The position numbers were made by a program, and so were the translations under genes. The notes below the pieces were generated by a model. It made no database searches. It was not told the DNA's origin and saw only the letters and a program-made list of their open reading frames with translations. A DNA stretch of 64,000 bases, taken from contig JAFYXH010000007.1 of the NCBI GenBank assembly GCA_017546315.1, forward strand, positions 14,508 to 78,507, given 5' to 3'. This document shows, in pieces, positions 1-64,000 of the stretch. Origin of the DNA: Alphaproteobacteria bacterium (GTDB taxonomy: Bacteria > Pseudomonadota > Alphaproteobacteria > RF32 > CAG-239). Within the stretch, counting starts at the first letter, position 1, and the number at the start of each line of letters is the position of its first letter.

Positions 1-7
1 AAATATA

Positions 8-33
8 CCCCGCCTAAACAAGCGGGGTTTTTT
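8..33. terminator. GC-rich hairpin (ccccgc/gcgggg) with flanking T/A runs; putative bidirectional intrinsic terminator
   Basis: 6-bp GC stem, 8-nt loop, TTTTTT on + strand; lies 3' of the minus-strand gene ending at 55. Confidence 0.55.
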
Positions 34-54
34 GTGGTATGTGATTTTTTGATA

Positions 55-486
55 TTATTTGGAAAATGGTTTGTGTGGTTTTCCTTTCATTTTGTGTCTT
101 TTTTTGCCTTCTTCTTTGATTTGGTTGAATTTTTCTAATTGTTCTTGGGTTAATATTTTTTCAAACTCTGCCATGTTTTCTTTGCGTAGTTCGTCCATTT
201 GTTTTCTTATCTCTTTCATTTGTTTGAGAAGTGGCTCTATTTTTCTGTGCCCGTCTTCACGCAAGAGTTTTGCTTTTTCTTCTTGCTCTTTGGTTAGATT
301 TAAGTCTTTGGATAGTTTTTGAGACATTTTTTCAAAATGAACTTTAGGGTCAAATTTTTCGTGTTTTAGTTCCAATGTGGTTGGGGTTTGGGTTTCTATT
401 TCTGGTTTGAGGGTGTTTGCACTAGCTGTTATTGATGTAGTTAAGAGTAGTGCTAATGCTAAGGTAAAAATTGTATTGTTTTTCAT
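55..486 (-). CDS. periplasmic LTXXQ-motif protein (Spy/CpxP-like), signal peptide
   Basis: N-terminal signal peptide (LALALLLTTSITASA); two LTxxQ motifs (LTKEQ, LTQEQ); lysine/glutamate-rich helical protein; start overlaps stop of the upstream sigma gene. Confidence 0.6.
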   Translation of the reverse strand: MKNNTIFTLALALLLTTSITASANTLKPEIETQTPTTLELKHEKFDPKVHFEKMSQKLSKDLNLTKEQEEKAKLLREDGHRKIEPLLKQMKEIRKQMDELRKENMAEFEKILTQEQLEKFNQIKEEGKKRHKMKGKPHKPFSK

Positions 487-488
487 AT

Positions 489-995
489 CTATTCTCCTTT
501 AAGTAATGGCGTTAAGATTTTTTTTAAGACTAATCTTGCATTTGAGAGCCTTGATTTTACGGTCCCTATTGGCAAGTTTAATTTTTTTGCTATCTCTTCG
601 TAGGAATATTCTTCGTATTCGTATAAAATTACTATTTGGCGTAATTTTTGAGGAAGAGAGTTGATTGCTTGTAAGATTATTTTTTGACGTTTTTTTGTGT
701 CTAAAATATCTTCTTGCGAAATTTGTAGATCTTCGATTGTTTCTAGTAATTGGTTGCTATCATCTATATTTAGGGTTTGGTTTTTAGAGGTTTTGCTCCT
801 AAAATAATCTATGCAGAGGTTATTTGTTATAGTTGATAGCCAAGATTTTAATTCTCCTTTCTCGGGGTTGAACTTGTTTAAGTTTTGCCATATTTTGATA
901 TAGACTTCTTGTTCTAAATCATTGTTTTCAAAACCGAGTTTGTTTTTTATGATGGTTTTGATGTAGGTTTTATAATTTTTGATAATGTTTTTCAT
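489..995 (-). CDS. ECF-type RNA polymerase sigma-70 factor
   Basis: Region 2 (IWQNLNKF...WLSTITNNLCIDYFR) and region 4 (SYEEIAKKLNLPIGTVKSRLSNAR) sigma-70/ECF signatures. Confidence 0.8.
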   Translation of the reverse strand: MKNIIKNYKTYIKTIIKNKLGFENNDLEQEVYIKIWQNLNKFNPEKGELKSWLSTITNNLCIDYFRSKTSKNQTLNIDDSNQLLETIEDLQISQEDILDTKKRQKIILQAINSLPQKLRQIVILYEYEEYSYEEIAKKLNLPIGTVKSRLSNARLVLKKILTPLLKGE

Positions 996-996
996 C

Positions 997-1257
997 TTAT
1001 ACTATCTCTAAAAAGCCATATTCATCAATTGGGAGGTCAAATGTTTCTATATATGAACCTGTTTGGGTTAGATAAATTTCTTCTTCTAGGCCGTCTAGGT
1101 TGTATATATAGTCTGATGATGATGTGTTATACTGAATTGCGAAGGCTAGTATGAGCATCATAAATGATGATTTTATAGCTTTTTTTCTTCTCTTTTGGGC
1201 AAAATATAGTGGTTTTGCTTCTTGTAGTAGAGAGGAAATTTCATTATCTTTTGTCAT
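997..1257 (-). CDS. small single-TM protein, possible anti-sigma or regulatory partner of the ECF sigma factor
   Basis: 86 aa, one hydrophobic segment (SSFMMLILAFAI); stop at 997 is 2 bp from the sigma start at 995 (translational coupling). Confidence 0.4.
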   Translation of the reverse strand: MTKDNEISSLLQEAKPLYFAQKRRKKAIKSSFMMLILAFAIQYNTSSSDYIYNLDGLEEEIYLTQTGSYIETFDLPIDEYGFLEIV

Positions 1258-1399
1258 TGTTTTCTCCTTTCACCTAATAATACGAAAGTCTATTTTAAAA
1301 AGTTCAAAAAAAAATTAATTTTTTTTATTTATTGATGGAACGTATTGACAAAATAAACAAAATAAAATATTTTCTTTTTAAATTTAAGAGGATAGTTAA

Positions 1400-2596
1400 A
1401 TGAACGTTGAAAAATATATTGAAATTTTAAGAAAAAAACATGATGGCAAAAGTTTTAGTTTGCTTGTTGAGAGGTGTGAAACTTCTGATGATGCACCTTA
1501 TAGGATTAAGAGGGCTGAGATTTTAAGAAAAGATGAAGTGGTTGTTTTATGCTTAGCCGGAAATGGTGGAGATAGTATTAATTTACGTGGATATAATTCT
1601 TTTTTGAAAAAGGTTGATGAATTTGTAAAAAGTAAATGTGGTGAGGATGTCAGAATTGTGGGAGGATGTAGTGAATTTGGTGATTTTCATAATCACAGAT
1701 TAGCTAGAAAGGGTTTGCATTATAAGGTTTCTTGGCCAAATTATTATGAAGAATTTAAAAGAAGTATTAGCCCCAAAATATATAAAGAAACATTTGAGCC
1801 TAATTATATTAAAGATATTTTTGATGCAGTTTTAGAGAGAAGGCTTGTTGATGATAATGGGAAGAGACTTAAGATAGATGATGCTTTGAGGAATGTAAGA
1901 CGAGTTAATATTGTTTGTCATTGTCATGGTGGCTATGTGGCTATGTGTTTGGAAGATATGATGGATAAGCGTATGGATGAGCTTGGGTATGATAAAAATG
2001 AACAGAAAAAACTTAAGGAACAGTTGTTGGTGGTGGCTTATAATCCTGATTGTCCGTATGTGGTAAGTCAAATGAAATTTATAGGGGTAGTGTCTAGTCA
2101 AGATAATCATAACTTGTATAATAATTATATGAGAGAATGGTTGTTGATGGAACCTAGGGATTTTGGTGTGATTTATATGCCACATAGGTGGGGAAGAACT
2201 ATAATGTGTGATAAAGTTAATAAAAATATAGGTAAAGAGATTGAGAAAAATGAGAAGGTTGATTTGTTTGATTTTAAGAAAAAACAAATTGGCGAGCATG
2301 ATTTTTTGGGGTTTAAGGCTGATGAAAATATGAGTGAAAGTGGAAAATTATTACAACGTTATGGGGGGAATATACTTGTAAACGGAGTTAGAAATTCGTT
2401 AAAACAGGATGAAAAATTTGTTGAAATTCCAGATATTGAAAAGTTGGTTGTTAGAAATTTTAGGGATAGAGTTTTGTTTGCAAAAGCTTGTATTGTTGGT
2501 TTAAGGCTAGAGCAAAAATTATATAAAGTTGACAGAAAGAAAATTGATGCTTATGCTAATTGGAGAAGAAGTTTGCCTGTTGTTACATTGGATTGA
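1400..2596 (+). CDS. hypothetical protein (398 aa), no recognisable family
   Basis: Long ORF after an AT-rich promoter region; Cys/His cluster (CHCHGGY); directly followed by the HAD hydrolase gene. Confidence 0.55.
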   Translation: MNVEKYIEILRKKHDGKSFSLLVERCETSDDAPYRIKRAEILRKDEVVVLCLAGNGGDSINLRGYNSFLKKVDEFVKSKCGEDVRIVGGCSEFGDFHNHRLARKGLHYKVSWPNYYEEFKRSISPKIYKETFEPNYIKDIFDAVLERRLVDDNGKRLKIDDALRNVRRVNIVCHCHGGYVAMCLEDMMDKRMDELGYDKNEQKKLKEQLLVVAYNPDCPYVVSQMKFIGVVSSQDNHNLYNNYMREWLLMEPRDFGVIYMPHRWGRTIMCDKVNKNIGKEIEKNEKVDLFDFKKKQIGEHDFLGFKADENMSESGKLLQRYGGNILVNGVRNSLKQDEKFVEIPDIEKLVVRNFRDRVLFAKACIVGLRLEQKLYKVDRKKIDAYANWRRSLPVVTLD

Positions 2597-2607
2597 AGGT
2601 GGTGGAA

Positions 2608-3246
2608 ATGAAAATAAAATATGCGATTTTTGATGTTGGGGGTGTGTGTTATCCGTATTCATTAAAGCCTCTTAATGATTGGGCTAAAGATAATTGCAAG
2701 GATGAGAAAGAATTTCTTAAAAATGGTGGGGTGAGGTGTGTTGATTATAATTCTTATATGCGAGGAGATGTTGACTTTTTTCAATTTTCAAAAGGATTGT
2801 GCGAGCGTGTTGGAATAGATTATTATAAGGGAATTGAAATCACTATTAACGAAAAGTTGCATGAAGGAGTTGGTGAGTTTTATAATGAAACGCTAGAGGT
2901 GATGGAAGAGTTAAAAGAAAAGGGGATTAGAGTTGGGTTGTTGTCTAATGCTCTTTCTAATCTTTCGGACACGGCTGATTTTTTGGTGGTTGATGAACTT
3001 TGTTTTGTATCGTATGAGTTGAGGTGTTTGAAGCCTGAAAAAGAGATTTATGAAAAAATGATAGATAAATTAGGGTGTAAAGCATCTCAGATTATATTTA
3101 TTGATGATAAAGAAAAGAATGTAAAAAGTGCTCAACAGTTAGGAATAAGAGGTGTTGTGTTTAATCGTGAAACATTAAGAAGAGATGTGTTTAATATTAT
3201 CAGAAGTTCTAATTTTCTTGATAGAGGGGATGTTTTTGAAAAATAA
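2608..3246 (+). CDS. HAD-superfamily hydrolase
   Basis: Motif I FDVGGV near the N-terminus, motif II LLSN, motif IV FIDDKEKN; RBS aaggtggtgga before the ATG at 2608 (the ORF-track start at 2560 is probably too early). Confidence 0.65.
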   Translation: MKIKYAIFDVGGVCYPYSLKPLNDWAKDNCKDEKEFLKNGGVRCVDYNSYMRGDVDFFQFSKGLCERVGIDYYKGIEITINEKLHEGVGEFYNETLEVMEELKEKGIRVGLLSNALSNLSDTADFLVVDELCFVSYELRCLKPEKEIYEKMIDKLGCKASQIIFIDDKEKNVKSAQQLGIRGVVFNRETLRRDVFNIIRSSNFLDRGDVFEK

Positions 3247-3263
3247 ATTATATATTAAAAAAA

Positions 3264-3295
3264 AGCCCTCTATATTTTCGCAAACGATGAGGGCT
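3264..3295. other. hairpin element copy A: stem agccctc/gagggct around loop TATATTTTCGCAAACGAT
   Basis: Seen directly; 16 nt after the HAD gene stop; shares the loop core TATTTTCGCAAACG with the element at 8339-8371. Confidence 0.6.
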
Positions 3296-3301
3296 TGAGG
3301 T

Positions 3302-3600
3302 ATATGAGACATCAGTTTTGATGTTGTAGGTACTTTTTTGATACGTCTTAATAATTTTTTTTAAGAGGTATCTATATATATGATTATGTGTCATAAATTT
3401 CTTTTGAAAAAACTACATATACTCACGTACCTGTAGTTTTTTGATGCGCCTTAATAAAAAATTATTTTATTTAAGAGGCATCTATAAAATTATGAGCCAT
3501 AAACTTCTTTTTGGAAAAAACTACATATACTCACGTACCTGTAGTTTTTTGATGCGTCTTAACAAAGGTTAGTTTAAGAGGCATCTTCGATTTAAGGTTA
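3302..3600. repeat. about 2.7 tandem copies of a ~109-bp repeat, each with an inverted repeat and a T-run hairpin
   Basis: The unit 'ctacatatactcacgtacctgtagttttttgatgcg(c/t)cttaa...ttaagaggcatct' recurs starting at 3411 and 3520, with a diverged partial copy from about 3302; each unit has the hairpin aaaaactaca/tgtagttttt and the near-palindrome gatgcgYcttaa...ttaagaggcatc. Confidence 0.75.
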
Positions 3601-3759
3601 AATAATACATCAATCGTGAGTAGTTTATTAGAAATATTTTTTTTGTCAATAATTAATTTATTGGTTTTAAAGTGCAAATTGGGAGTAAAATGGATATATT
3701 CTTGACAGTATTTTGTTTTTTTTATATCGTTTGGAAAGATTTGATGTTGAGGGCAGTTA

Positions 3760-6294
3760 ATGATTTGGTCAGAAAAAGAATTGGCTAGTTTGGGCGAGAT
3801 GAGCGTCAACATGGTGGCTGAACGTTTTATGAAACGTTTAGGAGAGCCTGAAAATCATGAAATATTTGAAAGAGATAATTTTTCGTATTTATGGGGAATG
3901 CTTGGGGTTGCAGGTATTCGTGGAGTTAGTCATAATCTCTTGGGTAAGATTTGGAATACTTTAAAAGAAAATGGTGTGTTAGAGGCCTTTGATAAAGGGG
4001 TTTTAGGTGATTTTAATCTTAAACTTATGAAAAAGTGTCCTGATAGTAGATTAAGAGCTTGGCAGAATTTTGATAATTTTACGACGGATCAAAAGTTTAA
4101 GAAGATGGTTTTGATGCCTGTTGTTGCTATTGATAGAAGATTTGCACAAGAAGTTGACATGCAGGCGTTCAATCCGATGAGAGTGGTTGGTGTTTTAGAG
4201 CGTTATCCGATGAGTGATGCGGTGAAAATGATGCTTAAAGATATGCAAGGACATGGTGTTGCTTGTGGTATTTCTGGTAAAGAAGTGGTTGAGCATTATG
4301 AAAAAGAAAAAGTGTTAAAAAGACTTTGTGATATTATTGCTTTAGGGAAAAGAAAACTCCAAGAAGATGAAAAGGATTTCTTGTTTAGGTTTATTAGTGA
4401 AGCTGTTGAAGATGGTTTTGGGGTTGAGAATATCGGGATTAGGGATGAAGTTTTTGTTGGATTATTAGCAGATGATGAAGATATGGAGGGGAAATCTCCG
4501 ATTGAGGTTTCTCGTTTAAAAGAGCGTAATGCTGAAATTATTGATTTTGCTAAGAGATTTGATGATAAGTTGGGATTTTTTGAGCAGAGTGCTGCAAAGT
4601 TAATCCGTTATAATACTGCGCATACATCTGAGATGATTGAAAGATGTCTTAAGCTTATGAATGGAGATAATCCTAAAGGGGTAGTTTTTGTTTTGGAATT
4701 AGTAAATCTTAAGCAATATAAGTCTGCGGTAAAGATTTTGATTGAGCTTGCAAAGAAAGGGCGAGCAACAGAGGGAGGGTTGTTTATCCATAGGTTAATC
4801 GGCAATGTTAAAGGTGCTGAAAATATGTTAATGAGCATTTTTAAGCTAAATCTAAAAGTGCTTAAAGATAAAGGATATAATGATATAAATAGCGTATTTA
4901 GGGAGAATGTGGCAAGAATTTATGTTGCTGTGGTTAAGGAGTTTATTAGAGTTGGCGCTTTTCGTGATGCGGTAATATTGTTAAATGATTTGGTAGTTTT
5001 TTCTTGGTTAAAGGGAATTGAAGATATTGAAGAAGAAGTGGTTTTGTTAGCTAACTGGCTTTGTGGTAAGAATAGAGGTTTTGAGCAAGTTTTAGATGCT
5101 TGGGCAAGAGAACTTGGGGTTGAGGTTTTTGTTTATGATGGAAAAAGGCGTATTGGTAATGCAAATGCTGTTAGTAAACGAGCGGAAGAACGCTTTATCT
5201 TTTCTGGTAATGATGGTTATAATGTTAATATTGAGAGAATATTAAGCAAGAAGTATGAAGAAGATAAGAAGCGAAAGGTAGAGGTTAGTGCTATAAGCAC
5301 TAAAGATTTGGAAGTTAAGAATGAAGTTTCTACTAGTGCAATGGGTGAAGATGTTTACAAAGAAGAGATTAAGGTAAACGAAAATGATAGGGTAGCACAT
5401 AGTGAGCAGTTGATTGTTTTTGTTGAAGATGGGGTAAATACTGATAATAACTCGTCTGGTTTAGTTGTTGAGGAAGTTGTTAATACTTTAAGTAGTGATA
5501 GTGTTGAAGAAAATGCAAAAACTTTAGATGTTATGAATATTGAGGGGCAAGATTTTGATGCTGAGAAGAACCTTGAAGGTGGAGATAAAGTTATTGAAAC
5601 AATAACGAGCATTACCGAAGAGGCGATAATTAGCACTAAAGAAGTGGGTGATTTAGTAGAAAAAAGTGTTGTTAAGCAAAATAATGTTGAAGCTGAGTTA
5701 GAAAATCAGGTTTCTATAAGTGAGATGAGTGGTATCAATAATGTTGAAAATACAAGCAGTTTTGAGGTGAAAAGTCTTGAAAATAATGATGATGGATTGA
5801 TGGATGTTATTGGTAGTGTTGAGTTGATGGCTGATGATCCTTTAGAAGCAGCTATTAGGCAAGATGAACAAAATATCATAAATAATGAAATTGCACCAAA
5901 TAATGTTGTAGATAGTGAAGTTAGAGTGCAAAGTGCTGAAAGTAAAGAAGTTGTTTTAGAACCAAAAGAAGAGGGTGGTATTGTTGATGAGGGTAAAAAA
6001 ATAGAGTTTGAAAATGTTAAAACAGATATTGAAGAATGGGGTGAAGACGAAGAAAAAACTGAAAGTGTTTCTAGGATTAAGATCCCTAAGTTTTTGAAAA
6101 TAAACTCTAAAGAAATGGAAACGCAATTTAATAAGATAAAAGAAGTTACGGTTTTGGCGGTTAAAAAAGCTGAAGAAAAGGTTGAAGTAATTAAACAAAA
6201 AGTTGAAGATGGTGATATCGAAGAGCTTAGTAGAGAGGCTAGCAATAGGGTTCGGAGTATTCGAGATAAATTTAAGGGAATTATAAAGAAATGA
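3760..6294 (+). CDS. large hypothetical protein (844 aa) with an acidic low-complexity C-terminal half
   Basis: Long ORF; C-terminal ~350 aa rich in E/V/N/D/S with no recognisable catalytic motif; stop at 6294 abuts the ankyrin gene start. Confidence 0.6.
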   Translation: MIWSEKELASLGEMSVNMVAERFMKRLGEPENHEIFERDNFSYLWGMLGVAGIRGVSHNLLGKIWNTLKENGVLEAFDKGVLGDFNLKLMKKCPDSRLRAWQNFDNFTTDQKFKKMVLMPVVAIDRRFAQEVDMQAFNPMRVVGVLERYPMSDAVKMMLKDMQGHGVACGISGKEVVEHYEKEKVLKRLCDIIALGKRKLQEDEKDFLFRFISEAVEDGFGVENIGIRDEVFVGLLADDEDMEGKSPIEVSRLKERNAEIIDFAKRFDDKLGFFEQSAAKLIRYNTAHTSEMIERCLKLMNGDNPKGVVFVLELVNLKQYKSAVKILIELAKKGRATEGGLFIHRLIGNVKGAENMLMSIFKLNLKVLKDKGYNDINSVFRENVARIYVAVVKEFIRVGAFRDAVILLNDLVVFSWLKGIEDIEEEVVLLANWLCGKNRGFEQVLDAWARELGVEVFVYDGKRRIGNANAVSKRAEERFIFSGNDGYNVNIERILSKKYEEDKKRKVEVSAISTKDLEVKNEVSTSAMGEDVYKEEIKVNENDRVAHSEQLIVFVEDGVNTDNNSSGLVVEEVVNTLSSDSVEENAKTLDVMNIEGQDFDAEKNLEGGDKVIETITSITEEAIISTKEVGDLVEKSVVKQNNVEAELENQVSISEMSGINNVENTSSFEVKSLENNDDGLMDVIGSVELMADDPLEAAIRQDEQNIINNEIAPNNVVDSEVRVQSAESKEVVLEPKEEGGIVDEGKKIEFENVKTDIEEWGEDEEKTESVSRIKIPKFLKINSKEMETQFNKIKEVTVLAVKKAEEKVEVIKQKVEDGDIEELSREASNRVRSIRDKFKGIIKK

Positions 6295-6295
6295 T

Positions 6296-8305
6296 ATGGC
6301 GGGTGTAGAGTTTAATGGTGGTAAAAAAAATATGATTAGGGTTAATATTATGAGAAAAGTTAAGTTAGTTTATTTTTGTTTGTTGTTGTGCGCAATGTTG
6401 GGTGCAAATACTTCTAATGTTGAAGCTGGTGATTTCGATTTTGCAGTGGAAGAATGGGTGGATGAAGAAGTAGAATTAGAAGATGATGTTCTTGCTGATG
6501 AAGAATATGAAGAAGTTGTTGAAGAAGTAGAAGAGTTTGAAGATGAGGGAAATAAGCCAGAGTTTATTCCTGAAGGTGAGATTGATGAGGGGGCTCCTGT
6601 TGCTATTTCTCGTAAAACATCAAAAGTGGTTGGTTCTAAAGAGCTTTTTGATAAGTTAAAATATGGGCAGAAAATTCGTATGGATGATGTTGAGGGGTGG
6701 TTGTTTAATACGTCTGATGTTAATGAATGTCTTGAAAATGGTAAGACTATGTTATTACAGATGGTGGCTTATTCCTCGAATATTGAGGCTATTGCATTGT
6801 TGATTGATCATGGAGCAATATTGGCAACTACTTGTCAGCCTAATTATAATGCTTTATTTGTGGCGGCTCAGAACAATAAATCTCCGGCTGTGGTTGATTT
6901 GTTGATTACTAAAGGTGCTGATATTGTGGTGGAGGATTATGAAGGAAATACTGCTCTTAGTGTGGCGGCTGCTTCTAATCCTAGTGGTGGTGTTGTTGAG
7001 ACATTATTGGAATATGGGTTAAAGATTAACAAACCAAACAAAAGAGGACATACTCCTTTGATGTTGGCGGCTTTTAAGAATGATATTAAAGTTGTTAGAG
7101 AATTATTGAAAAATGGGGCGAATGTTAATCTGGAAGATAAGAATGGTAGGACTGCTTTGATGGCGGCTGCTTTGAGAGGTGATGATGATATTATGCAACT
7201 TCTTATTAAGCATGGGGCTAATTTTAAGGTAGTTGATAAAAACAAAATGAGTGTTCTTGATTATTATAATAAAAATAAATACTTAAAAGATGAAGCATAT
7301 ACAGAAAATAAATACGCTTCTATATCTGAAGTTCTTGAATATCGATATGGGTATGTGAGTGATAATCACTATAAATATAATAAAGATTTAAGAGATGCAG
7401 TGTTTGATGATGAAGCTGAAGCAAAAGTTGATGAAGCGATTAAGAGATTGGCAGATATAAATTCTTTGGATGAATATGGGTGTACCCCTTTGATAAACGC
7501 TGCTCGTAATGATAAATCTTTGAAAGTATTTGAATTGTTGGTTGAAGGTGGGGCGGATGTTAATGCTAGTTGTTTAGAGAAAATTACTCCGTTGATGTTT
7601 GTTTCTACACTTGCGCAAGATAAAGAGCGTGCTAAAGTGGCTATTGAAAAGTTGAAATTGTTAAATGATTATAAGTTAGATATTGACTTAGCAGATGAGG
7701 GTGGAAATACTGCTTTGATGTATGCTTTACAATCAGGGGCTAATATCAATTTTGTGGCTAGTTTGCTTGCGTTGAATGCGGATGTTAATGTAGTTAATAA
7801 GCGAGGTGAAACTCCACTTTGGATTGCGGTTAAACGTAATTTGGGTATAAAGATTATTGAGATGTTAATAGAGTTTGGGGCAGATGTTAATGCTAAAGCT
7901 TTAGATGGTGAAACAATTTTGTGGCATATGTTAAAAAATGGTGAGAGTTCTGAGAAAATTGTCTTGTTGCTTGAGAGCGGAATAGATACATCTGTTGTTA
8001 ATCCAACTGGTAAAACTCCTCTTTGGTATCTTCTTCTTAATGGTGGTAGGGCTGATATTTTGAACGCTTTGATTAAGTTTGAGAAAAATCTGAATGAGCC
8101 TAATGCTGTTGGTGATACGCCGTTGTTGTTTGCAGTTAAGAATGATTATCCGGCTGAGATTATTAAATCTATGCTATATTATGGGGCAGACCCTGAAATG
8201 CGTGATGCTAATGGTATGAATACTATGGATATTATGTCTCAAAATCGCTTCTTTGATATGACAATTAAAGAGCAAACAAGGGCAAAAGTTCTTAATCAGT
8301 GGTGA
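6296..8305 (+). CDS. ankyrin-repeat protein with signal peptide and acidic linker
   Basis: Signal peptide MRKVKLVYFCLLLCAMLGANTSNVEA (true start may be the ATG at 6332 or 6350); acidic stretch EEWVDEEVELEDD...EEVEEFEDE; many canonical ANK repeats (G-TPLM-AA-G---V-LLL--GA-VN). Confidence 0.8.
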   Translation: MAGVEFNGGKKNMIRVNIMRKVKLVYFCLLLCAMLGANTSNVEAGDFDFAVEEWVDEEVELEDDVLADEEYEEVVEEVEEFEDEGNKPEFIPEGEIDEGAPVAISRKTSKVVGSKELFDKLKYGQKIRMDDVEGWLFNTSDVNECLENGKTMLLQMVAYSSNIEAIALLIDHGAILATTCQPNYNALFVAAQNNKSPAVVDLLITKGADIVVEDYEGNTALSVAAASNPSGGVVETLLEYGLKINKPNKRGHTPLMLAAFKNDIKVVRELLKNGANVNLEDKNGRTALMAAALRGDDDIMQLLIKHGANFKVVDKNKMSVLDYYNKNKYLKDEAYTENKYASISEVLEYRYGYVSDNHYKYNKDLRDAVFDDEAEAKVDEAIKRLADINSLDEYGCTPLINAARNDKSLKVFELLVEGGADVNASCLEKITPLMFVSTLAQDKERAKVAIEKLKLLNDYKLDIDLADEGGNTALMYALQSGANINFVASLLALNADVNVVNKRGETPLWIAVKRNLGIKIIEMLIEFGADVNAKALDGETILWHMLKNGESSEKIVLLLESGIDTSVVNPTGKTPLWYLLLNGGRADILNALIKFEKNLNEPNAVGDTPLLFAVKNDYPAEIIKSMLYYGADPEMRDANGMNTMDIMSQNRFFDMTIKEQTRAKVLNQW

Positions 8306-8338
8306 TTTGTATATAAATATTTAGATCAAGATATAAGA

Positions 8339-8371
8339 AAAACCTCCATATTTTCGCAAACGTGGAGGTTT
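8339..8371. other. hairpin element copy B: stem aacctcca/tggaggtt around loop TATTTTCGCAAACG
   Basis: Seen directly; 34 nt after the ankyrin gene stop; same loop as copy A at 3264-3295 but a different, compensatory stem. Confidence 0.6.
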
Positions 8372-8575
8372 AGATTTAAAGTTAACAAAGAGAGATTTAT
8401 ATCTTGGGTAAATCGTTTCCTTTTTTTATTTTCACAAATTTCAAAGGGATATTACCGAAGATTCTAGTTTCTTATTACGAACAAAAGTTAACAAAGTACA
8501 GAATAATTTAGTAAGCATAATTGTAGTTTTAGTGGCTACAATTTATAAGAAAAAAATATTTTGTCAAATGTTATT

Positions 8576-10252
8576 TTAGAATAAGCCTGTGATATTGCCG
8601 TTATCGTCAATATCAATATTCTCTGCGGCAGGTACTTTGGGTAGTCCTGGCATTGTATTGATGTTGCCAGATAGGGCTACAATGAAGCCTGCTCCTGCGG
8701 ATAATCTTATCTCGGTTATTGGAAATGTGTAATCAGTTGGTGCGTTAAGCAATTTCGGATCATGCGAGATAGAATTTTGAGTTTTAGCAATGCAAACTGG
8801 AAGTTTTCCATATCCCCAAGAGGTAAATTTTTCTAAATCATCTAGAGCATTTGCTGTAAATGATACATCTTTGGCGCGGTAAATTTCTTTTGCTATGGTT
8901 TCTATCTTTTCTTTTAGTGGAGCAGGGCTTGGATAGAGCATGTGTTGATGTGATGTGTAATTTGAGTTGTTTTGTACTTGCTCTATAATTGTGTTGGCTA
9001 ATTCGATACAGCCTTTTCCACCTTGTTCCCAGCCTTTGGTTATTATGGCTGTTGTTTCTTCGTTTTTACAAAGTGTTTTAAGTAATTCTAGCTCATCTTG
9101 GGTATCTGTTATGAAATTATTGATTGCAATAATTGGGGTGAGGCCGAATTTTTTGATGTTTTCTATATGTGTTTTGAGATTTGAAAAACCTTTTTTGATG
9201 GCATCAAGATTTTCTTGGTGAAGGTCTTGTTTTTCTATTCCGCCGTGCATTTTTAATGCTCTTATGGTTGCAACTAAAACTACGGCTTTGGGGAATATGT
9301 TAGTTTTGCGTCCAAATATATTGAAGAACTTTTCTGCGCCTAAATCAGCACCAAAACCAGCTTCGGTTATAACATAGTTTGCAAGTTTGAGTGCTGTTTT
9401 GGTGGCAATAGCTGAGCTTGTGCCGTGTGCTATGTTGGCAAAAGGGCCACCGTGTATTAAGGCCGGGGTGTGTTCTAACGTTTGAACTAGGTTTGGGAGA
9501 AGAGCGTTTTTTAAGATGGCGGCCATTGCTCCTGTTGCATTAAGATCTTTGGTAAATATTGGTTCATTTTTTGAGTTTTCGCCAATAACTATTTGATTTA
9601 AATTTTCTTTTAATGATTTTAAGTCTTCGCTTAAACATAGGATAGCCATGATTTCTGATGCTACTGATATGTTGAAGCCATCTTTTCTTGGTGTACCATT
9701 TATTGGAGAACCTAAACAAATTTCTATTTCTCTTAATGCTCTATCATTTAGATCTATACAGCGTTTGAAAAATACTTTTTGAATATCTAGAAGATTTCCT
9801 TGTTTGATGTGATTATCTATGAGGGCTGATAGTAAATTATTGGCAGATGTTATGGCGTGAATATCACCGGTAAAGTTTAAGTTTATGTCTTCCATCGGAA
9901 TAACTTGTGAATATCCACCACCGGTTGCGCCTCCTTTTACTCCAAAGCAAGGGCCTAAAGATGGTTCTCTTAGAGATAAGCATACGCTTTTTCCTAATTG
10001 ATTAAAAGCATCTGCAAGTCCTATTGATACAGTTGACTTTCCTTCTCCGGCTGAGGTAGGGGTTAGGGCTGTAATTAGAATTAGATTTCCTTTAGGAGAA
10101 GAATCTTTTAATTCTTGTAGAGTTTTTCTTGAAATTTTAGCCTTATAATGTCCGTAGGGTTCTATATCTTCAGATGTTAGATTAAGTTTTTGGGCTATTT
10201 GATTGATTTTAAACGGAGTTGCCTTGTTTGAAATTTCTATATCTGTTAGCAT
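8576..10252 (-). CDS. fhs: formate--tetrahydrofolate ligase
   Basis: 558 aa; ATP-binding stretch TPTSAGEGKST and overall length typical of FTHFS; RBS aagga before the ATG. Confidence 0.85.
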   Translation of the reverse strand: MLTDIEISNKATPFKINQIAQKLNLTSEDIEPYGHYKAKISRKTLQELKDSSPKGNLILITALTPTSAGEGKSTVSIGLADAFNQLGKSVCLSLREPSLGPCFGVKGGATGGGYSQVIPMEDINLNFTGDIHAITSANNLLSALIDNHIKQGNLLDIQKVFFKRCIDLNDRALREIEICLGSPINGTPRKDGFNISVASEIMAILCLSEDLKSLKENLNQIVIGENSKNEPIFTKDLNATGAMAAILKNALLPNLVQTLEHTPALIHGGPFANIAHGTSSAIATKTALKLANYVITEAGFGADLGAEKFFNIFGRKTNIFPKAVVLVATIRALKMHGGIEKQDLHQENLDAIKKGFSNLKTHIENIKKFGLTPIIAINNFITDTQDELELLKTLCKNEETTAIITKGWEQGGKGCIELANTIIEQVQNNSNYTSHQHMLYPSPAPLKEKIETIAKEIYRAKDVSFTANALDDLEKFTSWGYGKLPVCIAKTQNSISHDPKLLNAPTDYTFPITEIRLSAGAGFIVALSGNINTMPGLPKVPAAENIDIDDNGNITGLF

Positions 10253-10264
10253 TAAATTATCCTT

Positions 10265-10648
10265 TTAGTTGTTTTGGTAGTTCTTTAAGGCTTGTTCGAA
10301 TTGTTGTTCTGAGGCTTTTGTCCATCCCATTACATAGTTATCTTTCATGCAAAAGAGAGGGAGGCGAAGCTCTTTATTGGTGATGTTAAACTTTTTTACG
10401 CATTGTTTATATAAGTCAAGATTGTGTGTTTCTTTCATATCTGTTATTGGGAGGTTTAAGTCTTGATGATATGTTTGTATGTATATAAAAGCATCTTTGC
10501 AAGATGTGCACATTGAGTGAGCAAAAAAGTATATTTTATCGTGAATTAAATTTTCTTCTGGTGCGGAGGCAACTATGCTATTTTCTGCAGAAGCTGGTGA
10601 TATAAGAATTAGTAATGATAATGATATTGATGAAATAAGTTTTAGCAT
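10265..10648 (-). CDS. small secreted protein with a CxxC motif (thioredoxin-like?)
   Basis: Signal peptide MLKLISSISLSLLILISPASA; CTSC motif; 12 bp upstream of fhs on the same strand. Confidence 0.5.
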   Translation of the reverse strand: MLKLISSISLSLLILISPASAENSIVASAPEENLIHDKIYFFAHSMCTSCKDAFIYIQTYHQDLNLPITDMKETHNLDLYKQCVKKFNITNKELRLPLFCMKDNYVMGWTKASEQQFEQALKNYQNN

Positions 10649-10890
10649 GTTTAGCTCCTTTGAAATATCTATGACTTGTTGATGATGTTATTAGATATTG
10701 TGTTTTTTGCAAGTGTGAAGCTATTGTTTTCCACCTTGTTGTGTGAAGTGATTTTTATTTTTAAAGTAGTAGATGAAAAATGTGAAATTAAAATAAAATG
10801 ATTCTTTTTCAATATGATATTTTAAAGAATGAAAAAAGTTTTTTTTGTTAAGAGAATAATAACTAAATTGGAAGTATTGTTCTTTCATAG

Positions 10891-12018
<1,128 letters not shown>

Positions 12019-13173
12019 ATGATAAAAATAAACGGAAGACCAGGACTTAAGAAAAATAAAAAAATATCTGGAAAACCCGATAGAGCTAATTTGGGATTGC
12101 CTAGTGTTTTGAATGGGCAACCTAATTATGTGGCAATTGATTTGGGCACCAACTCGTGTCGTTTGGTGGTTGCTACTCCTACTACTACATCTTTTAGAGT
12201 TGTTGAGACATATTCTAAAGTTGTAAGATTGGGTGAGGGAATTATTCAGGATAATGAATTGTCTATGAAGGCAATGAGAAGAACTCTTCAGGCTTTGAAG
12301 GTATGCAGAGGCGTTATTGATGAGTATATGCCTATTGTTAGTTCTCGTTTTGTTGCAACAGCTGCTTGTAGAAGAGCTAAAAATGTTTCTTCTTTTGTTG
12401 AGATGGTTAAAAAAGAAGCTGGTATTGAATTAGAAGTTATTTCATCTAAGGAAGAAGCTAGGCTTTCTGTGGTTGGGTGTTTACCTTTGCTTAATAGAAA
12501 TATCAAAAGAGTTTTGGTTTTTGATATTGGTGGAGGGTCAACTCAAATTTCTTTGGCTAGAGTTACTGATTTTGGTAAGACTTTTATTGAAGGATTTGTG
12601 TCTCTTCCTTATGGTGTGGTTACTATTTCTGAGGCTTTTGCAGGGCATGAAATGAGTAAGTTAGAGTATTCTACTGTATTAGAGCGAACTCAAAGTATTT
12701 TGCAAGAATTTGAAGATAAACATCAAATTATGGATGCTATACTTAATCAGGAAATTCAAGTGATTGGAACATCTGGAACGGTTACTGTTATTGGAGCGGT
12801 TCATCTTAAGCTTCCCCGTTATAATCGCTCGGCTGTTGATGGTATTGCTATTTCTCAGCCTGATATTAGTCATACAATAAATAAAATTAAGACTATGGGA
12901 GCTGAAGGAAGATGTAAACATCCTTGTATTGGACAGAGTAAATCTGATCTGACAATTGCTGGATGTGCTATTATTGAAGCGTTGACTACATTTTGGCCAA
13001 TTTCTGAGATTACTGTGGCTGATCGTGGTATTAGAGAGGGTATTTTGCTTGATTTGATGCACTCTAAGAGATTTAATCAAAGTAATAAGAATCATTACAA
13101 GAAAAAAAGGGGACGTTTTCCTTTTGAAAGAAGAGGAGGGGATAATGGAAGAGCTAGCAAGAAAAATAAGTAG
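12019..13173 (+). CDS. ppx: Ppx/GppA-family phosphatase (exopolyphosphatase/pppGpp phosphohydrolase), paralogue 1
   Basis: N-terminal VAIDLGTNSCRLVVA actin-like ATPase motif; start abuts the ccrM stop. Confidence 0.75.
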   Translation: MIKINGRPGLKKNKKISGKPDRANLGLPSVLNGQPNYVAIDLGTNSCRLVVATPTTTSFRVVETYSKVVRLGEGIIQDNELSMKAMRRTLQALKVCRGVIDEYMPIVSSRFVATAACRRAKNVSSFVEMVKKEAGIELEVISSKEEARLSVVGCLPLLNRNIKRVLVFDIGGGSTQISLARVTDFGKTFIEGFVSLPYGVVTISEAFAGHEMSKLEYSTVLERTQSILQEFEDKHQIMDAILNQEIQVIGTSGTVTVIGAVHLKLPRYNRSAVDGIAISQPDISHTINKIKTMGAEGRCKHPCIGQSKSDLTIAGCAIIEALTTFWPISEITVADRGIREGILLDLMHSKRFNQSNKNHYKKKRGRFPFERRGGDNGRASKKNK

Positions 13174-14095
13174 TGATGAGTGTGTGGCTGCTTTAGATTT
13201 GGGGACGAATTCTAGTAGATTATTGATTGCTGCTTGTGATGGTACTCCTGTTTATCGTGATGTTAGGCATGTTGCATTAGGTGAAGGATTAGCTGAAAAT
13301 AAATGTTTTAGCGACAAGGCAATGGAAAGGGCTATTTGCTCTTATATGGATTTTAGCGAAATGATGGAAGTTTATGGAGTTAAAAAATATAGAGCCATTG
13401 CAACTGCTGCTTGTAGAATGAGTAATAATACAAAAAGTTTTTTAGAGGAAATTAAAAAGGTTTCTAATATTGATGTTGATGTTATTAGTGAATATGAAGA
13501 AGCGCGTTTAACATTGAAAGGTGCTATGCTTAATGCGCCAAAAGATAAGAAATATATTTTTGTATATGATTTAGGTGGAGGTTCAACGGAAGTTTCTTTG
13601 GCTACTAATGAAGAAGAGCCAAAAATTATTGCAACAGTTTCTATTCCGCTTGGTGCAAGAAACGCGACAGAAATGTATGGTTTGAGAAATTATTTTCATA
13701 AAAGAGCATGTAGATTACGTGCTGATGTTGGTAGATATATGGATGATTTTTTAAGTAAAATCAAAGATATTGATTATAAAGATAATGTTGCTTTGGTTGC
13801 TACATCATCAACACCATTAAGATTGGCGGCTGCTTTTAGTAAACTTCCTAAGTATGACAAATTTGCGGCTGATGGTATGGAAGTAAAGATTAAAGATTTG
13901 GATGAATTGATTGCTAGTATGATAAAATTCAACTATAAGCAGAGGGTTAGTTCTGTGTATATTGGTCCTAATAGAGCTCCTATTTTTGTGGCTGCTCTTG
14001 TGATTTTTAAGGCTATATATGATAAATTAGAAGTTGAAAGCATGGTGGCATCTCTTAAGGCTGCTCAAGAGGCAATTATATTTGAGTTATTATAA
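13145..14095 (+). CDS. Ppx/GppA-family phosphatase, paralogue 2
   Basis: VAALDLGTNSSRLLIA motif; strong RBS gaggagggg before the ATG at 13145 (the ORF-track start at 13124 is TTG); overlaps the 3' end of paralogue 1 by about 29 bp. Confidence 0.7.
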   Translation: MEELARKISSDECVAALDLGTNSSRLLIAACDGTPVYRDVRHVALGEGLAENKCFSDKAMERAICSYMDFSEMMEVYGVKKYRAIATAACRMSNNTKSFLEEIKKVSNIDVDVISEYEEARLTLKGAMLNAPKDKKYIFVYDLGGGSTEVSLATNEEEPKIIATVSIPLGARNATEMYGLRNYFHKRACRLRADVGRYMDDFLSKIKDIDYKDNVALVATSSTPLRLAAAFSKLPKYDKFAADGMEVKIKDLDELIASMIKFNYKQRVSSVYIGPNRAPIFVAALVIFKAIYDKLEVESMVASLKAAQEAIIFELL

Positions 14096-14106
14096 AGAGG
14101 ATTAAA

Positions 14107-14805
14107 ATGGCAAAGTTAACTAAATCTGCAAAAGAAGTTCGTGGACGTAAAATGTTGGCTGTTAAGCTTAAGGATGGAAGATATCATTCTTCTTCTTCTA
14201 ATAGATGGCTTGAAAGACAGTTAAATGATCCGTATGTGCAAGAAGCAAAAAGATTAGGTTATCGCTCTAGAGCGGCGTTTAAGCTTATTCAATTGGATGA
14301 AAAATATAATTTTTTGAGCAAAAATAAAGTTATTGTGGATTTGGGGTGTGCTCCAGGTGGTTGGTCTCAGGTTGCAAGTCTTAAACTTAAAGGAACTGGT
14401 AAACTTGTTGGACTTGATATTTTGCCTACTGAACCTTTGGAGGGTGCAACTTTTGTTTGTCAAGATTTTACAGAAGAGGGGGCTACAGAAAAGCTTTTAG
14501 AACTTTTGGGTGGTGATAGAGCTAATGTCGTTATGAGTGATATGGCTGCTAATACAATAGGTCATCAGCAAACAGATCATTTAAGAACAATAGGGCTTGT
14601 TGAAGCGGCGTATGAGTTTGCTAAAACAGTTTTGGCTGAAGGTGGTATATTTATTGCAAAAGTTTTCCAAGGTGGCGCTGAGGGAGGATTGCTTTCTGAT
14701 ATGAAAAAGAATTTTAAGAAAGTTAGTCATTATAAACCAGATGCTAGTCGTGAAAAATCTCCTGAATGTTATGTGGTTGCGGTTGGTTTTAAGGGTGAAA
14801 ACTAA
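14107..14805 (+). CDS. rlmE: 23S rRNA (U2552) 2'-O-methyltransferase RlmE/FtsJ
   Basis: SAM-binding VVDLGCAPGGWSQV; RSRAAFKL motif; ppx-rlmE synteny as in many alphaproteobacteria. Confidence 0.85.
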   Translation: MAKLTKSAKEVRGRKMLAVKLKDGRYHSSSSNRWLERQLNDPYVQEAKRLGYRSRAAFKLIQLDEKYNFLSKNKVIVDLGCAPGGWSQVASLKLKGTGKLVGLDILPTEPLEGATFVCQDFTEEGATEKLLELLGGDRANVVMSDMAANTIGHQQTDHLRTIGLVEAAYEFAKTVLAEGGIFIAKVFQGGAEGGLLSDMKKNFKKVSHYKPDASREKSPECYVVAVGFKGEN

Positions 14806-14828
14806 GAAGTGATATTTGTTTAGTTTGG

Positions 14829-14859
14829 GCTACATCTTAAATGATGTAGTCTTTTTTTT
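14829..14859 (+). terminator. intrinsic terminator of the ppx-rlmE operon
   Basis: Hairpin gctacatc/gatgtagt followed by a T8 run. Confidence 0.65.
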
Positions 14860-14885
14860 ATGTTTATGTGGAGTTTTTTTTTTAT

Positions 14886-14916
14886 ATTAAAAAGGCACTT
14901 TAATTTAAGTGCCTTT
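14886..14916 (-). terminator. intrinsic terminator of glyRS (faces the rlmE terminator)
   Basis: Hairpin aaaggcactt/aagtgccttt with a T-run on the minus strand. Confidence 0.6.
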
Positions 14917-14951
14917 GTTCTTGAATTTAAAAGAAAATATTGCTTGTTTTT

Positions 14952-16316
14952 TTAAGCGAAATAATCTCTTAAGTATGCAGGTAATTCGCTTGTTGGGATG
15001 CGAATTTGTTCCATTGTATCACGATCACGCAAGGTTATGGTTTCTGGTGCTTGTTCGATTGTTTCGAAATCTACGGTTAAGCACAAAGGTGTACCAATTT
15101 CATCATGACGGCGATAAGCTTTACCAATATTTCCTGTGTTTTCTAGAGCAACACGTCCAATACCTAATTTCATAAGGTTTTTCTTCAACTCATGACATTT
15201 TGCCATAATTGCTTCGTTGTTTTTCTTTAGTGGAACGATTGCAATTTTGATTGGAGCAAGATGTTTTTTGAGTTTCATAACGATACGTTCTGTTCCATTT
15301 TCTAATTTTTCTTCAGTATAGCCTTCAGTTAATACTGCAAGAACAGCTCTATCTACACCCATTGAAGGTTCTATCACGTATGGGATTACCCAGGAGTTTG
15401 TTTCATCATCTCTGATACACATTTTGGTGTTTGATTCGTGGTTTTCATGGCAGTGAGCTTCTAGTTTGAACTCTTCTTGAGCTTTTGTGTGGTTTCCTAA
15501 GTCGTAATCACGACGATTTGCGATACCTTCGAGCTCTTCTATTCCATGTGGGAATGCGTATTCTATATCTGAGCAAGCTTTTGCGTAGTGTGCTAGTTCG
15601 TCTTGCTTTTGATCATATACTCTAAATCTGTCACGAGGAAGACCTTGTTCAACCCACCAGTTGATGCGAGCTTGTTTCCAATGTTCGTGCCAAGCTTCAT
15701 CTTCTCCTGGTTTTACGAAGAATTCTAATTCTGCTTGCTCAAACTCTCTTACTCTAAATATGAAGTTTTTAGGAGTAATTTCATTTCTAAATGTTTTACC
15801 AATTTGGGCAATACCGAAAGGTAGTTTTCTTGAAGTTGAATCAACAACATTTTTGAATTGTGTGAAAATAGCTTGTGCTGTTTCTGGTCTTAAGTATGCA
15901 ATATTGTTTTCATCAACAACAGGACCAACAGTTGTTTTGAACATTAGATTGAAAGGGCGAGGTTCTGTTAAATCTTTTGAACCGCAGTTTGGGCATTTTC
16001 CATCTGCTAAATGGTCTGCTCTGAAGCGACCTTTGCATTCTTTACAATCTACCATTGGGTCTGAGAATGTGTCTTCGTGGCCTGAGTAGTGCAATACTTT
16101 TCTATTTGTGAGAATGGCTGCATCTAAGCCTTCAACATCATCACGCTCATATACCATTGAACGCCACCATGCTTGTTTGATGTTGTTTTTTAATTCAACA
16201 CCTAATGGACCATAGTCGTATAACCCTTGTAAACCTCCGTATATGTCAGAGTTTTGAAAAATAAATCCTCTACGTTTACATAAAGAAACAAGTTGTTCCA
16301 TTTGAGTTGCTGGCAT
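14952..16316 (-). CDS. glyQS: glycyl-tRNA synthetase, class II alpha2 (dimeric GlyQS type)
   Basis: 454 aa single chain; N-terminus [22 protein letters not shown] and zinc-knuckle-like [13 protein letters not shown]... are typical of the eukaryote/archaea/Gram-positive-like dimeric GlyRS, not the alpha2beta2 GlyQ/GlyS. Confidence 0.8.
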
Positions 16317-16395
16317 TTTTTTACCCCTTTTAAAATTGAAATTATAAACTATCGGGGATTTTATATAAATTAAATTTAAATTGCAAGAGTAAAAG

Positions 16396-16420
16396 AAAAA
16401 GCCGGATTAAACCGGCTTTG
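16396..16420 (-). terminator. intrinsic terminator of lon
   Basis: Hairpin aaagccgg/ccggcttt followed by TTTTTCTTTT on the minus strand. Confidence 0.65.
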
Positions 16421-16422
16421 TT

Positions 16423-18855
16423 TTAGTTGATTTTATCTAATGGTTTTACTTTGTGCTCTAATGCAATGTCTATTACTTCACTTGCTTTTTCTACCATTAT
16501 GATGTTTAGACCATCTTTAACGTTTTGAGGAAGTTCTTTTAGGTCTTTCTCGTTTTCTTTGGGGATAATAACTGTTTTTATACCACCACGTAATGCGGAT
16601 AATAATTTTTCTTTTAAGCCACCAATGGGGAGTACTCTTCCTTGGAGGGTGATTTCTCCGGTCATTGCAACATCATTTTTTACAGGTATTTTGGTAAATA
16701 CTGAAACTAGTGTTGTAAACATTGTGATACCAGCGGATGGTCCGTCTTTTGGAGTTGCACCTTCTGGTACGTGAACGTGAATGTCTGTTTTTTCAAAAAC
16801 ATCAGGATTTATTCCGAGTGCTTGAGCATGTGAACGAACAACTGAATATGCAGTGTCAATTGATTCTTTCATCACGTCGCCTAATTTTCCGGTTTGTTTG
16901 ATTAAACCTTTCCCAGGCATGTCTACGGCTTCTATGAATAAGATATCTCCACCAACTTCTGTCCATGCAAGACCGGTTGTAAGACCAATGTGATTTTTCT
17001 CTTCTTTTATACCATAGTGGTATTTGTGAATTCCTAGATAATCTTCTAGTTCTTTTGGAGTTATAACAATGTGTGGGTCTTTTTGATTGTTGATTAGGAT
17101 GTTAGTTGTTGATTTGCGGGCGATTGTGCCTAATTCTCTTTCTAAGTTTCTAACGCCTGATTCTGATGTGTAATATCTAATTACATCACGAATTGCTTCA
17201 TCTGTGATGAAGAGTTCTTCTGGGGTTATTCCGTTTTCGTGGAACACCTTGGGAATTAGGTGACGTTTAGATATTTCTAATTTTTCATCTTCTGTATATC
17301 CGTCGATACGAATAATTTCCATTCTATCTAAAAGTGGACGTGGCATATTTAAGGAGTTAGCTGTGGTTACAAACATCACTTTTGATAAGTCGTAATCTAC
17401 TTCTAGGTAGTGGTCATTAAAGGTTGAATTTTGTTCAGGATCGAGAACTTCTAAAAGGGCTGAACTTGGATCTCCTCTCCAGTCTGAACCTAATTTATCT
17501 ATTTCATCAAGCAAAAATAATGGGTTTGAAGTGCCTGACTTCTTGATGTTTTGAAGTATTTTACCGGGCATTGCGCCAATGTAGGTGCGACGATGTCCTC
17601 TTATTTCTGATTCATCACGCATACCGCCAAGTGATGCTCTTACAAATTTACGGCCTGTGGCACGAGCAATTGAACGTCCGAGTGATGTTTTTCCAACACC
17701 AGGAGCTCCTACTAAACAAAGAATAGGGGATTTTTGATTTTTTGAACGAGCAAGAACAGCAAGGTGTTCAATAATGCGTTCTTTTACTTTTTTTAGGCCA
17801 AAATGATCTTCATCTAGTACTTTAATAGCTTTGTTTATGTCGTTGGTTAATGGTGAATATTTTTTCCAAGGGAGGTCTACAAGCCAGTCTAGGTAGTTTC
17901 TGATTATGGTACTTTCTGCATTCATAGAACCAGAAGAGCGAAGTTTGCGAAGTTCTTGCATTGCCTTGGTGCGGGCTTCTTTTGATAATTTTGCTTGTTT
18001 GATTTTTTTGGTGTATATAGTTATTTCATCTTCATCAGCTCCTCCTGAACTTTGAGTTAGTTCTTTTTGGATGGCACGCATTTGCTCATTGAGATAGTAT
18101 TCTCTTTGGTTTTTTTCCATTTGTTCTTTTACACGTTTTTTGATTTTTTTCTCAAGTTCTTCTTTGGTACGTGTTTCACCAATATATGTTAGAAGATTTT
18201 CTAGGAGTTGAATATAAGAATTAGCTTCAAGGAGTTTTTGTTTGTCTTTTGTGGGGATTTCTAGATTGCCAATAACTGCTGCTATGAAATCTTCTACATT
18301 TGAAGGATTGTAAATTGATGATAGAGTTTGTGGATTTAGGTTATTAAAATCTATGGTTTGATTTTTTAGTTCTTCACTAATTAAAGACATTAAAGCATCT
18401 ATGTGATTTTGTTCGTCTTTTGAAATCTCGGAATTAAATTCTTGAGCAGTAATGAAAGCTGTATAGTATTTACCAAAGGTGTTTAGCTTGGTAAGTTTTA
18501 TACGTTGGATACCTTCTACAGCTAAGTTTAAGGTGCCATCGGGCATCATTATATAGCGTTTTATACGAGCTAGAGTTCCTATTTGATATAGGTCTTTTAA
18601 TTCTGGATTTTCAGTTTTTGCATCTATTTGAGTTAATAATACAATAGGTGTGTTATATTGGTAAGAAGCTTGAGCGGCTTCTAGAGATGTTTTACGACCA
18701 ACAAATAGTGATGCGGTGTTTTTAGGAAATATTACTAAATCACGTAGTGATAGTACTGGGTATTCTACATTTTCTAAAATAATAGTGTCATCTATTGAAT
18801 TTAGAGGAGTATTTAACTCTTGGGTGTCATCTTTAGTATTATCAGTGCTACTCAT
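16423..18855 (-). CDS. lon: ATP-dependent Lon protease
   Basis: 810 aa; Walker A GAPGVGKTS; Lon N-domain, AAA+ module and C-terminal Ser-protease region (PKDGPSAG). Confidence 0.9.
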   Translation of the reverse strand: MSSTDNTKDDTQELNTPLNSIDDTIILENVEYPVLSLRDLVIFPKNTASLFVGRKTSLEAAQASYQYNTPIVLLTQIDAKTENPELKDLYQIGTLARIKRYIMMPDGTLNLAVEGIQRIKLTKLNTFGKYYTAFITAQEFNSEISKDEQNHIDALMSLISEELKNQTIDFNNLNPQTLSSIYNPSNVEDFIAAVIGNLEIPTKDKQKLLEANSYIQLLENLLTYIGETRTKEELEKKIKKRVKEQMEKNQREYYLNEQMRAIQKELTQSSGGADEDEITIYTKKIKQAKLSKEARTKAMQELRKLRSSGSMNAESTIIRNYLDWLVDLPWKKYSPLTNDINKAIKVLDEDHFGLKKVKERIIEHLAVLARSKNQKSPILCLVGAPGVGKTSLGRSIARATGRKFVRASLGGMRDESEIRGHRRTYIGAMPGKILQNIKKSGTSNPLFLLDEIDKLGSDWRGDPSSALLEVLDPEQNSTFNDHYLEVDYDLSKVMFVTTANSLNMPRPLLDRMEIIRIDGYTEDEKLEISKRHLIPKVFHENGITPEELFITDEAIRDVIRYYTSESGVRNLERELGTIARKSTTNILINNQKDPHIVITPKELEDYLGIHKYHYGIKEEKNHIGLTTGLAWTEVGGDILFIEAVDMPGKGLIKQTGKLGDVMKESIDTAYSVVRSHAQALGINPDVFEKTDIHVHVPEGATPKDGPSAGITMFTTLVSVFTKIPVKNDVAMTGEITLQGRVLPIGGLKEKLLSALRGGIKTVIIPKENEKDLKELPQNVKDGLNIIMVEKASEVIDIALEHKVKPLDKIN

Positions 18856-19022
18856 TGCAATATCCTTATATAAAAATGCTTAAATTTAATAACCAAAATT
18901 TATCGGTATTGTATTATATAGTGTGTGTTTTGCTATCTATCAATACTTGTAGGTGTGTATTTTGGATAAAACGTTTTAACTTTACAATAAACAAGTTAAT
19001 TCATCCACAAAAAAGCTTATTT

Positions 19023-19331
19023 TTAAGGAAGGTTATTGTCTTTGGGAGTGATAAAAAGATTTATGAGTGGCTTTTTATATAGCCAGAGCATTATTAAGCC
19101 TAAGATGATTGATATTGAGCCAAATACATAGAGTATGTAATACCAGTTTAGTTCTCCAACTTTCATCAATGTGTCTGTAGCGTATAGCTTTATATAAAAT
19201 ATTGAAATAGATGTGATGATGAAAGATAAAATATAGGCTATGGTCCAGATGCGTTTTAGAATATTTTTAGGGAGCATAAAGGCTGTTAAAATATAAACAA
19301 ATATTAAGGTTATAAATAAGTATGTTTCCAT
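19023..19331 (-). CDS. small integral membrane protein (3 predicted TM helices)
   Basis: 102 aa, three hydrophobic segments. Confidence 0.45.
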   Translation of the reverse strand: METYLFITLIFVYILTAFMLPKNILKRIWTIAYILSFIITSISIFYIKLYATDTLMKVGELNWYYILYVFGSISIILGLIMLWLYKKPLINLFITPKDNNLP

Positions 19332-19438
19332 GGATATCTCCTTTGTGGGTTATTGGTTTGATATATGTTTGATTGATAAGATTCCAAGAGTAAATATAAA
19401 AAAAAAGTGCCATAATTGGCACCTTTTTAGCTTTTTAC

Positions 19439-19912
19439 TTAGATATATTCACACTCTGTTTCTCGGTAATAAAGCTTAGATATTTCTGCTGGCTCTACTG
19501 ATGCGGGAGTGAATACAATGGCTGCATCTTCATAATACACTTCTTTGTTTTTTGAAGGGTATCTTAAGTGCTTTACTTCAATCGATGCTGTTAAGTCTTT
19601 TGATATATCTGAAGTTGTTTGAGGGATTATTTCAAACTCTTCTTTGATGTTAAAGTTTGCAGCATGGATTGGTTTTTTGTACTCAGGGTAGAAGATGAAA
19701 CGGTTTTGCCCATTTTCTCCATAAGTGATTGCTTGATAATTTTGAAGTAACCATATCCAATGGATGTTGTAATTAGGTGAGGGCGGAGATTTAGCTTCCC
19801 CTACAACAATGATTGGAAAGTTGGTTGCATTCTTAATTGTTGGAAGCGAATTCACAAACATATCCATCATTTTGCGACGGATATCTTCTTTTGTCTGCAG
19901 AAGTTTCTTCAT
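19439..19912 (-). CDS. hypothetical protein (157 aa)
   Basis: Clean ORF with flanking intergenic regions; no recognisable motif. Confidence 0.45.
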   Translation of the reverse strand: MKKLLQTKEDIRRKMMDMFVNSLPTIKNATNFPIIVVGEAKSPPSPNYNIHWIWLLQNYQAITYGENGQNRFIFYPEYKKPIHAANFNIKEEFEIIPQTTSDISKDLTASIEVKHLRYPSKNKEVYYEDAAIVFTPASVEPAEISKLYYRETECEYI

Positions 19913-20007
19913 AGTTATATTTTTTTAGTTAAATAATGCACTTAATTGTATTTTTGTTATTTTTTTATTTAGCATAAAATAACTTTTTTGTCAATAAAGG
20001 ATTCAAT

Positions 20008-20850
20008 TTAAAATGCCTTTTTTAGCATGTTTAAATTAAAACGATTGGTGTAGTTAAGGTTTTTAAGTAATTTTTCTGCTTCTTCAAAATGTTGACCAAT
20101 GCTTTCGGGGCGGTGCGCATCGTCGCTTATGAGTATTGGTACCAAGTTTGATTTAGATAGTTCTTCTATTATCCAAGGAGCTGGGTGAGGGCGATTTATT
20201 CTATCATAACCGGAGGTGTTTATTTCGATTGGTGTTTTTGTCTTTTCTAGTATTTCAATTATTTCTTGTTTGTAAACATCATAACGGCTATCGTTTCCTA
20301 GATTAAATATTGTGCAATAGTCTAGGTGAGCGATAAATGTAAAGTAGCCACTTTTGATACATTCTATGATGTTTTTGAAATGGTTGATAGTATAGAGATG
20401 TATATCTTCATCATTGGGACGATTGGGAATCTTTTTTAGGTGGTAGATGTTGCATAGAAAACTTTCATCTTGGCTTTTTAAGAAATGGTTTGAGCCGATA
20501 AGATAATCTACGGGTAATTGTTGTATCATTTTTTCAAACGAATTTCGCCAATCTTTGGAGGTGAAAAAGTCGCATTCGAAACCTATTTTTATATCGATTT
20601 TAAATTCTTGTTTTAGGTTTTCTAGGATTTCTATGTGCTTTAAGTAAGCTGAAGTTGCTTTGTTGAAATCATTAAAATACATTGGCTCATCAACAGGTGA
20701 AAAGTTGAAAGACTGATTAACAAGCACGTGGTTTGATACACCAATTGTTTGAAAGTTTAAGTCTTGAGCTTTTTGTATCATAGTTTTGGCGTCTGCATAG
20801 CCATCAAATCTTAGTTCATTATTATGTGTGTGTAGTGTGAAATTTTGCAT
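20008..20850 (-). CDS. PHP-domain phosphoesterase (histidinol-phosphatase HisK-like family)
   Basis: N-terminal HTHxxxxxDG motif (LHTHNNELRFDGY) and further His/Asp-containing blocks typical of the PHP domain. Confidence 0.65.
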   Translation of the reverse strand: MQNFTLHTHNNELRFDGYADAKTMIQKAQDLNFQTIGVSNHVLVNQSFNFSPVDEPMYFNDFNKATSAYLKHIEILENLKQEFKIDIKIGFECDFFTSKDWRNSFEKMIQQLPVDYLIGSNHFLKSQDESFLCNIYHLKKIPNRPNDEDIHLYTINHFKNIIECIKSGYFTFIAHLDYCTIFNLGNDSRYDVYKQEIIEILEKTKTPIEINTSGYDRINRPHPAPWIIEELSKSNLVPILISDDAHRPESIGQHFEEAEKLLKNLNYTNRFNLNMLKKAF

Positions 20851-21125
20851 TTTAGAAATCCTTAATTGTTTTCTTATCTTATGAAGAAAATGTTAATAAA
20901 ACGTTTATAAGGTTGTGTGATGTTTAAGGGTAGCTAATGATGTGTTAAAAAATGTAAGAGAAAGTTTTTATTTTTTATAGTACTAAAATTTAGATGAAGT
21001 ATCCAAAAAAATGATTAAATTTAAAGACATAGAAGATGTGATAATTTCTTATTCACAAGCTTTTAAATAGCTTTGACAAAGTTATTTTAGCTTTTTATAG
21101 TTGGGGCATAAATTAGTTAACTTTT

Positions 21126-23750
21126 ATGTATAGGGAATATTTTAATATGGATAGAACCGAGATTGAAGATTTCGATGCTAACCTTGGTCTATTGGCTGAT
21201 TTGTATGGAATTGAATTTCAGTCAACGCCGGATATGAAAGTCGGAATGCTTAAAGCTATGGGGGTTTTAGATGAAAGCTTTAAGTATGATACAACGAATG
21301 ATCAACTTTTTATGGAAAATTATTTAACAGTTAAAGAGTTGGTTAAAAGTAAAAAAGATGCAAATTTTAGTCAAATAGTGCATCACATTCCTGTCTTGAG
21401 AGAAAATAGAGAATTAACAATTGAAGTTTCTCTTCCGGATGGTGTTAGCGAATTGAAATGGAGCTTTTGGGAAGATGAGAATCCTCGAAAGCATTATAAA
21501 GGTGGTGTTAGCTTTGATGATAGCGAAAAGCTTTATAGTGGTGAAATCGCTGTTAAAGATTTAGAGCCTGGCACTAAGGAATATGATAAGCCATCTGTTC
21601 ATCAAATTGGTGATACAGTATATAGAAAATATCAATTTAAGTTTCCATTTGAAGTTAAGCATGGTTATCATGATGTTGAGTTTTCATATATTGATAAAAA
21701 CGGGGTTGAAGTTGCATGTCGCTCTCATTTGATTTCTGCGCCTGAGAAATGTTATGATGGCTTAGGAATTCGTGAAGGAAAGAAAACTTGGGGTGTTCCT
21801 GTTCAGTTGTATGAACAAGTTAGTGCTAACAATATTGGTATTGGTAATTATAGCGATTTGGCTCATATTGGTCATATAATTGGTAAAAATGGAGCAGGGT
21901 TGTTAGGTGTTAATCCTTTGCATGCTAATAGATGTGATCAACCAGAAAATGCTTCTCCTTACTCTCCTGATAGCAGAATGTTTTTCAACTATGTTTATTT
22001 GGATGTGACTGCTATCGATGAATTTAAGAGGAGCCCGAGTATTCAGGCATATTATAACAGCCCAGAATTTCAACAAAAAATGAAGAGGAATCGTCGCAGA
22101 ACAAGTGTTGATTATACGGTAACTCAGGAATTAGTTGATGATATTTTGAAACGTTGTTATAAAGAATTCAAAGAAAATAGATATTCTAATAGAGAAGAAT
22201 ATAATAAATATTTGGTTTATTGTGATGAGCAAGATGGTATTTTAGATAAATATGCAACATTTAGAGTTTTGAATGAGCATTTTTCTAGAAAGAATATGGC
22301 TCCACATGGTTGGACTGATTGGCCAAAAGAATATAAGGATCCAAACTCGGAGACTGTGTTGAAATTTATGCAAGAGCATAAAGATGAGATTGAGTTTTAT
22401 AAGTATGCTCAATGGCAATGCACAAAACAGTTGGAAGAAGTTAAAGAAACTTGCTTGAATTCTGGTATGAAGATTGGTCTTTATATGGATATGGCGGTTG
22501 GAGCTTCTCCTAAAGGGTTTGAAGCGTGGTTTTATAAGGATTTGTTTATCAAAGGTTCTGCTGGAGCTACACCTGATGAGCTTTCTCCGACAGGTCAGGT
22601 TTGGAATGTGTTAGGTTTTAATCCTTCAAAATTACAAGAAGATGGTTATGAGCCTTATAGACGAATCTTAGAGTCTAATATGAAATATGCAGGTTGTATG
22701 CGTATTGACCATGTGTTGCAATTGAATAGACTTTATTTCCACCTTGATGGAGAGCACAGGGGGACTTATGTTTATTACAATTCAAAAGAATTGATGGCAT
22801 TGATTGCTCTTGAAAGTCATAGACATAAAACAATGATTATTGGTGAAGACTTAGGTGCTACATCTAAGGAATTTCGTCAACAGATGGAGGATTGTGGTAT
22901 CTTGTCTTATAAGGTTTTGCCTTTTGAGAGAGATTGTGGTGAAATGATTAGACCTGAAAATTATCAGCAATTATCTGTTTGCGCTACGTCTACACATGAT
23001 ACTCCAACACTTCTTAATCAATGGAACGTGCAAGATATTTGGCAGAAAAAGAACTTAGGTTTTTATAATGATGATATTATAAATCGCATGTTTGAGCAAT
23101 ATGCGACTCAACGAATTTCGATGAATCAGAGATTATCTGAGTATGGTTGTTGGGACAAGGTTGGTGGAAGTGCTTCTTGGAATCCTAGAAGTGATGCTAA
23201 CTTGGTGCCTGAGGGATATTTACCTGCAGCTATTGACTATTTGGCTCGTTCTCGCTCTGCTTTGATGATGGTTCCTTTGGGAGATATTTTTGGTGTGAGT
23301 GAAATGGGTAATATTCCAGGAACTTTGGATGTTGATATGACTTTATCTGAAAATAAATCCTTGATGGAAATTGCAGGTAATGATAATAGATTTTATCCTA
23401 ACTGGCGTAAAAAATTACATATTCCTATTGAACACTTTGAAGATACAGATGAGTTCAATAAAGCTGTTGAAATACTTAATGAATATCGTTCTGATGGTAA
23501 TGATGGCCGTGGTAAGTATTATCAATTCCAACGTTTAGGTAATAATGATCCGTCTTTAGTTGATTTTGAAAAAGCTAAAGTTATTCATAAGATATTACGC
23601 AATAAACAAGAGTATCAACGTGAAGCTATTATTCGTAATCGCTATAAAGAGGCTGCTCTTGCTCGTAATAATATGAGAATAGACGAGGTTAAGAAGCATA
23701 TGAATGAATCACTTAAAGATTGGGTTAAACGTAATAATCATTTAAGATGA
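21126..23750 (+). CDS. malQ: 4-alpha-glucanotransferase (amylomaltase, GH77) with a long N-terminal extension
   Basis: GH77 blocks GIGNYSDL, LLGVNPLHA, RIDHVLQL, IGEDLG; 874 aa; start could be the ATG at 21147. Confidence 0.75.
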   Translation: MYREYFNMDRTEIEDFDANLGLLADLYGIEFQSTPDMKVGMLKAMGVLDESFKYDTTNDQLFMENYLTVKELVKSKKDANFSQIVHHIPVLRENRELTIEVSLPDGVSELKWSFWEDENPRKHYKGGVSFDDSEKLYSGEIAVKDLEPGTKEYDKPSVHQIGDTVYRKYQFKFPFEVKHGYHDVEFSYIDKNGVEVACRSHLISAPEKCYDGLGIREGKKTWGVPVQLYEQVSANNIGIGNYSDLAHIGHIIGKNGAGLLGVNPLHANRCDQPENASPYSPDSRMFFNYVYLDVTAIDEFKRSPSIQAYYNSPEFQQKMKRNRRRTSVDYTVTQELVDDILKRCYKEFKENRYSNREEYNKYLVYCDEQDGILDKYATFRVLNEHFSRKNMAPHGWTDWPKEYKDPNSETVLKFMQEHKDEIEFYKYAQWQCTKQLEEVKETCLNSGMKIGLYMDMAVGASPKGFEAWFYKDLFIKGSAGATPDELSPTGQVWNVLGFNPSKLQEDGYEPYRRILESNMKYAGCMRIDHVLQLNRLYFHLDGEHRGTYVYYNSKELMALIALESHRHKTMIIGEDLGATSKEFRQQMEDCGILSYKVLPFERDCGEMIRPENYQQLSVCATSTHDTPTLLNQWNVQDIWQKKNLGFYNDDIINRMFEQYATQRISMNQRLSEYGCWDKVGGSASWNPRSDANLVPEGYLPAAIDYLARSRSALMMVPLGDIFGVSEMGNIPGTLDVDMTLSENKSLMEIAGNDNRFYPNWRKKLHIPIEHFEDTDEFNKAVEILNEYRSDGNDGRGKYYQFQRLGNNDPSLVDFEKAKVIHKILRNKQEYQREAIIRNRYKEAALARNNMRIDEVKKHMNESLKDWVKRNNHLR

Positions 23751-23897
23751 TTGTAAAATAAAAGAAGAGGGGAGAGTTTTTTTTTATTTCCCCTCTTTTT
23801 TTTGGTTGATAATTGTGATATATGACTTGAATATCTGGGTTATTTTTGATATGATAGCTTATATTGAAGTTATTATTTTTTTATTTGAGGTTGTAGA

Positions 23898-24515
23898 ATG
23901 TCTGAAAGCAAGCAGAAACAAGATGTGAGAATGATCTTTAAAATAGGTGCTTTTTTGGCGTTTATTATGCTTAGTTATTTAGGTATTCGTTCTTATAAAA
24001 AATCAGTTGAACAATTAAAAATCAATCAATGTAATGAACAGCTGATAGAATTTGTGCAAAATATTCAAGAAACTTTTAGATCTCAGAGAGATTATGGTGA
24101 ATTCGACTATAAAGTTGCAGATAGGTTAAAGCTTTTTCCTAAAAGCATGGTAAAGGAAGGATTTAAAGAGAAGGTGAATGCTTATATGGGTGGGGTTGAT
24201 GTGTATTATTCCTCTTCTGCGCCTGATAGTAATAAATCTGCGTTTGAGGTTTCCTTTCAGGGCTTAAGTCAGATGGGGTGTATGGGATTGATGAGGCTTA
24301 ATCTATCTGATTTGAATGTTATTGCAGTTGGGGCTTATCCTTCTCCTACTCCAAGTGGTGTTTTAGATGAGATATATTTGGATACTAAACAAACAGATAT
24401 AAAAGGTAAAAATAAGTTTATTGGTAAAGGTATTCAATATCTTGCTGATGATAAAGCAAAAGCTGCTTGTGACTGCAGTGATAATGTTTGTTCGGTTATT
24501 TGGAAGTTTAAGTAG
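23898..24515 (+). CDS. membrane-anchored hypothetical protein
   Basis: N-terminal TM segment (IGAFLAFIMLSYLGI), Cys-rich C-terminus (CDCSDNVCS). Confidence 0.45.
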   Translation: MSESKQKQDVRMIFKIGAFLAFIMLSYLGIRSYKKSVEQLKINQCNEQLIEFVQNIQETFRSQRDYGEFDYKVADRLKLFPKSMVKEGFKEKVNAYMGGVDVYYSSSAPDSNKSAFEVSFQGLSQMGCMGLMRLNLSDLNVIAVGAYPSPTPSGVLDEIYLDTKQTDIKGKNKFIGKGIQYLADDKAKAACDCSDNVCSVIWKFK

Positions 24516-24680
24516 TTTTTATTGGTTTATTTAGGCGAAATATAGTTTTAAGCATATATCTTCGAGTATTTGTTTTATTTAATCAAATAGGTTATTGTTT
24601 TTCTTTTTAATTTATTTTTTAAAATAATACTTGCAAAAAGAACAAAAGTAGTATATCTATTTTTGTTGGAGGTATTTGAT

Positions 24681-27500
24681 ATGGCTGAAAGTAAATTTAT
24701 TGAGATAAAAGGTGCTAGAGAGCACAATTTAAAGAATGTAAATATTTCTATTCCCAAAAATAAGTTGACTGTTATTACGGGGTTATCTGGCTCAGGTAAA
24801 TCCTCATTGGCGTTTGATACTATTTATGCAGAAGGGCAAAGAAGATATGTTGAAAGTTTATCTGCGTATGCTAGACAATTTTTGGATTTGATGAAAAAGC
24901 CTGAAGTGGATTCTATTGAAGGGCTTGCGCCAGCTATATCAATTGAGCAAAAAACAACATCTCACAACCCACGTTCTACGGTGGGGACTATAACTGAAAT
25001 TTATGACTACATGAGGCTTTTATGGGCTAGAGCGGGGACGCCATATTCTCCGGCAACAGGGCTTCCTATTGAGGCTCAAACAGTTAGTCAAATTGTAGAT
25101 AAGATTTTAAGTTTGGATGTTGGGACTAAAATTCTATTAGTTGCTCCGATGGTAAGAGGCAGAAAAGGTGAATTTAAGAAAGAACTAGAAGGATTATTGA
25201 AGCAAGGATTTCAGCGAGTAAAGATTGATGGTGAAGTTTATGATCTGGAAGAATTGCCTAGCTTAGAGAAAAATGTTAAGCATGATATTGAGGTGGTTGT
25301 TGATAGACTAATTATCAAAGATGAAGATATGAAGGATAGGCTAGCGCAATCTGTTGAAACAGCGCTTAAGATTAGTGATGGTATTTTATATGTAGATAAT
25401 TTGAGTGATAATAGTCGGTTTACTTGTTCTTCTAAGTATGCGTGTCCGGTTTCTGGGTTTACGATTGAGGAGATTGAGCCTAGATTGTTTTCTTTTAATA
25501 ATCCTCAAGGGGCGTGTCCTCATTGTGATGGAATTGGGGCTAGGCTTTATATGGATGAGAATTTGGTTATTCCAAATGTGTCTAAGAGTATTGCTCAAGG
25601 GGCTATCGCTCCGTGGTATGGATTTAAGTCAGCTTTTTATAAGCAAACATTGATCTCTTTGTGTGATTTTTTAGGGATTTCTCAAGATGTGGCGTGGAAA
25701 GATTTGCCAGAAAAGGCGCGTAAAGTAATTCTATATGGAAGTGGAAATGTTTGTGTGCCGTTATATTATTCTTCTTTTGTTTCTGATAAACCATTTGAAG
25801 GGGTTATTCCTAATATGGAAAGAAGATTTTTGGAGACAGAATCTGCTGCTAGTCGTGAAGAATTATTACATTATCAATCAGCTGCTCCTTGTGGTTTTTG
25901 TAAGGGTAAACGCTTAAAAGATGAAGCACTTGCTGTGAAGGTTTGTGGTAAGGATATTATGGAAGTATCTGATTTATCTATTAAAGAAGCTTTGAAATGG
26001 TTTATGAAAGTAGAAGAGCAGTTAACTCCTCAGAAACAGCAAATTGCACATAAAATATTGAAAGAAATAATTGAGAGGTTGCAGTTTTTGAATAATGTTG
26101 GGTTAGATTATTTGACACTTTCTCGTCAATCAGGTGGATTGTCAGGTGGAGAATCACAACGTATAAGACTAGCTTCGCAGATTGGCTCTGGTTTGACGGG
26201 TGTGTTTTATGTGTTGGATGAACCATCTATTGGGTTACATCAAAGAGATAATGACAGACTGCTTGAGACATTAAATAGGCTTCGAGATATTGGTAATACT
26301 GTGATTGTGGTTGAACATGATGAAGATGCTATCAGAGGAGCGGATTATCTTGTTGATATGGGGCCTGGAGCAGGTGAAAGAGGCGGTTTTGTTGTGGCTG
26401 AAGGAACTGTTGATGAAGTGTTGAAGAACGAAAATTCTTTGACAGCACAATATCTTAATGGTCAAAAAGTAATTGAAGTTCCCTCTAAAAGAAGAAAAGG
26501 AAATGGTAAGTTTTTGGAGTTAAAAGGCGCTAAAACGAATAATCTTAAAGGAGTTGATTTGAAGGTTCCGTTGGGGACATTGACAGTAGTTACTGGTGTT
26601 TCAGGAGGTGGAAAATCTTCTCTTATTTTAGAAACACTTTATAAAGGACTTAACCGAGAGTTAAATAACACTAGAGAGCAAGTTGGTGAATATAAAGAAT
26701 TGCTAGGAGTGGAAAATATTGATAAGGTGATTGATATTGACCAGTCTCCAATTGGAAGGACTCCTAGGTCTAATCCTGCTACTTATACGGGCGTGTTTAC
26801 ATATATTAGAGATTGGTTTGCAGAGCTTCCTTTGGCAAAAGCAAGAGGATATCAAGCGGGTAGATTTTCTTTTAATGTGCAAGGTGGAAGATGTGAAGCT
26901 TGTAAAGGAGATGGAGTTCAAAAAATTGAAATGAACTTTTTGCCTGATGTGTATGTAGAATGTGATGAATGTCATGGCAAAAGGTTTAATCGTGAAACTT
27001 TAGAGGTTGTTTATAAAGGAAAATCGATTGCAGATGTTTTGGATATGACGGTTGATGAAGCAGTTGAATTTTTTGCTAATATTCCAAGTATTAGAACAAG
27101 ATTAGAGTTGTTGCAAAAAGTAGGGCTTGGGTATATTCATTTAGGGCAACCAGCTACAACTTTATCAGGTGGTGAAGCACAGAGAATTAAGCTTTCTAAA
27201 GAATTATCCAAAAGAGCAACAGGAAAGACTGTTTATATTTTGGATGAGCCTACAACGGGACTTCATTTTGAGGATATAAATAAGCTATTGAAAGTTTTAC
27301 AAGCGTTTGTTGATCAGGGAAATACTGTAATTGTGATTGAACATAATTTAGATGTTATAAAAGTTGCTGATCATATTGTTGATATGGGGCCTGAAGGTGG
27401 AGATGGTGGCGGAAAAATTGTGGCGCAAGGCACTCCTGAAGAGATTGTGGCTAAGGCTAAAGGATATACTTATAAATATTTGAAAGATAAGCTTAAGTAA
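24681..27500 (+). CDS. uvrA: excinuclease ABC subunit A
   Basis: Two ABC modules (GLSGSGKSS and GVSGGGKSS Walker A; LSGGESQR and LSGGEAQR signatures), zinc fingers [14 protein letters not shown]; RBS ggagg before the ATG at 24681. Confidence 0.9.
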
Positions 27501-27890
27501 AACATTTAGTGATTTAATGTAATTGGTTTGTGGGGTTAAAAATAAGCCCCTTTACACTAAAAATGCAAAGGGGCGAGATTGGCTTTCTTCTTTGGATGAG
27601 GCTTAAAAGAAACCGGTACTCACGTATGGGTTTCTTAAATAAAATGGCACATTACAAAGAAAAATATAAGCGTCATCTAAATATTAAAGCTAATCTTATA
27701 TGGAATGATTAAAAAGTGTATAAGAATAATTATTTTGTGATTGTAGTATAGAAATAAAAATATTTTTGTCAAGTTTGTTTTCTTTTTTAAGTTTTGAATT
27801 AAAATGATAAAAGAGGTGTTTGATTTTAAATTGTTTTTAACAAATATTTGGTAGTTAAGTTGATAATGATTATTTTTTAGGAGAGCTTAG

Positions 27891-28724
27891 ATGGCTAAGG
27901 AAAATAGAACTAAGAATGAAATTAGCGAAAAGAAAGTTTCTGATTTAAGAAAAGTTAAGGCTTGCAAAAGAGGGGCTTCAAAATCAAATAATAAAATGAA
28001 AAAAGAAGACTGCGTAAAATCGGATGAGAAAGTTTTAGAATGTAGCTTTGCCGAAGGAAAGAAAGTTAGTGAAAGTTTTAGTGCTGATATGTTTTTTAAG
28101 TTTTTCTTTGAGGGGTGGAAAAAGTGTTTTACCTTAAAGGGTAGGGCTTCTAAGATTGAATTATGGTGTTTCTTGTTGGTTAATGGAGTTTTAGCTACTA
28201 TTGTTCAGTTGCATGCAAGCTATTTTTTGTCTTCCAGTTTTTTGCGCAGAGCTAATATGCGTGGAATGGCTTTAGAGCAGATTGATCAATATGTTTCTTG
28301 GGCTGGAATATTGTTTTGGGGAAGTTTGTTGTTGCCAATTTTCCCAATTGTGGCGCTATTAGTTAGGCGTATGCATGATTTGGGTAAGCTTGCTTGGCAT
28401 GGGTATTTAGAGCAGGTGTTTATGGGGGGTGTAGTGTTGAATATGCTTTGGGTTGCGATTGAGGAACTCGATGGGACTAATTTGGAATATACGATATTGG
28501 CAATGGCGGTTTGTTTTGTTACTATTTTTTATTCTGTTCTTTATTATGGAATGAAATTTTTGTTAACTGCATTGTTTAGAGATGGTGATATTTGCGATAA
28601 CGAATATGGCAAAGCAATGTATGTTGGGAAATTTTATGATGAATTATCATTGAAATTTTGTGTATTCCTTTTGTTATTTTTATTTACAGTTGGAATGCTT
28701 TGTTTAGGTAATTGGTATTTTTAA
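27891..28724 (+). CDS. DUF805-family inner-membrane protein
   Basis: Lysine/glutamate-rich N-terminus, then GRASKIELWCFLL and RRMHDLGK motifs characteristic of DUF805 (YhaH-like) and multiple TM helices. Confidence 0.6.
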   Translation: MAKENRTKNEISEKKVSDLRKVKACKRGASKSNNKMKKEDCVKSDEKVLECSFAEGKKVSESFSADMFFKFFFEGWKKCFTLKGRASKIELWCFLLVNGVLATIVQLHASYFLSSSFLRRANMRGMALEQIDQYVSWAGILFWGSLLLPIFPIVALLVRRMHDLGKLAWHGYLEQVFMGGVVLNMLWVAIEELDGTNLEYTILAMAVCFVTIFYSVLYYGMKFLLTALFRDGDICDNEYGKAMYVGKFYDELSLKFCVFLLLFLFTVGMLCLGNWYF

Positions 28725-28748
28725 TTTTATTTTGTAGTTTTTTTTAAG

Positions 28749-28778
28749 AAGCAGGCTTTTAGGCTTGCTTTTTTTTAG
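28749..28778 (+). terminator. intrinsic terminator after the DUF805 gene
   Basis: Hairpin aagcaggc/gcttgctt (one G-U pair) plus T8. Confidence 0.55.
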
Positions 28779-28853
28779 AATGTTGTTTACTTTTGGTAAT
28801 TACTGAGATAAAAATTTGGTAAATATTAAAGTAATTTAAGGAGTGTTTTTAAG

Positions 28854-30275
28854 ATGGTTGCTAGAACTCGTTTTGCACCTAGTCCTACTGGATATATGCA
28901 TATTGGTAATTTGAGAACTGCATTATATGAATATTTGATTGCAAAAGCAAATGGCGGTCAATTTGTTTTGCGTATTGAAGATACCGATCAAAAGCGTTAT
29001 GTTGAGGGGGCAACAGATATTATATATAATACTCTTAAAACAGTTGGTATGAATTGGGATGAGGGGCCAGATATTGGCGGTAATTTTGGACCATACATTC
29101 AATCTGAACGCTTGAAAATTTATCAAGAATATGCTCATAAATTAGTTGAGATTGGTGGTGCACATTATTGTTTTTGCACAAAAGATGAAGCAGATGAGCA
29201 GAAAGATGAAGGTGCAAATATTAAGTTTGTTGATCCTTGTAAGCATATTTCTTTAAGTGAGGCAAAAAAAAGAGTTGCTAATGGTGAGCAATTTGTTATT
29301 CGTCAGACGATTGACAAAAAAGGTAAGGCAATATTTCATGATGTTGTTTATGGTGATATTGAAATTGATTATGATGAATTAGATGAAGGTGTGTTGCTTA
29401 AGAGTGATGGCTTTCCTACTTACAATTTCGCTAATGTTGTGGATGATCATTTGATGGAAATTACTCATGTAGTTAGAGGAAATGAATATATATCATCTAC
29501 ACCTAAATACAATCTTATTTATGAAGCTTTTGGTTGGGAACCACCAATCTATGTGCATGTGGCACAAGTTATGAAAGATGCTCATAATAAACTTTCTAAG
29601 CGAAACGGCGATGCTTCTTTCCAAGATTTGGTTAATAAAGGGTATTTGCCTCAGGCTATTTTGAACTATATTGCTCTTTTGGGTTGGAATCCTGGAAGTG
29701 AGCAAGAAATTTTCTCATTGGAAGAGTTGGAAAAAGTTTTTGATGCGAATCGTTTGAATAAGTCTCCTGCTATTTTTGATATTCAAAAATTAAGATGGAT
29801 GAATGGTTGTTATATAAGAGCTTTGGATGGTGCTGAATTCCATAATTTAGCTGAAGTTCAATATAATAAATTCTTGAAAAGAAATGTTAATAGGGAGGAG
29901 TTATCTAAAGTGCTTCAACCAAGAGTTGAGGTGTTAAATGATATTGTTGATGTTGCTTCTTTTGTTGAAGAATTGCCTCAGTATGAAAAAGAGTTATTCG
30001 TTAATAAGAAGATGAAAACAGATGTTGAAATTGCTAAAAAATCTTTAGAATTGGCTATTCCTTGTTTAGAAAAGTTAGAAAACTGGACTAATGAAGGTAT
30101 CTTTGAATGCTTAAAAGAGATTGCAGTTAGTAATGAGCTTAAAAATGGGCAAGTGTTATATCCGGTTAGAATCGCTTTAACAGGATTAGAGACAACTCCT
30201 GGTGGCGCTTCAGAAATTGCCTCTATTTTGGGTAAAGAAGAAACATTGAGACGTTTAAGATTGGCTTTTGCTTAA
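28854..30275 (+). CDS. gltX: glutamyl-tRNA synthetase
   Basis: HIGH motif (PTGYMHIGNLRTAL) and KMSKS-like KLSKR; 473 aa. Confidence 0.85.
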   Translation: MVARTRFAPSPTGYMHIGNLRTALYEYLIAKANGGQFVLRIEDTDQKRYVEGATDIIYNTLKTVGMNWDEGPDIGGNFGPYIQSERLKIYQEYAHKLVEIGGAHYCFCTKDEADEQKDEGANIKFVDPCKHISLSEAKKRVANGEQFVIRQTIDKKGKAIFHDVVYGDIEIDYDELDEGVLLKSDGFPTYNFANVVDDHLMEITHVVRGNEYISSTPKYNLIYEAFGWEPPIYVHVAQVMKDAHNKLSKRNGDASFQDLVNKGYLPQAILNYIALLGWNPGSEQEIFSLEELEKVFDANRLNKSPAIFDIQKLRWMNGCYIRALDGAEFHNLAEVQYNKFLKRNVNREELSKVLQPRVEVLNDIVDVASFVEELPQYEKELFVNKKMKTDVEIAKKSLELAIPCLEKLENWTNEGIFECLKEIAVSNELKNGQVLYPVRIALTGLETTPGGASEIASILGKEETLRRLRLAFA

Positions 30276-30297
30276 GAGTTTTATTTTAATTGTCGAG

Positions 30298-30328
30298 CTC
30301 TCCTTTTGAAAAAAAGGAGAGTTTTTTT
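30298..30328 (+). terminator. intrinsic terminator of gltX
   Basis: ctctcctttt/aaaaggagag hairpin plus T7. Confidence 0.7.
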
Positions 30329-30437
30329 ATGGTAATTTAGATTATATTAACTAAATGTGGTTTATACGTTATATGTGCAGGCAAGGAAAGATATCTTATG
30401 CTGGCATAATGTGAAAAATATAATAAGGAAATTAAAC

Positions 30438-30656
30438 ATGACTACAAATGCACAAGTTGATTTTTTAAATGATATAAAAGATAAAAAAATCTCTGTTACA
30501 GTATTTTTGATTAACGGAGTTAAATTACAAGGTGTGATTACTTGGTTTGATGCGACTTCTTTGTTGTTAAGACGTGACGGTCATACTCAACTTGTTTATT
30601 CACACGCAGTTTCGACAATTATGCCGGCAACTCCTATTGATGTTGTTGAAGGTTAA
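30438..30656 (+). CDS. hfq: RNA chaperone Hfq
   Basis: Sm motifs ([19 protein letters not shown]...YSHAVSTI); RBS aagga before the ATG at 30438 (the ORF-track start at 30357 is too early). Confidence 0.85.
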
Positions 30657-30658
30657 CC

Positions 30659-31912
30659 TTGCAACTCGTTGAAAAAGACAAAAAAGTTAAGACAGTCGTT
30701 ATTTGCCCTTTGGTAGATACTGAATCTTTGGTTTATACTTCTTTGGATGTGTTAAATAGAGAAGAAGAAGTTAAAGGATTGGTAGAAGCTATGGGGCAGG
30801 CGGCTGTTTTTTCTTTGAGTGTTAATGTTAGAAAAATTATTGCTAAGACTTTTTTCGGAAGTGGTGTTATTGAGAGAATTAAAGAAAAAAGTTTAGAGTG
30901 CGAAGCAGAGTTATTGGTTGTTGATCATAATTTATCGCCAGTGCAACAGAGGAATCTTGAAAAAGCACTAAATTTGAAAGTTATTGATAGGACAGCCGTT
31001 ATTTTAGAGATTTTTGGAAGACGAGCTAAGACAAATGAAGGAAAATTGCAAGTAGAGTTGGCTCATCTTACTTATCAGCGAGGAAGACTTGTTCGTAGTT
31101 GGACACATCTTGAAAGACAACGTGGTGGTGGTGGCTTTATGGGTGGACCTGGTGAAACACAGATAGAGCTTGATAGAAGACATATTGATAATAGAATTTT
31201 AAAGATAAAAAAAGAGTTAGAGAAAGTAAAGAAAACACGTGGGATACAACGTAGCGCGAGGTTTAAGGTGCCATTTCCGACTGTTGCGTTGGTTGGATAT
31301 ACAAATGCTGGTAAATCAACGTTATTTAATCAGTTAACTAAAGCTGATGTGATGGCAAAAGATATGTTGTTTGCAACTCTTGATCCTTGTATGAGGAAGT
31401 TAACACTTGAAAAAGGTTTGGATGTTATTTTATCTGACACGGTTGGGTTTATTTCTAATTTGCCACATGAGTTGGTTATGGCTTTTAGAGGGACGTTAGA
31501 AGAAGTCAGAGTTGCTGATATAATATTGCATGTGATCGATGTTTCTAATGAAGGGTATAAAAAGCAAGTTGAAGATGTTTGGAAGGTGTTATTAGAATTA
31601 GGTTTTACGGATGAAGAATTAAGCAGTAAATACATAGAGATATATAATAAAATTGATAAACTTGAAGATGGTTATGATGGGTTGGAAGCTAAAATAAAGA
31701 ATGGTGTATGTGTTTCTGCGGTATCTGGTGAGGGGTGTCAAAATATTTTGAAATTGTTGGCTGAAAAATTAAGAAAAAAATCTGAAATTAAGGAAATTGT
31801 TTTGGATATGAATGATGGAAAAGAATTAGCTAAGATGTATGAAAAGTATGAAGTCTTAAAAAGGGTTGATGATATTGATAAGGGTGTTATATTGCTTTTA
31901 GTTAGAGGTTAA
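30659..31912 (+). CDS. hflX: GTPase HflX
   Basis: G-domain motifs GYTNAGKST, DTVGF, NKID; conserved hfq-hflX linkage; apparent TTG start 3 nt after the hfq stop. Confidence 0.8.
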   Translation: MQLVEKDKKVKTVVICPLVDTESLVYTSLDVLNREEEVKGLVEAMGQAAVFSLSVNVRKIIAKTFFGSGVIERIKEKSLECEAELLVVDHNLSPVQQRNLEKALNLKVIDRTAVILEIFGRRAKTNEGKLQVELAHLTYQRGRLVRSWTHLERQRGGGGFMGGPGETQIELDRRHIDNRILKIKKELEKVKKTRGIQRSARFKVPFPTVALVGYTNAGKSTLFNQLTKADVMAKDMLFATLDPCMRKLTLEKGLDVILSDTVGFISNLPHELVMAFRGTLEEVRVADIILHVIDVSNEGYKKQVEDVWKVLLELGFTDEELSSKYIEIYNKIDKLEDGYDGLEAKIKNGVCVSAVSGEGCQNILKLLAEKLRKKSEIKEIVLDMNDGKELAKMYEKYEVLKRVDDIDKGVILLLVRG

Positions 31913-31973
31913 GTTGTTATTGATTTAATTGGATTTTTGTGATATACTTTGAAGGTGTTGATAGGAGAATAAG

Positions 31974-33782
31974 ATGGAAGATAAAAGTAATAATGAATTT
32001 AATGATAATGATCTTTATCTTATAAATGAGAATTACCAAAAAGGTAATGATGATTTTTTACAGTTGTTTGTTGGTGATAAAGCGTTTGTTGTTCCTTATG
32101 GATGTACGGTTGGCAATAACACGGACAAGCAAGCTGTTTCGAGATTTGAAAATCAGTTATTTGATTTTGAAGATGTAGAATGTGGTAAATATAATAGAAA
32201 TAAGAAGAAAATTAGAAGTGTTGATTATGAGGGGCGTAAATATATTGTACCTTATGATCATCAAGGCGAGATTGTGCCTGAAGAAATCGCTAAGATGGCT
32301 ATAGAAAAAGCTGAAACTAAGTATAATACTATTATAAATGCGCATAGAGAATTAAAAGAACGTGGCGAAAATGTTGGAGTAATTCGTTTTTATGAACGGG
32401 ATGCTAATGAGTATGTGAGTAGATTATCTGAATTAGAAGCTCCAGTGTTATTGAGTGAAGATACTCCAGATATGCTTAAGATTGCAAAATTTACGGAAAG
32501 AGTAGGGAAGAATACTAAGGTTTTTAAAGGGGAAGTAAAAAAGATTGTTGATGGTGTCGTAAAAGAAGAAACTGAAAATGTTAAGCAAGTTATTGAAAAA
32601 GTTTCTGCTTTGGGTGAAGAAGGTGGCGAGCAAATAGTTAAAGTTGCTAAGAAATTAGCAAAAAATGTTAAGAAGAAAATTGTTGAAACAGAATTTAAAT
32701 CTGCAAAAAAATATGTTCCTGATAGTTATAAGGTGGCGATGTTGGCAGTTGCGCTTGGTGGAGTTGGTGGTGGAGTTTATTTGAATAATAAACTTAATAA
32801 AGACGGTGAAGAAAAAGTTATTAAAGTTGATGAACGTAAAAATAAGATTGTTCAGGATGGTGTTTATACTACTTTTGATGGTAGAAAGTTGCAAGATAAG
32901 CACGGGAATTTGGAGGCAATTAACCGATTAAGAAAAGAAATTACACTTATGATGATTGCGGTTGAAGGATATGCTAACAATATATTCCCTGATACAAGAA
33001 ATAATGCAACGGGTGGAATTGGACTAACTGTATCATTTGATGAAAATGGTAATGAGCGTAAGCTTAATTTGGGTGAAGCTGATTGGAGTGATAAGAAGGT
33101 TATTGAGCAAAAATGGATGTATATGGAAAAACATATGCTTCCAATAATTGCCTCTATTGATAAAAAATGCTTGGATGAAGAGATTTTAGCTACAATTGGT
33201 GCAGGTTTTTGTTGGGGACCTACAAACTTGAGGAATTCCGAATATTTAAAAAGCGTTAAACAGGGGGATAGTGTTGATGTATTAACAAGAAAGTTAACGG
33301 GTTTTAGGAATCCTTCTGGACTTGTTAAACGAGAGTATTTACTTGCGTGTTTGTTAGAGAAAAAGTGGGACGTTAATGATTTGAAAGATATGCCGGTTTA
33401 TTATTTAAAAGATAAGGGTTTTTTACATGCGGCAATTTATACTTTGGATTTTGATGATATTTGTCCAATTAAAAAAGACAAGAAAGGAAATCCTATTTTA
33501 GATAAAGGACATAATCAAATACCACGTCCGGATGCTGATGGTTTTTGTACATTATATATGGATCGCTCAAAAGAAGTTTTAGATAAGATTTTAAATCCTA
33601 ATGCAAAATTTGGTGATTATAAAACTGTTGATGAATTGTTGCCTAAAGAGGCTTTGGAATATTTGAAACCAGATTACTGTTTATCATCTTTGCAAGAGAA
33701 ATTGACTAAATTAAACAAGGAGAAAAAATCAACAATTGAATACGGAGAGGCACTTGCTATGATGACAACTAAGGGGCGTTAG
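31974..33782 (+). CDS. hypothetical protein (602 aa), no recognisable family
   Basis: Good RBS (aggag); one hydrophobic segment (AMLAVALGGVGGGVYL); Cys-containing GAGFCWGPTN block; otherwise lysine/glutamate-rich. Confidence 0.55.
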   Translation: MEDKSNNEFNDNDLYLINENYQKGNDDFLQLFVGDKAFVVPYGCTVGNNTDKQAVSRFENQLFDFEDVECGKYNRNKKKIRSVDYEGRKYIVPYDHQGEIVPEEIAKMAIEKAETKYNTIINAHRELKERGENVGVIRFYERDANEYVSRLSELEAPVLLSEDTPDMLKIAKFTERVGKNTKVFKGEVKKIVDGVVKEETENVKQVIEKVSALGEEGGEQIVKVAKKLAKNVKKKIVETEFKSAKKYVPDSYKVAMLAVALGGVGGGVYLNNKLNKDGEEKVIKVDERKNKIVQDGVYTTFDGRKLQDKHGNLEAINRLRKEITLMMIAVEGYANNIFPDTRNNATGGIGLTVSFDENGNERKLNLGEADWSDKKVIEQKWMYMEKHMLPIIASIDKKCLDEEILATIGAGFCWGPTNLRNSEYLKSVKQGDSVDVLTRKLTGFRNPSGLVKREYLLACLLEKKWDVNDLKDMPVYYLKDKGFLHAAIYTLDFDDICPIKKDKKGNPILDKGHNQIPRPDADGFCTLYMDRSKEVLDKILNPNAKFGDYKTVDELLPKEALEYLKPDYCLSSLQEKLTKLNKEKKSTIEYGEALAMMTTKGR

Positions 33783-33874
33783 TTTTTTCTAAAAAATATG
33801 ATAAATTGCTTGACCTTTGGTAAGAAAGTTTGTAATTTTTCTTTAGATTTATTTTAATTTAGGAGTTTTTTAAG

Positions 33875-34684
33875 ATGGTAAAAACACTTATAGTTATTCC
33901 GGCTCGTTATGGATCTTCTAGATTTCCAGGAAAGCCTTTGGCTAAGATTGCTGGTAAGGAAATGTTGTTAAGAGTTTGTGAAATAGCGAAAAAAGGAACA
34001 GTTGATTGTGATGCTCATATAGTTGTTGCGACTGAAGATGAGAGAATTTTTAATTTCTGTAAAGAGCATAAAATTGAATGTTTGATGACAAGCGATAAGT
34101 GTAAAACAGGAAGTGATAGAATTTGTGAAGCAGTTAATATTCTTAATGAAAACCCTGATTTTATTATAAATTTACAAGGTGATAATCCTGTTTGTCCTCC
34201 AAGTTTTGTTAGAGAATTGATTAGAAGTTTTGAAGAAGATCAGTCTGCTGATTTGGTAACTCCTGTTGTTCAACTTACTTGGAAAGAATTAGATGAATTA
34301 AGAGAAAATAAGAAAACAACACCATTTTCAGGGACAACATGTATTGTTGATAGTTTGGGGTATGCTAGATGGTTTTCTAAAAACATTATTCCTGCAATTA
34401 GAAAAGAGGGTGATTTGCGTGAAAAGGGCGAAGTTAGTCCTGTTTTCCGTCATGTTGGGATGTATGGATATAAGAGTGAATCACTATTTAAGTTTAGTAG
34501 CTTAAGTGAAGGTGTTTATGAGAAACTTGAAGGTCTTGAGCAATTGAGATTTTTAGAAAATGGTATGAAGATCAAGGTTGCTAAAGTTAGTTATGGTGCG
34601 TTTAGTGGTAGCATGGGTGGTGTTGACTCTCCTGATGATGTTAAACGTGCTGAAGAATTGTTTGCAAAATATGGTGAATTTTAG
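33875..34684 (+). CDS. kdsB: 3-deoxy-manno-octulosonate cytidylyltransferase (CMP-KDO synthetase)
   Basis: N-terminal IPARYGSSRFPGKPL motif; 269 aa. Confidence 0.85.
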   Translation: MVKTLIVIPARYGSSRFPGKPLAKIAGKEMLLRVCEIAKKGTVDCDAHIVVATEDERIFNFCKEHKIECLMTSDKCKTGSDRICEAVNILNENPDFIINLQGDNPVCPPSFVRELIRSFEEDQSADLVTPVVQLTWKELDELRENKKTTPFSGTTCIVDSLGYARWFSKNIIPAIRKEGDLREKGEVSPVFRHVGMYGYKSESLFKFSSLSEGVYEKLEGLEQLRFLENGMKIKVAKVSYGAFSGSMGGVDSPDDVKRAEELFAKYGEF

Positions 34685-34696
34685 GAGATTATGCTT

Positions 34697-35371
34697 ATGA
34701 CTACCAGGCTCGTTATTGCACGCCATGGAAATACTTTTACAAAAGATCAAACCCCTCTTAGAGTGGGAGCTAGAACAGATTTACCTTTGGTGGAAACCGA
34801 AAGAGGGACTAATATTGGTAAATATTTAAGAATGAGAACTATTATTCCGGATGTTGTGTTTGCTGCTCCTTTGAAAAGAACTATGGAAACAGCTCGCTTG
34901 GCTATTGCATCTTTAGATAAAGATATCAAATTAAATATTGATGATAGATTTATTGAAATTGATTATGGTCCAGATGAAGGAAAGACTGAAGCTGAAGTTG
35001 TTGCCAGAATTGGACAAAAAGCAATAGAAGAGTGGGATAGGGCTGGAATAGTGCCTGATGGTTGGACTGTTTCAGTCGAAGGTATTAAAGATCAATGGAA
35101 AAAATTTGCGAATGAAATTGAGGCTGAATATAAAAACAAAACTGTGATGGTCGTTAGTTCTAATGGAATTATCCGTTTTGCGCCATATTTGACAGGTGAT
35201 TTTGATAAATTTTCTGAAGATTTTAATATCAAAGTTGGAACAGGTTCTGTTTGCATTTTAGAAAAAGATGAAAATGAGGAATTTTGGCGAGTTATTGAAT
35301 GGGGAACCAAACCCAAAGATAAATTGATTGATAAGACAGCGCCACAGCCAATATCATCTCATATTGCATAA
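34697..35371 (+). CDS. histidine phosphatase (phosphoglycerate mutase-like) family protein
   Basis: RHG catalytic motif (LVIARHGNT); RBS aggag favours the ATG at 34697 over 34691. Confidence 0.65.
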   Translation: MTTRLVIARHGNTFTKDQTPLRVGARTDLPLVETERGTNIGKYLRMRTIIPDVVFAAPLKRTMETARLAIASLDKDIKLNIDDRFIEIDYGPDEGKTEAEVVARIGQKAIEEWDRAGIVPDGWTVSVEGIKDQWKKFANEIEAEYKNKTVMVVSSNGIIRFAPYLTGDFDKFSEDFNIKVGTGSVCILEKDENEEFWRVIEWGTKPKDKLIDKTAPQPISSHIA

Positions 35372-35888
35372 ATATGAAAGTTATGCGTCTTTTGTTAGCT
35401 CCGTGGATTTTACGGGGCTTTTTTTTGATGTGATGATTTGAGTTATTTTTAAGATAATAATTTGGGCAATTTAGAATGAGGTGAAGGTATAAAGTTATGT
35501 AGATTAAGGCTGAGCTCGTTTATAGCGTTCTTTAAATTTGTGTTTTACATGCGTTTAGTTGTTGGTTTTGCTATGTTTTTACATGTTTGTTATAGTTTTT
35601 AAGATTGATTTATATGTTTAAAAATAGTTAAAAAGTATGCTTTTAGTGTTTCTAAAAAGTATTACTATACATAATATATATTATGCGACAAAATGTTATT
35701 ATAGCAGATAGGGACGCCCTCTTTATTTTTATGCAAAAAAAAAGAAACATGTTAAAGCTTGGTTTGTTTATAAAACAAAATGAGTTATCGTTATGAAATT
35801 TGATTAAAAAAATATAATCAATTTTATAAAACTTGTAATCGATACAAAAAAATACCGCACTATAAATAGTGTGGTATTTGGGGTTTGG

Positions 35889-36542
35889 TTAGATAAAATC
35901 CTTGAACGTTGTGTTAAATTGTTCGTTAGAAATTATCTCTTCGCAGTAAGTGTTCAGAATGTGGAAGTAATCATGCAAAAACTCTTTACGAAACTCTGTG
36001 AAGCTTGTAATTTGTTTTTGGGAATTTTCGTAATGAAAATACTCCGCATCAAGCACTAACAACTTTGATGAGTATCCGTCAGATGGAGGTGGAACATCCC
36101 CTCTTCTTCGGATTGCGTTTTGGATATTGACCTTTTTGAAGCCAAATGATGTGTTGCAAATAACTTTAGCACCCTTTTCTTTCAACGCTGTTGCGTAGAT
36201 AGTTGTAAAGATTGCCTTGATGTTTGCAATTTTTGCATCTTTGAGGTGTGAAAGTTCTTTGGTGAACTCTACTGCAATATCCTCTGAACGTAAGCGTTCT
36301 GCCAATTTGGTTATCCAAGATTTTACTTGAGCCTCTGTCAATGATAAATCTTCTTTGATATGAAGAGCATCGCAATCAAGTTCATTGTTTAACATCTTGT
36401 TTACAACTCTTTGTGGCAGGTTGTCATTTTCTTTACATGAAGATGCTTCGATTACATCTTGTAAAGTTTGATAAAATAACGTCTCAAATCTGTGCTTTGT
36501 GATCACAGCTAGGTTTTTAATGTAACATCTCATAATTAACAT
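35889..36542 (-). CDS. hypothetical protein (217 aa), orphan
   Basis: ORF bounded by a ~490-bp AT-rich non-coding region; no recognisable motif. Confidence 0.45.
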   Translation of the reverse strand: MLIMRCYIKNLAVITKHRFETLFYQTLQDVIEASSCKENDNLPQRVVNKMLNNELDCDALHIKEDLSLTEAQVKSWITKLAERLRSEDIAVEFTKELSHLKDAKIANIKAIFTTIYATALKEKGAKVICNTSFGFKKVNIQNAIRRRGDVPPPSDGYSSKLLVLDAEYFHYENSQKQITSFTEFRKEFLHDYFHILNTYCEEIISNEQFNTTFKDFI

Positions 36543-36671
36543 AAAAATTGGTTTTCATAATCTTTTATTATATTTGACAAATAAAGTCAATATATTTTTA
36601 TTTTTGTGATAAATAGCTTGATTTTTATTTATTTAGTTGTAGTTTTTATTGAAAATTATATCGGAGGTCGC

Positions 36672-37460
36672 ATGAGAAATTTTGGATTAAAACTTTGGAC
36701 AAAAGATTTTGTTAAAAATATTGAGTTTGTTAATGATGCTGAAAGAGCAATAAAAGAAGGTAAATTTGATTATTTAGAGTTGTTTGCCCTTCCCTTGAGC
36801 TATGATGAAACTTATGAAAGTGTTTTGAGCAAATTTGGAGGTGTGAAAGTTATTATACATGCACCTCATGGATTGCAAGGTCTTGATATTTCTGATAAAA
36901 ATGAATTTGAAAACAATAAAAAAAGAATTGAAGATGCGCAAAGATTTGCAGATTTGTTGGAGGCTTCTTTTATCGTGCTACACCCAGGGATGAATGCTGG
37001 TGAAGAATTTTTAGAGGAAAGTATTAGGCAATTTGGATTGTTTAATGATAAAAGATTAACTGTTGAAAATTTACCATCATATTGTTCTCAAACAAAACGG
37101 TTATTACATGGAATTAAGCCTTCTGAAATAAAGCGCTTTATTGATGAAGTTGGGTGTCCTTTTTGCCTTGATTTTTCACACGCAATTTGTGGCGCAAATA
37201 GCTGTAATATCGATATTTATGAGTTTTTAGATGAGATGAAAGCTCTTAATCCTTCTATGTATCATTTGTGTGATGGAGATGTGAATTCTTTAAATGATAG
37301 CCATCTTCATTTTGGTGAGGGAGATTATGATTTAAGAAGATTAGTGCTTGAATATACTAAGGAAAATGCCCTCATCACAATGGAAACAGGGCATGGAATT
37401 CCAAATAGTGTTCAACCTTGGATTTCTGATATAAATTACATCAGAAATGTTATTTCTTAA
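36672..37460 (+). CDS. sugar phosphate isomerase/epimerase (xylose-isomerase-like TIM barrel) family protein
   Basis: Pattern of His/Glu/Asp-bearing strands (IHAPHG, VLHPG, LDFSHA) typical of AP endonuclease 2/xylose isomerase-like fold; RBS ggagg before the ATG at 36672. Confidence 0.5.
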   Translation: MRNFGLKLWTKDFVKNIEFVNDAERAIKEGKFDYLELFALPLSYDETYESVLSKFGGVKVIIHAPHGLQGLDISDKNEFENNKKRIEDAQRFADLLEASFIVLHPGMNAGEEFLEESIRQFGLFNDKRLTVENLPSYCSQTKRLLHGIKPSEIKRFIDEVGCPFCLDFSHAICGANSCNIDIYEFLDEMKALNPSMYHLCDGDVNSLNDSHLHFGEGDYDLRRLVLEYTKENALITMETGHGIPNSVQPWISDINYIRNVIS

Positions 37461-38521
37461 GATGTTATCTCTTTAATTAAGTTTGGTATAGAGGTTATTT
37501 TTACCGGATTTGACTTCATATTTGAGGTATATATTGCTCTGTTTTGATAAACTTTGTCTAATGCCGGAAATAATATTTCTGGGTTGTCGATATTTTCGTC
37601 AGCAATCAATTCTGCGTAGCCTTTTTGGACAAAACTCTTGGCATTTAGAGTTTGCTCTCCTCTTGAAGAAGTATTTGGAAGAGGAACGAGTATCATTGGT
37701 TTATTTAGGCTTGCTAATTCAAATATAGAATTTGAACCGGCTCTAGAAATTACGACATCTGCTAATGCTAATAAATCTTTTAAATTGGTATCAACGTATT
37801 CATATTGAGCATAGCCATCTCTTTTTATATCTGGATTATAACCATTTTTCCCTGAGATATGAATTATTTGGTATGTTTTTAGCAGTTGATCTAGGTTATT
37901 ATATACCGCATTGTTTAAGCTTTGTGCTCCTAAGCTTCCTCCGATTACTAAAATAGTTGGTTTATTGGTGTTTAGATTGCTAAATTTAGCCCCCTCTTCT
38001 TTTGAGCCGTTAAACAATCTATCCGATAAGGCAGGACCTATGTATTTTACTTTATGTTTTTGTTTTACTTTGTTAATTGTCTCTTCAAATGTGGTGAAAA
38101 AAGTATTAACAAATGGTAGGCTTAGCTTGTTTGCGAGCCCTGGAGTTAGATCTGATTCGTGCATATAAATTTTTTTGCGATTGATAAAACCGCCTACCAC
38201 TACTGGAAATGATACAAATCCACCTTTTGAAAAGATAATGTCTGGGTTTAATTTATGTACTAAATATATAGCTTGTAAGCATCCAAATGGAATTTTTATC
38301 ATATCAATAAAATTTTGCCATGAAAAATAGCGACGGAGTTTTCCTGTGGTGATTGAGTGATAATAAACGTTGTTTAGATTTTTTATGAGATCTTTTTCCA
38401 TGCCATTGTGCGAACCAATGTAATGAACTTCCCATCCTTGTTCTAAAAAGCTTGGTATTAGGGCTAGATTTAAGGTCACATGCCCTGCTGAGCCACCTCC
38501 GGTGAAAATTATTTTTGGCAT
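37457..38521 (-). CDS. murG: GT28 glycosyltransferase closely resembling Gram-positive (streptococcal-type) MurG
   Basis: N-terminus IIFTGGGSAGHVTLNLALIPSF..GWEVHYIG..., HSITTGKLRRYFSWQN, SKGGFVSFPVV, HESDLTPGLANK align nearly block-for-block with Streptococcus MurG; 3 bp downstream of rmuC. Confidence 0.7.
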   Translation of the reverse strand: MPKIIFTGGGSAGHVTLNLALIPSFLEQGWEVHYIGSHNGMEKDLIKNLNNVYYHSITTGKLRRYFSWQNFIDMIKIPFGCLQAIYLVHKLNPDIIFSKGGFVSFPVVVGGFINRKKIYMHESDLTPGLANKLSLPFVNTFFTTFEETINKVKQKHKVKYIGPALSDRLFNGSKEEGAKFSNLNTNKPTILVIGGSLGAQSLNNAVYNNLDQLLKTYQIIHISGKNGYNPDIKRDGYAQYEYVDTNLKDLLALADVVISRAGSNSIFELASLNKPMILVPLPNTSSRGEQTLNAKSFVQKGYAELIADENIDNPEILFPALDKVYQNRAIYTSNMKSNPVKITSIPNLIKEITS

Positions 38522-38524
38522 ATT

Positions 38525-39898
38525 TTAGTCTCCATCTTGAATTAAAAATGTAGTATTTTCTAATAGTAAATCGTTATCACTTAAGGTTAGGTTAATTGTT
38601 TTATTGGTTTTTGAGCCTAGTAGGCGCATTTTTTCTGCATGAGAAAGTGCTGAGCCTTTGCCTTGGAGTTTAGTCATAGCGTTTCCATAAGCATTAGATG
38701 CTTGAGTTAGAGCTCTATCAATTGCTTTCATATCATCAATAAAACCTGCTAGTTTATCGTATATTTTTCCGCCTAATTCAGCTATTTTTTGCACATTTTG
38801 ATTTTGACTATCGATTCTCCATAAGTTTTCTACGGTTCGTAAAGTTGGTAGAAGTGATAATGGGGTTGCAAGGATAACGTTTTTCTTATAAGCATAATCA
38901 TAGATGTGATTATCAAGTTCTAAGGCTGCGATATATGCACTTTCTACGGGGATGAACATTATTACATAATTTAGAGATGTGTCTTTTAGTAGTTTTTGAT
39001 ATTCTTTTGATGATAATTCATCAATATGTGATTTTATATCTGAAAGGTTCTTTTGAAGATATTTAAGGCTTAATTCGGTGTCATCGGTATTGGTTGCATC
39101 TAAATATGCATTGAGTGATACTTTGGAGTCGATAATTATATCTCGATTATCAGGGAGATGTATGATAACGTCTGGACGATAGATCTTTTTATTATCATTA
39201 GTAAATGTTTTTTGAGTTTCATAATCTTGATCTTTGCGTAGACCTGAAATTTCTAGAATGCGAGATAATTGACATTCGCCCCAATTTCCTTGTGCTTTGC
39301 TTGCACCTTTTAAGGCTGAGGCAAGGTTTTGCGCATCTTGGCTTAGGGTTTTATTTAGGTTTACTAAATTTGAAAGCTGAGTATCTAGGCTTGATTTGTT
39401 TTTTATGCTTTCGGTTCTTGCTAAATTTACCTCATCCTTGAAGGCGGTTAGTTGTTCTTTGAATGGATTTAAGATTTGAGATAAAGAGTTAAATTGAGAT
39501 TTTGAAAAATCTTCATGTTGTGATTTGATTACTTCGGTTGAGATGTCTTTAAATTTTAGAGTTAAATCTTCTTTTATTTTTTCTAGGTATGTGATTTTTT
39601 CTTGAAGTGCTTCTTCTTTAGCGAAAGATGAGGCTTTGATTGCGGAAAGAGAATTCTCAGCACTACGAAGCGAATCGGATAATTGTTGTTTTTCATTCTG
39701 GAGAGAATTGAGCATATTATCTTGAAGGTGTAGCTTTTGATTGATGAGGATGTATTCTTTTTCTAAAAGCGAATAATTGTTGGTTGTTTTTTTGAGTTTG
39801 TTTTTATTTTTTATGTTTAGGATTGATAGAGTTATGGTTGATATGGTTAATAGAGCAATAATTGCTATGATATAGTGAGTTTGATATAGTATTGTCAT
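38525..39898 (-). CDS. rmuC: DNA recombination protein RmuC
   Basis: N-terminal TM helix, long coiled-coil, C-terminal RmuC nuclease-like region. Confidence 0.75.
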   Translation of the reverse strand: MTILYQTHYIIAIIALLTISTITLSILNIKNKNKLKKTTNNYSLLEKEYILINQKLHLQDNMLNSLQNEKQQLSDSLRSAENSLSAIKASSFAKEEALQEKITYLEKIKEDLTLKFKDISTEVIKSQHEDFSKSQFNSLSQILNPFKEQLTAFKDEVNLARTESIKNKSSLDTQLSNLVNLNKTLSQDAQNLASALKGASKAQGNWGECQLSRILEISGLRKDQDYETQKTFTNDNKKIYRPDVIIHLPDNRDIIIDSKVSLNAYLDATNTDDTELSLKYLQKNLSDIKSHIDELSSKEYQKLLKDTSLNYVIMFIPVESAYIAALELDNHIYDYAYKKNVILATPLSLLPTLRTVENLWRIDSQNQNVQKIAELGGKIYDKLAGFIDDMKAIDRALTQASNAYGNAMTKLQGKGSALSHAEKMRLLGSKTNKTINLTLSDNDLLLENTTFLIQDGD

Positions 39899-40168
39899 GA
39901 GCGCCTTCTTTGTTTGATTCTAGATAAAAGAGCATAGATTTGTTTTTGTTTTTTAGCAATAGTTTTAAGTATTTTATTATTTTTTTAGTAAAAATCACTT
40001 TTTTCTGCATTATATATAAAATATTATATATTAGAATGAAAAATCATAGCGTTAATACAAAAATTGATAAAATTTATCTTGATTTTTTTTTAATAGTTGT
40101 GTATTTGTGTGTTAAGCGAGAAGTTATTTACTTCTTTAATTGACGGTTTAATAAATAAAGGAGGAATT

Positions 40169-40960
40169 ATGACTTCTATTATCACAGAAAACGGATATAA
40201 AAATGGTGTTGGATTTTTTGATAGAGTATCCAAACAAATTGTAATCAAGCATCCTTGCGTTAGAAAAAAAGAAGCACAAGAAGTGTTTGCTTGGATTGAA
40301 GAGGCTAAGACGACGGGGTTGAAATCTTTTATCGTTGGCGTTGGAATGATGGATAACTTCCTTGATTGCAATGAAGAAGATAATATTTATAACGTTTCTA
40401 GAGAGTTGGTTAGAGGTGTTGTTGAAAAAACTAAAAGTGTTGAAGCTGCTTTTTTGCTTGAGGTTTTAGTTAGACTTGATAAATGTGCAGAGCTTGAAAA
40501 ATTGAGTTTAAAATGCGTTGGTTTTAATGAACATCCTGCTGTTTTTGAAATGTTGTTAAAAAATATTAGAGTATTGAAAAGTTTAAGATGTTTAGAGTTA
40601 AACGGTTCTTTCTTTGGAGCTGAGCAATTGGTTGATTTGGCTGATTTTGTTAGCAGAACATCTATTGCAAGAATTGTTTGGCCTGAAGTTCAATTAGATG
40701 AAGATGTTGTTAGTATTATTGCACGTAAATTTGATGAGAATATTGCTTTAGTTGATGCAACTTTTGCACCACTTGAGCTTCGTAAAATTGCAAAGAGAAA
40801 TAGACGTAGATTTTTTAAATTTATGTATAATTCAATGAGTTTATCTGAGGAAGATGTTCGTTTGATTAAAGAATATAAAGATTCTGCTTATTATGCGTTG
40901 AATTATGAATATCAAAAGCTTGCTGATATGAATAAAACTTTGGGCGGTATTTTAGTTTAA
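40169..40960 (+). CDS. leucine-rich-repeat (ribonuclease-inhibitor-type) protein, eukaryote-like
   Basis: Repeating L..L.L..C.L......L..LL..N ~28-aa units (LEVLVRLDKCAELEKLSLKCVGFNEHPAVFEMLLKNIRVLKSLRCLELNGSFF); RBS aaggagg before the ATG at 40169. Confidence 0.6.
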   Translation: MTSIITENGYKNGVGFFDRVSKQIVIKHPCVRKKEAQEVFAWIEEAKTTGLKSFIVGVGMMDNFLDCNEEDNIYNVSRELVRGVVEKTKSVEAAFLLEVLVRLDKCAELEKLSLKCVGFNEHPAVFEMLLKNIRVLKSLRCLELNGSFFGAEQLVDLADFVSRTSIARIVWPEVQLDEDVVSIIARKFDENIALVDATFAPLELRKIAKRNRRRFFKFMYNSMSLSEEDVRLIKEYKDSAYYALNYEYQKLADMNKTLGGILV

Positions 40961-40990
40961 TTATTCTTTAGATTAAAAAACGGTAAAAGA

Positions 40991-41025
40991 AAAACACCTT
41001 ATTAAAAAAATAAGGTGTTTTCTTT
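40991..41025. terminator. bidirectional intrinsic terminator between convergent genes
   Basis: aaaacacctta/taaggtgtttt hairpin with A-run 5' and T-run 3'. Confidence 0.65.
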
Positions 41026-41042
41026 ATAATCGAGAAAGAAGG

Positions 41043-42044
41043 TTATTTCTTAAGAGATTCCTCAATGGCAACAGCAACAGCAACAGTTGCACCTACCATT
41101 GGGTTATTTCCCATACCGATCAATCCCATCATTTCTACGTGAGCAGGAACTGATGATGAACCAGCAAATTGCGCATCACCGTGCATACGCCCCATTGTAT
41201 CAGTCATACCGTAAGAAGCAGGACCTGCAGCAACGTTATCTGGGTGAAGAGTTCTACCAGTACCACCACCTGATGCTACTGAGAAGTATTTCTTACCATG
41301 TTCCATAGCCCATTTTTTGTATGTGCCAGCAACTGGGTGTTGGAAGCGAGTTGGGTTTGTTGAGTTACCAGTAATTGATACATCAACACCTTCCTTAATC
41401 ATAATAGCAACACCTTCTGATACATCATCTGCACCATAGCATTTTACTTTTGCTTTGTCGCCATTTGAGAATGCTTTTTCGTGAACGATTTTGAGTTCAC
41501 CTGTGGTATAATCATATTCTGTTTCAACAGCTGTAAAACCATTGATACGAGAAATGATGTATGCAGCATCTTTACCCAAACCGTTTAAGATAACACGAAG
41601 AGGTTCTTTTCTTACTTTGTTTGCAGAGCGTGCAATACCAATTGCGCCTTCTGCTGCAGCAAAAGATTCGTGTCCGGCTAAGAAGCAGAAGCATTTTGTT
41701 TCTTCTCTTAACAGCATTGCAGCAAGATTACCATGACCAAGGCCTACTTCACGTTGGTCAGCAACTGATCCTGGTACGCAAAATGCTTGCAAGCCAATAC
41801 CGATTTTCTCAGCAGCTTCAGAAGCATTCTTTACGCCCTCTTTCAATGCAATCGCACAACCTAATGTGTATGCCCATACAGCATTTTCAAAAGCGATTGG
41901 TTGAATGCCTTTAACTAGCTTTTCTACATCTATACCATGTGATGTGCAAAGAGCTTTTGCTTCGTCTAAATCTTTGAAACCATACTTAGCAAGAACTGGA
42001 GTGATGGTGTTTATTCTTCTATCATATCCTTCAAATTGTTGCAT
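41043..42044 (-). CDS. GGGtGRT-family protein
   Basis: Contains the eponymous SGGGTGRT motif; 333 aa, glycine/alanine-rich. Confidence 0.7.
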   Translation of the reverse strand: MQQFEGYDRRINTITPVLAKYGFKDLDEAKALCTSHGIDVEKLVKGIQPIAFENAVWAYTLGCAIALKEGVKNASEAAEKIGIGLQAFCVPGSVADQREVGLGHGNLAAMLLREETKCFCFLAGHESFAAAEGAIGIARSANKVRKEPLRVILNGLGKDAAYIISRINGFTAVETEYDYTTGELKIVHEKAFSNGDKAKVKCYGADDVSEGVAIMIKEGVDVSITGNSTNPTRFQHPVAGTYKKWAMEHGKKYFSVASGGGTGRTLHPDNVAAGPASYGMTDTMGRMHGDAQFAGSSSVPAHVEMMGLIGMGNNPMVGATVAVAVAIEESLKK

Positions 42045-42047
42045 GGC

Positions 42048-42752
42048 TTATTCCTTTCTTGGATCTATTTTCTTTACGGCATCTTCGAAACGTCCGTAAG
42101 TCTTGATATTGTTTTCAAGAGCTGTTTTAGCGTCTGTACCGTTGCGGATTGCTTCCATCATTTTGCCAAGGTGAACAAACTTGTATCCGATGATTTCGTT
42201 GTTTTCATCAACGCCGATTTCCAAAACATAGCCTTCAGCCATTTCTAAATAGCGTGGACCTTTTACTTTTGTAGAATACATTGTTCCAACTTGTGAGCGT
42301 AAACCTTTACCTAAATCTTCAAGACCTGCTCCAATTGGTAAACCATTTTCAGAGAAAGCTGTTTGTGTTCTACCATATACGATTTGAAGGAACAATTCTC
42401 TCATTGCAACGTTGATTGCATCACAAACTAAGTCTGTGTTTAATGCTTCAAGAATTGTCTTTCCTGGTAAGATTTCTGCGGCCATAGCAGCTGAGTGTGT
42501 CATACCTGAACAACCAATTGTTTCAACCAAAGCTTCTTCAATAACACCTTCTTTTACGTTGAGTGTTAGTTTGCAAGTACCTTGTTGTGGGGCACAGCAA
42601 CCGCAACCGTGTGTTAAACCTGAGATGTCTGAAATTTGTTTAGCTTTTACCCATTTTCCTTCTTCTGGAATTGGAGCTGGTTCGTGTCTTGCACCTTTGT
42701 ATAGTGGACACATTTGCTCAACTTCGTGTGAGCATTGATGATTACATGCCAT
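42048..42752 (-). CDS. NifU/IscU-like iron-sulfur cluster scaffold-domain protein, partner of the GGGtGRT protein
   Basis: IscU-like block ETIGCSGMTHSAAMAAEILPGKTILEA and an upstream Cys cluster (GCGCCAP); 3-bp spacing to the GGGtGRT gene. Confidence 0.6.
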   Translation of the reverse strand: MACNHQCSHEVEQMCPLYKGARHEPAPIPEEGKWVKAKQISDISGLTHGCGCCAPQQGTCKLTLNVKEGVIEEALVETIGCSGMTHSAAMAAEILPGKTILEALNTDLVCDAINVAMRELFLQIVYGRTQTAFSENGLPIGAGLEDLGKGLRSQVGTMYSTKVKGPRYLEMAEGYVLEIGVDENNEIIGYKFVHLGKMMEAIRNGTDAKTALENNIKTYGRFEDAVKKIDPRKE

Positions 42753-43027
42753 ATATCGTCTCCATTTATTAATATATTATTATGCGTGGTATATATTAGC
42801 TTAAAAAATTTAAATGGCAACCAAATATTAAAGGTTGAATAAAAAGTCTAATTATTCACTTTAGGAATAATTTTATTAAAGATGAATAATAGTGAATATT
42901 TTTATTTTGTTATTTTTCAATATGTTATATACGTATTCTAATGTTGATGAATATAACACTTTGAATGATGAATATATGCGGGCATAAAAAATACCGCAAA
43001 TGCGGTATTGTATGGGAATGAGCTTAA

Positions 43028-43594
43028 CTATATAGTGTGTTGATGGATGACTGATATAGCTTTTGCTAAGATGATGTTTGCACCAACCCTAACCTCTTTT
43101 GGGTGGTAAGACTTATTTTCTGTTAATATTGAAATGGTATTTTGCGAATGTACTTGCAATCTTCTTAATTGCACGAATTCGCCCTCTTTTATTAAGAAAA
43201 CACCATTTTCTAGCGTTGTTTTTGTGTAGTCAAGGATAACTAAAGAATGCTTTGGAAAGAGTGGTGTCATTGTATCATCTGGGAGTATGTATCCCTTTAT
43301 ATTAGCAGGATCTGTGTATGTGTTGGGCGGTAAAATTTGCCATTTACTACCTTCTGGTAAATTATATAATTCAGGGTTTAGTAAATCTATCAAGTATGTA
43401 GAAGATTTTGAGATGCCTAAGACGCTATTTAAATCTGTGTTTAAGATATTAGCTATTTTTTGTGCAAGATCTATCTTTAGTTCTACTTGATTATTTTCTA
43501 TCTTTGTAAGATTTGCTTGCGACATACCTATTTCTTCAGCAAGTTTTGAGACACTGATATTATTATTTTTTCGAAGTTGTTTAATATTGTTCAT
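43028..43594 (-). CDS. XRE-family HTH transcriptional regulator with a cI/LexA-like (S24-like) C-terminal domain
   Basis: N-terminal HTH (ISVSKLAEEIGMSQANLTKIENN); C-terminal DTMTP in the position of the S24 'DSM' active-site motif (Thr replacing Ser). Confidence 0.6.
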   Translation of the reverse strand: MNNIKQLRKNNNISVSKLAEEIGMSQANLTKIENNQVELKIDLAQKIANILNTDLNSVLGISKSSTYLIDLLNPELYNLPEGSKWQILPPNTYTDPANIKGYILPDDTMTPLFPKHSLVILDYTKTTLENGVFLIKEGEFVQLRRLQVHSQNTISILTENKSYHPKEVRVGANIILAKAISVIHQHTI

Positions 43595-43599
43595 TTATT

Positions 43600-44403
43600 T
43601 TAATCCGTGTTATCTTTGTTTGTGGTTGGGGGAAGTATTTTTATATATCTTTTTAATTCTTCTTCATTCTTTTTTATCCAAGACAAGTCACACCCTTCTA
43701 TATCGCTTGAGATTGTAATTGAACAGTAATTTGTTTTTAGTTCTTCACCAAGTGTGCCGCAACCTTCGTTAACCGCCTCTAGCACAATTGCAGGAACTTG
43801 TTTTGCACTTATTTTATTATCTTGATTTAAGTAATTACACGTTGCTTCAACATACTTATCATTAGCTGTTATTATATTGTATAAAACCTTGCCATCGTTT
43901 GTGTATGTTCGCATTTTGCCATCTAGTTTATCTTCTACATAAGTATATTGCTTACTCATATATCCATTAGGATAAAATTCTTTTGCTACACCTTCTTTAT
44001 ATCCATTGACATATGGGATTATTTTTTCAACTTTGTTTTCTGGATAATAAGTCTCCTCTATACCATGTAAGCGACCTTTTTTATATTCTCTAATATAACG
44101 CTTATCTCCATTGGTTTCAAATGATTTCATTGTACCATCTATTAGACCTTGGGTTACGGGAATTGAGCGAATAATCTCTCCATCTTCATAAAGTCTAATT
44201 TCACCAGTTATAGGTTTGTTTTTTGCATCTACACAATATGTTACTCTATCTTTTTTGCGGTAACGACATTTTGTGTGTTTCAAGAGATATATTTTTGAGG
44301 TTTCTTTATTGTTCTCAGTGTTTGCTAGAGCAGTTTTTTCAGTAATAGCTTGGTTGATTATGAAAGATGCTGTGAGTAGTAAAAATAATTTTCCGTATGA
44401 CAT
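43600..44403 (-). CDS. secreted MORN-variant-repeat (YwqK-like) protein
   Basis: Signal peptide; repeated G-K-EG / YY.NG units; 5 bp upstream of the XRE regulator gene on the same strand. Confidence 0.5.
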   Translation of the reverse strand: MSYGKLFLLLTASFIINQAITEKTALANTENNKETSKIYLLKHTKCRYRKKDRVTYCVDAKNKPITGEIRLYEDGEIIRSIPVTQGLIDGTMKSFETNGDKRYIREYKKGRLHGIEETYYPENKVEKIIPYVNGYKEGVAKEFYPNGYMSKQYTYVEDKLDGKMRTYTNDGKVLYNIITANDKYVEATCNYLNQDNKISAKQVPAIVLEAVNEGCGTLGEELKTNYCSITISSDIEGCDLSWIKKNEEELKRYIKILPPTTNKDNTD

Positions 44404-44537
44404 GGTATCTCCTTTGATTATTTTGATTCTAATTGCTCTTTTGATTAAAGTTAAGATGTTTTTGATATTTGTGTATAATTTATTTAACTAAAGGCGTATT
44501 TGTTTTAAGAATTTATTTTTATGTTTTAGTGACAAAA

Positions 44538-44559
44538 AAAGCGAGGAAAACCTCGCTTT
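44538..44559 (-). terminator. intrinsic terminator of thrS
   Basis: aaagcgagg/cctcgcttt hairpin plus T7 on the minus strand. Confidence 0.7.
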
Positions 44560-44577
44560 CTAATTTGATTGTTTTGT

Positions 44578-46503
44578 TTATTCGTATAGATGAGGCATTG
44601 TTGCTTCTTCTGTTAGTTCTTTGATTGCAATATCTAATGGTTTTACTGATTGCTGTTCAGAACCAAGGCGACGAATTGTTACTGTATTATTCTCTTGCTC
44701 TTTAGCGCCTACAACCATGATAACAGGAGTTTTGGCTAATGAGTGTTCGCGAACTTTATAGTTTATCTTTTCGTTTCTTAGGTCTGTTTTTGCTGTTAAA
44801 CCATTGCGACGCAATTCTTCTGCAACTTTAATTGCATAATCATCAAAAGCTGATACAACTGGAGCCACAACAATTTGCTCTGGAGATAGCCATAAAGGAA
44901 GTTTGCCCGCATGATGCTCTATCAATATACCTAAAAAGCGTTCAATTGAACCAAATAAAGCGCGATGCAACATCACAGGTTGATGTTTTTGACCATCTTC
45001 ACCAACGTATGATATGTCAAAACGTTGTGGTAAGTTCATATCTACCTGAATTGTTCCGCACTGCCATTCACGGCCAATAGCATCTTTTAGGATAAACTCT
45101 AGTTTAGGACCATAGAATGCACCCTCACCTTCATTTATTTCATACTCATAACCGTGTGTATCCAAAGCTCTTGCTAAAGATTTTTCTGAAATATCCCAAA
45201 TTTCATCTGAACCAATACGTTTTTCAGGACGAGTTGAAAGGTAAATTTTGATATTATCAAACCCAAAGTCTTTATAGATATCAAAAATTAACTTCATTGT
45301 TGAGATGCACTCTTCTTCCATCTGCTCTGGTGTACAGAAAATGTGTGCATCATCTTGTGTAAACTCTCTTACACGCATTAAACCCATTAGAGCGCCTGAT
45401 GCTTCGTAGCGGTTTACTTTACCAAATTCCGCCATTCGTAAAGGTAGATCTCTATAGCTTTTTACACCTTGTTTGTAAACTAGCAAACCTCCTGGGCAGT
45501 TCATAGGTTTGATGCAGAACATTTTTCCATCTTCTGTTTGACCAGAATAGTTGTGTGCACCGTATTTTTCCCAGTGACCTGAAGTTTCCCACAAACATCT
45601 ATCCATAATGCGTGGAGTTGAGATTTCTTCATAACCATTGTGATATTGGCGGTTGCGCATATATTCGATAAGTTTTCTATATATTTTATAACCTTTATCA
45701 TGCCAGAAAACAGCTCCTGGAGCATATTCAGGTTCAAAATGGAATAAATCCATTTCGCGACCTAATTTTCTGTGATCTCTTTTGGCGGCTTCTTCGATCT
45801 TTGTGATGTATGCATCTAAATCTTTTTTATCAGCCCATGCTGTTGCATAAATGCGTTGCAACATTTCATTTTTTGCATCACCACGCCAGTATGCCCCTGC
45901 TACCTTCATCAACTTGAAGGCTGTGCCGATTTTTTGAGTTGATGGAACGTGTGGACCACGGCATAAATCAACATAATCTCCTTGACGATAAAGTGAGATT
46001 TCTGCATCAACTGGTAAATCTTCAATTATCTCTACTTTATAATGCTCATTGCGTGATTTAAATAAATCAATAGCATCTTGTCTTGAAACAACCTCTCTTG
46101 TGATAATCTCGTTTCTTGCAACAATTTGACGCATTCTTTCTTCAATTAAGGTGAATTCTTCAGTTGTGAAAGGTTCTTTTCTTGCGAAATCATAATAAAA
46201 ACCATCTTCAATGAAAGGTCCAATAGTTACCTGAACATCTGGCCAAAGCTCTTTTATTGCCTCAGACATAAGGTGTGAACAAGAGTGGCGCAAGATTTCA
46301 AGCCCTACTTTATCTTTTGCAGTGATGATTTTTACGGTAGAATCGCAAGTTATAGGGGTAGTGAGATCTTTTAATTCTCCGTTGAGTTCAATCGCTAAAG
46401 CTTGTTTTTGTAAGTTATGACTAATTAGTTCTGCAAAGTCTTTGCCTGTAATTCCAGCATTTACCTCTTTTTTGCTACCATCTGGTAGTGTAATATTTAT
46501 CAT
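44578..46503 (-). CDS. thrS: threonyl-tRNA synthetase
   Basis: 641 aa; TGS N-domain, class II motifs and zinc-site His/Cys pattern; C-terminal anticodon-binding domain. Confidence 0.9.
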   Translation of the reverse strand: MINITLPDGSKKEVNAGITGKDFAELISHNLQKQALAIELNGELKDLTTPITCDSTVKIITAKDKVGLEILRHSCSHLMSEAIKELWPDVQVTIGPFIEDGFYYDFARKEPFTTEEFTLIEERMRQIVARNEIITREVVSRQDAIDLFKSRNEHYKVEIIEDLPVDAEISLYRQGDYVDLCRGPHVPSTQKIGTAFKLMKVAGAYWRGDAKNEMLQRIYATAWADKKDLDAYITKIEEAAKRDHRKLGREMDLFHFEPEYAPGAVFWHDKGYKIYRKLIEYMRNRQYHNGYEEISTPRIMDRCLWETSGHWEKYGAHNYSGQTEDGKMFCIKPMNCPGGLLVYKQGVKSYRDLPLRMAEFGKVNRYEASGALMGLMRVREFTQDDAHIFCTPEQMEEECISTMKLIFDIYKDFGFDNIKIYLSTRPEKRIGSDEIWDISEKSLARALDTHGYEYEINEGEGAFYGPKLEFILKDAIGREWQCGTIQVDMNLPQRFDISYVGEDGQKHQPVMLHRALFGSIERFLGILIEHHAGKLPLWLSPEQIVVAPVVSAFDDYAIKVAEELRRNGLTAKTDLRNEKINYKVREHSLAKTPVIMVVGAKEQENNTVTIRRLGSEQQSVKPLDIAIKELTEEATMPHLYE

Positions 46504-46532
46504 AGTTTACCCCTATAAAAGTTTTAAGTTAA

Positions 46533-47690
46533 TTATTCTTGGTTTACCAAATCTTGATAAAGCCTTAAGGTCTTATCACACATAATTTGTTTTGTAAAGT
46601 TTTCTTTTACGTAATTTTGAGCAGAAGTTGCTATTTTTTGTGTCTCTTTTCCGTCTAAATCTAGAGCGTAAGAGATTTTTTGAGACAAATCATCAGCATC
46701 TCCTGAGTTAAAATGAAAACCGGTTATCTTATCTTTTAGATTATCTAGTGAACCACCTATGTTTGATGCTATCACAATTTTACCCATTGCTTCCCCTTCG
46801 GCAGCTATTCTACCAAACGCTTCTGGTTCAATGGAAGCTGAAACAACAATGTCGCATGCTTTCATTAGAGCTGGGACGTCATCTGTGTGTTTTATGAAAG
46901 TGAAGCGTTCATTTAGGTTGTTATCTTTAATTTTTCGGATAAGACCTTCGGTATATTCTGTTCTTCCTTGATCATCTCCTGTTAGGATGCAATGAAAATC
47001 TGTGCGATCTTTTATTTTAGCTAATGCATCAATTAAAAGTTCCTGCCCTTTCCAGCGAGTTAAACGTCCGATTAATAAAATTATCTTTTTATCAGTTGGA
47101 AGGCTGTGTGTTTCTATCATAGTTGTAAGACGCTCATTTGAAACCGCTTGAGGATTAAATTTCTCTACATCAACGCAACGATGAACAAAAACAAGTTTAT
47201 CTTCACTAATACCATAGTGCTCCATAACGTGACGTTTAATATGAGTTGAGATTACAATTATCTTTTCACCTAATGTCATTATCTTGTTATAAATCTTTTT
47301 TACACCCAGCGGACCTAACCCATATGTGCCGTGGAATGTGGTTATGTAGTGAACTTTAGCCTTTTTAGCTGCTATATACGCACTCCATGCTGGAGCTCTT
47401 GAACGTGCGTGAACAATATTTATTCCTTCTTTTTGAATGAAATCTGCTAGAATTTTAGCATTTTTGAGGATGGTTATAGGATTTTTAGATTTAAGATTGA
47501 GTTTTAAATGTTTCACCTTGAGGCGATCTAATTGATATTCCATACGACCACCTTTGGAAGCTACATAGTTTTTTATTGAGTTTTCGGTAAGAGCTTCAGC
47601 TATTTGGATAGTTCCTAACTCCACTCCTCCTTGATTTAATTCTGGTAAAACTTGTAAAACTACAGGCTTTTTTACTATATCTTTACTCAT
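46533..47690 (-). CDS. glycosyltransferase family 4 (GT-B) protein
   Basis: N-terminal LPELNQGGVE and C-terminal E..G....E motifs of GT4; 29 bp upstream of thrS. Confidence 0.65.
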   Translation of the reverse strand: MSKDIVKKPVVLQVLPELNQGGVELGTIQIAEALTENSIKNYVASKGGRMEYQLDRLKVKHLKLNLKSKNPITILKNAKILADFIQKEGINIVHARSRAPAWSAYIAAKKAKVHYITTFHGTYGLGPLGVKKIYNKIMTLGEKIIVISTHIKRHVMEHYGISEDKLVFVHRCVDVEKFNPQAVSNERLTTMIETHSLPTDKKIILLIGRLTRWKGQELLIDALAKIKDRTDFHCILTGDDQGRTEYTEGLIRKIKDNNLNERFTFIKHTDDVPALMKACDIVVSASIEPEAFGRIAAEGEAMGKIVIASNIGGSLDNLKDKITGFHFNSGDADDLSQKISYALDLDGKETQKIATSAQNYVKENFTKQIMCDKTLRLYQDLVNQE

Positions 47691-47738
47691 TCTTGGTATA
47701 CTCTCTAAAAATGTTTAATATTTAAGTAAGAGGTCGAT

Positions 47739-48488
47739 ATGCAAAAATATAAATTTAAGAACGGACACACTACTTTGGTTGAGTATATTAAAAGGGATAC
47801 TCAAAAAACTCAAAATTTTACGGTGGTTTATACACATGGTTTTTGCTCTGACCCGATGGGGAGAAAACCTGAAATGGTAAAAAAATGGTGTGTCGACAAT
47901 GGAGTTGGGTTCTTAAGATTTGAGATTGCAGGGCATGGAAGTGATGTTGAAAATTTCGAAAAAACAACTTTAGAGACCTATAAAAATCAGATTTTTGAAA
48001 TTATTGAAGATATTGTTGATGGTGATGTAGTTGTTATGGGGGCATCGTTAGGAGGATGGTTATCACTTTTAGCTGGAATTAAATTTAAGGACAGAGTTAA
48101 AGGGATGATCGGGATGGCGGCTGCCCCTGACTTTTTAAAAACCTTTATGGATAGATATTTTGATGAAGAGCAAAAAGCTGTTCTTGAAAAAAATGGTAAA
48201 ATCTTATTTAATACTAATGATTTTTGCTACACCATTACTAAAGAAATGATAGAATCTGCAAAAGGTAATCTTTTACTAGATAAAGATGAGATTGATTTTA
48301 GCGGAAAAGTTCGTCTTTTGCAGGGAATGAAAGATGCTGCTCTTGATTGGAGAACAGCTCCTATTATTGCTTCTAAATTAAAGTCTTCTGATGTCAAAGT
48401 TGTGTTATTAAAAGATAGCAACCACAGACTTGGTGGAGATGAAGACATTAAGGAAATATACAAAATGTTAGATGATTTTTTGGTTTAA
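47739..48488 (+). CDS. alpha/beta-hydrolase fold protein
   Basis: GxSxG nucleophile elbow (GASLGGW); His near the C-terminus. Confidence 0.6.
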   Translation: MQKYKFKNGHTTLVEYIKRDTQKTQNFTVVYTHGFCSDPMGRKPEMVKKWCVDNGVGFLRFEIAGHGSDVENFEKTTLETYKNQIFEIIEDIVDGDVVVMGASLGGWLSLLAGIKFKDRVKGMIGMAAAPDFLKTFMDRYFDEEQKAVLEKNGKILFNTNDFCYTITKEMIESAKGNLLLDKDEIDFSGKVRLLQGMKDAALDWRTAPIIASKLKSSDVKVVLLKDSNHRLGGDEDIKEIYKMLDDFLV

Positions 48489-48510
48489 TTTGTTTTAGTA
48501 AGAGTTTGAT

Positions 48511-50256
48511 ATGTCTTATGATTTGATGTTTCAAAAAGCAATTGAGTTGCAAAACAATGGCGCACTAAACGAAGCTAGAGATATTTACCTAAAGCTACTT
48601 GATGTAATGCCTTGTAATGCGGATATTTGGAATCTATTGGGTCTTATATCTCAAGCTAGAGGTGAGGACGATAATGCAGTTGATTGTTTTTTAGAAGCGA
48701 TTAGGTTTTCTCCTAAACCATTTTCTATGTATCATTTTAATCTTGGTTTAAGTTTTATGGCTTTGAACAGAAAAAATGAAGCTAAAAATGCATTATCTAA
48801 AGCAGTGGAAATTATGCCTGACTTAAAAGAAGGATGGAACTTCTTAGGTATAATTGAAGCGGAAAGTAAAAATTTGAGCGAAGCTGTGAGATGTTTTTCA
48901 AAAGCACTAGAAATAGATATAGAATATGCAGACGCAAGAGCTAATTTGTGCTTTTATTTAAACGATAAAGATAGACTTATTGAACTTGCTTCTTCTGAGC
49001 GTGATATTAGAGCTAATTTTTTAGCAGGAAAGATATCTTTTGATGATAGTGAAAAGGAAAAATATTTTTCTAGAGTTTTGAGTATTGATAGTTTTCACAA
49101 AGAAGCTTTATTAGAGCTTGCAGAGTTGAAAAAGAGAAATGGATATTCAAGAGAAGCTTTAACTTTGTTTTATAAAGTATTGAATCTTGAAAATAATAAT
49201 ATAAAAGCCATTTTAGAGATTGCGGATATTTATTTATGTCTTGATGATTTCAAAAAAAGCGAAGAATTTTATCTTAAAAGCTTTGAAATTAGAAAAGACT
49301 TGTATGGAGCGCATTTGAATTATGGAATCGTTTTATATAAGCAAAATAGACTTAATGAAGCTTTAAATGAGTATAGAGAAGCTGTGCGTTTGCTTGATAA
49401 ATGTGAATCAAAAGTATCTTATAATCTAGCACTATTACTCAAAGATGTTGATGAATTTGAAGAAGCATTAGGGTTGATGTTTAGTGCCTATATTGAGGAC
49501 AAAGAAAATAAGATTTATCAAATAGCAATTACAGAAACTCTTTATGAATTGTATCAGAAAAATGCTGAACTAGCATTGAAAATTGCGCAAAACTGGCAAA
49601 CAATTGATGAAGATAATATATTTTCAAGAAGAATCCTTTTAGGAATCACAAAAGAAAATGATGAGTTAAACGATAAAAGGTATGCGAAAGAGTTGTTTGA
49701 TGAGTTTTCTTTTACATTTGATGAAACAATTAAAAAACTAAATCCTAGAATAATAGAAGAATTTTTAAACTTAAATCCTATTTTGAAGGGAAAAATATTA
49801 GATTTAGGATGCGGCACAGGAATTGTGGGTGAGGCTATAAAAAATGATAATTTAGAGCTAGTTGGGGTTGATATATCCCCTAATATGCTTAAAATTGCTG
49901 AAGGTAAAAAATGCTATAACCTATTGATTGAAGATGATATTGAGAATTTCTTAAAAACACATGATGTTTCAGAATATGATAAAGTTTTAGCGTTTGATGT
50001 TTTCTCTTATTTAGGGAATCTTGAAAAGATATTTGAAAAGCTTAAAAATAAAGAAGTTTGGTTTTCTGTTGAGAAAACTTTGGATGGAATTGATAGAGAT
50101 TATTACCTTGAAGCATCCGGAAGATATAAACACAGCCTTTCTTATTTGAAAAAAATTAAAGAAAATTTGGGGTTTAATGAAATTTATTTTAAAGATATAA
50201 TTTTAAGAAACGAGGCAAATCAAGGCGTTGAAGGTTATTTGGTTAAATTAAAATAA
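48511..50256 (+). CDS. TPR-repeat protein fused to a C-terminal class I SAM-dependent methyltransferase domain
   Basis: Multiple TPR units (W-LG.....G....A...F..A) in residues 1-330; C-terminal ILDLGCGTGIVGE motif I and VLAFDVFSY post-I region. Confidence 0.65.
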   Translation: MSYDLMFQKAIELQNNGALNEARDIYLKLLDVMPCNADIWNLLGLISQARGEDDNAVDCFLEAIRFSPKPFSMYHFNLGLSFMALNRKNEAKNALSKAVEIMPDLKEGWNFLGIIEAESKNLSEAVRCFSKALEIDIEYADARANLCFYLNDKDRLIELASSERDIRANFLAGKISFDDSEKEKYFSRVLSIDSFHKEALLELAELKKRNGYSREALTLFYKVLNLENNNIKAILEIADIYLCLDDFKKSEEFYLKSFEIRKDLYGAHLNYGIVLYKQNRLNEALNEYREAVRLLDKCESKVSYNLALLLKDVDEFEEALGLMFSAYIEDKENKIYQIAITETLYELYQKNAELALKIAQNWQTIDEDNIFSRRILLGITKENDELNDKRYAKELFDEFSFTFDETIKKLNPRIIEEFLNLNPILKGKILDLGCGTGIVGEAIKNDNLELVGVDISPNMLKIAEGKKCYNLLIEDDIENFLKTHDVSEYDKVLAFDVFSYLGNLEKIFEKLKNKEVWFSVEKTLDGIDRDYYLEASGRYKHSLSYLKKIKENLGFNEIYFKDIILRNEANQGVEGYLVKLK

Positions 50257-50788
50257 TTCCTGTGAACAAATAAAAAAATATATTGAGAGAATTATGTTGG
50301 CAAGCTAACTTTTAAACGGTTTGTTAAGTTTATTATATATATTATGTCAGTTTCATTATTTATTTTTTTAATTGGATATTTATGCTTTGTGTCTACTGTA
50401 TTTAGCATGAATAAGGTGAAGAAGTTTTATTATAAGTGGTGAGCTTTAAAGGCCAGAAAGCTTTAACCCGTTAAAATAATTATCACAGATTGCCGCAAAT
50501 TGCTTTTAGTTATTATTATGAAACCTTTCAGATCTGAAATTGCGCAATTATAAGGCGAGGCATTATTTACTATCAATTCCCTGTTCGATATAATAATGCC
50601 TTGTTTTAGTGCTTTAGTGTAGTTTATTTATATTTTAGGTGTTATTCTTTGGATAACGCATTTGTTTCATTAGATTTTAATAGATTTTTAACTGTTTTTT
50701 GTCTTTTTGTAAAAAAATATATTGATATACGATAGAAAATTGATTATAATCAACCTATAGCGTGGTGGTTTATATAGGAGAATTTTCT

Positions 50789-51055
50789 ATGGGAACCTTT
50801 TTATTGAATGATATTGGTGAAGTTTTACTTGAGCTTAATTTTAGAATGAGCTTGGATGTGGATTTGTCTTTGGAGATTGATGAACTCAACAAAGAGGCAA
50901 TATTGAAAAATGCTGAAGAAAAAATTAAGATAGGATACGTACACCCCGAACTTATTATCCCTTTAAAGCAAAACAGATACTTATTTGTTGTTGAAAGAAA
51001 TAATCAATTTTATGCTCTAAATAGCAAATTATGTAAGGTTGTTTTTGTGAATTGA
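50789..51055 (+). CDS. small hypothetical protein (88 aa) directly upstream of the HExxH protein
   Basis: RBS aggag before the ATG at 50789; 11 bp upstream of the next gene. Confidence 0.45.
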   Translation: MGTFLLNDIGEVLLELNFRMSLDVDLSLEIDELNKEAILKNAEEKIKIGYVHPELIIPLKQNRYLFVVERNNQFYALNSKLCKVVFVN

Positions 51056-51066
51056 GGTATTGATTT

Positions 51067-52497
51067 ATGAATACGTTTGAGCTGTATAATAGATTTTTAT
51101 CACAAAAAGGAAAAGTTAAGGCTTTTTTATCAGAAAAAGGAGCTATACCTTTTGAAATTGATAAATCCAGTTTAAAAAAAGCATATCCGGTTTTAATTGC
51201 ATCCATTATTGGGCTTAGTTCTTGCTCTTTAAAAAGTAAAGAAGAAAAAGAATATACTACTCCTATTAACAAAGAAATTTTCTACAACAATATTTATAAT
51301 GATGCTGTTGAGATTTATCAACTTGATAAACTCTCTAACGATGAAGCCTTGCCTCAAAAAATGATTGAGGATATTATGCTTGCTAAAAATACTCCAACAC
51401 TTACGGATTATAATTACAATCACATGCCAGAGAATCAGGAAAACTTTTGGAATATTGTTAAAAATGGTGTAAAAATTAGCGTTAATGATGTTGAAAAAAG
51501 CACTAAATTAAGTCGTGAGCAAGTTAAACGATACAAAATTATGGCTTATAAAATGCTATCTCAAATTTCTAGAAAAAAAGGTAGCGTTGATGAAGTTGAT
51601 TTGAGTGGACATAATAACTTAAAAGCATTTAGCTATTTTGAGAAAGTTGTGCAATTTAGAGATAATTATGAAAGAGTTGTCGCTAGAGCTCCAGGGGTTC
51701 ATGATGCGCATTCTGAAATATTTGGGCGTTATTATAAAGATTATTTCAAACTTCATGGTAAATGCGAAGAAAACCCCGAAATTGAAGAGTTTGCTAAAAT
51801 TCTATATAAAAATGATGATAAAGATAAAATATTCTCTTACAAAGATAGTGTTTATTGCAATAAAAAAAGTTATGAAGTTTTAGGCAAATGGTTAAAAGAT
51901 CAAGATATTAAAGATGATAATTTATACTATTTTGAACCTGACTGTAATGATGAATATTGCAATTCAGCCTCTTCCTATTATAAACGAGGTGGTGATTTAG
52001 GTGTTGTTTTAAGCATTCATCCTGAAGGTGATTTGGGTGATGGATTGTACGCCCCTGTTGGTAGTGTTATTATTCATGAATTGATGCACGTTATGCAAAG
52101 AAAGCCTTCTTCTGCGGAACTTCCTATGGATAATGCTATTGAAGGAGCTAACGCTTTTGTAAATAGGCACTTCAAAGAAAGTGCAGGCTATGCTGAAGAA
52201 CTAGCCCCTACTTTGATGTGCCTGATGATTGATGACGAAATCTATAAAGAAAAGAATGGGATTGAGCTTAATAGGGTTGTTGACTATGGTAAGATAAAAG
52301 TTCAGGGGCGAAATATAAATCTCGGTGAATTAGCTATTTGGTTTAGAGAAAAAACGGTTGAGTATAAAAAAACAAATAAAGGCAGATTTAGTGCTGATAA
52401 AATGTTGTGTTCACCTAATGTTTTAAAAGAATTAAAATCTATTTCTAATGGGTATATGCCAGTTAAACAAAAAAACAATTTTACCTTAGATAGATAA
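51067..52497 (+). CDS. putative zinc metalloprotease-like protein (HExxH motif), possible lipoprotein or effector
   Basis: IIHELMHVMQ motif; lipobox-like LSSC about 50 aa in (the true start is uncertain). Confidence 0.55.
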   Translation: MNTFELYNRFLSQKGKVKAFLSEKGAIPFEIDKSSLKKAYPVLIASIIGLSSCSLKSKEEKEYTTPINKEIFYNNIYNDAVEIYQLDKLSNDEALPQKMIEDIMLAKNTPTLTDYNYNHMPENQENFWNIVKNGVKISVNDVEKSTKLSREQVKRYKIMAYKMLSQISRKKGSVDEVDLSGHNNLKAFSYFEKVVQFRDNYERVVARAPGVHDAHSEIFGRYYKDYFKLHGKCEENPEIEEFAKILYKNDDKDKIFSYKDSVYCNKKSYEVLGKWLKDQDIKDDNLYYFEPDCNDEYCNSASSYYKRGGDLGVVLSIHPEGDLGDGLYAPVGSVIIHELMHVMQRKPSSAELPMDNAIEGANAFVNRHFKESAGYAEELAPTLMCLMIDDEIYKEKNGIELNRVVDYGKIKVQGRNINLGELAIWFREKTVEYKKTNKGRFSADKMLCSPNVLKELKSISNGYMPVKQKNNFTLDR

Positions 52498-52520
52498 ATA
52501 TTTAACATTTTTCACATAAA

Positions 52521-52560
52521 TAATATTGACAAAATGCCAAAAATATGATAAATTCCATAT
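52521..52560 (+). promoter_or_regulatory. sigma-70-like promoter (TTGACA -35 at 52526) for small-protein gene 1
   Basis: aatattgacaaaatgccaaaaatatgataaatt is about 80% identical to the promoter-like sequence at 53101-53135. Confidence 0.45.
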
Positions 52561-52584
52561 TGTAAAATTAAAAATTATTAAATT

Positions 52585-52791
52585 ATGAGAGAAGTAAAGA
52601 GAATAGCCATTATGGGCACTTTAGCAATTTTGTGCTGCATAATTGGTTTTTTGGGAAGAGTTAGTACATTTATTGTGCTTTTCTATGTATTTATTGGTGG
52701 TACTTTCTTTTTTGCTTTTAATATGATGATCAAAGATTATAAAGATCAAAAGAAAAGAGAAGCTGAGTTCAAACAAAAATATAAAAAATAA
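52585..52791 (+). CDS. small two-TM membrane protein (array member 1)
   Basis: 68 aa; two hydrophobic helices separated by a GR turn; lysine-rich tail; followed by a hairpin with the ctcccctatt motif. Confidence 0.45.
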   Translation: MREVKRIAIMGTLAILCCIIGFLGRVSTFIVLFYVFIGGTFFFAFNMMIKDYKDQKKREAEFKQKYKK

Positions 52792-52796
52792 TTAGT

Positions 52797-52985
52797 ATGA
52801 AGAAACATTTTTTGTCTGCATTGCAGATATTGCTGTTCTTTATCAGCGGTTGTGGCTTTGCCATAGGTGTAAACACTAATGGTAGAGAACAGTTGATCGC
52901 CTTTATTGTTGGCGGAATTTTTCTTATCATGTTTATGATCGCCTGTTCATGTGAAAAGGCTATAGAACAAAAAGAAGAAAAGTAA
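52797..52985 (+). CDS. small two-TM membrane protein (array member 2)
   Basis: 62 aa; same architecture (TM - NGRE turn - TM - charged tail). Confidence 0.45.
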   Translation: MKKHFLSALQILLFFISGCGFAIGVNTNGREQLIAFIVGGIFLIMFMIACSCEKAIEQKEEK

Positions 52986-53100
52986 AAAAACAATCTCCCC
53001 TATTTTATTGCACGATGCAGTAATGTGGGATTTTTTTTATAAAAACAGAAAATATTAATACTAAATGTTAATTTTTTTGATAAAATAAATTTCAATAAAG

Positions 53101-53135
53101 AATATTGACAAAAAACCAAAACAATATAGAATTGA
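53101..53135 (+). promoter_or_regulatory. sigma-70-like promoter (TTGACA at 53105) for small-protein gene 3
   Basis: aatattgacaaaaaaccaaaacaatatagaatt; duplicate of the sequence at 52521. Confidence 0.45.
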
Positions 53136-53161
53136 TTTAGAAATTTAAAATTTTTTATATT

Positions 53162-53320
53162 ATGAAAAAAAATCTCTTAATAAATGGATTGTTGATAGCG
53201 TATGTCGCATTGATGACAGCAGCTTTGTTTCTTGAAGGCAGAGAAAGTCGTGTTATGTTATGCATTGGTGGTGGTTGTTTTCTTGCTTATTACCTTATCA
53301 CCTCGAACAAATTCAAATGA
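53162..53320 (+). CDS. small two-TM membrane protein (array member 3; below the ORF-track size cutoff)
   Basis: 52 aa, MKKNLLINGLLIAYVALMTAALFLEGRESRVMLCIGGGCFLAYYLITSNKFK, translated by hand; terminator with the ctcccctatt motif follows. Confidence 0.4.
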   Translation: MKKNLLINGLLIAYVALMTAALFLEGRESRVMLCIGGGCFLAYYLITSNKFK

Positions 53321-53456
53321 TTTTGTAGAAGCTTCTAGTATTTTGAGAAAACTAATCCCCTATTTTATTGCAAAATGCAATAATGGGGGATTTTTAGTTT
53401 GACAAATGAGTTTTTTGTAGATATGTCTTCAGTCTAATTTTAATTTTTATTATATT

Positions 53457-53693
53457 ATGAGTAAATATTCTTTTGCTGTGTTTGCGTGTGCAATACTTAG
53501 TGTGCTTTGTGTTGTTTATGCCCTTATGGGGGATAAGGAGTTTTCAACTTATGCTTGGTTTGGATCTATTAGTTGTGCTATTCTTTGCTTGATTGGCTAT
53601 TCGTGTGAAAATGCCGCTACGGTTAATGATGAAGGCGAAGATGACTATTATGCTGATGGTGATTGTTCAAACAAAGATTACACAGAGAAATAA
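53457..53693 (+). CDS. small two-TM membrane protein (array member 4) with an acidic tail
   Basis: 78 aa; two Cys-rich hydrophobic helices; promoter-like TTGACA at 53399; terminator tctcccc/ggggaga + T6 at 53701-53740. Confidence 0.45.
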   Translation: MSKYSFAVFACAILSVLCVVYALMGDKEFSTYAWFGSISCAILCLIGYSCENAATVNDEGEDDYYADGDCSNKDYTEK

Positions 53694-53801
53694 TCAAAAA
53701 GTCTCCCCTATTCTTTAATGAATTTGGGGAGATTTTTTGTGATTAAATCTATAGAAAATTCTTGCTTTTTTGTGGAGTTTGGGTGTAAAAAATGTCTTGC
53801 T

Positions 53802-53892
<91 letters not shown>

Positions 53893-53936
53893 GTTGTTTT
53901 GTTTTAATAAAGTTTTAAGAAATATCTTTAAAGCAA

Positions 53937-53962
53937 AAATCCCCAAAATATGGGGATTTTTT
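53937..53962. terminator. bidirectional hairpin terminator between the tRNA-Ser and the convergent minus-strand gene
   Basis: atcccca/tggggat stem with an A-run 5' and T6 3'. Confidence 0.6.
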
Positions 53963-53963
53963 G

Positions 53964-54599
53964 TTATTCCACTTTGTATTCTTTTTCAAAAAATACATCC
54001 ACTACAATTTTTTCGTTTAAGAAGTAGTATTTCTTGATTTTCAAAGTGATTTTTTTCTTTTCGATAAGCACATCATAATCGAAATGGAGATAATTATCCC
54101 CATTGAGGCTTTCAACACCACCTATTAGCATATCCTTATACTCGGTATATTTTTTGCCATAGGATACTTCGCCGAAAAGAAATGGTTCGTCATAACATTT
54201 CTTATTTTTCCAACCGTTGAGGGCAGAATAAGTTAGAACATTTACGACAGGAACTTCGTAAGCTGTTGTGAAGCTTCCATCTGATTGCAACGAATAGCTG
54301 TGATCATGAATATAGTCAACAACGTTTGCACCGGTTTTTGCCTGAAACTGCACATCAACTACGACTAGCTCTGAACCTGTCCAATGAAATAGCGTTCGGC
54401 AATCATCTGTTTGCAACCAAATGCGAGATGAAGCAAAGTAATCATTTACATCATCACTAACAGCTAAGATTTCACCTTTGTGCCAAATATTTTCTACTTG
54501 GATGTCAGTTTGAACTTCAGCTTTTGGCTCGTTAATCACTTGTGCTTGGAGCACCACAGCACTTACGATCATAATGATCATAAAGAAAAATCTCTTCAT
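53964..54599 (-). CDS. secreted hypothetical protein
   Basis: Signal peptide MKRFFFMIIMIVSAVVLQAQV (start taken at the internal ATG 54599; the ORF track extends to 54674). Confidence 0.5.
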   Translation of the reverse strand: MKRFFFMIIMIVSAVVLQAQVINEPKAEVQTDIQVENIWHKGEILAVSDDVNDYFASSRIWLQTDDCRTLFHWTGSELVVVDVQFQAKTGANVVDYIHDHSYSLQSDGSFTTAYEVPVVNVLTYSALNGWKNKKCYDEPFLFGEVSYGKKYTEYKDMLIGGVESLNGDNYLHFDYDVLIEKKKITLKIKKYYFLNEKIVVDVFFEKEYKVE

Positions 54600-54725
54600 A
54601 ATAATAAGATTTTTTTGTTCAACATAAATATAGTTATCAGTAACAAACGTGTAGTATTTTTGTTTATTTGTCAATATGTTTTTTTAGATATATTTTTCAC
54701 ATAATTTGTTTTTAGATTTTGGATT

Positions 54726-54768
54726 TAAAAAAAAGATCTGAAACTTGAATGTTTCAGACCTTTTTTCT
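54726..54768 (-). terminator. intrinsic terminator
   Basis: agatctgaaac/gtttcagacct hairpin with T-runs on both strands. Confidence 0.6.
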
Positions 54769-55007
54769 TAGTGTTTAGAGTGCTCTACTCTAGTACTTTT
54801 TTGCGAATGCCCACAATTTCTCTTTTGATCAAAACTCTTGGATTTAGAGGATGAACAATCACAATGTTTGGGGCTCTCTTGTTTTTGTGAAGACTTTTTC
54901 TTTTCATCTTCATTGGCATCACTTTCTGGAACAAAGAAGTGATACACTCGTATCGGAAAAGATAAAAAAGTTCCGACTACGTAAGATACATAATTCTTTT
55001 CGTCCAT
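54768..55007 (-). CDS. small hypothetical protein (79 aa), serine/lysine-rich C-terminus
   Basis: ORF between two terminator hairpins; no known motif. Confidence 0.35.
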   Translation of the reverse strand: MDEKNYVSYVVGTFLSFPIRVYHFFVPESDANEDEKKKSSQKQESPKHCDCSSSKSKSFDQKRNCGHSQKSTRVEHSKH

Positions 55008-55080
55008 AATTGTTATTTAAATAATAAGTTTTCTAGGAGTATTTTAGGCTTATGTGAGTAAGTGTCAATAACGATATTAA

Positions 55081-55110
55081 AAAAGACCACCATAAAATGG
55101 CGGTCTTTTT
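55081..55110 (-). terminator. intrinsic terminator of the 55113-55841 gene
   Basis: aagaccacc/ggcggtctt hairpin plus T6 on the minus strand. Confidence 0.6.
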
Positions 55111-55112
55111 TA

Positions 55113-55841
55113 TTAGAGCTCTTCAATTTCTCCGTACTTTATGTTGTTAATATCTGAAAGATTTGTAATTTCTTTAGATAACAACAACTTCCAGCGGGTT
55201 GATGAAATTCTTTTGCGTTCTGTTCCATCAATGTTGTATATGATATAACCATGAGTGTTAATATCTTTTTTTACAACATAAAATGTGGAGTTTGTTCCTT
55301 GTTTGTCTTTTAATAATACAACATCCTTTGCATTTATGCGCCATAGTCGATTTGCTTGACTATCAAAAAACGAAATCTTGTGCATATCAAGCAAACATAA
55401 TACTGTTGGCGTTTGAAATACTCTTACAGGCACGACAAAGCTTTTGGTTTTGGGAAAATAATAATACTTTTGGAAATGAGAAGTCCCAAGATAGTAAGTA
55501 TTTGCATTATCTTCCGTTTTGATGTCTATAAAAGTATCAAAACTCATACCTCCGATAGGTGTTCCTTGATGATTAAAAACTAATATCCTATTGTTTTGGC
55601 AAATTGCCTTGATGATAAAACTATCAACTTCAAAGGATTTATAATCACCTGCGTGCAGAATTATTTCTCCGGTTGCTTTTTGCTTGACACCAATTCGTGT
55701 TCCTTCGTTATACGAGATTAACTGCTCGTTTAATGAGAAATTTTCAAAAGATGCGGTGTTTGACTTTGAATTATTAAAAAGAACAAAATATGCACCAACT
55801 GCTAAAGATAGTGCAATGGCAAAAAATAATATTTTTTTCAT
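55113..55841 (-). CDS. secreted hypothetical protein (242 aa)
   Basis: Signal peptide MKKILFFAIALSLAVGAYFVLF; no recognisable domain. Confidence 0.5.
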   Translation of the reverse strand: MKKILFFAIALSLAVGAYFVLFNNSKSNTASFENFSLNEQLISYNEGTRIGVKQKATGEIILHAGDYKSFEVDSFIIKAICQNNRILVFNHQGTPIGGMSFDTFIDIKTEDNANTYYLGTSHFQKYYYFPKTKSFVVPVRVFQTPTVLCLLDMHKISFFDSQANRLWRINAKDVVLLKDKQGTNSTFYVVKKDINTHGYIIYNIDGTERKRISSTRWKLLLSKEITNLSDINNIKYGEIEEL

Positions 55842-56018
55842 AACTTTATAGGGTTTTACATAATTATTTATTTATCTTGGGCAAGAATAGCAATAATTTT
55901 ATTTAATTGCAAGCGTTTTATCCAAAAAAGACAAAAAACATCAAAAAAAGCTGATTAACCTTATTTTTACTTTTAAAAATATATAGTGATGGTATAATTT
56001 TATGTAGAGAGGTTCTTT

Positions 56019-57083
56019 ATGTCTCGTGCCGAAGATATTTTTGAAAAACTAGTTTATTTTGGCGAAGATGCTATTGATGAGTTTATATTAAATCGCCAAA
56101 CAGAAGAGTTGTTTATGGATTTTAAGCAAGCAGTTTCTGATGGTAAATGTATGAGAGCACTTCATCAAAACGACAGAAGAAATTTGGCAAAAGCAATATC
56201 TGCTTTTGGCAACTCTGAAGGTGGTGTTTTGGTTTGGGGTGTTGAGTGTGCAAGAGATGTTGAGCTTGGAGATGTTGCGCAAGCAAAGGTTAAGGTTAAA
56301 AATGTTCATAGATTTTTGAGCTGGCTTGAGGGGGCAATTTCTGGATGCACAATTCCTTCTCATAATAAGGTTAGAAATCATATAATTTCGGTTGATAAAA
56401 ATGGTGATGGTTTTTTGGCTACTTATATTCCTAAATCGGATATTGCGCCACTGATGACAACAAGTGGAAGTCAAGTTTATATTAGGTCTGGGTCTAACAA
56501 TGTGCCTGCACCCTATTCTGTTATTGCGGGAATGTTTGGCCGACGTCCTCAACCCAATATTGAGATGGTTATTGATAATAAGATGATCGAAGTGGCGAAA
56601 GAAAATGAAGATGATATTTTTAGACCACTTAAGAAAAGTAGTAAAAAAGAGAGTGTGGTTAAGGTTCGATTTTCGCTATTGGCTGAGAATAACTCTAATG
56701 CTATTGCTAAGGAAGTATTTTTATCTTGCAATACCTTGAGTGTGGGGGGAGATAAGAATAAGGTAAACTTTTATTATGATTCTCAATTAGAGAACTTAGC
56801 GTCCATGCATAATTCTATTAACCTTATAACTCCGATTGAAATGCGTATTCCACCTAGGGCATTGTTTAGTTGTGCTAAGGCAGAAATTAGATTTTACAAT
56901 GATATTTCAGAAGATTTTTTGATGGAAGGTGTTATTGGAGCTGAGGGGAGCATTCCTAAGAGTTTTAGAATTTCTATATCTAAGAATGATTTACGCTCTT
57001 TTGTGGCACAAGCTTTGAAGAAAAATGCTAATTTAGAAGTTCTGACAAATGAGTTTTTTTCGGAGTATTTGAATAGCGAGTAA
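56019..57083 (+). CDS. AlbA_2 (Schlafen-like putative DNA-binding) domain protein
   Basis: N-terminal block EELFMDFKQ...AISAFGNSEGGVLVWGVE matches the AlbA_2/divergent-AAA signature (E..L.FK ... AFAN..GG.L..GV). Confidence 0.5.
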   Translation: MSRAEDIFEKLVYFGEDAIDEFILNRQTEELFMDFKQAVSDGKCMRALHQNDRRNLAKAISAFGNSEGGVLVWGVECARDVELGDVAQAKVKVKNVHRFLSWLEGAISGCTIPSHNKVRNHIISVDKNGDGFLATYIPKSDIAPLMTTSGSQVYIRSGSNNVPAPYSVIAGMFGRRPQPNIEMVIDNKMIEVAKENEDDIFRPLKKSSKKESVVKVRFSLLAENNSNAIAKEVFLSCNTLSVGGDKNKVNFYYDSQLENLASMHNSINLITPIEMRIPPRALFSCAKAEIRFYNDISEDFLMEGVIGAEGSIPKSFRISISKNDLRSFVAQALKKNANLEVLTNEFFSEYLNSE

Positions 57084-57137
57084 TTTGTTTAATGGTTTAG
57101 AAATAACAAAATAAATAAAATATATAAAGGAAATAAA

Positions 57138-57578
57138 ATGAAAAGAGTTGAGATTTTTACTGATGGGGCGTGTTCTGGCAATCCTGGTGCTGGCGGATGG
57201 GGTGCGATATTAAGATATAATGATGTTGAAAAAGAATTATCAGGTGGAGAAGCTGAAACAACCAACAACCGCATGGAGTTAACGGCGGTTATTAGTGCTT
57301 TGGAAGCTTTGAAGGAAAGTTGTAATATTACTCTTTATACTGATAGTCGCTATGTGATGGATGGTATTGAAAAGTGGATTTTCCAATGGAAGAAAAATGG
57401 ATGGAAAACATCTAATAAAAAAAGCCCAGTAAAGAATGTTGAGTTATGGCAAAGATTAGATGAGTTAAGAAGTCGTCATGAAATTAGATGGGTATGGGTT
57501 AAAGGGCATGCTGGCCATAAAGAAAATGAAAGATGTGATGAATTGGCTCGAATGGAAGCACAAAAGTTTAAAAATTAA
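57138..57578 (+). CDS. rnhA: ribonuclease HI
   Basis: [47 protein letters not shown]: canonical RNase H active-site blocks. Confidence 0.9.
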
Positions 57579-57659
57579 CTAAAAAGACTGTTTTTTACTT
57601 GAGTTTGTATGTGTTTTATGATATAATTTGTTTAAGTTTAGCTTTTAATGGAGGGGGGA

Positions 57660-60600
57660 ATGAATAATAATAAAAATAATTCCTTTAATAGTGAAAGAAG
57701 TGCACTAATATTTGATTTTTTAAAAGAAGTAAATAGTGCTATACGCAGTGTTAACTCTAATAAAAATAATGATGATATTTACAAATTGTGGGATGTAATC
57801 TACCATGCAGCAGCGTTAAACGATATTAACGGTGATATAAGCAGTTTTGTTTTGGATAAAGTTAAGGAATTGGGTTTATTTAACAAAGAAGAAGAAAAGA
57901 AATTTGAAGAAAAATTAATTCCTTGGGGTGAAAAAAATAATAATAAATATAATGAACTTAGAGAAAGAAGGAATAAAGAAGGCGAAGACAACTTTAATAA
58001 TAATTTGTTCTCCAGAACTCTTTATGATAAATCTTTTTCAAATGTGCAACAAAGTGAAATTTATAGAGCTTCTGTTGATGCTATGTTTGAGCAATATAAA
58101 GGTGAAAAACAGGTAAACCTTACTGATGTTTTTATGGAAAATATTGAAAAAAGCGGTAAATTTAATGATGAAGAAAAGAAAAAGTTGAAAGAATTTTCGT
58201 TACAATCCGAAGAAGCTGTAAAGAATGTGGAAAAACTTTCCGAAGATATGAAAAAACACTTTGATGAAAAAATAAAATTTGAGAACGGGATTAACGGATC
58301 GAAAAATAAAAATAACAATATGAAGCAAAATGATTATTATGATGGGTTTGATAGTGTATTGTTTGACAAGGTGTATTCGGATAAATCTTTTTCCGGCGAG
58401 CAAAGGGGTAAAATTATTCTAGCTTCTATGGATGCTATGTATGCGCAATACAAAGATGGTAAACAAGTAAATCTTACTGAAGTTTTTATGGAAAGTATTG
58501 AAAAAAGCGGTAAATTTAATGATGAAGAAAAGAAAAAACTGAAGGGTTTTTCTTTGGAGGCTGCTGAAAAGGTAAAGGACATAGATAAAGTTCCGGAGCG
58601 ATTGGTAAAGAATTTTGAAAAAGCACTCAAATTTGAAGAAGATTTAAAAAAGATGAATAATATTAACAAAGCTAATGCTTTGAATGGTTCGGAATATAAT
58701 CCCAGTGATGAAATTAAGAAACAAAAAGAAGAGTTGGAGAAATTAAGAGCCGAAGGTGAAGCTAGGGATAAAAAATGGCGTGAAGAGCAAAAAGCAAAAG
58801 ATGAAGCATGGGCGGAAAAAAATAAATCATCAAATCAGGCTATTAACGATATGTCTTTTATAGGACTTGCTATTACGTCTCCTTCATTGGCTAGCATGCC
58901 TCCAATGCAAAGAAATTTTATATATAGTGAAATAAATAGCTTGATGGAACAGTTAAAAGATAATGGGCAGCTTAGCAAAAGAGCTGATGTGTTATTAAAA
59001 GAAAGTATTGTCAATAATAAAGAGTTTAGTCAATATGATAAGGATTTTGCTTTTAAGTGTATTGAGCAATATGACAATTTATTTAAAAATGATGAAAGAC
59101 CGGGGTTTGTTGCTAAAAAAGAAACCCAAGCTAACGCTTCTAAAATTACTGAAACGACAAATCAAAATACTGAGAAAAATGCTTTATCTGAATATATAGA
59201 AAGTGCTCGTAATAAAATGATCAAAGAAAAAGCTCCTACGGGTTTTGCATACATCATTTTGTGTGATATGGATAAAAATCCTAATATCAGTAAAGAAACC
59301 AAAGATATGTTTTTGAATATGGCTATTAAGAGTAGTAAAGAAATTCAAAATCAAGGTTTAAAGATGACAACTGATGAAGGAGTTTATGCATTTGCCGAGG
59401 TCTTAAGTAAAAAGATAAAAGAAAATAAAGAGTTTGGAGAAAAAGGTTTTGAGATAGTTAAAGATATTATGAAAAATGGAGAATCTTTCAACAAAATGTT
59501 ATTTGCTAAAGAAGTGAAAAACATAGTGTTGAACCTTGGTAATGATAATCAGACAAAGACAGATAAAAAAGAAGAAATCAAAAACGATAATAAGCCAATA
59601 GAAGTGAATAAAGAGATAAAAAGACCTGAAACTCCTAAAACAGAAAAAACTGAGATGGAAGCTAAATTAGAGCGTGTAGAAAAATCAGATGAATATAAAA
59701 ATCTTATCAACTCGGGTAATTTTAATGATGCTCAAAAAGATGCTATAAAACTTGATATGGCTAAAAAACTTAAATCTGAATATTTTGAAAATGCTAAAGA
59801 TAAAATAAAAAAAGAAAACGCTTCAATTGGTTTTGCATATATGATACTTGCTAGCATGGATGAGAACCCAAAGATTAGCCAAAAAACTAAAGATGTTTTT
59901 TTGAATATGGCGATTAAATGTAGCAAAGAGATAACAGCCGAGGGATTGAAGATGTCTTCTCCTGAAGGTATGCGAGCAATGGCTGAAAAAATCTCCAAAG
60001 AGATGAAAGAGAATAAGGAGTTTGGTGATGAGGGATTGAAAGCTATTGTAGATACCTTTAACAATGGCAAAGCGATAAATAGTTTATCTTATGCAGATAA
60101 GTTAAAGGATTTTGTTTTTAAGAGATTAAATATTAGTGATGATGCTTCTAAACAAATCAATCAAGAAACAACAGGACTTAAAGAAACAATAGAAAAGAGT
60201 GGAAAACAAACAGAAAGTATCACCCAATTAAAGAATGAAAAAAATGAAATAAAAGAAAAGCCTGTTGAAGAGATTTTGGTTGATAAAATAATCCGAAATG
60301 GGAGTTTTTCTAAAGAAGCACAAAATGAGATATTAAATATTGCGATAGAAATTGAACAAGCAAAACTTAAAAGTGAAACTGATAAAAATAAAACAACATC
60401 AGAAGCTTTTATGGATAAAGTTATCAATAGTGATAAAATTAGTGACAAAGAAAAAGATGAATTGCTTAAAATGTCTATAAAGACAGAAAATAAGGAAATT
60501 GAAAAAACTGAAGGCGGGAAAAGGCTTTATTTTGATGAGAATAAAAAGGAGCGATTTGACCAATTAAAATTAAGTGATAAAGCATTAGAAAGTTTGGAAG

Positions 60601-60809
60601 CTAAAGTTGAAAATGGCAAATTTTCGGTAAAAATACCTGAAAATGATGAGATAAAAAAAGAAGTTATTAGAAGTATTAAAGTGCAAGAAGGCATTGAAAA
60701 TATCAGAAATGCTAAGAGAGATGAAAAAGCAACAGAAAGTAAGCCTACTTTTGACAACAATATGACTACAAATATGGCTAAATTTATGGCATCTCATAAT
60801 CAGCGATAA
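57660..60809 (+). CDS. giant repetitive lysine/glutamate/asparagine-rich hypothetical protein (paralogue A, ~1050 aa) with internal duplications and a shared C-terminal module
   Basis: RBS ggagggggg before the ATG at 57660; two pairs of internal ~60-90-aa direct repeats (KQVNLT(D/E)VFME(N/S)IEKSGKFNDEEKKKLK; GFAY(I/M)IL..MD.NP.IS..TKD.FLNMAIK); the last ~185 aa are similar to the C-terminus of the next gene. Confidence 0.6.
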   Translation: MNNNKNNSFNSERSALIFDFLKEVNSAIRSVNSNKNNDDIYKLWDVIYHAAALNDINGDISSFVLDKVKELGLFNKEEEKKFEEKLIPWGEKNNNKYNELRERRNKEGEDNFNNNLFSRTLYDKSFSNVQQSEIYRASVDAMFEQYKGEKQVNLTDVFMENIEKSGKFNDEEKKKLKEFSLQSEEAVKNVEKLSEDMKKHFDEKIKFENGINGSKNKNNNMKQNDYYDGFDSVLFDKVYSDKSFSGEQRGKIILASMDAMYAQYKDGKQVNLTEVFMESIEKSGKFNDEEKKKLKGFSLEAAEKVKDIDKVPERLVKNFEKALKFEEDLKKMNNINKANALNGSEYNPSDEIKKQKEELEKLRAEGEARDKKWREEQKAKDEAWAEKNKSSNQAINDMSFIGLAITSPSLASMPPMQRNFIYSEINSLMEQLKDNGQLSKRADVLLKESIVNNKEFSQYDKDFAFKCIEQYDNLFKNDERPGFVAKKETQANASKITETTNQNTEKNALSEYIESARNKMIKEKAPTGFAYIILCDMDKNPNISKETKDMFLNMAIKSSKEIQNQGLKMTTDEGVYAFAEVLSKKIKENKEFGEKGFEIVKDIMKNGESFNKMLFAKEVKNIVLNLGNDNQTKTDKKEEIKNDNKPIEVNKEIKRPETPKTEKTEMEAKLERVEKSDEYKNLINSGNFNDAQKDAIKLDMAKKLKSEYFENAKDKIKKENASIGFAYMILASMDENPKISQKTKDVFLNMAIKCSKEITAEGLKMSSPEGMRAMAEKISKEMKENKEFGDEGLKAIVDTFNNGKAINSLSYADKLKDFVFKRLNISDDASKQINQETTGLKETIEKSGKQTESITQLKNEKNEIKEKPVEEILVDKIIRNGSFSKEAQNEILNIAIEIEQAKLKSETDKNKTTSEAFMDKVINSDKISDKEKDELLKMSIKTENKEIEKTEGGKRLYFDENKKERFDQLKLSDKALESLEAKVENGKFSVKIPENDEIKKEVIRSIKVQEGIENIRNAKRDEKATESKPTFDNNMTTNMAKFMASHNQR

Positions 60810-60886
60810 TTTGTTTTTTGCTTGTTTTTGAGTTATAAATATGGTATATTTTTAAGCATATATGATGCTTAAAATCGGAGGGATGA

Positions 60887-64000: not shown

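Follow-up and report, generated by a model that had tools for sequence, protein, structure and literature searches.

Two hairpins with the same apex and differing stems lie just behind the HAD gene and the ankyrin gene of a gut alphaproteobacterium, which raises the question of what element they form and on which strand it acts. A preliminary description of the 64-kb window (the whole stretch of DNA analysed) had read them as elements at the 3′ ends of plus-strand operons, each presenting an identical 14-nt loop. Both hairpins are present and share an exact identity of 15 nt (ATATTTTCGCAAACG), but our analysis points to the opposite strand. We consider it rather likely that copies A and B, along with two further hairpins (3402–3442 and 3510–3550), act as minus-strand Rho-independent terminators, closing off small conserved transcription units that are mostly non-coding. 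We infer the strand and 3′ ends, the transcription, the termination and any role of the tip from sequence.

Arms, strand and apex of the two hairpins

The two copies and their apical modules are as follows.

3255–3296, minus strand: copy A, terminator-like hairpin (arms, U-run, minus-strand RNA fold, covariance model R1)
8333–8371, minus strand: copy B, terminator-like hairpin (arms, U-run, minus-strand RNA fold, covariance model R1)
3273–3286, minus strand: apical module of copy A, C-G-U-U-U-[GCGA]-A-A-A-U-A (orthologous tips)
8349–8362, minus strand: the same apical module in copy B

The arms of copy A are AAGCCCTC and GAGGGCTT, 18 nt apart (3263–3296), which on the minus strand read AAGCCCUC (3296–3289) and GAGGGCUU (3270–3263). 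Those of copy B are AAACCTCCA and TGGAGGTTT, 14 nt apart (8340–8371), reading AAACCUCCA and UGGAGGUUU on the minus strand and followed there by UUCUUAU; the site first placed at 8339–8371 is thus real but 1–2 nt off. Both are hairpins of 8–9 bp with the shared 14-mer at the apex. The stems had been called entirely different yet perfectly complementary. Two compensated pairs do distinguish them (G-C to A-T and C-G to A-T), and copy B has two additional inner pairs, but CCTC...GAGG is common to both, and a gapless alignment anchored on the loop matches at 34 of 46 positions.

That neither copy is followed by a proper U-tract is true of the plus strand, where no U-run follows the stem, but not of the minus strand, where U8 (two of these inside the stem) lies 3′ of copy A and UUUUUCUU 3′ of copy B. 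The apex is indeed identical in the two copies, but it is not an open loop: on the minus-strand RNA the 14 nt form a 4-bp helix under GCGA. The fold of copy A consists of the outer stem, a 3×3 internal loop, this helix and the tetraloop, and its module comprises a C·A mismatch, a G·U wobble, three Watson–Crick (U-A) pairs and a GNRA tetraloop. Minus-strand MFE values are −14.0 kcal/mol for copy A and −14.4 kcal/mol for copy B. Because the G·U, the GNRA and the U-tract all fall on the minus strand, the hairpins are antisense to the HAD gene and the 844-aa/ankyrin operon, and the earlier judgement that a generic terminator was less likely does not hold.

The copies do lie close behind the plus-strand genes, copy A 16 nt from the stop codon of the HAD gene and copy B 34 nt from that of the ankyrin gene, but both stops are on the opposite strand and the hairpins would end minus-strand units. 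On its own strand, copy B comes 204 nt after the stop codon of FTHFS. The HAD and 844-aa/ankyrin genes have no other terminator hairpin at their 3′ ends and the copies lie just behind them, so some bidirectional function is conceivable. Like intrinsic terminators, the elements combine a stable, C/G-rich RNA hairpin (outer stems of 8–11 bp) with an immediate U-run, found on the minus strand in copies A and B and in the hairpins at 3402 and 3510, and would lie at the end of transcription units; some copies also have an A-run 5′ of the stem, as in bidirectional terminators. They differ from them in the apex, here a constrained mini-helix (N·A, G·U, GNRA) that recurs on unrelated outer stems.

Within the window TATTTTCGCAAACG occurs exactly twice. 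A repeated 15-mer is by itself not unusual, about 16 being expected by chance in Markov simulations of the window, and its significance comes from context. We estimate that ~0.4% of the window lies in loops of such 8–9 bp hairpins, from which the chance of both 15-mer copies falling in them is ~5e-6. The placement is significant because both copies sit at a hairpin apex, and conservation in relatives and the phage controls (below) add support.

Further hairpins and the minus-strand units

The remaining features of the window are listed here.

3402–3442, minus strand: second-type module hairpin, AAAAAACUACA - GGUAC[GUGA]GUAUA - UGUAGUUUUUU
3510–3550, minus strand: second-type module hairpin, tandem duplicate, with the tip GGUAC-GUGA-GUAUA (R1 seed)
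27599–27640, strand unassigned: doubtful relative, AAGAAACC / 14 nt / GGTTTCTT
3297–3660, minus strand: three tandem small-RNA-like units, each an imperfect hairpin and then a module terminator (relatives keep one unit)
8372–8575, minus strand: conserved non-coding region from the FTHFS stop to copy B (conservation in relatives)

A covariance model (R1), whose seeds include copy B and the 3510–3548 hairpin, gave just four strong matches over 64 kb, every one of them on the minus strand between 3.2 and 8.4 kb: copy A (33.4 bits, E 5e-7), copy B (48.9 bits, E 8e-12, itself a seed), the 3402 hairpin (41.3 bits) and the 3510 hairpin (40.0 bits, also a seed). R1 was built from hairpins chosen for having stems, and its covariation statistics are therefore biased. 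It found no match over 13 further kb of the same scaffold, and its matches in 0.7 Mb of unrelated genomes were chance sites only, all ≤30 bits. The 3402–3442 hairpin and its module are identical to the seed taken from the 3510–3548 copy, and both second-type hairpins have U6 3′ of the stem on the minus strand. Together the tips follow the general pattern N-G-U-n-n-G-N-R-A-n'-n'-A-U-A, in which the outermost N and A are mismatched, a G·U wobble and a U-A pair come next, and two pairs of free sequence carry the GNRA loop. The site at 27599–27640 scored marginally (16.6 bits); its plus-strand tip, GGUAC[UCAC]GUAUG, contains the G·U and no GNRA, and it folds at −15.3 kcal/mol on the plus strand vs −10.9 kcal/mol on the minus strand.

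Each of the three tandem units contains an imperfect 12-bp hairpin, GAUGCCUCUUAA..UUAAGRCGCAUC (3551–3585, 3443–3482 and 3340–3372), and the third runs into copy A, which would end a unit that diverges from the 844-aa gene and converges on the HAD gene. Promoter-like hexamers stand in the tandem units at 3649–3622, 3517–3489 and 3410–3383, and a TTGACA-16-TATAAA arrangement at 8567–8540 in the region ended by copy B, although such hexamers are not enriched in the window (44 found vs 47.6 expected in shuffled sequence). The latter region, of ~200 nt, may be either a long 3′ UTR of FTHFS or a small RNA transcribed from a promoter of its own; it includes an internal hairpin (8419–8447, CCUUU..AUUU[GUGA]AAAU..AAAGG), and the outer stem of this hairpin covaries among the relatives. 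During minus-strand transcription the apical mini-hairpin (G·U, U-A, two pairs, GNRA) would fold first, the C/G-rich outer stem would then zip up to the U-run and the transcript would be released; the hairpin remaining at the 3′ end would also be expected to protect the RNA.

A type I toxin (25-aa ORF at 8533), type III toxin–antitoxin repeats, a CRP-like TGTGA site, an ops-like element (PMC11685472) and a sarcin-ricin-like loop were also considered for this locus and dropped on sequence grounds, their defining features being missing or not conserved.

Conservation in relatives and recurrence in phages

GlyRS of the window is 87% identical to that of 'Acetobacter sp. CAG:267' and of Alphaproteobacteria MAGs, ruling out the Bacteroidota affinity that weak Rfam matches and DUF4890 had prompted. 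The gene order HAD / 844-aa / ankyrin / FTHFS is kept in related gut alphaproteobacterial genomes, where hairpins stand at matching positions, closing putative minus-strand units that are likewise conserved; their stems covary and their tip is conserved. The 844-aa protein matched nothing in phages and its homologues are all in related alphaproteobacterial MAGs, which, with the conserved gene order, speaks against a foreign island. In three related genomes the orthologue of copy A retains GUUU-GNGA-AAAU. The tip is thus the same in four genomes, while the stems (GCCCUC, GCUCCC, GCCCC and AUCUCCC, every one complemented by its 3′ arm) have changed in compensated fashion and the flanks have diverged. 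A minus-strand TTGACA box lies upstream of the copy A-type hairpin in all four, and in one relative (L306) the minus-strand unit is a ~50-aa ORF ending in such a hairpin. An orthologue of the 3510–3550 hairpin (L302) has the same tip on a compensated stem. The copy B region shows 71% column identity across three genomes; at its tip one orthologue (L303) has G-C in place of G·U, whereas that of L302 has diverged. This loss of the G·U suggests that the tip is less constrained in this lineage than one would conclude from the phage controls.

Among viral contigs (Bacteroides-phage-like), CGTTTGCGAAAATA plus a T-run was flanked by a stem in 6/6 matches and GGTACGTGAGTATA plus a T-run in 2/2. The stems are unrelated; in every instance the module reads GNRA/G·U along the direction of the upstream genes and the T-run comes after it. 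Four control 14-mers (three with one base changed and one with the UUU/AAA arms swapped) lay in hairpins in 0/26 cases vs 8/8 for the real tips (Fisher p ~1e-6), a contrast that shared ancestry of the phage instances may inflate; the control tips include ones expected to form better helices. Between two instances (L087 and L125) CC/GG is replaced by UU/AA within the module. The Bacteroides phages B40-8 and BS-TP3 have tandem module-type terminators directly after their lysis genes, and the independent instances compared had no common surrounding sequence apart from the hairpin. When genome contigs were searched for the 14-mer plus a T-run, 117/119 among the matches listed were stemless chance matches, and the only stem-flanked ones among them (L153 and L175) were ~96% related copies of one locus in one Parabacteroides MAG. 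The preliminary description had proposed a structured element with a conserved apex and covarying stems, and the copy A orthologues and the 14-mer on unrelated stems elsewhere bear this out. It had also taken absence of the motif elsewhere as grounds against this reading; the two variant copies, the orthologues and the phage instances extend it well beyond the first pair.

At gathering thresholds Rfam found only a tRNA in the window, and at permissive thresholds only sub-threshold noise besides one lead, the Bacteroides-1 RNA motif (RF01694), a family from Bacteroides (Weinberg et al., 2010; PMC2864571). The lead consists of 21.2 bits at 3503–3565 and 19.3 bits at 3391–3451, short of the gathering threshold of 43; copy A gave no match and none was reported for copy B in a scan of 3000–9000. 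The likeness is in the central hairpin, whose tip in the cmscan alignment and seed sequences is N-G-U-A-U-G(C/U)GA-A-U-A-U-R, and the window hairpins contain its G·U, U-A, two pairs and GYGA loop. The difference is that the conserved 5′ segment of the family (AUGCAAAUC.GCCUGA) and its second 3′ hairpin are absent from the window, the cmscan alignment showing scattered matches in the 5′ segment and a deleted 3′ part, and that the window hairpins are alphaproteobacterial. GUGA-capped terminators flank Bacteroides-1 sequences, and phage B40-8 has the exact GGUAUGCGAAUAUA inside a terminator. A full-text literature search for the 14-mers returned one unrelated primer, and the literature searched on Bacteroides terminators does not describe the tip.

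A role for the tip and competing explanations

Judged from the sequences compared, the tip is a recurrent, sequence-constrained module. It probably has a role beyond aiding folding, for instance as a putative protein contact site or a deliberate break in the DNA palindrome. The sequence of a terminator loop is usually taken to be free; here one defined tip comes back on stems that are unrelated, in a gut alphaproteobacterium as well as in an orphan Rfam motif and the isolated Bacteroides phages B40-8 and BS-TP3. Should some factor recognise the tip, or should the tip tune termination, it would give the Bacteroides-1 core a function, mark a set of strong or regulated terminators in gut microbes and phages and offer a compact part for Bacteroides engineering; if it is only a folding aid, it would be a modest refinement of terminator anatomy. 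A bolder and rather doubtful extension is that Bacteroides (with Bacteroides-1), its phages and gut Alphaproteobacteria have the tip in common as a portable RNA recognition module, and that a conserved factor of host or phage origin reads it and so determines how efficiently transcription terminates or how stable the RNA 3′ end is. Such a module would be a bacterial counterpart of a 3′ stem-loop binding system and may have passed between phyla within the gut.

Small hairpins read by the transcription elongation machinery are familiar from lambda boxB/N. LoaP likewise binds a UNCG hairpin (PMC12691694). In both, a tetraloop-type apex and not the stem sequence is conserved and recognised, much as the apex is the conserved part here, but these hairpins lie in 5′ leaders and recruit antiterminators, whereas the present module tops the terminator itself; no partner protein is encoded near the copies. 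REP/BIME elements and uptake-sequence inverted repeats are extragenic palindromes at gene 3′ ends that can terminate or stabilise, with a conserved stem sequence and hundreds of copies per genome. The hairpins resemble them as repeated extragenic palindromes 3′ of genes, but their conserved part is the tip, their stems vary and ~78 kb of this genome contains only four copies. Mini-ykkC (guanidine-II) has an ACGR loop and lies in 5′ UTRs upstream of transporter genes; it shares the often tandem hairpins, variable stems and conserved apex, and differs in loop, location and the lack of a U-run.

That the tip has no special function, A and B being paralogous terminators of an old local duplication topped according to a general liking for AU-rich, GNRA-capped apices, seems to us improbable. 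Chance repeats of 15 nt are common in the window, the four copies are confined to 5 kb, relatives have A and B tips that are similar rather than identical, copy B orthologues lose the G·U, and the GUGA-capped terminators beside Bacteroides-1 sequences would fit such a liking. Against this stand the better-pairing controls, never found in hairpins, the constancy of the copy A tip in four genomes despite diverged stems and flanks, and the plain A/T loops of the other, ordinary terminators of this genome and its relatives.

It is very unlikely that the hairpins are plus-strand elements of the HAD and 844-aa/ankyrin mRNAs, in which they would present UAUUUUCGCAAACG for 3′ processing, RNA stability or recognition by a protein. 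Their position 16–34 nt after the stops of genes that have no other terminator hairpin would suit such a site, and the plus-strand RNA still folds (−13.1 and −13.5 kcal/mol). On that strand, however, the G·U becomes C·A, the tetraloop is UCGC and not GNRA, and there is no U-run; the phage instances are all oriented the other way, along their upstream genes, and where a relative does not have the long B region, a plain terminator stands there behind FTHFS. Nor did we find evidence for the suggested attenuator of plus-strand genes: no Rfam family matched the hairpins at its threshold, the module strand is antisense to gene 3760, and the hairpins precede a plus-strand promoter-like TTGACA box (3703), against a riboswitch or 5′ attenuator reading. 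A −10-like TAnnnT on the opposite strand would fit the conserved A/U but leaves the conserved G, the GNRA G/R and the inner covariation unexplained.

Least credible is a DNA-level site (an att or recombination site, a cassette boundary, a protein-binding palindrome or a single-strand origin): the copies do flank the 844-aa/ankyrin pair in direct orientation and gene content downstream of FTHFS varies among relatives, but the arms are self-complementary within each copy and a crossover in the shared core would yield hybrid, non-complementary ones, no integrase or transposase is among the neighbouring genes, attC cores (RYYYAAC/GTTRRRY) are absent on direct reading, the block and both hairpins stay in place in L302 and L303, and the strand asymmetry (G·U, GNRA) and inner-pair covariation suit RNA over duplex DNA. 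We found no evidence for the recombination site proposed earlier. As minus-strand terminators, the hairpins would instead delimit two conserved, unannotated small non-coding units on either side of the ankyrin gene pair of this uncultured lineage from the gut.

Strand, sequence and fold of the two hairpins

As the preliminary description had stated, copies A and B, near the ends of the HAD and ankyrin genes, share an exact 14-mer. Our search located it nowhere else in the window.

Hairpins sharing the 14-mer (arms / loop / arms, written on the plus strand)
Copy A, 3263-3296: AAGCCCTC / TATATTTTCGCAAACGAT / GAGGGCTT
Copy B, 8340-8371: AAACCTCCA / TATTTTCGCAAACG / TGGAGGTTT

In a gapless, loop-anchored alignment the copies were identical at 34 of 46 positions, with a longest exact identity of 15 nt. 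Their stems, previously called entirely different, both contain CCTC...GAGG and therefore are not; the outer end shows two compensated pair changes, and B has two additional pairs on the inner side. A 15-mer that recurs exactly is by itself unremarkable in this window (~16 expected by chance in Markov simulations). Hairpins combining ≥8 bp of stem with a 13-18 nt loop number only ~17 in the window, and the position of both 15-mer copies at the apex of perfect 8-9 bp hairpins is far beyond chance; the original finding is genuine and not random.

The hairpins had been read on the plus strand, whereas the U-runs, the G·U wobble and the GCGA tetraloop all lie on the minus strand. There, copy A reads AAGCCCUC-AU-CGUUUGCGAAAAUA-UA-GAGGGCUU, with six further U after it, and copy B reads AAACCUCCA-CGUUUGCGAAAAUA-UGGAGGUUU-UUCUUAU, such that the reported lack of a U-tract holds for the plus strand only. 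In the predicted minus-strand RNA fold, a small internal loop separates the outer stem from a 4-bp helix (one G·U and three U-A pairs) capped by the tetraloop: the proposed structured element stands, but its supposedly open loop is paired. Read on the plus strand, the hairpins have a C·A mismatch in place of the wobble, and their tetraloop is UCGC. A generic terminator had been considered less likely; on the minus strand, hairpin plus U-run reads as an intrinsic terminator, and the best-supported reading is that the hairpins carrying this tip (the module) would be intrinsic terminators of small minus-strand units. The GNRA-capped mini-helix may nucleate folding of the terminator hairpin.

The tip pattern N-G-U-n-n-G-N-R-A-n'-n'-A-U-A (n and n' complementary) matched five times in the window, always on the minus strand, and four matches sit within hairpins, namely A, B and two of a second type:

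3402-3442 and 3510-3550, minus strand: identical second-type hairpins, tip GGUAC[GUGA]GUAUA, stems AAAAAACUACA/UGUAGUUUUUU

With a covariance model trained on 14 hairpins (including copy B and one second-type hairpin, copy A being left out), these four scored 33-49 bits, as expected for copy B, the second-type hairpin and its duplicate because they are training sequences or identical to one. Nothing else exceeded 18 bits in the 64 kb, and no more matches came from an additional 13 kb of the 115-kb metagenome scaffold to which the window belongs. The loops of the window's remaining terminator-like hairpins are plain and A/T-rich. Two hairpins follow gene 24663-27500: one (27546-27574) has a T-run on the minus strand only, while the tip of the other (27606-27637; GGUAC-UCAC-GUAUG) is module-like but with a complementary tetraloop, its plus-strand form being more stable.

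Putative transcription units and their counterparts in related genomes

We infer from sequence the units that copies A and B would end, promoters included.

Minus-strand features ahead of the hairpins
8576-10252, minus: FTHFS
8372-8575, minus: non-coding stretch after FTHFS, ~200 nt, no Rfam match
3297-3660, minus: three tandem units (~108-bp repeat), each with hairpin GATGCCTCTTAA..TTAAGRCGCATC and a terminator

Copy B, co-oriented with FTHFS, follows its stop codon at a distance of 204 nt, and a near-consensus, promoter-like TTGACA-16-TATAAA (8567-8540) directly follows that stop. The stretch after FTHFS (~200-250 nt) keeps 71% column identity in the related gut alphaproteobacterial genomes L302 and L303, with the same gene order. 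Its internal hairpin (8419-8447; tip AUUU[GUGA]AAAU) has an outer stem that covaries between the window and these genomes (CCUUU/AAAGG, GUCC/GGAC, CCUU/AAGG). Relatives with a short intergenic space carry a plain terminator after FTHFS. As a small-RNA candidate, the 8372-8575 stretch would derive from the FTHFS 3' UTR.

Each tandem unit comprises an imperfect 12-bp hairpin and a module terminator, with promoter-like hexamers ahead of it; the third and last finishes in copy A, the whole minus-strand block running from 3660 to 3255. One unit is kept in L302, and the repeats look like tandem small-RNA genes. A promoter scan of the window as a whole gave no enrichment over shuffled sequence. All four genomes with a copy-A-type hairpin (those of the window, L302 and L303, and a more distant relative, L306) have a TTGACA box on the minus strand, which diverges from the 844-aa gene's promoter. 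In L306 (9545-10000, minus strand) the HAD gene is separated from the 844-aa homologue by a lysine-rich ORF of ~50 aa in place of the non-coding units, and this unit too ends in a copy-A-type hairpin.

Orthologous hairpins (minus strand)
Copy A, window: GCCCUC-AU-CGUUUGCGAAAAUA-UA-GAGGGC
Copy A, L302: GCUCCC-U-CGUUUGUGAAAAAUA-UA-GGGAGC
Copy A, L303: GCCCC-GAAA-GUUUGUGAAAAU-GUAUA-GGGGC
Copy A, L306: AUCUCCC-GA-UGUUUGUGAAAAUG-GUA-GGGAGAU
Second type, L302: tip GGUACGUGAGUAUA unchanged, one stem pair compensated
Copy B, L303: G·U replaced by G-C
Copy B, L302: stem same, tip diverged

The four copy A hairpins each directly adjoin the HAD stop and precede a U-run. Their tip, GUUU-GNGA-AAAU, is constant and stem changes are compensated, so that the conserved apex with a covarying stem, first claimed from two sequences, is now seen in four. 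Copy B orthologues are less clean, and the tip constraint is therefore real but not absolute. Past the start of the window, the scaffold carries a neighbouring block (L298 11718-16091) with a further small ankyrin gene and with zeta-toxin and Eco57I-like genes; this block is conserved in L302.

The tip in phages and in Bacteroides-1

Matches to the bare 14-mer in viral contigs were mostly due to chance, several having complementary arms. The matches below have a T-run 4-10 nt downstream, those bracketed by complementary arms being termed stem-flanked.

Filtered 14-mer matches in viral contigs
Real tip CGTTTGCGAAAATA: 6 matches, 6 stem-flanked
Second-type tip GGTACGTGAGTATA: 2 matches, 2 stem-flanked
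GAGA-loop version (loop N changed): 28 matches, stem-flanked at 3 independent loci
Control, G·U to G-C: 2 matches, 0 stem-flanked
Control, G·U to A-U: 12 matches, 0 stem-flanked
Control, C·A to C-G: 4 matches, 0 stem-flanked
Control, UUU/AAA swapped to AAA/UUU: 8 matches, 0 stem-flanked

All four controls retain hairpin potential, yet none of their 26 matches was stem-flanked vs six of six for the real tip (Fisher p ~1e-6; ~1e-5 counting homologous contigs once). The arms of these six were perfect and unrelated in sequence (CAAGTGC, CCGCC, AGAGTGC, CGTCAGCC, GGGTGTGTC). One GAGA-loop locus, CCTGTCCTT-CGTTTGAGAAAATA-GGGGGCAGG-T7, recurred with hardly any change in at least 20 large viral contigs (including L266, L269-L272 and L274; IMG/VR, 80-158 kb). 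Between the related phages L087 and L125 the module differs (CC/GG vs UU/AA, GUGA vs GCGA) with G, U, A, U and A constant. Viral tip hairpins were co-oriented with upstream genes, and the contigs' replication genes were closest to those of Bacteroides phages. In two isolated Bacteroides phages, the lysis genes are immediately followed by module-type terminators in tandem:

Bacteroides phage B40-8 (L317), 16564-16602 and 16650-16688
BS-TP3 (L265), 17790-17829 and 18281-18320

Bacteroidota membership of the window's host is ruled out by the scaffold's glycyl-tRNA synthetase (87% identity to 'Acetobacter sp. CAG:267' / 'Alphaproteobacteria bacterium' proteins); the host is a low-GC gut alphaproteobacterium. 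The genome-contig scan gave mostly chance matches, with one real locus among the matches listed (a Parabacteroides MAG), and in unrelated genomes totalling 0.7 Mb the covariance model detected no further instance; overall, therefore, the module is rare, and where present it is clustered.

The only Rfam family to align was Bacteroides-1 (RF01694), to which its authors assign no function (PMC2864571, supplement). The alignment was confined to the two second-type hairpins (21.2 and 19.3 bits vs a threshold of 43). The window hairpins share their tip with the family's consensus central hairpin (Uuaug-u-gUAU-GUGA-AUAu-a-cauaA) and with seed sequences such as GGUAUGCGAAUAUA, the exact tip of the first B40-8 hairpin. 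The remaining family features are absent and the scores sub-threshold; the window hairpins are therefore not Bacteroides-1 members, although they appear to share its core module.

Possible constraints on the tip, and other features

The features kept at the tip are an N·A mismatch, a G·U and a U-A pair. Three ideas might account for them: the tip could enforce strand-specific folding; it could be a deliberate break in the DNA palindrome, at low cost in RNA because G·U pairs there; or, by analogy with boxB/N and the LoaP hairpin, it may be contacted by a factor. Some of the conserved positions would suit a -10-like TAnnnT on the opposite strand; this reading was rejected, as it fits neither the conserved G residues nor the inner covariation.

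Throughout its length the window (29-36% GC) has a very strong excess of G over C on coding strands, with GC skew of up to 0.5 in 4-kb windows. A 40-nt hairpin-forming repeat (52996-53035 and 53356-53395; 360 nt apart, 90% identical) lies upstream of the tRNA at 53802-53889. At 57648-60809 and 60887-63841, two large paralogues (~1050 and 984 aa), neither with a recorded Pfam domain, lie side by side; they contain repeats ~75% identical at a spacing of 3032 nt.

Follow-up and report, generated by a model that had tools for sequence, protein, structure and literature searches.

Modular small RNAs and the present locus

The Cuckoo/CcsR small RNAs consist of tandem two-hairpin modules adjoining the gene of a tiny RNA-binding protein, and they lie in the 5' or 3' UTR of a gene for a protein of 47-71 aa (PMC8034643). 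The locus described here, a repeat array beside the gene of an 844-aa protein, resembles CcsR1-4 (Rfam ar14) in having homologous tandem modules whose number varies by lineage, two hairpins in each module, and a conserved loop motif. The small-protein context of CcsR (DUF1127, e.g., CcaF1) also has a counterpart, namely a gene for a 49-aa basic protein that occupies the same slot in sister lineages. Unlike CcsR, the modules lack CCUCCUCCC anti-Shine-Dalgarno loops and are instead capped by GNRA-type apices (UUU-GNGA-AAA and UAC-GUGA-GUA). They also have no Rfam match, the 49-aa protein has no DUF1127 match, and the unit contains no small ORF in the DNA analysed here. The hosts also form a different clade, that of low-GC uncultured gut Alphaproteobacteria, and the modules are associated with the 844-aa gene.

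CsrB and RsmZ display reiterated binding sites for CsrA. The present locus shares with CsrB, RsmY and RsmZ a variable number of stem-loops, one short apical motif, growth by duplication, and a promoter and terminator of its own. It differs in lacking the (A)GGA motif, its apices being UUUGYGAAAA and UACGUGAGUA, and in having no Rfam match; protein binding is here something that we purely infer. As judged by these comparisons, the resemblance to CcsR and CsrB/RsmZ is one of logic only, since motif, Rfam match, and partner protein all fail.

LhrC1-4, AbcR1/2, PrrF1/2, and Qrr are tandem paralogous base-pairing sRNAs with units of about 100 nt, each with its own promoter, terminator, and single-stranded seed. 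Like them, the present locus has sRNA-like units of ~100 nt duplicated locally in tandem within an intergenic region, but its internal promoters are unconvincing and a conserved single-stranded seed is not apparent. Type III toxin-antitoxin loci (ToxI-like) also place tandem direct repeats with terminator-like hairpins before a gene. Their repeats are near-identical units of 34-50 nt on the same strand as the gene of a ToxN-like endoribonuclease, whereas the module here is 108 nt long, is assigned to the opposite strand, occurs as a single copy in relatives, and is accompanied by a protein that gave no ToxN/AbiQ-like or defence-family match.

We propose, with a probability of roughly 0.6, that the 108-nt repeats reflect a tandem, lineage-specific triplication of one two-hairpin module within a conserved minus-strand gene for a small non-coding RNA. 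The family is absent from Rfam and undescribed, although its kind, the modular small RNA, is already known.

A tandem array of two-hairpin units

The window, by which we mean the whole 64-kb stretch of DNA that was analysed, carries in order the genes of an ECF sigma factor (minus strand), a 398-aa protein, a HAD hydrolase (ending at 3246), the 844-aa protein, an ankyrin-repeat protein, and formate-tetrahydrofolate ligase (minus strand). The repeats lie in the gap between the HAD hydrolase and 844-aa genes. An earlier note on this DNA had placed them there, in the intergenic region upstream of 3760, and only its length needs correction (513 bp, not 510). The genes and repeat units are as follows, in window coordinates:

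3298..3372, minus strand: unit A, the truncated and most diverged copy; 60.8 bits with model R2 on the minus strand
3340-3372, minus strand: HP2 of unit A, intact, with a compensatory G-C to A-U change
3373..3482, minus strand: unit B, comprising spacer 3373-3406, HP1 3407-3442, and HP2 3443-3482
3483..3585, minus strand: unit C, comprising spacer 3483-3514, HP1 3515-3550, and HP2 3551-3585
3760-6294, plus strand: 844-aa protein, with an all-alpha N-domain and an acidic disordered middle
6296-8305, plus strand: ankyrin-repeat protein, a neighbouring gene outside the proposed RNA

The 844-aa protein has an identical counterpart, annotated as hypothetical, in an "Alphaproteobacteria bacterium" MAG (locus tag prefix IKW58_), which belongs to a ruminant gut catalogue (PMC8199421). 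It has no sequence match in Pfam, NCBIfam, PADLOC, or PDB. Its AlphaFold model has an all-alpha region predicted with confidence (residues 1-470), then a long middle that is acidic and disordered, and finally helices at the C terminus, and a Foldseek search of PDB with this model returned only generic helical-repeat proteins (E > 0.001).

The array (3298-3585) consists of two full units of 108-110 nt and one truncated unit, or ~2.7 copies, which bears out the ~109-bp tandem repeats first noticed here. TRF ranks it as by far the strongest array of the whole window (3350-3566, period 108, 2.0 copies, 87% matches, score 330), and a repeat search of the window recovers a 57-nt pair at 95% identity within the array together with three-copy repeat families spaced 103-110 nt apart. 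The longest exact repeat is 43 nt, and a 41-nt core occurs exactly twice, compared with no occurrence in 100 shuffles. Three observations argue against an assembly artefact. The copies differ from one another (87-95% identity); a contig from the same strain in ENA is identical to the window across 8.5 kb; and three Logan assemblies from other sequencing runs each end exactly at the first unique k-mer past the 43-nt exact repeat, which is where they would be expected to break if at least two copies are also present in those runs. The 108-nt unit has no further copy elsewhere in the window. An origin as a REP/BIME or MITE element was considered and rejected, as no dispersed copies of the unit occur in the 64 kb and the related hairpins lie only around the gene pair.

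The array folds far better than its shuffles on both strands (z = -7.1 and -7.6), and the minus-strand unit taken in full reaches z = -8.95. Each full copy of the repeat contains two hairpins. HP1 (AAAAAACTACA-N14-TGTAGTTTTTT) is present in units B and C and folds on the minus strand into an 11-bp stem, followed by GUAC/GUAU and a GUGA tetraloop. The hairpin with a T6 tract that had been described for every copy is thus real, but it occurs in two of the three copies and has a stem of 11 rather than 10 bp. Its flanking A6 and T6 tracts make it symmetric, and it could fold on either strand. The corresponding position in unit A is degenerate or replaced and holds an unrelated small hairpin (ACAUCA/UGAUGU). 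HP2 (GATGCGYCTTAA-N9-16-TTAAGAGGCATC) is present in all three units, as the near-palindrome reported earlier was said to be, with its arms separated by 9, 16, and 11 nt rather than by ~20. On the minus strand the HP2 loops are AU-rich and vary in length and sequence, while the stems are conserved. The variable half-site spacing, conserved arms, and compensatory changes indicate that HP2 behaves as a hairpin and not as an operator, so the binding sites for a dimeric regulator once suggested for this region find no footing.

Positions 3314-3335 of unit A match the leader of the 844-aa gene (3737-3758) at 17 of 22 positions. A match of this extent, which might hint at antisense pairing between the two, is compatible with chance and is missing from the single-copy relatives.

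A single module in related lineages

Homologous neighbourhoods were taken from related MAGs for comparison. Four of these loci (L005, L027, L009, and L006) have the same gene order of HAD hydrolase, intergenic region, 844-aa homologue, ankyrin, and formate-tetrahydrofolate ligase. Each carries a single HP1-HP2 module: L005 and L027 (75% protein identity), L009, which is the same as L028 (63%), and the more diverged L006 (45%). Copy number does therefore differ between lineages, with one module in these relatives and three in the window; a variable copy number was among the options that the earlier note listed. Aligned with the single-copy relatives (alignment A4), the window shows an insertion of ~200 nt that corresponds to two extra modules. 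Unit C is the orthologue of the relatives' single module, since its HP2 loop and right flank match those of L005 and L027. Read from these alignments, the repeat is a recent, local, and lineage-specific triplication. A separate expansion of the module is found in L016, where the period is 153 nt with at least 2.2 copies and 97% matches.

The same slot is filled differently in other lineages. A minus-strand gene for a 49-aa Lys-rich protein occupies it in L007/L011/L012, L029, and L033. Two versions of this gene are 77% identical, and their DNA shows many synonymous differences; the ORFs of L007 and L029 have no Pfam or NCBIfam match. The repeat unit was also considered as a decayed copy of the 49-aa gene and rejected, as the two share no sequence similarity and a tblastn search of the window was negative. 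In L030 and L032, the slot is reduced to a spacer of about 55 nt with no modules, and the 844-aa homologue is still there.

Between the window and L005, L027, and L009, identity in the HP1+HP2 core is 84-96%, a level above that of the adjoining coding DNA (74-79% in the 844-aa gene, measured across its first 900 nt) and of the flanking spacers (53-66%). Across five lineages, and with a handful of events, the substitutions tend to preserve pairing: HP1 has one compensatory change in L005 (A-U to G-C), HP2 gains a U-A pair in L009, and 8 of the 22 pairs show double changes, a count drawn from few sequences. A C.C mismatch in HP2 is kept in seven of seven copies. The U.G pairs of HP2 in unit B and in L006 form on the minus strand only, as the plus strand would give C.A mismatches. 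At the position of HP1, L006 still has a hairpin, though one that lacks the GNRA apex. Model R2, which is based on the HP1-HP2 module, gives strong matches at module loci only (94.9 bits for unit B, minus strand) and weak minus-strand matches in the arrays of distant relatives.

A coding function for the unit was rejected, as its small ORFs are not kept in frame between copies or lineages, and a small-ORF comparison found no ORF common to the repeat copies or to the lineages. Together, these comparisons support the view that the hairpins are real and under selection.

Searches for described relatives of the module were negative. Neither the window nor any of 14 loci had an Rfam 15 match that reached the gathering score, and the sub-threshold matches (mir-95, Bacteroides-1, BTnc231, and others) were taken as noise. 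The HP2 pattern had no matches in a collection of genome contigs. A pattern combining the HP1 loop and HP2 had three and one matches in JGI metagenome and viral contigs, respectively, all of them chance matches in unrelated GC-rich sequence. A blastn search of plasmids and phages found no match, and searches within the window for targets of the HP1 and terminator loops gave matches at chance level only.

Boundaries of a putative minus-strand gene

The region between the array and the 844-aa gene contains two divergent promoter-like elements, and a terminator-like hairpin lies on the other side of the array, beside the HAD hydrolase gene:

3702..3730, plus strand: predicted promoter of the 844-aa gene, TTGACA, 17 nt, TATCGT, ending 29 nt before the ATG
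3649->3622, minus strand: candidate promoter of the proposed RNA, TTGACA (3649->3644), 16 nt, TAAACT (3627->3622)
3586..3621, minus strand: predicted 5' segment of the RNA, with the conserved block UUAACCUUAAAUC (alignment A4) and a putative transcription start
3257..3295 (3295->3257), minus strand: candidate terminator and 3' end of the proposed RNA, with stem AGCCCUC/GAGGGCU, inner GUUU/AAAU, GCGA tetraloop, and U8

A plus-strand promoter with a perfect TTGACA, a spacing of 16-18 nt, and a -10 element whose end lies 29-37 nt from the start codon is found at 15 of 15 loci, which are all those with enough upstream sequence, including distant loci that have rpoD as the upstream neighbour. This conserved promoter lies downstream of every repeat and leaves the 844-aa gene a leader of about 22-30 nt. 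The repeats are therefore not part of that leader, contrary to the original assignment of the array as a leader or attenuator of the 844-aa operon; the gene is also present in the relatives that have a 55-nt spacer and no repeats.

On the minus strand, all eight loci with the HAD context share a perfect TTGACA, followed after 16-18 nt by a -10 element. It sits 40-68 bp to the left of the 844-aa gene promoter and faces the opposite way. The -10 elements score moderately (four to six of six positions) in AT-rich DNA, and the promoter test is one of sequence. A block similar to UUAACCUUAAAUC also occurs in a second, right-hand unit of the window and in the arrays of distant relatives.

At the other end, every lineage has a GC-rich hairpin followed by U7-U8 beside the HAD stop codon, on the minus strand only. 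The terminator apex UUUGCGAAAA is conserved in L005, L006, L007, L009, and L027 and is the motif of a wider hairpin family described below, and its 7-bp GC-rich stem covaries over five lineages (AGCCCUC, AGCUCCC, GUCCCCAC, AGCCCC, and AUCUCCC). It scores 37.7 bits on the minus strand with model R1, which was built solely from UUUGYGAAAA hairpins, compared with 10.2 bits on the plus strand. A simple terminator scan skipped this hairpin (3295->3257) because its apical part exceeds the loop limit of the scan. In L007-type loci, the same promoter and terminator enclose the 49-aa gene.

The promoter, the non-coding body, and the terminator combine into the outline of a minus-strand gene, and the locus carries, at the level of sequence, the features of a stand-alone sRNA gene: a sigma-70-type promoter conserved in position, a terminator, and covariation without a shared ORF. 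We infer that the region is transcribed. The RNA would be transcribed divergently from the 844-aa gene, starting at the 3649->3622 promoter and ending at the U8 hairpin (3295->3257), with HP2 preceding HP1 in each module. Its predicted length is about 360 nt in the window and about 170-200 nt in relatives.

A family of GNRA-capped hairpins and its strand

The apex of the terminator defines a family of hairpins in which ten nucleotides (TTTTCRCAAA on the plus strand, UUUGYGAAAA on the minus strand) are invariant over variable stems. Two to nine such hairpins lie beside the 844-aa gene homologue in all relatives examined. The apex recurs in the window at 8351 and 8429, between the ankyrin and ligase genes, and in the distant relatives L013-L021 it occurs three to eight times in a non-coding stretch of 0.5-1.3 kb downstream of the homologous gene, in the same orientation. 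Across the 64 kb, family hairpins are found only around the 844-aa/ankyrin pair, and across 19 loci only beside the homologue and in one orientation. The two right-hand copies belong to a paralogous second unit:

8337..8567, minus strand: paralogous second unit, with TTGACA (8567->8562) and TAAATT (8545->8540)
8415-8452 and 8337-8374, minus strand: family hairpins of the second unit, scoring 25.2 and 40.4 bits with R1

The local alignment score of this unit is 89, compared with 46 +/- 6 for shuffles. The unit (8567->8337) is kept in L005 and L006 and resembles the arrays of L013-L021, in which conserved minus-strand promoters (CTTGACA-N16-17-CTAnAn) precede groups of hairpins. CTTGACA-N16-17-CTAnAn is the alphaproteobacterial promoter consensus. 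HP1 is connected to the family by model R1, which scores both of its copies at 18.8 bits (E 0.01) on the minus strand, compared with 10.8 bits for the plus strand, even though HP1 was absent from its training.

Forty-two family hairpins align without gaps (alignment A6) as a 13-bp stem with a 4-nt loop. In this alignment, 85.9% of cells are paired, compared with 63.9% in shuffles and 42-56% with slid partners, and 120 cells are changed on both sides, compared with 46 in the control; many of the 42 are orthologues or paralogues, so p-values overstate their independence. The loop at the apex is GUGA or GCGA, and GAGA in members newly added to the family. These are GNRA loops on the minus strand only, each closed by three U-A pairs, whereas the plus-strand sequence would be UCRC. 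The minus strand has 59 G.U pairs and the plus strand 20 (33 versus 9 by independent count), and the minus strand is also the richer in U tracts on the 3' side of the hairpins. At about 32% G+C, the window shows a positive GC skew of unusual strength. If this skew reflects an excess of C-to-T change on the window strand, it would favour the opposite G.U bias. All strand indicators agree, and they point to the minus strand, reading away from the 844-aa gene, as the most likely orientation.

Alternative explanations

Below, we weigh three other accounts of the array. The first divides it into three separate tandem minus-strand sRNA genes, each with a weak promoter in its spacer and with HP1 and U6 as terminator, giving RNAs of ~75 nt (HP2+HP1). 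It has known parallels in CcsR1-4, LhrC1-4, and AbcR1/2. The spacers of units C and B do carry promoter-like elements just before HP2 on the minus strand (TTTCCA-17-CATAAT at 3517->3489 and TTTTCA-16-CATAAT at 3410->3383), and HP1 is followed by U6 in the window. These elements, however, match at 9 of 12 positions and are as numerous as chance predicts (5 versus 4.4 +/- 2.1), and they lack the CTTGACA signature of the conserved promoters. A spacer promoter would also drive the terminator hairpin alone in the single-copy relatives, because the homologous spacer there lies between HP1 and the terminator. The HP1 stem has two G-C pairs among its 11 outer pairs, and the U tract shortens to U4-U5 in relatives. 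We regard separate genes as unlikely. Under the reading of a single RNA gene, the T6 tracts 3' of HP1 may partly end transcription early and yield shorter isoforms.

The second account takes the hairpins as structural DNA or 3'-end elements without an RNA of their own, whether REP/BIME-like palindromes, stacked insulating terminators, or a neutral duplication. Family hairpins are indeed intergenic, lie at gene ends and in arrays, and in many cases are flanked on each side by A/T tracts, and R1 gives 24 bits to an ordinary terminator (UUUU-GAAA-AAAA, 30291-30328). Against this, the hairpins are not dispersed but confined, in one orientation, to the gene pair (64 kb) or the homologous gene (19 loci), and dedicated conserved promoters face into the arrays. 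An invariant 10-nt apex and a core more conserved than coding DNA would be unexpected of plain terminators or neutral DNA. This account is rather improbable.

The weakest account, which we consider very improbable, is a plus-strand cis element (RNA or DNA) acting on the 844-aa/ankyrin operon as a leader or attenuator, an operator array, or a copy-number switch: the repeats lie 175-460 bp upstream of the 844-aa gene, HP1 with T6 is terminator-like on the plus strand too, the palindromes could bind dimers, and copy number varies among lineages, but the conserved 844-aa promoter downstream of all repeats, the presence of the gene in L030 and L032, where a 55-nt spacer contains no module, the protein-coding gene in the slot of L007, L029, and L033, the HP2 arm spacing of 9 to 16 nt, the C.A mismatches that the plus strand shows in place of minus-strand G.U pairs, the plus-strand loops (UCAC and UCGC), which are not special tetraloops, and the identity of four assemblies over their shared part all stand against it.

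Phase variation, also raised for this region, fares no better. A slipped-strand tract, with many copies of 1-10 nt, was rejected for an array of 2.7 copies of a 108-110-nt unit; units of 108 nt that are 87-95% identical are not short slippage-prone repeats, and the four assemblies compared show no variation over their shared part. The earlier note rightly flagged the structure and non-randomness of the array but misassigned its strand and role. Among the options that it listed, an sRNA array comes closest, with the strand evidence pointing to minus.

Possible function and significance

Under the single-gene reading, the RNA family would flank the 844-aa gene homologues in uncultured gut Alphaproteobacteria and would be built of two to nine hairpins with variable stems and a GNRA-type apex, mostly UUU-GNGA-AAA, with UAC-GUGA-GUA in HP1. 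Many hairpins, stems that are free to vary, one fixed apical motif, and a number changed by tandem duplication suggest a binding-site design. Our best guess is that the RNA acts in trans and that its reiterated apical loops may serve as protein-binding sites, following a decoy or scaffold logic; duplication would then take the sites from about two to about four. A bolder and doubtful extension is that the GNRA-capped RNAs are dedicated partners of the 844-aa, ankyrin, or 49-aa protein, forming a new RNP system of gut Alphaproteobacteria in which loop number (two to nine), altered by repeated tandem duplication as in the window and in L016, would set the stoichiometry.

The proposed reading gives an otherwise anonymous repeat a gene model that can be tested. 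It also carries a caution for annotation, namely that the promoter should be placed before hairpin arrays upstream of a gene are called leaders or operators. The family would illustrate how modular sRNAs grow by duplication of a hairpin module, from one to three here and through the separate 153-nt expansion elsewhere. An RNA family strictly linked to a conserved uncharacterised gene would thereby be recognised across a clade of uncultured gut Alphaproteobacteria from ruminants and other hosts, and this tight linkage may give a handle on the function of the 844-aa/ankyrin pair.

Non-coding units flanking the gene pair

The intergenic region that separates the ankyrin gene from the formate-tetrahydrofolate ligase gene holds a second non-coding unit, on the minus strand at 8337-8567, which is paralogous to the one left of the gene pair and is kept in two neighbourhoods from related MAGs (L005 and L006). 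Its two hairpins carry the UUUGYGAAAA apex, the minus-strand reading of the conserved tip:

8567->8562, minus strand, TTGACA
8415-8452, minus strand, hairpin with UUUGYGAAAA apex
8337-8374, minus strand, hairpin with UUUGYGAAAA apex

Because an ordinary terminator 3' of the gene at 28854-30275 (30291-30328, plus strand) has the apex UUUU-GAAA-AAAA, U-A-closed GNRA loops may be a general terminator preference in this organism.

In sister lineages, a conserved gene for a 49-aa Lys-rich protein fills, from promoter to terminator, the slot that the hairpin module occupies in the window:

L007 3676-3825, minus strand, 49-aa gene
L029 84-230, minus strand, 49-aa gene
L033 907-1056, minus strand, 49-aa gene

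The 64-kb window lacks this gene, whose product matches no known family.

The 844-aa and ankyrin proteins

The 844-aa protein (3760-6294), which belongs to no sequence family, is characterized by a confidently predicted all-alpha N-terminal domain (residues 1-470), an acidic disordered region of ~300 aa and conserved helices at the C-terminus. The ankyrin-repeat protein (6296-8305) matches the candidate defence family PDC-M72A in PADLOC (E 1e-57), which may be a mere effect of the ankyrin repeats.

Composition and repeats of the wider window

The window has a G+C content of ~32% and a very strong positive GC skew (0.2-0.54 in most 2-kb bins) with no sign change; it appears to sit on a single replichore that has an extreme strand bias. 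Within an AT-rich stretch ~0.8 kb downstream of a tRNA-Ser gene (53802-53892), a 28-nt unit is repeated in tandem (54665-54717; 2.0 copies, score 71).

Hairpin arrays in distant relatives

In distant relatives, the homologues of the 844-aa gene are divergent from rpoD; the gene and its homologues, near or distant, are adjoined in every case by predicted hairpin RNAs. In the distant relatives L013-L021, non-coding DNA of 0.5-1.3 kb 3' of the homologue, at about 5600-6900 (e.g. L014 5890-6880), contains 3-9 densely set hairpins with the window's apex motif, UUUGYGAAAA, as well as conserved minus-strand promoters. L016 possesses an independent tandem array (6038-6371), whose 153-nt unit is a two-hairpin module repeated at 97% identity in at least 2.2 copies, a lower bound as the array runs to the contig end. 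The hairpins have no Rfam entry, and these arrays look like an undescribed structured RNA family.

Follow-up and report, generated by a model that had tools for sequence, protein, structure and literature searches.

MurG is a peripheral-membrane glycosyltransferase of the GT-B type that transfers GlcNAc from UDP-GlcNAc onto lipid I, yielding lipid II. The canonical murG gene typically lies between ftsW and murC in the dcw cluster, a location that is not strictly defining. In Staphylococcus aureus (CP051994.1) murG is found outside the dcw cluster, 265 kb from mraY, as the only MurG-like gene of that record, and its neighbours encode a GNAT acetyltransferase and a phosphatase of the PAP2 type. 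Lipid II synthesis has been demonstrated with the purified S. aureus enzyme, which murgocil targets (PMC5039524). Another lipid II synthase encoded away from the dcw cluster is MurG2 of Kitasatospora viridifaciens and Streptomyces, which co-exists with canonical MurG and occurs in 38% of genomes (bioRxiv 10.1101/2020.10.12.336396). Among Proteobacteria, Legionella carries a genus-wide MurG-type gene outside the dcw cluster, between nadC and an M20 peptidase gene and near mreBCD, whose product reaches 440 bits against NF009102, the profile of the Gram-positive-type (Staphylococcus/Streptococcus) MurG. Extra copies of the same type (NF009102 at 566-596 bits) are found in Bacillus and Anoxybacillus, where they are accessory and lie amid cell-wall polymer or murF/ddl genes. 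One such copy, on a conjugative MOBP plasmid of Bacillus mycoides, lies among LCP and UDP-GlcNAc 4,6-dehydratase genes, another is carried by an Anoxybacillus plasmid, and three MurG-like places are present in the single chromosome of Bacillus sp. N5-665. The plasmid-borne copies indicate that genes of this type are mobile. Since extra copies occur on plasmids and in a Bacillus chromosome, NF009102-type membership alone is no proof that a protein is the sole MurG of its host.

The locus analysed here is part of a 64-kb stretch of alphaproteobacterial DNA (hereafter the window), in which a GT28 gene identified from the ORF list, Pfam and NCBIfam as murG (354 aa; 37457..38521, minus strand) is the second gene of a pair. 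The first, rmuC (457 aa; 38525..39898, minus strand; PF02646, 322 bits), encodes the DNA recombination protein RmuC. ORF coordinates and direct reading of the sequence agree that murG begins 3 bp downstream of rmuC, as an earlier sequence-only reading of this DNA had noted. The TAA stop of rmuC occupies 38527-38525 and the murG ATG 38521-38519, leaving a spacer of 3 nt (aat, 38524-38522). Within this junction (38522..38533, minus strand), a GGAG at 38533-38530 is contained in the final rmuC codons, 8 nt 5' of the murG ATG. Downstream, the unit is limited by a convergent gene (36606..37460, plus strand), which encodes a xylose-isomerase-like TIM barrel (AP_endonuc_2, PF01261) and overlaps murG by 4 nt, 3' end to 3' end. 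Upstream, an AT-rich intergenic region (39899..40096, minus strand) is the candidate promoter region of the pair; it contains a sigma-70-like match at 40070-40043 (9/12), of a kind whose frequency is not above shuffled expectation. An internal murG promoter and a terminator between the two genes were also considered and rejected, as the pattern scan gave no excess over the shuffled background. Given the 3-nt spacer, the Shine-Dalgarno sequence in the 3' end of rmuC, the lack of any terminator-like site in a pattern scan of 37000-40400, and the retention of the pair in every relative (intergenic distance -11 to +3 nt), rmuC and murG are very probably co-transcribed, as had been proposed, and are probably translationally coupled.

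By family, the window protein is a Gram-positive-type MurG. It scores 410.3 bits against NF009102/PRK12446 (NCBIfam cutoff 339) in an end-to-end alignment, with residues 2-352 on profile positions 2-349 of 352. Its alignment with S. aureus MurG spans 338 aa, contains 3 gaps and shows 48% identity. In contrast, it falls below the cutoff of the canonical MurG model TIGR01133, which represents the dcw type of Proteobacteria and Bacillus (215.7 versus 250.25 bits) and against which the MurG of the Sphingomonas dcw cluster scores 273 bits. S. aureus MurG has the same length, motifs and score pattern (425.6 bits for NF009102, 244.7 bits for TIGR01133). Identity to the E. coli, Pseudomonas aeruginosa and Acinetobacter baumannii enzymes is 22-27%, and to the Sphingomonas dcw MurG 23.5%. 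The sequence-only reading was therefore right both in likening the protein to Gram-positive MurG, all of its quoted motifs being present (among them the blocks KIIFTGGGSAGHVTLNLALIPSFLEQGWEVHYIG, HSITTGKLRRYFSWQN, SKGGFVSFP and HESDLTPGLANK), and in setting it apart from the proteobacterial one. The two GT28 halves are recognised by Pfam (PF03033, N-terminal, 107 bits; PF04101, C-terminal, 119 bits), and each of the 45 aligned lineage members matches NF009102 (E <= 1e-10; best 3e-130).

A GT-B fold with acceptor and UDP-GlcNAc GT28 domains is predicted for the window MurG. Its AF2 model (pLDDT 89.4) retrieved MurG chains as the best six PDB matches in Foldseek (E 5e-21 to 1e-18), the next GT-B protein following at 2e-13. 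Canonical MurG structures (E. coli 1F0K/1NLM, P. aeruginosa 3S2U, A. baumannii 7D1I) share this fold with a TM of about 0.75-0.8, along with the GGSxGA, RxGAxTxxE and Q..NA motifs and the catalytic His of the first G-loop, whereas the canonical HEQN and GHVFP are replaced by HESD and GHVTLNL. Conservation across the 45 lineage members is complete or at least 90% for GGGxxGH, GKLRRY, SKGGFVxxP, HESDxxxGLAN, GGSLGA, RAGSNxIFE and SRGEQxLNA. These motifs are common to about 64 cluster representatives from outside the lineage and to S. aureus MurG, and those of the UDP-GlcNAc site are also common to P. aeruginosa MurG. Each donor- and acceptor-site motif held in common with S. aureus MurG is invariant, as are the G-loops of the N-domain and the basic-aromatic GKLRRYFS patch across the clade, and the only motif changes relative to the S. 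aureus enzyme are conservative (for example SRGEQ for SRGDQ). These features lead us to predict that the murG product is a working lipid II synthase.

Our phylogeny reveals that murG is foreign to Alphaproteobacteria. In neighbour-joining trees of MurG homologues, the alphaproteobacterial sequences are monophyletic in 100/100 bootstraps and nested among Bacilli, which bears out the earlier proposal of horizontal acquisition. A Streptococcus-like group is their sister in 71-74/100 bootstraps, followed by S. aureus; the references for S. pneumoniae and B. cereus in these trees were sequences entered by hand. To our knowledge, the Bacilli around the alphaproteobacterial clade have an NF009102-type protein as their sole MurG. 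The closest relatives outside the lineage are from Clostridia and Bacilli, at 44-50% identity. The Bacillus and Anoxybacillus extra copies (45-47% identical to the window MurG) group with B. cereus MurG2, apart from the clade, and MurG2 of Kitasatospora and Streptomyces belongs to an actinobacterial branch. The Legionella protein is 44% identical to the window MurG and its gene has no rmuC linkage; because the tree does not make it the sister of the alphaproteobacterial sequences, it probably represents an independent acquisition. The clade itself comprises MAGs of uncultured Alphaproteobacteria from gut and rumen, a lineage that we take to be the GTDB order RF32, and a CcrM-type N6_N4_Mtase+RAMA gene in the window is consistent with an alphaproteobacterial host. 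In GC and GC3, murG does not differ from the adjacent genes, and skew also matches the flanks. Taken together, the acquisition appears ancient and from a Bacilli-like donor. A joint transfer of rmuC and murG from a Firmicute was rejected, as rmuC adjoined murG in 0 of about 85 Firmicute loci.

The gene is fixed across the sampled lineage, and the operon junction is conserved with it. Homologues numbered 120, at 59-99% identity, and murG was present in all seven subclades, always with rmuC. The pair was found in 22/22 related loci having upstream DNA, in at least six distinct neighbourhoods, and in every comparison among related loci RmuC was less conserved than MurG. Neighbours otherwise vary among subclades, with AnmK, SIR2 or mnmA in the slot downstream of murG, and rmuC is the sole constant one. 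The 'paralogue' label of the sequence-only reading was an interpretation for which we found no support. That reading had named two observations, that relatives carry the same type and that this is the only murG of the genome, as pointing to lineage-wide displacement and not a new function; the first is what we found. The lineage also has genes that imply a need for MurG, namely mreBCD-pbp2-rodA, 1.4 kb from the pair in one subclade (locus L008), a PBP5-type carboxypeptidase gene (L104), and AnmK in two loci (L014 and L024). Recent horizontal exchange was separately considered for a GGGtGRT/NifU-like gene pair with 98-99% protein identity between species and was rejected, since nucleotide identity is just 85-88%, pointing to strong purifying selection.

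We searched for a second murG and for the dcw cluster using seed proteins validated on the Sphingomonas cluster (locus L112), where, unlike in the window, murG lies among dcw genes. Confirming that the gene is away from cell-wall genes, none besides murG was detected in the window by Pfam and NCBIfam (30 of the 45 ORFs of at least 150 aa), and of FtsZ, MraY, MurC and the full Sphingomonas dcw set only murG was matched there by tblastn. The E. coli and Sphingomonas dcw proteins, run by tblastn against 114 loci, revealed no dcw gene in lineage DNA; none lay within 10 kb of murG in any related locus, at the loci sampled from reachable subclades, or at the left edge of the window. Across the window and locus L108, together some 75 kb of this genome, and across a few hundred kb of related lineage loci, neither a second MurG/GT28 gene nor a dcw gene was present. 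Outside the window, the DNA covered came in pieces of some 20 kb surrounding the genes looked up, and the whole amounts to a fraction of one genome. An exact 8-mer peptide scan of genome contigs yielded 13 loci, 7 of them alphaproteobacterial; in a metagenome contig scan with a lineage-only alignment, 2/80 loci came from the lineage and the rest were mostly Firmicute MurGs. We found no description in the literature of the cell-wall genes of this lineage or of murG displacement.

The explanation we favour, and hold to be rather likely, is that of a Bacilli-type MurG, anciently acquired and functional, that has probably displaced the dcw murG: a known enzyme in an unexpected host. The ancestor of the gut and rumen lineage would have acquired the gene once, from a Bacilli-like donor, by insertion directly behind its resident rmuC. 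It would since have been inherited vertically, its composition now being fully adapted to the host. Its message would be the rmuC transcript, on which it comes second, and its translation is probably coupled to that of rmuC, which would account for the two genes never having been parted. The native murG of the dcw cluster would then have been lost, and the acquired copy is most likely its replacement, supplying most or all of the lipid II synthase activity of the lineage. The closest parallel is S. aureus, whose murG is also outside the dcw cluster, although that host is a monoderm and the present one a diderm with LPS genes (kdsB in the window; PagP, KdsA and LpxA in related loci).

An alternative, which we consider unlikely if plausible, is that a canonical dcw murG persists and that the acquired gene encodes an additional lipid II synthase, either redundant or specialised, used for example in elongation or under particular conditions. 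There are precedents for such an arrangement in the plasmid-borne and chromosomal extra copies of Bacillus and Anoxybacillus, including the three places in Bacillus sp. N5-665 and those of the Bacillus cereus group, and in MurG2 of Kitasatospora and Streptomyces, a distant MurG paralogue documented to be able to substitute for MurG (bioRxiv 10.1101/2020.10.12.336396); the proximity to mreBCD-pbp2-rodA in one subclade would also fit this reading. However, accessory paralogues are usually patchy, as with MurG2 at 38%, whereas all sampled subclades have the present gene, and its product has diverged less than RmuC. Furthermore, the clade nests with the sole-copy enzymes of Bacilli and not with the group of plasmid copies and B. 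cereus MurG2, and the sampled lineage DNA contains no second GT28 gene. We give still less weight to a related scheme, in which a canonical dcw murG is kept, the second GT28 is non-redundant, either as a specialised lipid II synthase or acting on another acceptor, and the strict coupling to rmuC reflects co-regulation of envelope synthesis and a function in DNA recombination or repair.

More improbable again is a neofunctionalised GT28 whose acceptor is not lipid I, as the sequence-only reading had suggested. Such an enzyme would transfer GlcNAc, or a different sugar, to the LPS core, to a glycolipid or to some further polyprenol-linked intermediate, for instance. The position of murG outside any cell-wall cluster had been taken as a pointer in this direction, yet S. 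aureus murG is likewise far from its dcw cluster. The LPS genes nearby or in relatives, the B. mycoides plasmid copy among LCP and UDP-GlcNAc 4,6-dehydratase genes, and a weak sequence similarity to diglucosyl-DAG synthases could be read in the same way. That similarity amounts to 24.6 and 21.3 bits against the UgtP/YpfP glycolipid synthase models NF010134 and NF010135 (diglucosyl-DAG synthase), far under their cutoffs of 557 and 500, while the MurG cutoff is well exceeded, and the variable neighbours in the lineage are never glycolipid or LPS-core genes. With motifs that match those of the validated S. aureus enzyme save for conservative changes, and with G-loops and GKLRRYFS patch invariant, a substrate other than lipid I finds no support, and we regard the protein as most likely the ordinary MurG of the lineage rather than an enzyme of new function. 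Lastly, an artefact, with Firmicute DNA wrongly assembled or binned with an alphaproteobacterial contig, is conceivable in that gut Firmicutes inhabiting the same samples provide the nearest named relatives beyond the clade. This reading has a negligible probability and is refuted by the recurrence of the rmuC-murG junction in independent ENA, JGI, Logan and NCBI assemblies (contigs up to 546,902 bp), where alphaproteobacterial genes flank it on both sides, GC, GC3 and skew match the flanks, and Firmicute identity is at most 50%.

The finding places a known kind of enzyme in an unexpected host, and no fundamentally new biology is involved. If displacement is true, peptidoglycan synthesis in a whole order-level lineage of gut Alphaproteobacteria depends, at an essential and normally very conservative step, on an import from Bacilli, expressed from a DNA-recombination operon rather than from the dcw cluster. 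In practical terms, marker or pathway calls that use the TIGR01133 HMM alone would miss murG in these genomes, and MurG inhibitors tuned to one type of the enzyme may show unexpected spectra. Together with the genus-wide case in Legionella, our analysis suggests that the textbook picture of the dcw cluster understates how exchangeable MurG is between monoderms and diderms.

The window (G+C ~33%) carries rmuC and murG as tandem open reading frames on the minus strand, RmuC being a 457-aa protein (38525–39898; Pfam PF02646, 322 bits) and MurG a 354-aa GT28 protein (37457–38521; PF03033 and PF04101). The rmuC stop codon (38527–38525) and the murG ATG (38521–38519) are separated by 3 nt, with GGAG lying 8 nt 5′ of the ATG within the final rmuC codons, and the 3′ end of murG overlaps a convergent TIM-barrel gene (36606–37460) by 4 nt. 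Across 37000–40400 a pattern scan found no terminator-like hairpin, and promoter-like matches were in no excess over shuffled expectation. The tandem position behind rmuC described in the sequence-only reading is confirmed by the gap and the Pfam assignments, every motif quoted there was found in the 354-aa ORF, and the proposed co-transcription stands as very probable, as the short spacer and lack of a hairpin suggest.

The best 120 homologues listed from a large protein collection share 59–99% identity and span 354–378 aa, except two of 386 and 490 aa. The named ones, from gut and rumen samples, are labelled 'MAG: Alphaproteobacteria bacterium', 'uncultured Rhodospirillales bacterium' or 'uncultured Acetobacter sp.', and a CcrM-type methyltransferase (N6_N4_Mtase and RAMA domains) encoded in the window also suggests an alphaproteobacterial host. 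At a 72% identity threshold the homologues form seven subclades, six of which were sampled for context. rmuC lies immediately 5′ of murG in 22/22 related loci with upstream DNA (14 distinct proteins, that of the window not counted), at a spacing of −11 to +3 nt, and all other neighbours vary between subclades: thrS...hflX, as in the window; hfq-hflX, then rmuC-murG-SIR2; gyrA...rmuC-murG-mnmA-metK; rmuC-murG-rplQ adjoining rodA-pbp2-mreDCB; uvrB/autotransporter-rmuC-murG-mnmA; and rmuC-murG-SIR2-uvrD. The simplest reason for this sole invariant adjacency would be that murG expression depends on rmuC, whose promoter would drive both genes and whose translation would be coupled to that of murG. 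Since none of ~85 Firmicute loci has rmuC near murG, the two genes became linked in the recipient. In every comparison MurG is better conserved than RmuC (e.g. 79 versus 73%, 65 versus 51% and 61 versus 48%).

A SIR2-family gene overlaps murG at its 3′ end by 8 nt in three divergent subclades, so that rmuC, murG and SIR2 form one unit (related loci L004, 11058–11768; L104, 5211–5924; L107, 3305–4012), and in another group (L005, L009, L016, L017) mnmA directly follows murG. In two close relatives (MurG identity 71–74%) the slot of the TIM-barrel gene is held by the convergent gene for AnmK, an anhydro-MurNAc kinase of peptidoglycan recycling (L014, 11064–12407, minus strand; L024, 1391–2866, minus strand).

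The window protein passes the Gram-positive (Bacilli) MurG model NF009102/PRK12446 (410.3 bits; NCBIfam cutoff 339) and fails the canonical model TIGR01133 (215.7 bits; cutoff 250.25), and NF009102 is matched by 45/45 aligned relatives (E ≤ 1e-10). S. aureus MurG, with the same score pattern, aligns at 48% identity over 338 residues with three gaps. The scores are reversed for an alphaproteobacterial dcw MurG, that of Sphingomonas from its complete mraZ...ftsZ cluster (TIGR01133, 273 bits; NF009102, 81 bits), which is 23.5% identical to the window protein; the solved MurG structures, all proteobacterial (E. coli, P. aeruginosa, A. baumannii), match it at ~22–27% identity (E 1e-17 to 6e-24). 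An AlphaFold model built on an alignment of 45 relatives (pLDDT 89.4) has MurG chains as its six top PDB matches, other GT-B enzymes following seven orders of magnitude behind, and 102 columns are invariant among 45 lineage sequences, every catalytic and binding motif included. The protein belongs to an established, curated family, and these MAG proteins already carry the name MurG at NCBI.

Outside the clade the nearest sequences (44–50% identity) belong to Clostridia and Bacilli, namely Lachnospiraceae, Hungatella, Christensenella, Staphylococcus, Bacillus and Anoxybacillus. In our trees, all neighbour-joining, the alphaproteobacterial MurGs are monophyletic (100/100 bootstraps) and sister to a Streptococcus-like clade (71–74/100), and S. 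aureus branches off next; the copies carried on Bacillus and Anoxybacillus plasmids fall elsewhere, as does B. cereus MurG2. Database records supplied the sequences of S. aureus, Legionella, Bacillus, Anoxybacillus and Sphingomonas, whereas S. pneumoniae MurG, B. cereus MurG2 and E. coli MurG were entered by hand; the S. pneumoniae entry is 69% identical to P0141, a database representative of a 593-member cluster that includes one sequence from a possibly complete genome (a 1.92-Mb contig). The earlier assignment to a Gram-positive-like rather than proteobacterial type was correct, and a foreign origin holds. As murG has the GC (0.337) and GC3 (0.265) of its neighbours and the clade is monophyletic, the transfer was old and single. 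Gut Firmicute loci from metagenomes (L026–L103) encode Firmicute-type MurGs at 42–52% identity, and none has MraY, MurC or FtsZ in the available murG flanks, which extend for up to 10 kb per side and on some contigs for far less; a location of the NF009102 type away from the dcw cluster thus seems to be common among gut Firmicutes as well.

The lineage encodes mreBCD-pbp2-rodA, a PBP5-type carboxypeptidase and AnmK; it clearly makes and recycles peptidoglycan, and therefore needs a MurG. No FtsZ, MraY, Mur ligase, FtsW/FtsI (besides RodA/PBP2) or second GT28 protein was found in the window, the 10 kb to its left or the related loci; the dcw queries detect the Sphingomonas cluster at 46–53% identity, and the E. 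coli MraY query matches E. coli records at 100% identity. Scans of a genome-contig and a metagenome-contig collection likewise yielded no dcw locus of the lineage. In the Bacilli among which the clade nests, the NF009102 type is the one essential MurG known. Since the gene is universal in the lineage, strongly constrained and nested with such Bacilli, we consider it probable that it displaced the native dcw murG. S. aureus offers a precedent, its sole MurG-like gene in a 683-kb record lying 265 kb from mraY. Displacement is not certain, as accessory copies occur: a Bacillus chromosome has three MurG-like genes, one of NF009102 type, and such genes are found on an Anoxybacillus plasmid (near murF, a vanG-like ddl, a DedA protein and a polysaccharide deacetylase) and a Bacillus mycoides conjugative plasmid (among LCP and UDP-GlcNAc 4,6-dehydratase genes, IS elements nearby), evidence that such genes can move and at times are accessory. 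Actinomycetes, too, have a documented case of a functional second MurG (bioRxiv 10.1101/2020.10.12.336396). That the acquired MurG co-exists with another as a second enzyme nevertheless seems unlikely. A change of acceptor away from lipid I is very improbable. The sequence-only reading is partly supported: it keeps its foreign origin and co-transcription, but its 'paralogue with another substrate' found no positive support.

Conserved residues suggest how the enzyme would work. Homology with S. aureus MurG and with the structures solved from E. coli and P. aeruginosa points to UDP-GlcNAc binding by the C-domain motifs GGSLGA, RAGSNSIFE and SRGEQTLNA. Binding of the membrane and of the lipid I diphosphate would fall to the N-domain G-loops GGGSAGH, SKGGFVSFP and HESD, together with the basic-aromatic stretch GKLRRYFSWQNF; the predicted product is lipid II.

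Elsewhere in the window, a GGGtGRT protein (PF14057, 654 bits) and an adjacent NifU-like 234-aa protein (41043–42752, minus strand) match their counterparts in related species (L012, L013) at 98–99% protein identity, against 75–87% for flanking genes. Recent transfer was rejected on a nucleotide identity of just 85–88%; the pair is under extreme purifying selection. Plus-strand GC skew is strongly positive (0.2–0.54 in 2-kb windows) over most of 1–64000, and ~0 or lower at roughly 15–17 and 41–47 kb, where genes lie on the minus strand; it therefore seems to track the coding strand. A tRNA-Ser(CGA) (53802–53892) marks the edge of a lower-GC stretch (28–34% across ~48–64 kb) with a Schlafen/AlbA_2 protein (56019–57083) and two very large ORFs of 1053 and 984 aa, the former with no Pfam match. 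The window's first ORF is recorded in the assembly collection and its last is not; 53802–63841 may be a strain-specific island. At 3760–8305 (plus strand) an 844-aa ORF with no family match precedes a 669-aa ankyrin-repeat protein (nine Ank_2 stretches), and a second ankyrin protein adjoins a zeta-toxin gene just left of the window in the same strain (L108, 12227–13969). Ankyrin proteins are typical of host-associated bacteria and uncommon in free-living ones.

In the searchable literature we found no description of a Bacilli-type MurG that is lineage-wide in gut Alphaproteobacteria or linked to rmuC. Legionella likewise has a Gram-positive-type MurG (NF009102, 440 bits) outside the dcw cluster, in L. 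adelaidensis between nadC and an M20 peptidase gene, ~2 kb from mreBCD (L111, NZ_LR134431.1, 7992–9062), and in many other species at 64–100% identity (P0351–P0470). In the neighbour-joining tree the Legionella enzyme does not group as sister to the alphaproteobacterial MurGs, and its acquisition was apparently independent. A Bacilli-type MurG in Proteobacteria is therefore not unique to the gut Alphaproteobacteria.

What the first reader, a model, noticed from the sequence alone, without database searches (positions are those of the whole stretch)
41043..42752. GGGtGRT / NifU-like two-gene cassette in an alphaproteobacterial context
A protein carrying the literal GGGTGRT motif sits 3 bp downstream of a protein with an IscU/NifU-like Cys scaffold block. 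To my knowledge this gene pair is distributed sporadically, mainly in anaerobic Firmicutes, Bacteroidetes and Fusobacteria, and its function is unknown. Here it sits between an LRR effector-like gene and an XRE regulator and is bracketed by a bidirectional terminator and a 270-bp AT-rich region, consistent with horizontal acquisition. It is a handle on an uncharacterised Fe-S-associated system.
Basis: partly seen in the sequence, partly recalled or inferred. Interest (0 to 1): 0.55.

Follow-up and report, generated by a model that had tools for sequence, protein, structure and literature searches.

The report
Conserved GGGtGRT / NifU-like gene pair
The two genes are a normal, long-resident copy of an extremely conserved, always-paired operon of unknown function that is found in many gut anaerobes; it probably encodes a two-subunit iron-sulfur enzyme and is not a recently imported island.

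Summary
On the minus strand, a 234-aa IscU-like protein (42752..42048) lies 3 nt upstream of a 333-aa PF14057 protein (42044..41043) that carries a literal GGGTGRT.

The evidence argues against recent horizontal acquisition:
- GC3, codon usage and the GC content of the flanking intergenic DNA are typical of the window.
- No mobility genes or meaningful flanking repeats were found.
- A different alphaproteobacterial MAG (ThrRS 88% identical) has the pair at the same syntenic position. Its proteins are 98.5% and 99.6% identical, but only 64-68% of 4-fold sites match.
- All NCBI-named alphaproteobacterial copies form one clade (NJ bootstrap 64%).

The pair is a free-standing bicistronic operon. 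It was present in 79 of 80 genomes sampled across many phyla at 70-87% identity, has no conserved neighbour, and the two genes co-evolve.

The partner is not a canonical IscU. It scores below the curated cut-offs, only 1 of 3 ligand Cys is in register, and there is no LPPVK motif. It does have four universally invariant Cys.

GGGtGRT has no relative among solved structures. Published data show high expression and repression under iron limitation.

My best reading is an iron-demanding two-subunit Fe-S enzyme, possibly acting on phosphorylated C3 metabolites. The function remains unproven.

The parts
42048..42752 (-). Gene 1: 234-aa IscU-fold ('NifU-like') subunit. It has an N-terminal Cys-containing extension (aa 1-50), an IscU-like core (aa ~53-123) and a family-specific C-terminal domain (aa ~125-234). 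Invariant C53, C60, C81, C110 and H48.
   Evidence: ORF. Weak PF01592/TIGR03419/TIGR01999 matches below cut-off. PDB profile hit to IscU 4eb5, E 3e-5. Invariant residues across 87 sequences.
41043..42044 (-). Gene 2: 333-aa GGGtGRT protein (PF14057). It has an N-terminal helical domain (aa ~7-112), a Rossmann-like alpha/beta domain (aa ~118-257) and an ultra-conserved loop region (aa 258-315) that includes GGGTGRT at aa 259-265.
   Evidence: Pfam E 5e-197. AF2 model with pLDDT 79.6 and pTM 0.80, low confidence at 260-299. Invariant residues.
42045..42060 (-). Gene junction: 3-nt spacer (42047..42045), stop TAA (42050..42048) and a Shine-Dalgarno-like AAAGGA (42057..42052) inside the 3' end of gene 1, 7 nt before the ATG of gene 2. 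This layout suggests translational coupling.
   Evidence: Read directly from the sequence. The median spacer in 86 loci is ~20 nt, and 91% are <=60 nt.
42753..42989 (-). Promoter and 5' leader of the bicistronic operon. SD GGAG at 42763..42760. Promoter-like hexamers TTGCCA/TAATAT at 42820..42793. No known RNA element.
   Evidence: Sequence. Consensus scan, not above chance. Rfam gave nothing credible. GC is 23.6%, about the window's intergenic mean.
40991..41021 (.). Hairpin terminator (13-bp stem, A-run before, T-run after) shared by the pair and the convergent gene 40097..40960.
   Evidence: Terminator scan and inverted repeat I3.
42990..43009 (-). Terminator-like hairpin that ends the upstream XRE/S24 gene. 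It implies that the pair is transcribed from its own promoter.
   Evidence: Terminator scan.

Best explanation
This is a resident, vertically inherited copy of the widespread NifU-like/GGGtGRT bicistronic operon, within a lineage of anaerobic, host-associated gut Alphaproteobacteria. It is not a recently acquired island.

Shown:
- The two genes form a self-contained transcription unit with its own promoter region and terminator.
- They are always adjacent and in the same order, and they co-evolve.
- They are under extreme purifying selection.

Inferred:
- The two products form a complex.
- The IscU-fold subunit permanently holds one Fe-S cluster, most likely [4Fe-4S] or [2Fe-2S], on its four invariant cysteines (C53, C60, C81, C110).
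- The GGGtGRT subunit supplies the substrate site. It has a Rossmann-like domain plus invariant Gly/Ser/Thr/Arg/His loops of the kind that bind phosphate groups.
- The complex works as an abundant, iron-demanding metabolic enzyme of fermentative anaerobes, not as Fe-S assembly machinery.

More speculative: the substrate is a phosphorylated C3 or glycolytic intermediate.
For: Residency:
- L082 has the same synteny. Between the window and L082 the proteins are 98.5%/99.6% identical but only 68%/64% of 4-fold sites match. Neighbouring genes are 49-88% identical.
- GC3, codon usage and spacer GC are host-like.
- No integrase, transposase or tRNA lies within +/-10 kb, and there are no meaningful flanking repeats.
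- The alphaproteobacterial clade has 64/100 NJ bootstrap support, and its core 88/100.
- Only 10 of 72,556 plasmid records carry the gene, and all are non-mobilizable.

Unit:
- The pair is present in 79/80 loci.
- Median spacer is 20 nt. Mirror-tree r = 0.71, Mantel p = 0.001.
- No neighbouring family is enriched: at most 5/139 among first neighbours and 2/136 among second neighbours.

Fe-S subunit that is not a scaffold:
- Four Cys and H48 are invariant in 87 sequences.
- Only C81 aligns with an IscU ligand. There is no Asp39 or LPPVK equivalent, and scores fall below the curated cut-offs.

Behaviour of an iron-demanding enzyme:
- BT0173-74 falls 11- to 12.8-fold in iron-depleted B. thetaiotaomicron (PMC10434189).
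- The protein is 7.1-fold higher with excess iron in C. pasteurianum, the same pattern as hydrogenase (PMC5395762).
- It is highly expressed in vivo in several phyla (PMC11204068).

Link to phosphorylated C3 or glycolytic metabolism:
- In 4 of 4 loci of a divergent subfamily the pair sits with an ApgM-type phosphoglycerate mutase and a His_Phos_1 phosphatase/mutase, and this persists through a rearrangement.
- BT0173-4::Tn came out of the same screen as pfkA::Tn (bioRxiv 10.64898/2026.04.10.717545).
Against: No biochemical evidence exists for a complex, a cluster or an activity.

The AF2 model of the partner is poor (pLDDT 52.9), and the motif region of GGGtGRT is modelled with low confidence.

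There is no significant structural or sequence relative in the PDB, so 'enzyme' rests on conservation, abundance and regulation alone.

The phosphoglycerate-mutase association is confined to one divergent lineage and could be lineage synteny. The mainstream family, including this window, has no such neighbour.

The B. thetaiotaomicron transposon phenotype is mild (2-fold), and the mutants grow normally in vitro.

NJ support for the alphaproteobacterial clade is only moderate. The taxonomy of L084 and L087 could not be confirmed.
Confidence: 0.5

Rival explanations
1. A dedicated Fe-S cluster biogenesis, carrier or repair module. The NifU-like protein would be a transient scaffold and GGGtGRT its accessory partner, acting as iron or sulfur donor or as a chaperone.
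For: The partner has IscU-like sequence similarity and databases annotate it as NifU or an Fe-S scaffold. The distribution is restricted to anaerobes rich in Fe-S enzymes.
Against: Scores are below every curated cut-off. Only 1 of 3 IscU ligand Cys is in register, and there is no Asp39, His105 or LPPVK equivalent. Four invariant Cys suggest a permanently bound cluster. No cysteine desulfurase lies near the window's copy, and no Cys-desulfurase-type family stood out among the neighbours that were scanned. Expression falls under iron limitation, like Fe-S client enzymes. From general knowledge, the suf and isc systems are typically induced or maintained under those conditions.
Confidence: 0.2
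2. One reading: a recently acquired horizontal island in an alphaproteobacterial genome, marked by its terminator and its AT-rich flank.
For: Total GC of the two genes (41% and 40%) is the highest in the window. Identity to copies in other phyla is very high at 76-87%. The family tree does not follow the species tree.
Against: The extra GC lies in codon positions 1 and 2, which reflects a Gly/Ala-rich protein. GC3 equals the window mean. The flanks are ordinary. There are no mobility genes or repeats. L082 has the pair at the same locus, with about one third of 4-fold sites changed. The alphaproteobacterial copies are monophyletic in the NJ trees. The high cross-phylum identity reflects constraint: the whole family collapses into essentially one 50%-identity cluster.
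Confidence: 0.05
3. An iron- or redox-sensing or iron-storage protein pair, i.e. a non-catalytic Fe-S protein that tunes glycolytic flux or buffers iron.
For: High abundance and iron-dependent expression. A mild regulatory phenotype on Cur/Roc in B. thetaiotaomicron without a growth defect. No pathway neighbours.
Against: About 50 invariant polar residues are clustered in Gly-rich loops, which is more typical of an active site than of a storage protein. There is no DNA-binding or signalling domain.
Confidence: 0.12

Closest known systems
PF14057 'GGGtGRT protein' with its adjacent 'NifU' gene, e.g. Bacteroides thetaiotaomicron BT0173-BT0174
   Same: Full-length Pfam match. Same gene order and tight spacing. 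73-79% identity to copies from Bacteroidales and Firmicutes. The identical protein is already labelled 'GGGtGRT protein [Alphaproteobacteria bacterium]' in NCBI nr.
   Different: The host lineage is a low-GC gut alphaproteobacterial MAG. The sequences belong to a distinct alphaproteobacterial sub-clade. No function is established for any member.
IscU / NifU N-terminal Fe-S scaffold (PF01592; E. coli IscU, human ISCU, A. fulgidus IscU 4eb5)
   Same: Detectable similarity over ~55-65 residues that includes the 'GCxx' ligand Cys (C81 = IscU Cys63). The predicted beta-sheet plus helices follow the same order.
   Different: It is about 100 residues longer, with an N-terminal extension and a ~110-aa C-terminal domain. 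The first and third ligand Cys are not in register. There is no Asp39, no His105-Cys106 and no LPPVK chaperone motif. Scores are below the gathering and equivalog cut-offs. There is no desulfurase partner.
Divergent GGGtGRT subfamily clustered with phosphoglycerate mutases (loci L089, L092, L093, L094)
   Same: The same two-gene core. GGGtGRT is 53-57% and the partner 50% identical to the window proteins, and the four invariant Cys are kept.
   Different: The partner lacks the N-terminal Cys-rich stretch. The pair is embedded in the order apgM - pair - two-TM unknown protein - His_Phos_1, with overlapping start and stop codons. The window has no such neighbours.
Two-subunit Fe-S hydro-lyases of anaerobes, e.g. 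L-serine dehydratase alpha/beta (functional analogy only, from general knowledge)
   Same: Two adjacent genes, a presumed Fe-S cluster, an anaerobe-biased distribution and iron-dependent abundance.
   Different: No sequence or fold similarity was detected. This is a lead, not a tested relationship.

Membership tests
PF14057 GGGtGRT family | Score above the Pfam gathering threshold over the full-length profile | tested here: met
   653.8 bits against a cut-off of 27; profile positions 1-326 of 327.
PF14057 GGGtGRT family | Conserved GGGtGRT sequence motif | tested here: met
   GGGTGRT at aa 259-265. G259-T265 are invariant in 87 sequences.
PF14057 GGGtGRT family | NifU-like partner gene immediately upstream on the same strand | tested here: met
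   3-nt spacer in the window. The same arrangement occurs in 79/80 genome loci; the one exception is cut off by a contig end.
IscU/NifU_N Fe-S scaffold (PF01592, TIGR01999, TIGR03419, TIGR01994) | Score at or above the curated cut-offs | tested here: not met
   PF01592: 21.2 against 22. TIGR03419: 25.2 against 187.9. TIGR01999: 21.3 against 192.4. TIGR01994: 19.9 against 92.5.
IscU/NifU_N Fe-S scaffold (PF01592, TIGR01999, TIGR03419, TIGR01994) | Three ligand cysteines in register (E. coli C37, C63, C106) plus Asp39 | tested here: not met
   In the HMM alignments only C81 matches (IscU C63). The IscU 'ACGD' Cys aligns with Q57, there is no Asp, and C110 aligns upstream of the LPPVK region. Residue numbering of E. 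coli IscU is from general knowledge.
IscU/NifU_N Fe-S scaffold (PF01592, TIGR01999, TIGR03419, TIGR01994) | LPPVK chaperone-recognition motif and His105 | tested here: not met
   No LPPVK-like sequence in the 234-aa protein. The alignment with 4eb5 ends before its 'GGLPKQ' without a counterpart.
IscU/NifU_N Fe-S scaffold (PF01592, TIGR01999, TIGR03419, TIGR01994) | Genomic association with a cysteine desulfurase (IscS/NifS/SufS) | tested here: not met
   No Aminotran_5 gene within +/-10 kb of the window's copy. No desulfurase family appears among the listed neighbour families.
IscU/NifU_N Fe-S scaffold (PF01592, TIGR01999, TIGR03419, TIGR01994) | Binds a labile cluster and transfers it to apo-proteins | not testable with these tools
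   Requires anaerobic biochemistry.
Recently acquired genomic island | Composition or codon usage deviating from the host | tested here: not met
   GC3 is 0.251/0.268 against 0.257 +/- 0.039. Codon-usage distance is within the range of the other minus-strand genes.
Recently acquired genomic island | Mobility genes, a tRNA target or flanking direct repeats | tested here: not met
   None within +/-10 kb. Only short, imperfect, chance-level repeats.
Recently acquired genomic island | Absent from the same locus in related genomes | tested here: not met
   Present at the same locus in L082, whose ThrRS is 88% identical.

The most novel reading that the evidence does not exclude
The NifU-like/GGGtGRT pair is a new class of two-subunit Fe-S enzyme. 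An IscU-derived domain would have been recruited as a permanent cluster-binding subunit. The enzyme would catalyse an unrecognised, iron-dependent reaction on a phosphorylated C3 or glycolytic intermediate in fermentative anaerobes, which would explain its abundance in gut and rumen metaproteomes and its near-frozen sequence.
Probability: 0.25. Interest if true: 0.75.

Novelty: new member of a known kind. Interest (0 to 1): 0.35.

Why it matters
The instance in this window is ordinary. It is a well-behaved resident copy, and the identical protein is already annotated under the family name in NCBI.

The family itself is a worthwhile target. It is among the most conserved proteins of unknown function in anaerobes, at about 75-85% identity across phyla. 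It is highly expressed in gut and rumen communities, regulated by iron, and has no solved structure.

This analysis adds testable handles: four invariant Cys in a non-canonical IscU-fold subunit; strict pairing and co-evolution; no relative among solved structures; and a divergent subfamily physically linked to phosphoglycerate mutases.

For the window's organism, the pair is a marker of an anaerobic, fermentative lifestyle, which is unusual among Alphaproteobacteria.

Tried and rejected
- Sequence and profile searches of GGGtGRT against the PDB found nothing: a single chance hit to ferritin, E 1.1.
- Pfam scans of separate domains gave only a sub-threshold DUF1858 hit (E 0.013, aa 14-44). I did not rely on it.
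- The AF2 model of the partner had pLDDT 52.9, so it was not used for fold search.
- Apparent long 'fusion' proteins in the 50%-identity representative library (P0241, P0249, P0264, P0309, P0311) are chimeric or frameshifted assemblies. They are not Rosetta-stone fusions.
- Guilt by association in 75 or more mainstream loci found no enriched neighbour. PduL/PTAC at 5/139 was the best.
- Rfam found nothing credible in the leader.
- The promoter scan was not above chance.
- Plasmid and phage collections gave only rare hits: large non-mobilizable replicons and unannotated virome contigs.
- The first bootstrap run used an incomplete clade definition and was redone.
Full report
**1. What is in the sequence**

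Two minus-strand ORFs occupy exactly the stated interval. The first is 42752..42048 (234 aa). The second is 42044..41043 (333 aa).
- The stop codon of the first is at 42050..42048 and the ATG of the second at 42044..42042, which leaves a 3-nt spacer.
- An AAAGGA Shine-Dalgarno-like element lies inside the 3' end of the first gene. A GGAG lies 7 nt upstream of the first gene's ATG.
- The 333-aa protein contains the literal GGGTGRT (aa 259-265). It matches PF14057 end to end (E 5e-197).
- The 234-aa protein has a weak IscU/NifU-like block. PF01592 scores 21.2 bits against a gathering score of 22. The NCBIfam IscU/NifU/SufU models score 20-25 bits against cut-offs of 92-192. A family profile hits A. 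fulgidus IscU (4eb5) at E 3e-5 over aa 59-123.
- A 13-bp hairpin at 40991-41021 sits between the convergent genes.
- A second terminator-like hairpin at 43009..42990 ends the upstream XRE/S24 gene, so the pair has its own 5' region.
- Rfam finds no credible RNA element in that region.

The one exception is the neighbour's 'LRR effector-like' label, which could not be verified (no Pfam hit at E<=10).

**2. Host**

The identical GGGtGRT and ThrRS proteins are in NCBI as 'MAG: Alphaproteobacteria bacterium'. The contig comes from the metagenome sample XIEF21-1_SAMN15830085. The window also encodes the following:
- a CcrM-type N6 methylase with a RAMA domain
- a 669-aa ankyrin-repeat protein
- a MORN-repeat protein
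- formate-THF ligase
- several large orphan ORFs

This fits a low-GC (about 33%), host-associated, anaerobic alphaproteobacterium.

**3. Is it a recently acquired island? No.**
- The pair has the highest total GC in the window (41% and 40%), but the excess lies in codon positions 1 and 2. GC3 is 0.251/0.268 against a window mean of 0.257 +/- 0.039.
- Synonymous codon usage falls within the spread of the other minus-strand genes.
- The 275-bp upstream spacer is 23.6% GC against a mean of 24.7% for 24 intergenic regions.
- No integrase, transposase or tRNA lies within +/-10 kb. Flanking repeats are only chance-level.
- L082, a 329-kb contig of another alphaproteobacterial MAG, carries both genes in the same context: GT4-ThrRS-(one extra ORF)-MORN-XRE/S24-[pair]-unknown-RmuC-MurG-AP endonuclease.
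- Between the window and L082, ThrRS is 88% identical, MurG 79%, RmuC 73% and XRE/MORN about 50%. GGGtGRT is 98.5% and the partner 99.6% identical. Even so, only 68% and 64% of their 4-fold degenerate sites match.

The cassette was therefore already in place before these lineages split. It has accumulated many silent changes and almost no amino-acid changes.

NJ trees support this picture. Every NCBI-named alphaproteobacterial copy, the window, L082, L084, L087 and L011 form one clade. Bootstrap support is 64/100 for all 22 sequences and 88/100 for the core. The nearest groups are Elusimicrobia and Melainabacteria/Gastranaerophilales. More distant clade members (L084, L087, L011) have different flanks, so synteny holds only at roughly genus or family level.

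The gene is rare on plasmids (10 of 72,556 records, all non-mobilizable). In the phage collection it appears only in a few unannotated virome contigs.

An ancient acquisition by the ancestor of this gut lineage is plausible, because the family tree does not track the species tree. It was not tested rigorously.

**4. The family**
- In 79 of 80 GTDB-species loci the NifU-like gene lies directly upstream of GGGtGRT. The one exception is cut off by a contig end.
- The loci come from Firmicutes, Bacteroidaceae, Melainabacteria, Elusimicrobia, Planctomycetes, Desulfobacterota, Coriobacteriia and others. Partner hits add Lentisphaerae/Victivallis and Opitutales. GGGtGRT hits add Methanobacteriaceae.
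- Identity to the window proteins is 76-87% for GGGtGRT and 70-84% for the partner.
- At 50% clustering the family collapses to essentially one cluster plus fragments and chimeras.
- The median spacer is about 20 nt. Pairwise distances of the two proteins correlate (r = 0.71, Mantel p = 0.001).
- First and second neighbours are essentially random: 152 and 137 Pfam families among 139 and 136 neighbours. The best is PduL at 5/139.

It is a self-contained two-gene unit.

**5. What the proteins look like**

GGGtGRT:
- It has no sequence relative among solved structures, by single sequence or by profile.
- An AF2 model (pLDDT 79.6, pTM 0.80) shows an N-terminal helical domain, a Rossmann-like alpha/beta domain and C-terminal helices. 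The most conserved stretch, aa 260-299 including the motif, is modelled at low confidence. This could mean that it folds only against a partner or cofactor, which is inference.
- Foldseek against the PDB gives no hit with E<0.001, only generic Rossmann-like domains.
- Across 87 sequences it has about 50 invariant polar residues, including H104, H125, H267, H288, H302, R264 and S296-298. It has no universally invariant Cys.

The partner:
- It has exactly four universally invariant Cys (C53, C60, C81, C110) plus H48.
- In HMM alignments only C81 coincides with an IscU ligand. The Asp and the LPPVK/His-Cys region have no counterpart.

It is an IscU-fold derivative, not a member of the IscU scaffold family.

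**6. Literature**

The pair is known as BT0173-BT0174 in B. thetaiotaomicron.
- It is repressed 11- to 12.8-fold under iron depletion (PMC10434189).
- Transposon insertions in it emerged, with pfkA and an M16 peptidase, from a screen for loss of glucose-dependent Cur inhibition. The effect was 2-fold, with no growth defect (bioRxiv 10.64898/2026.04.10.717545).
- In C. pasteurianum the protein is 7.1-fold more abundant with excess iron, like hydrogenase (PMC5395762 Table 2, my reading of the columns).
- It is highly expressed in vivo in several phyla and is explicitly described as uncharacterised (PMC11204068, PMC12078515, PMC7035244).

**7. A functional lead**

A divergent subfamily has GGGtGRT at 53-57% and the partner at 50% identity to the window proteins. 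In four of four loci (L089, L092, L093, L094) it lies in a cluster of ApgM-type phosphoglycerate mutase, the pair, a two-TM unknown protein and a His_Phos_1 phosphatase/mutase.
- ApgM scores above the NF003104 equivalog cut-off.
- Start and stop codons overlap within the cluster.
- One locus is rearranged and also carries a GpmI-type iPGM.

This lead fits the pfkA-like screen hit and the phosphate-binding-like Gly/Ser/Thr/Arg loops. Together they point to a phosphorylated C3 or glycolytic substrate. The link is confined to one lineage and is absent from the window, so it remains a hypothesis.

**8. Verdict**

The cassette is real and correctly identified. It is an ordinary, long-resident member of a known, uncharacterised, extremely conserved gene pair. 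The horizontal-acquisition reading based on local features is not supported.

The most likely mechanism is a two-subunit, iron-demanding Fe-S enzyme. The IscU-fold subunit would carry a permanent cluster on four Cys, and GGGtGRT would be the substrate-binding subunit. An Fe-S biogenesis role is the main rival.

The family deserves experimental attention. This particular occurrence adds little beyond documenting the pair in gut Alphaproteobacteria.

Noticed in passing
L089:3997-8606, L092:2572-8580, L093:391-6859, L094:301-5405: A divergent GGGtGRT/NifU-like subfamily is embedded in a conserved cluster with an ApgM-type phosphoglycerate mutase, a 317-332-aa two-TM protein of unknown function and a His_Phos_1 phosphatase/mutase. 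L093 also has a GpmI-type iPGM. An XRE-type HTH gene is adjacent in three of the four loci.
   Followed up: partly
window 6296-8305, 43600-44403, 40097-40960, 3760-6294, 57648-60809, 60887-63841: Eukaryote-like repeat proteins (a 669-aa ankyrin-repeat protein and a MORN-repeat protein) and several large ORFs without any Pfam match (844, 1053 and 984 aa, plus the 287-aa 'LRR-like' neighbour). These suggest a host- or protist-associated lifestyle for this gut alphaproteobacterial MAG.
   Followed up: partly
window 10915-12018: A CcrM-type N6/N4 DNA methylase with a C-terminal RAMA domain, consistent with the alphaproteobacterial assignment.
   Followed up: no
window 12019-13173 and 13124-14095: Two tandem, slightly overlapping Ppx/GppA-family phosphatase paralogues.
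   Followed up: no
window 1-64000: Very strong positive GC skew (up to +0.58) wherever genes are on the + strand. It falls to about zero or negative in the minus-strand block at 41-47 kb. Minus-strand genes as a group have a shifted codon usage.
   Followed up: partly
window 43028-43594; L082:8503-9057: An XRE HTH + S24-like (LexA/CI-type) protein with a weak match to the Ehrlichia ECH_1013 regulator family lies directly upstream of the pair in both syntenic genomes. It is only 50% identical between them and has its own terminator. No evidence that it regulates the pair.
   Followed up: partly
L087:11033-12153: In a 90%-identical relative the pair is followed 30 nt downstream, on the same strand, by a Thioredoxin_3 (redox-active disulfide protein) gene and a BPL_N gene, and is preceded by HSP20. 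This arrangement did not stand out among the other loci surveyed.
   Followed up: no
first neighbours of the pair in loci L002-L087 (alignment A4): PduL-type phosphate propanoyltransferase (PF06130) is the most frequent immediate neighbour of the pair, but in only 5 of 139 neighbours. Which loci carry it was not checked.
   Followed up: no
proteins P0241, P0249, P0264, P0309, P0311, P0345, P0356: Many 'representatives' of the family in the 50%-identity library are frameshifted or chimeric metagenome gene calls, for example an ABC-transporter or SusD-like N-terminus joined to a GGGtGRT C-terminus. They could be mistaken for domain fusions.
   Followed up: yes
window 56019-57083: A Schlafen/AlbA_2-domain protein next to unannotated ORFs, possibly part of a defence or regulatory locus.
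   Followed up: no
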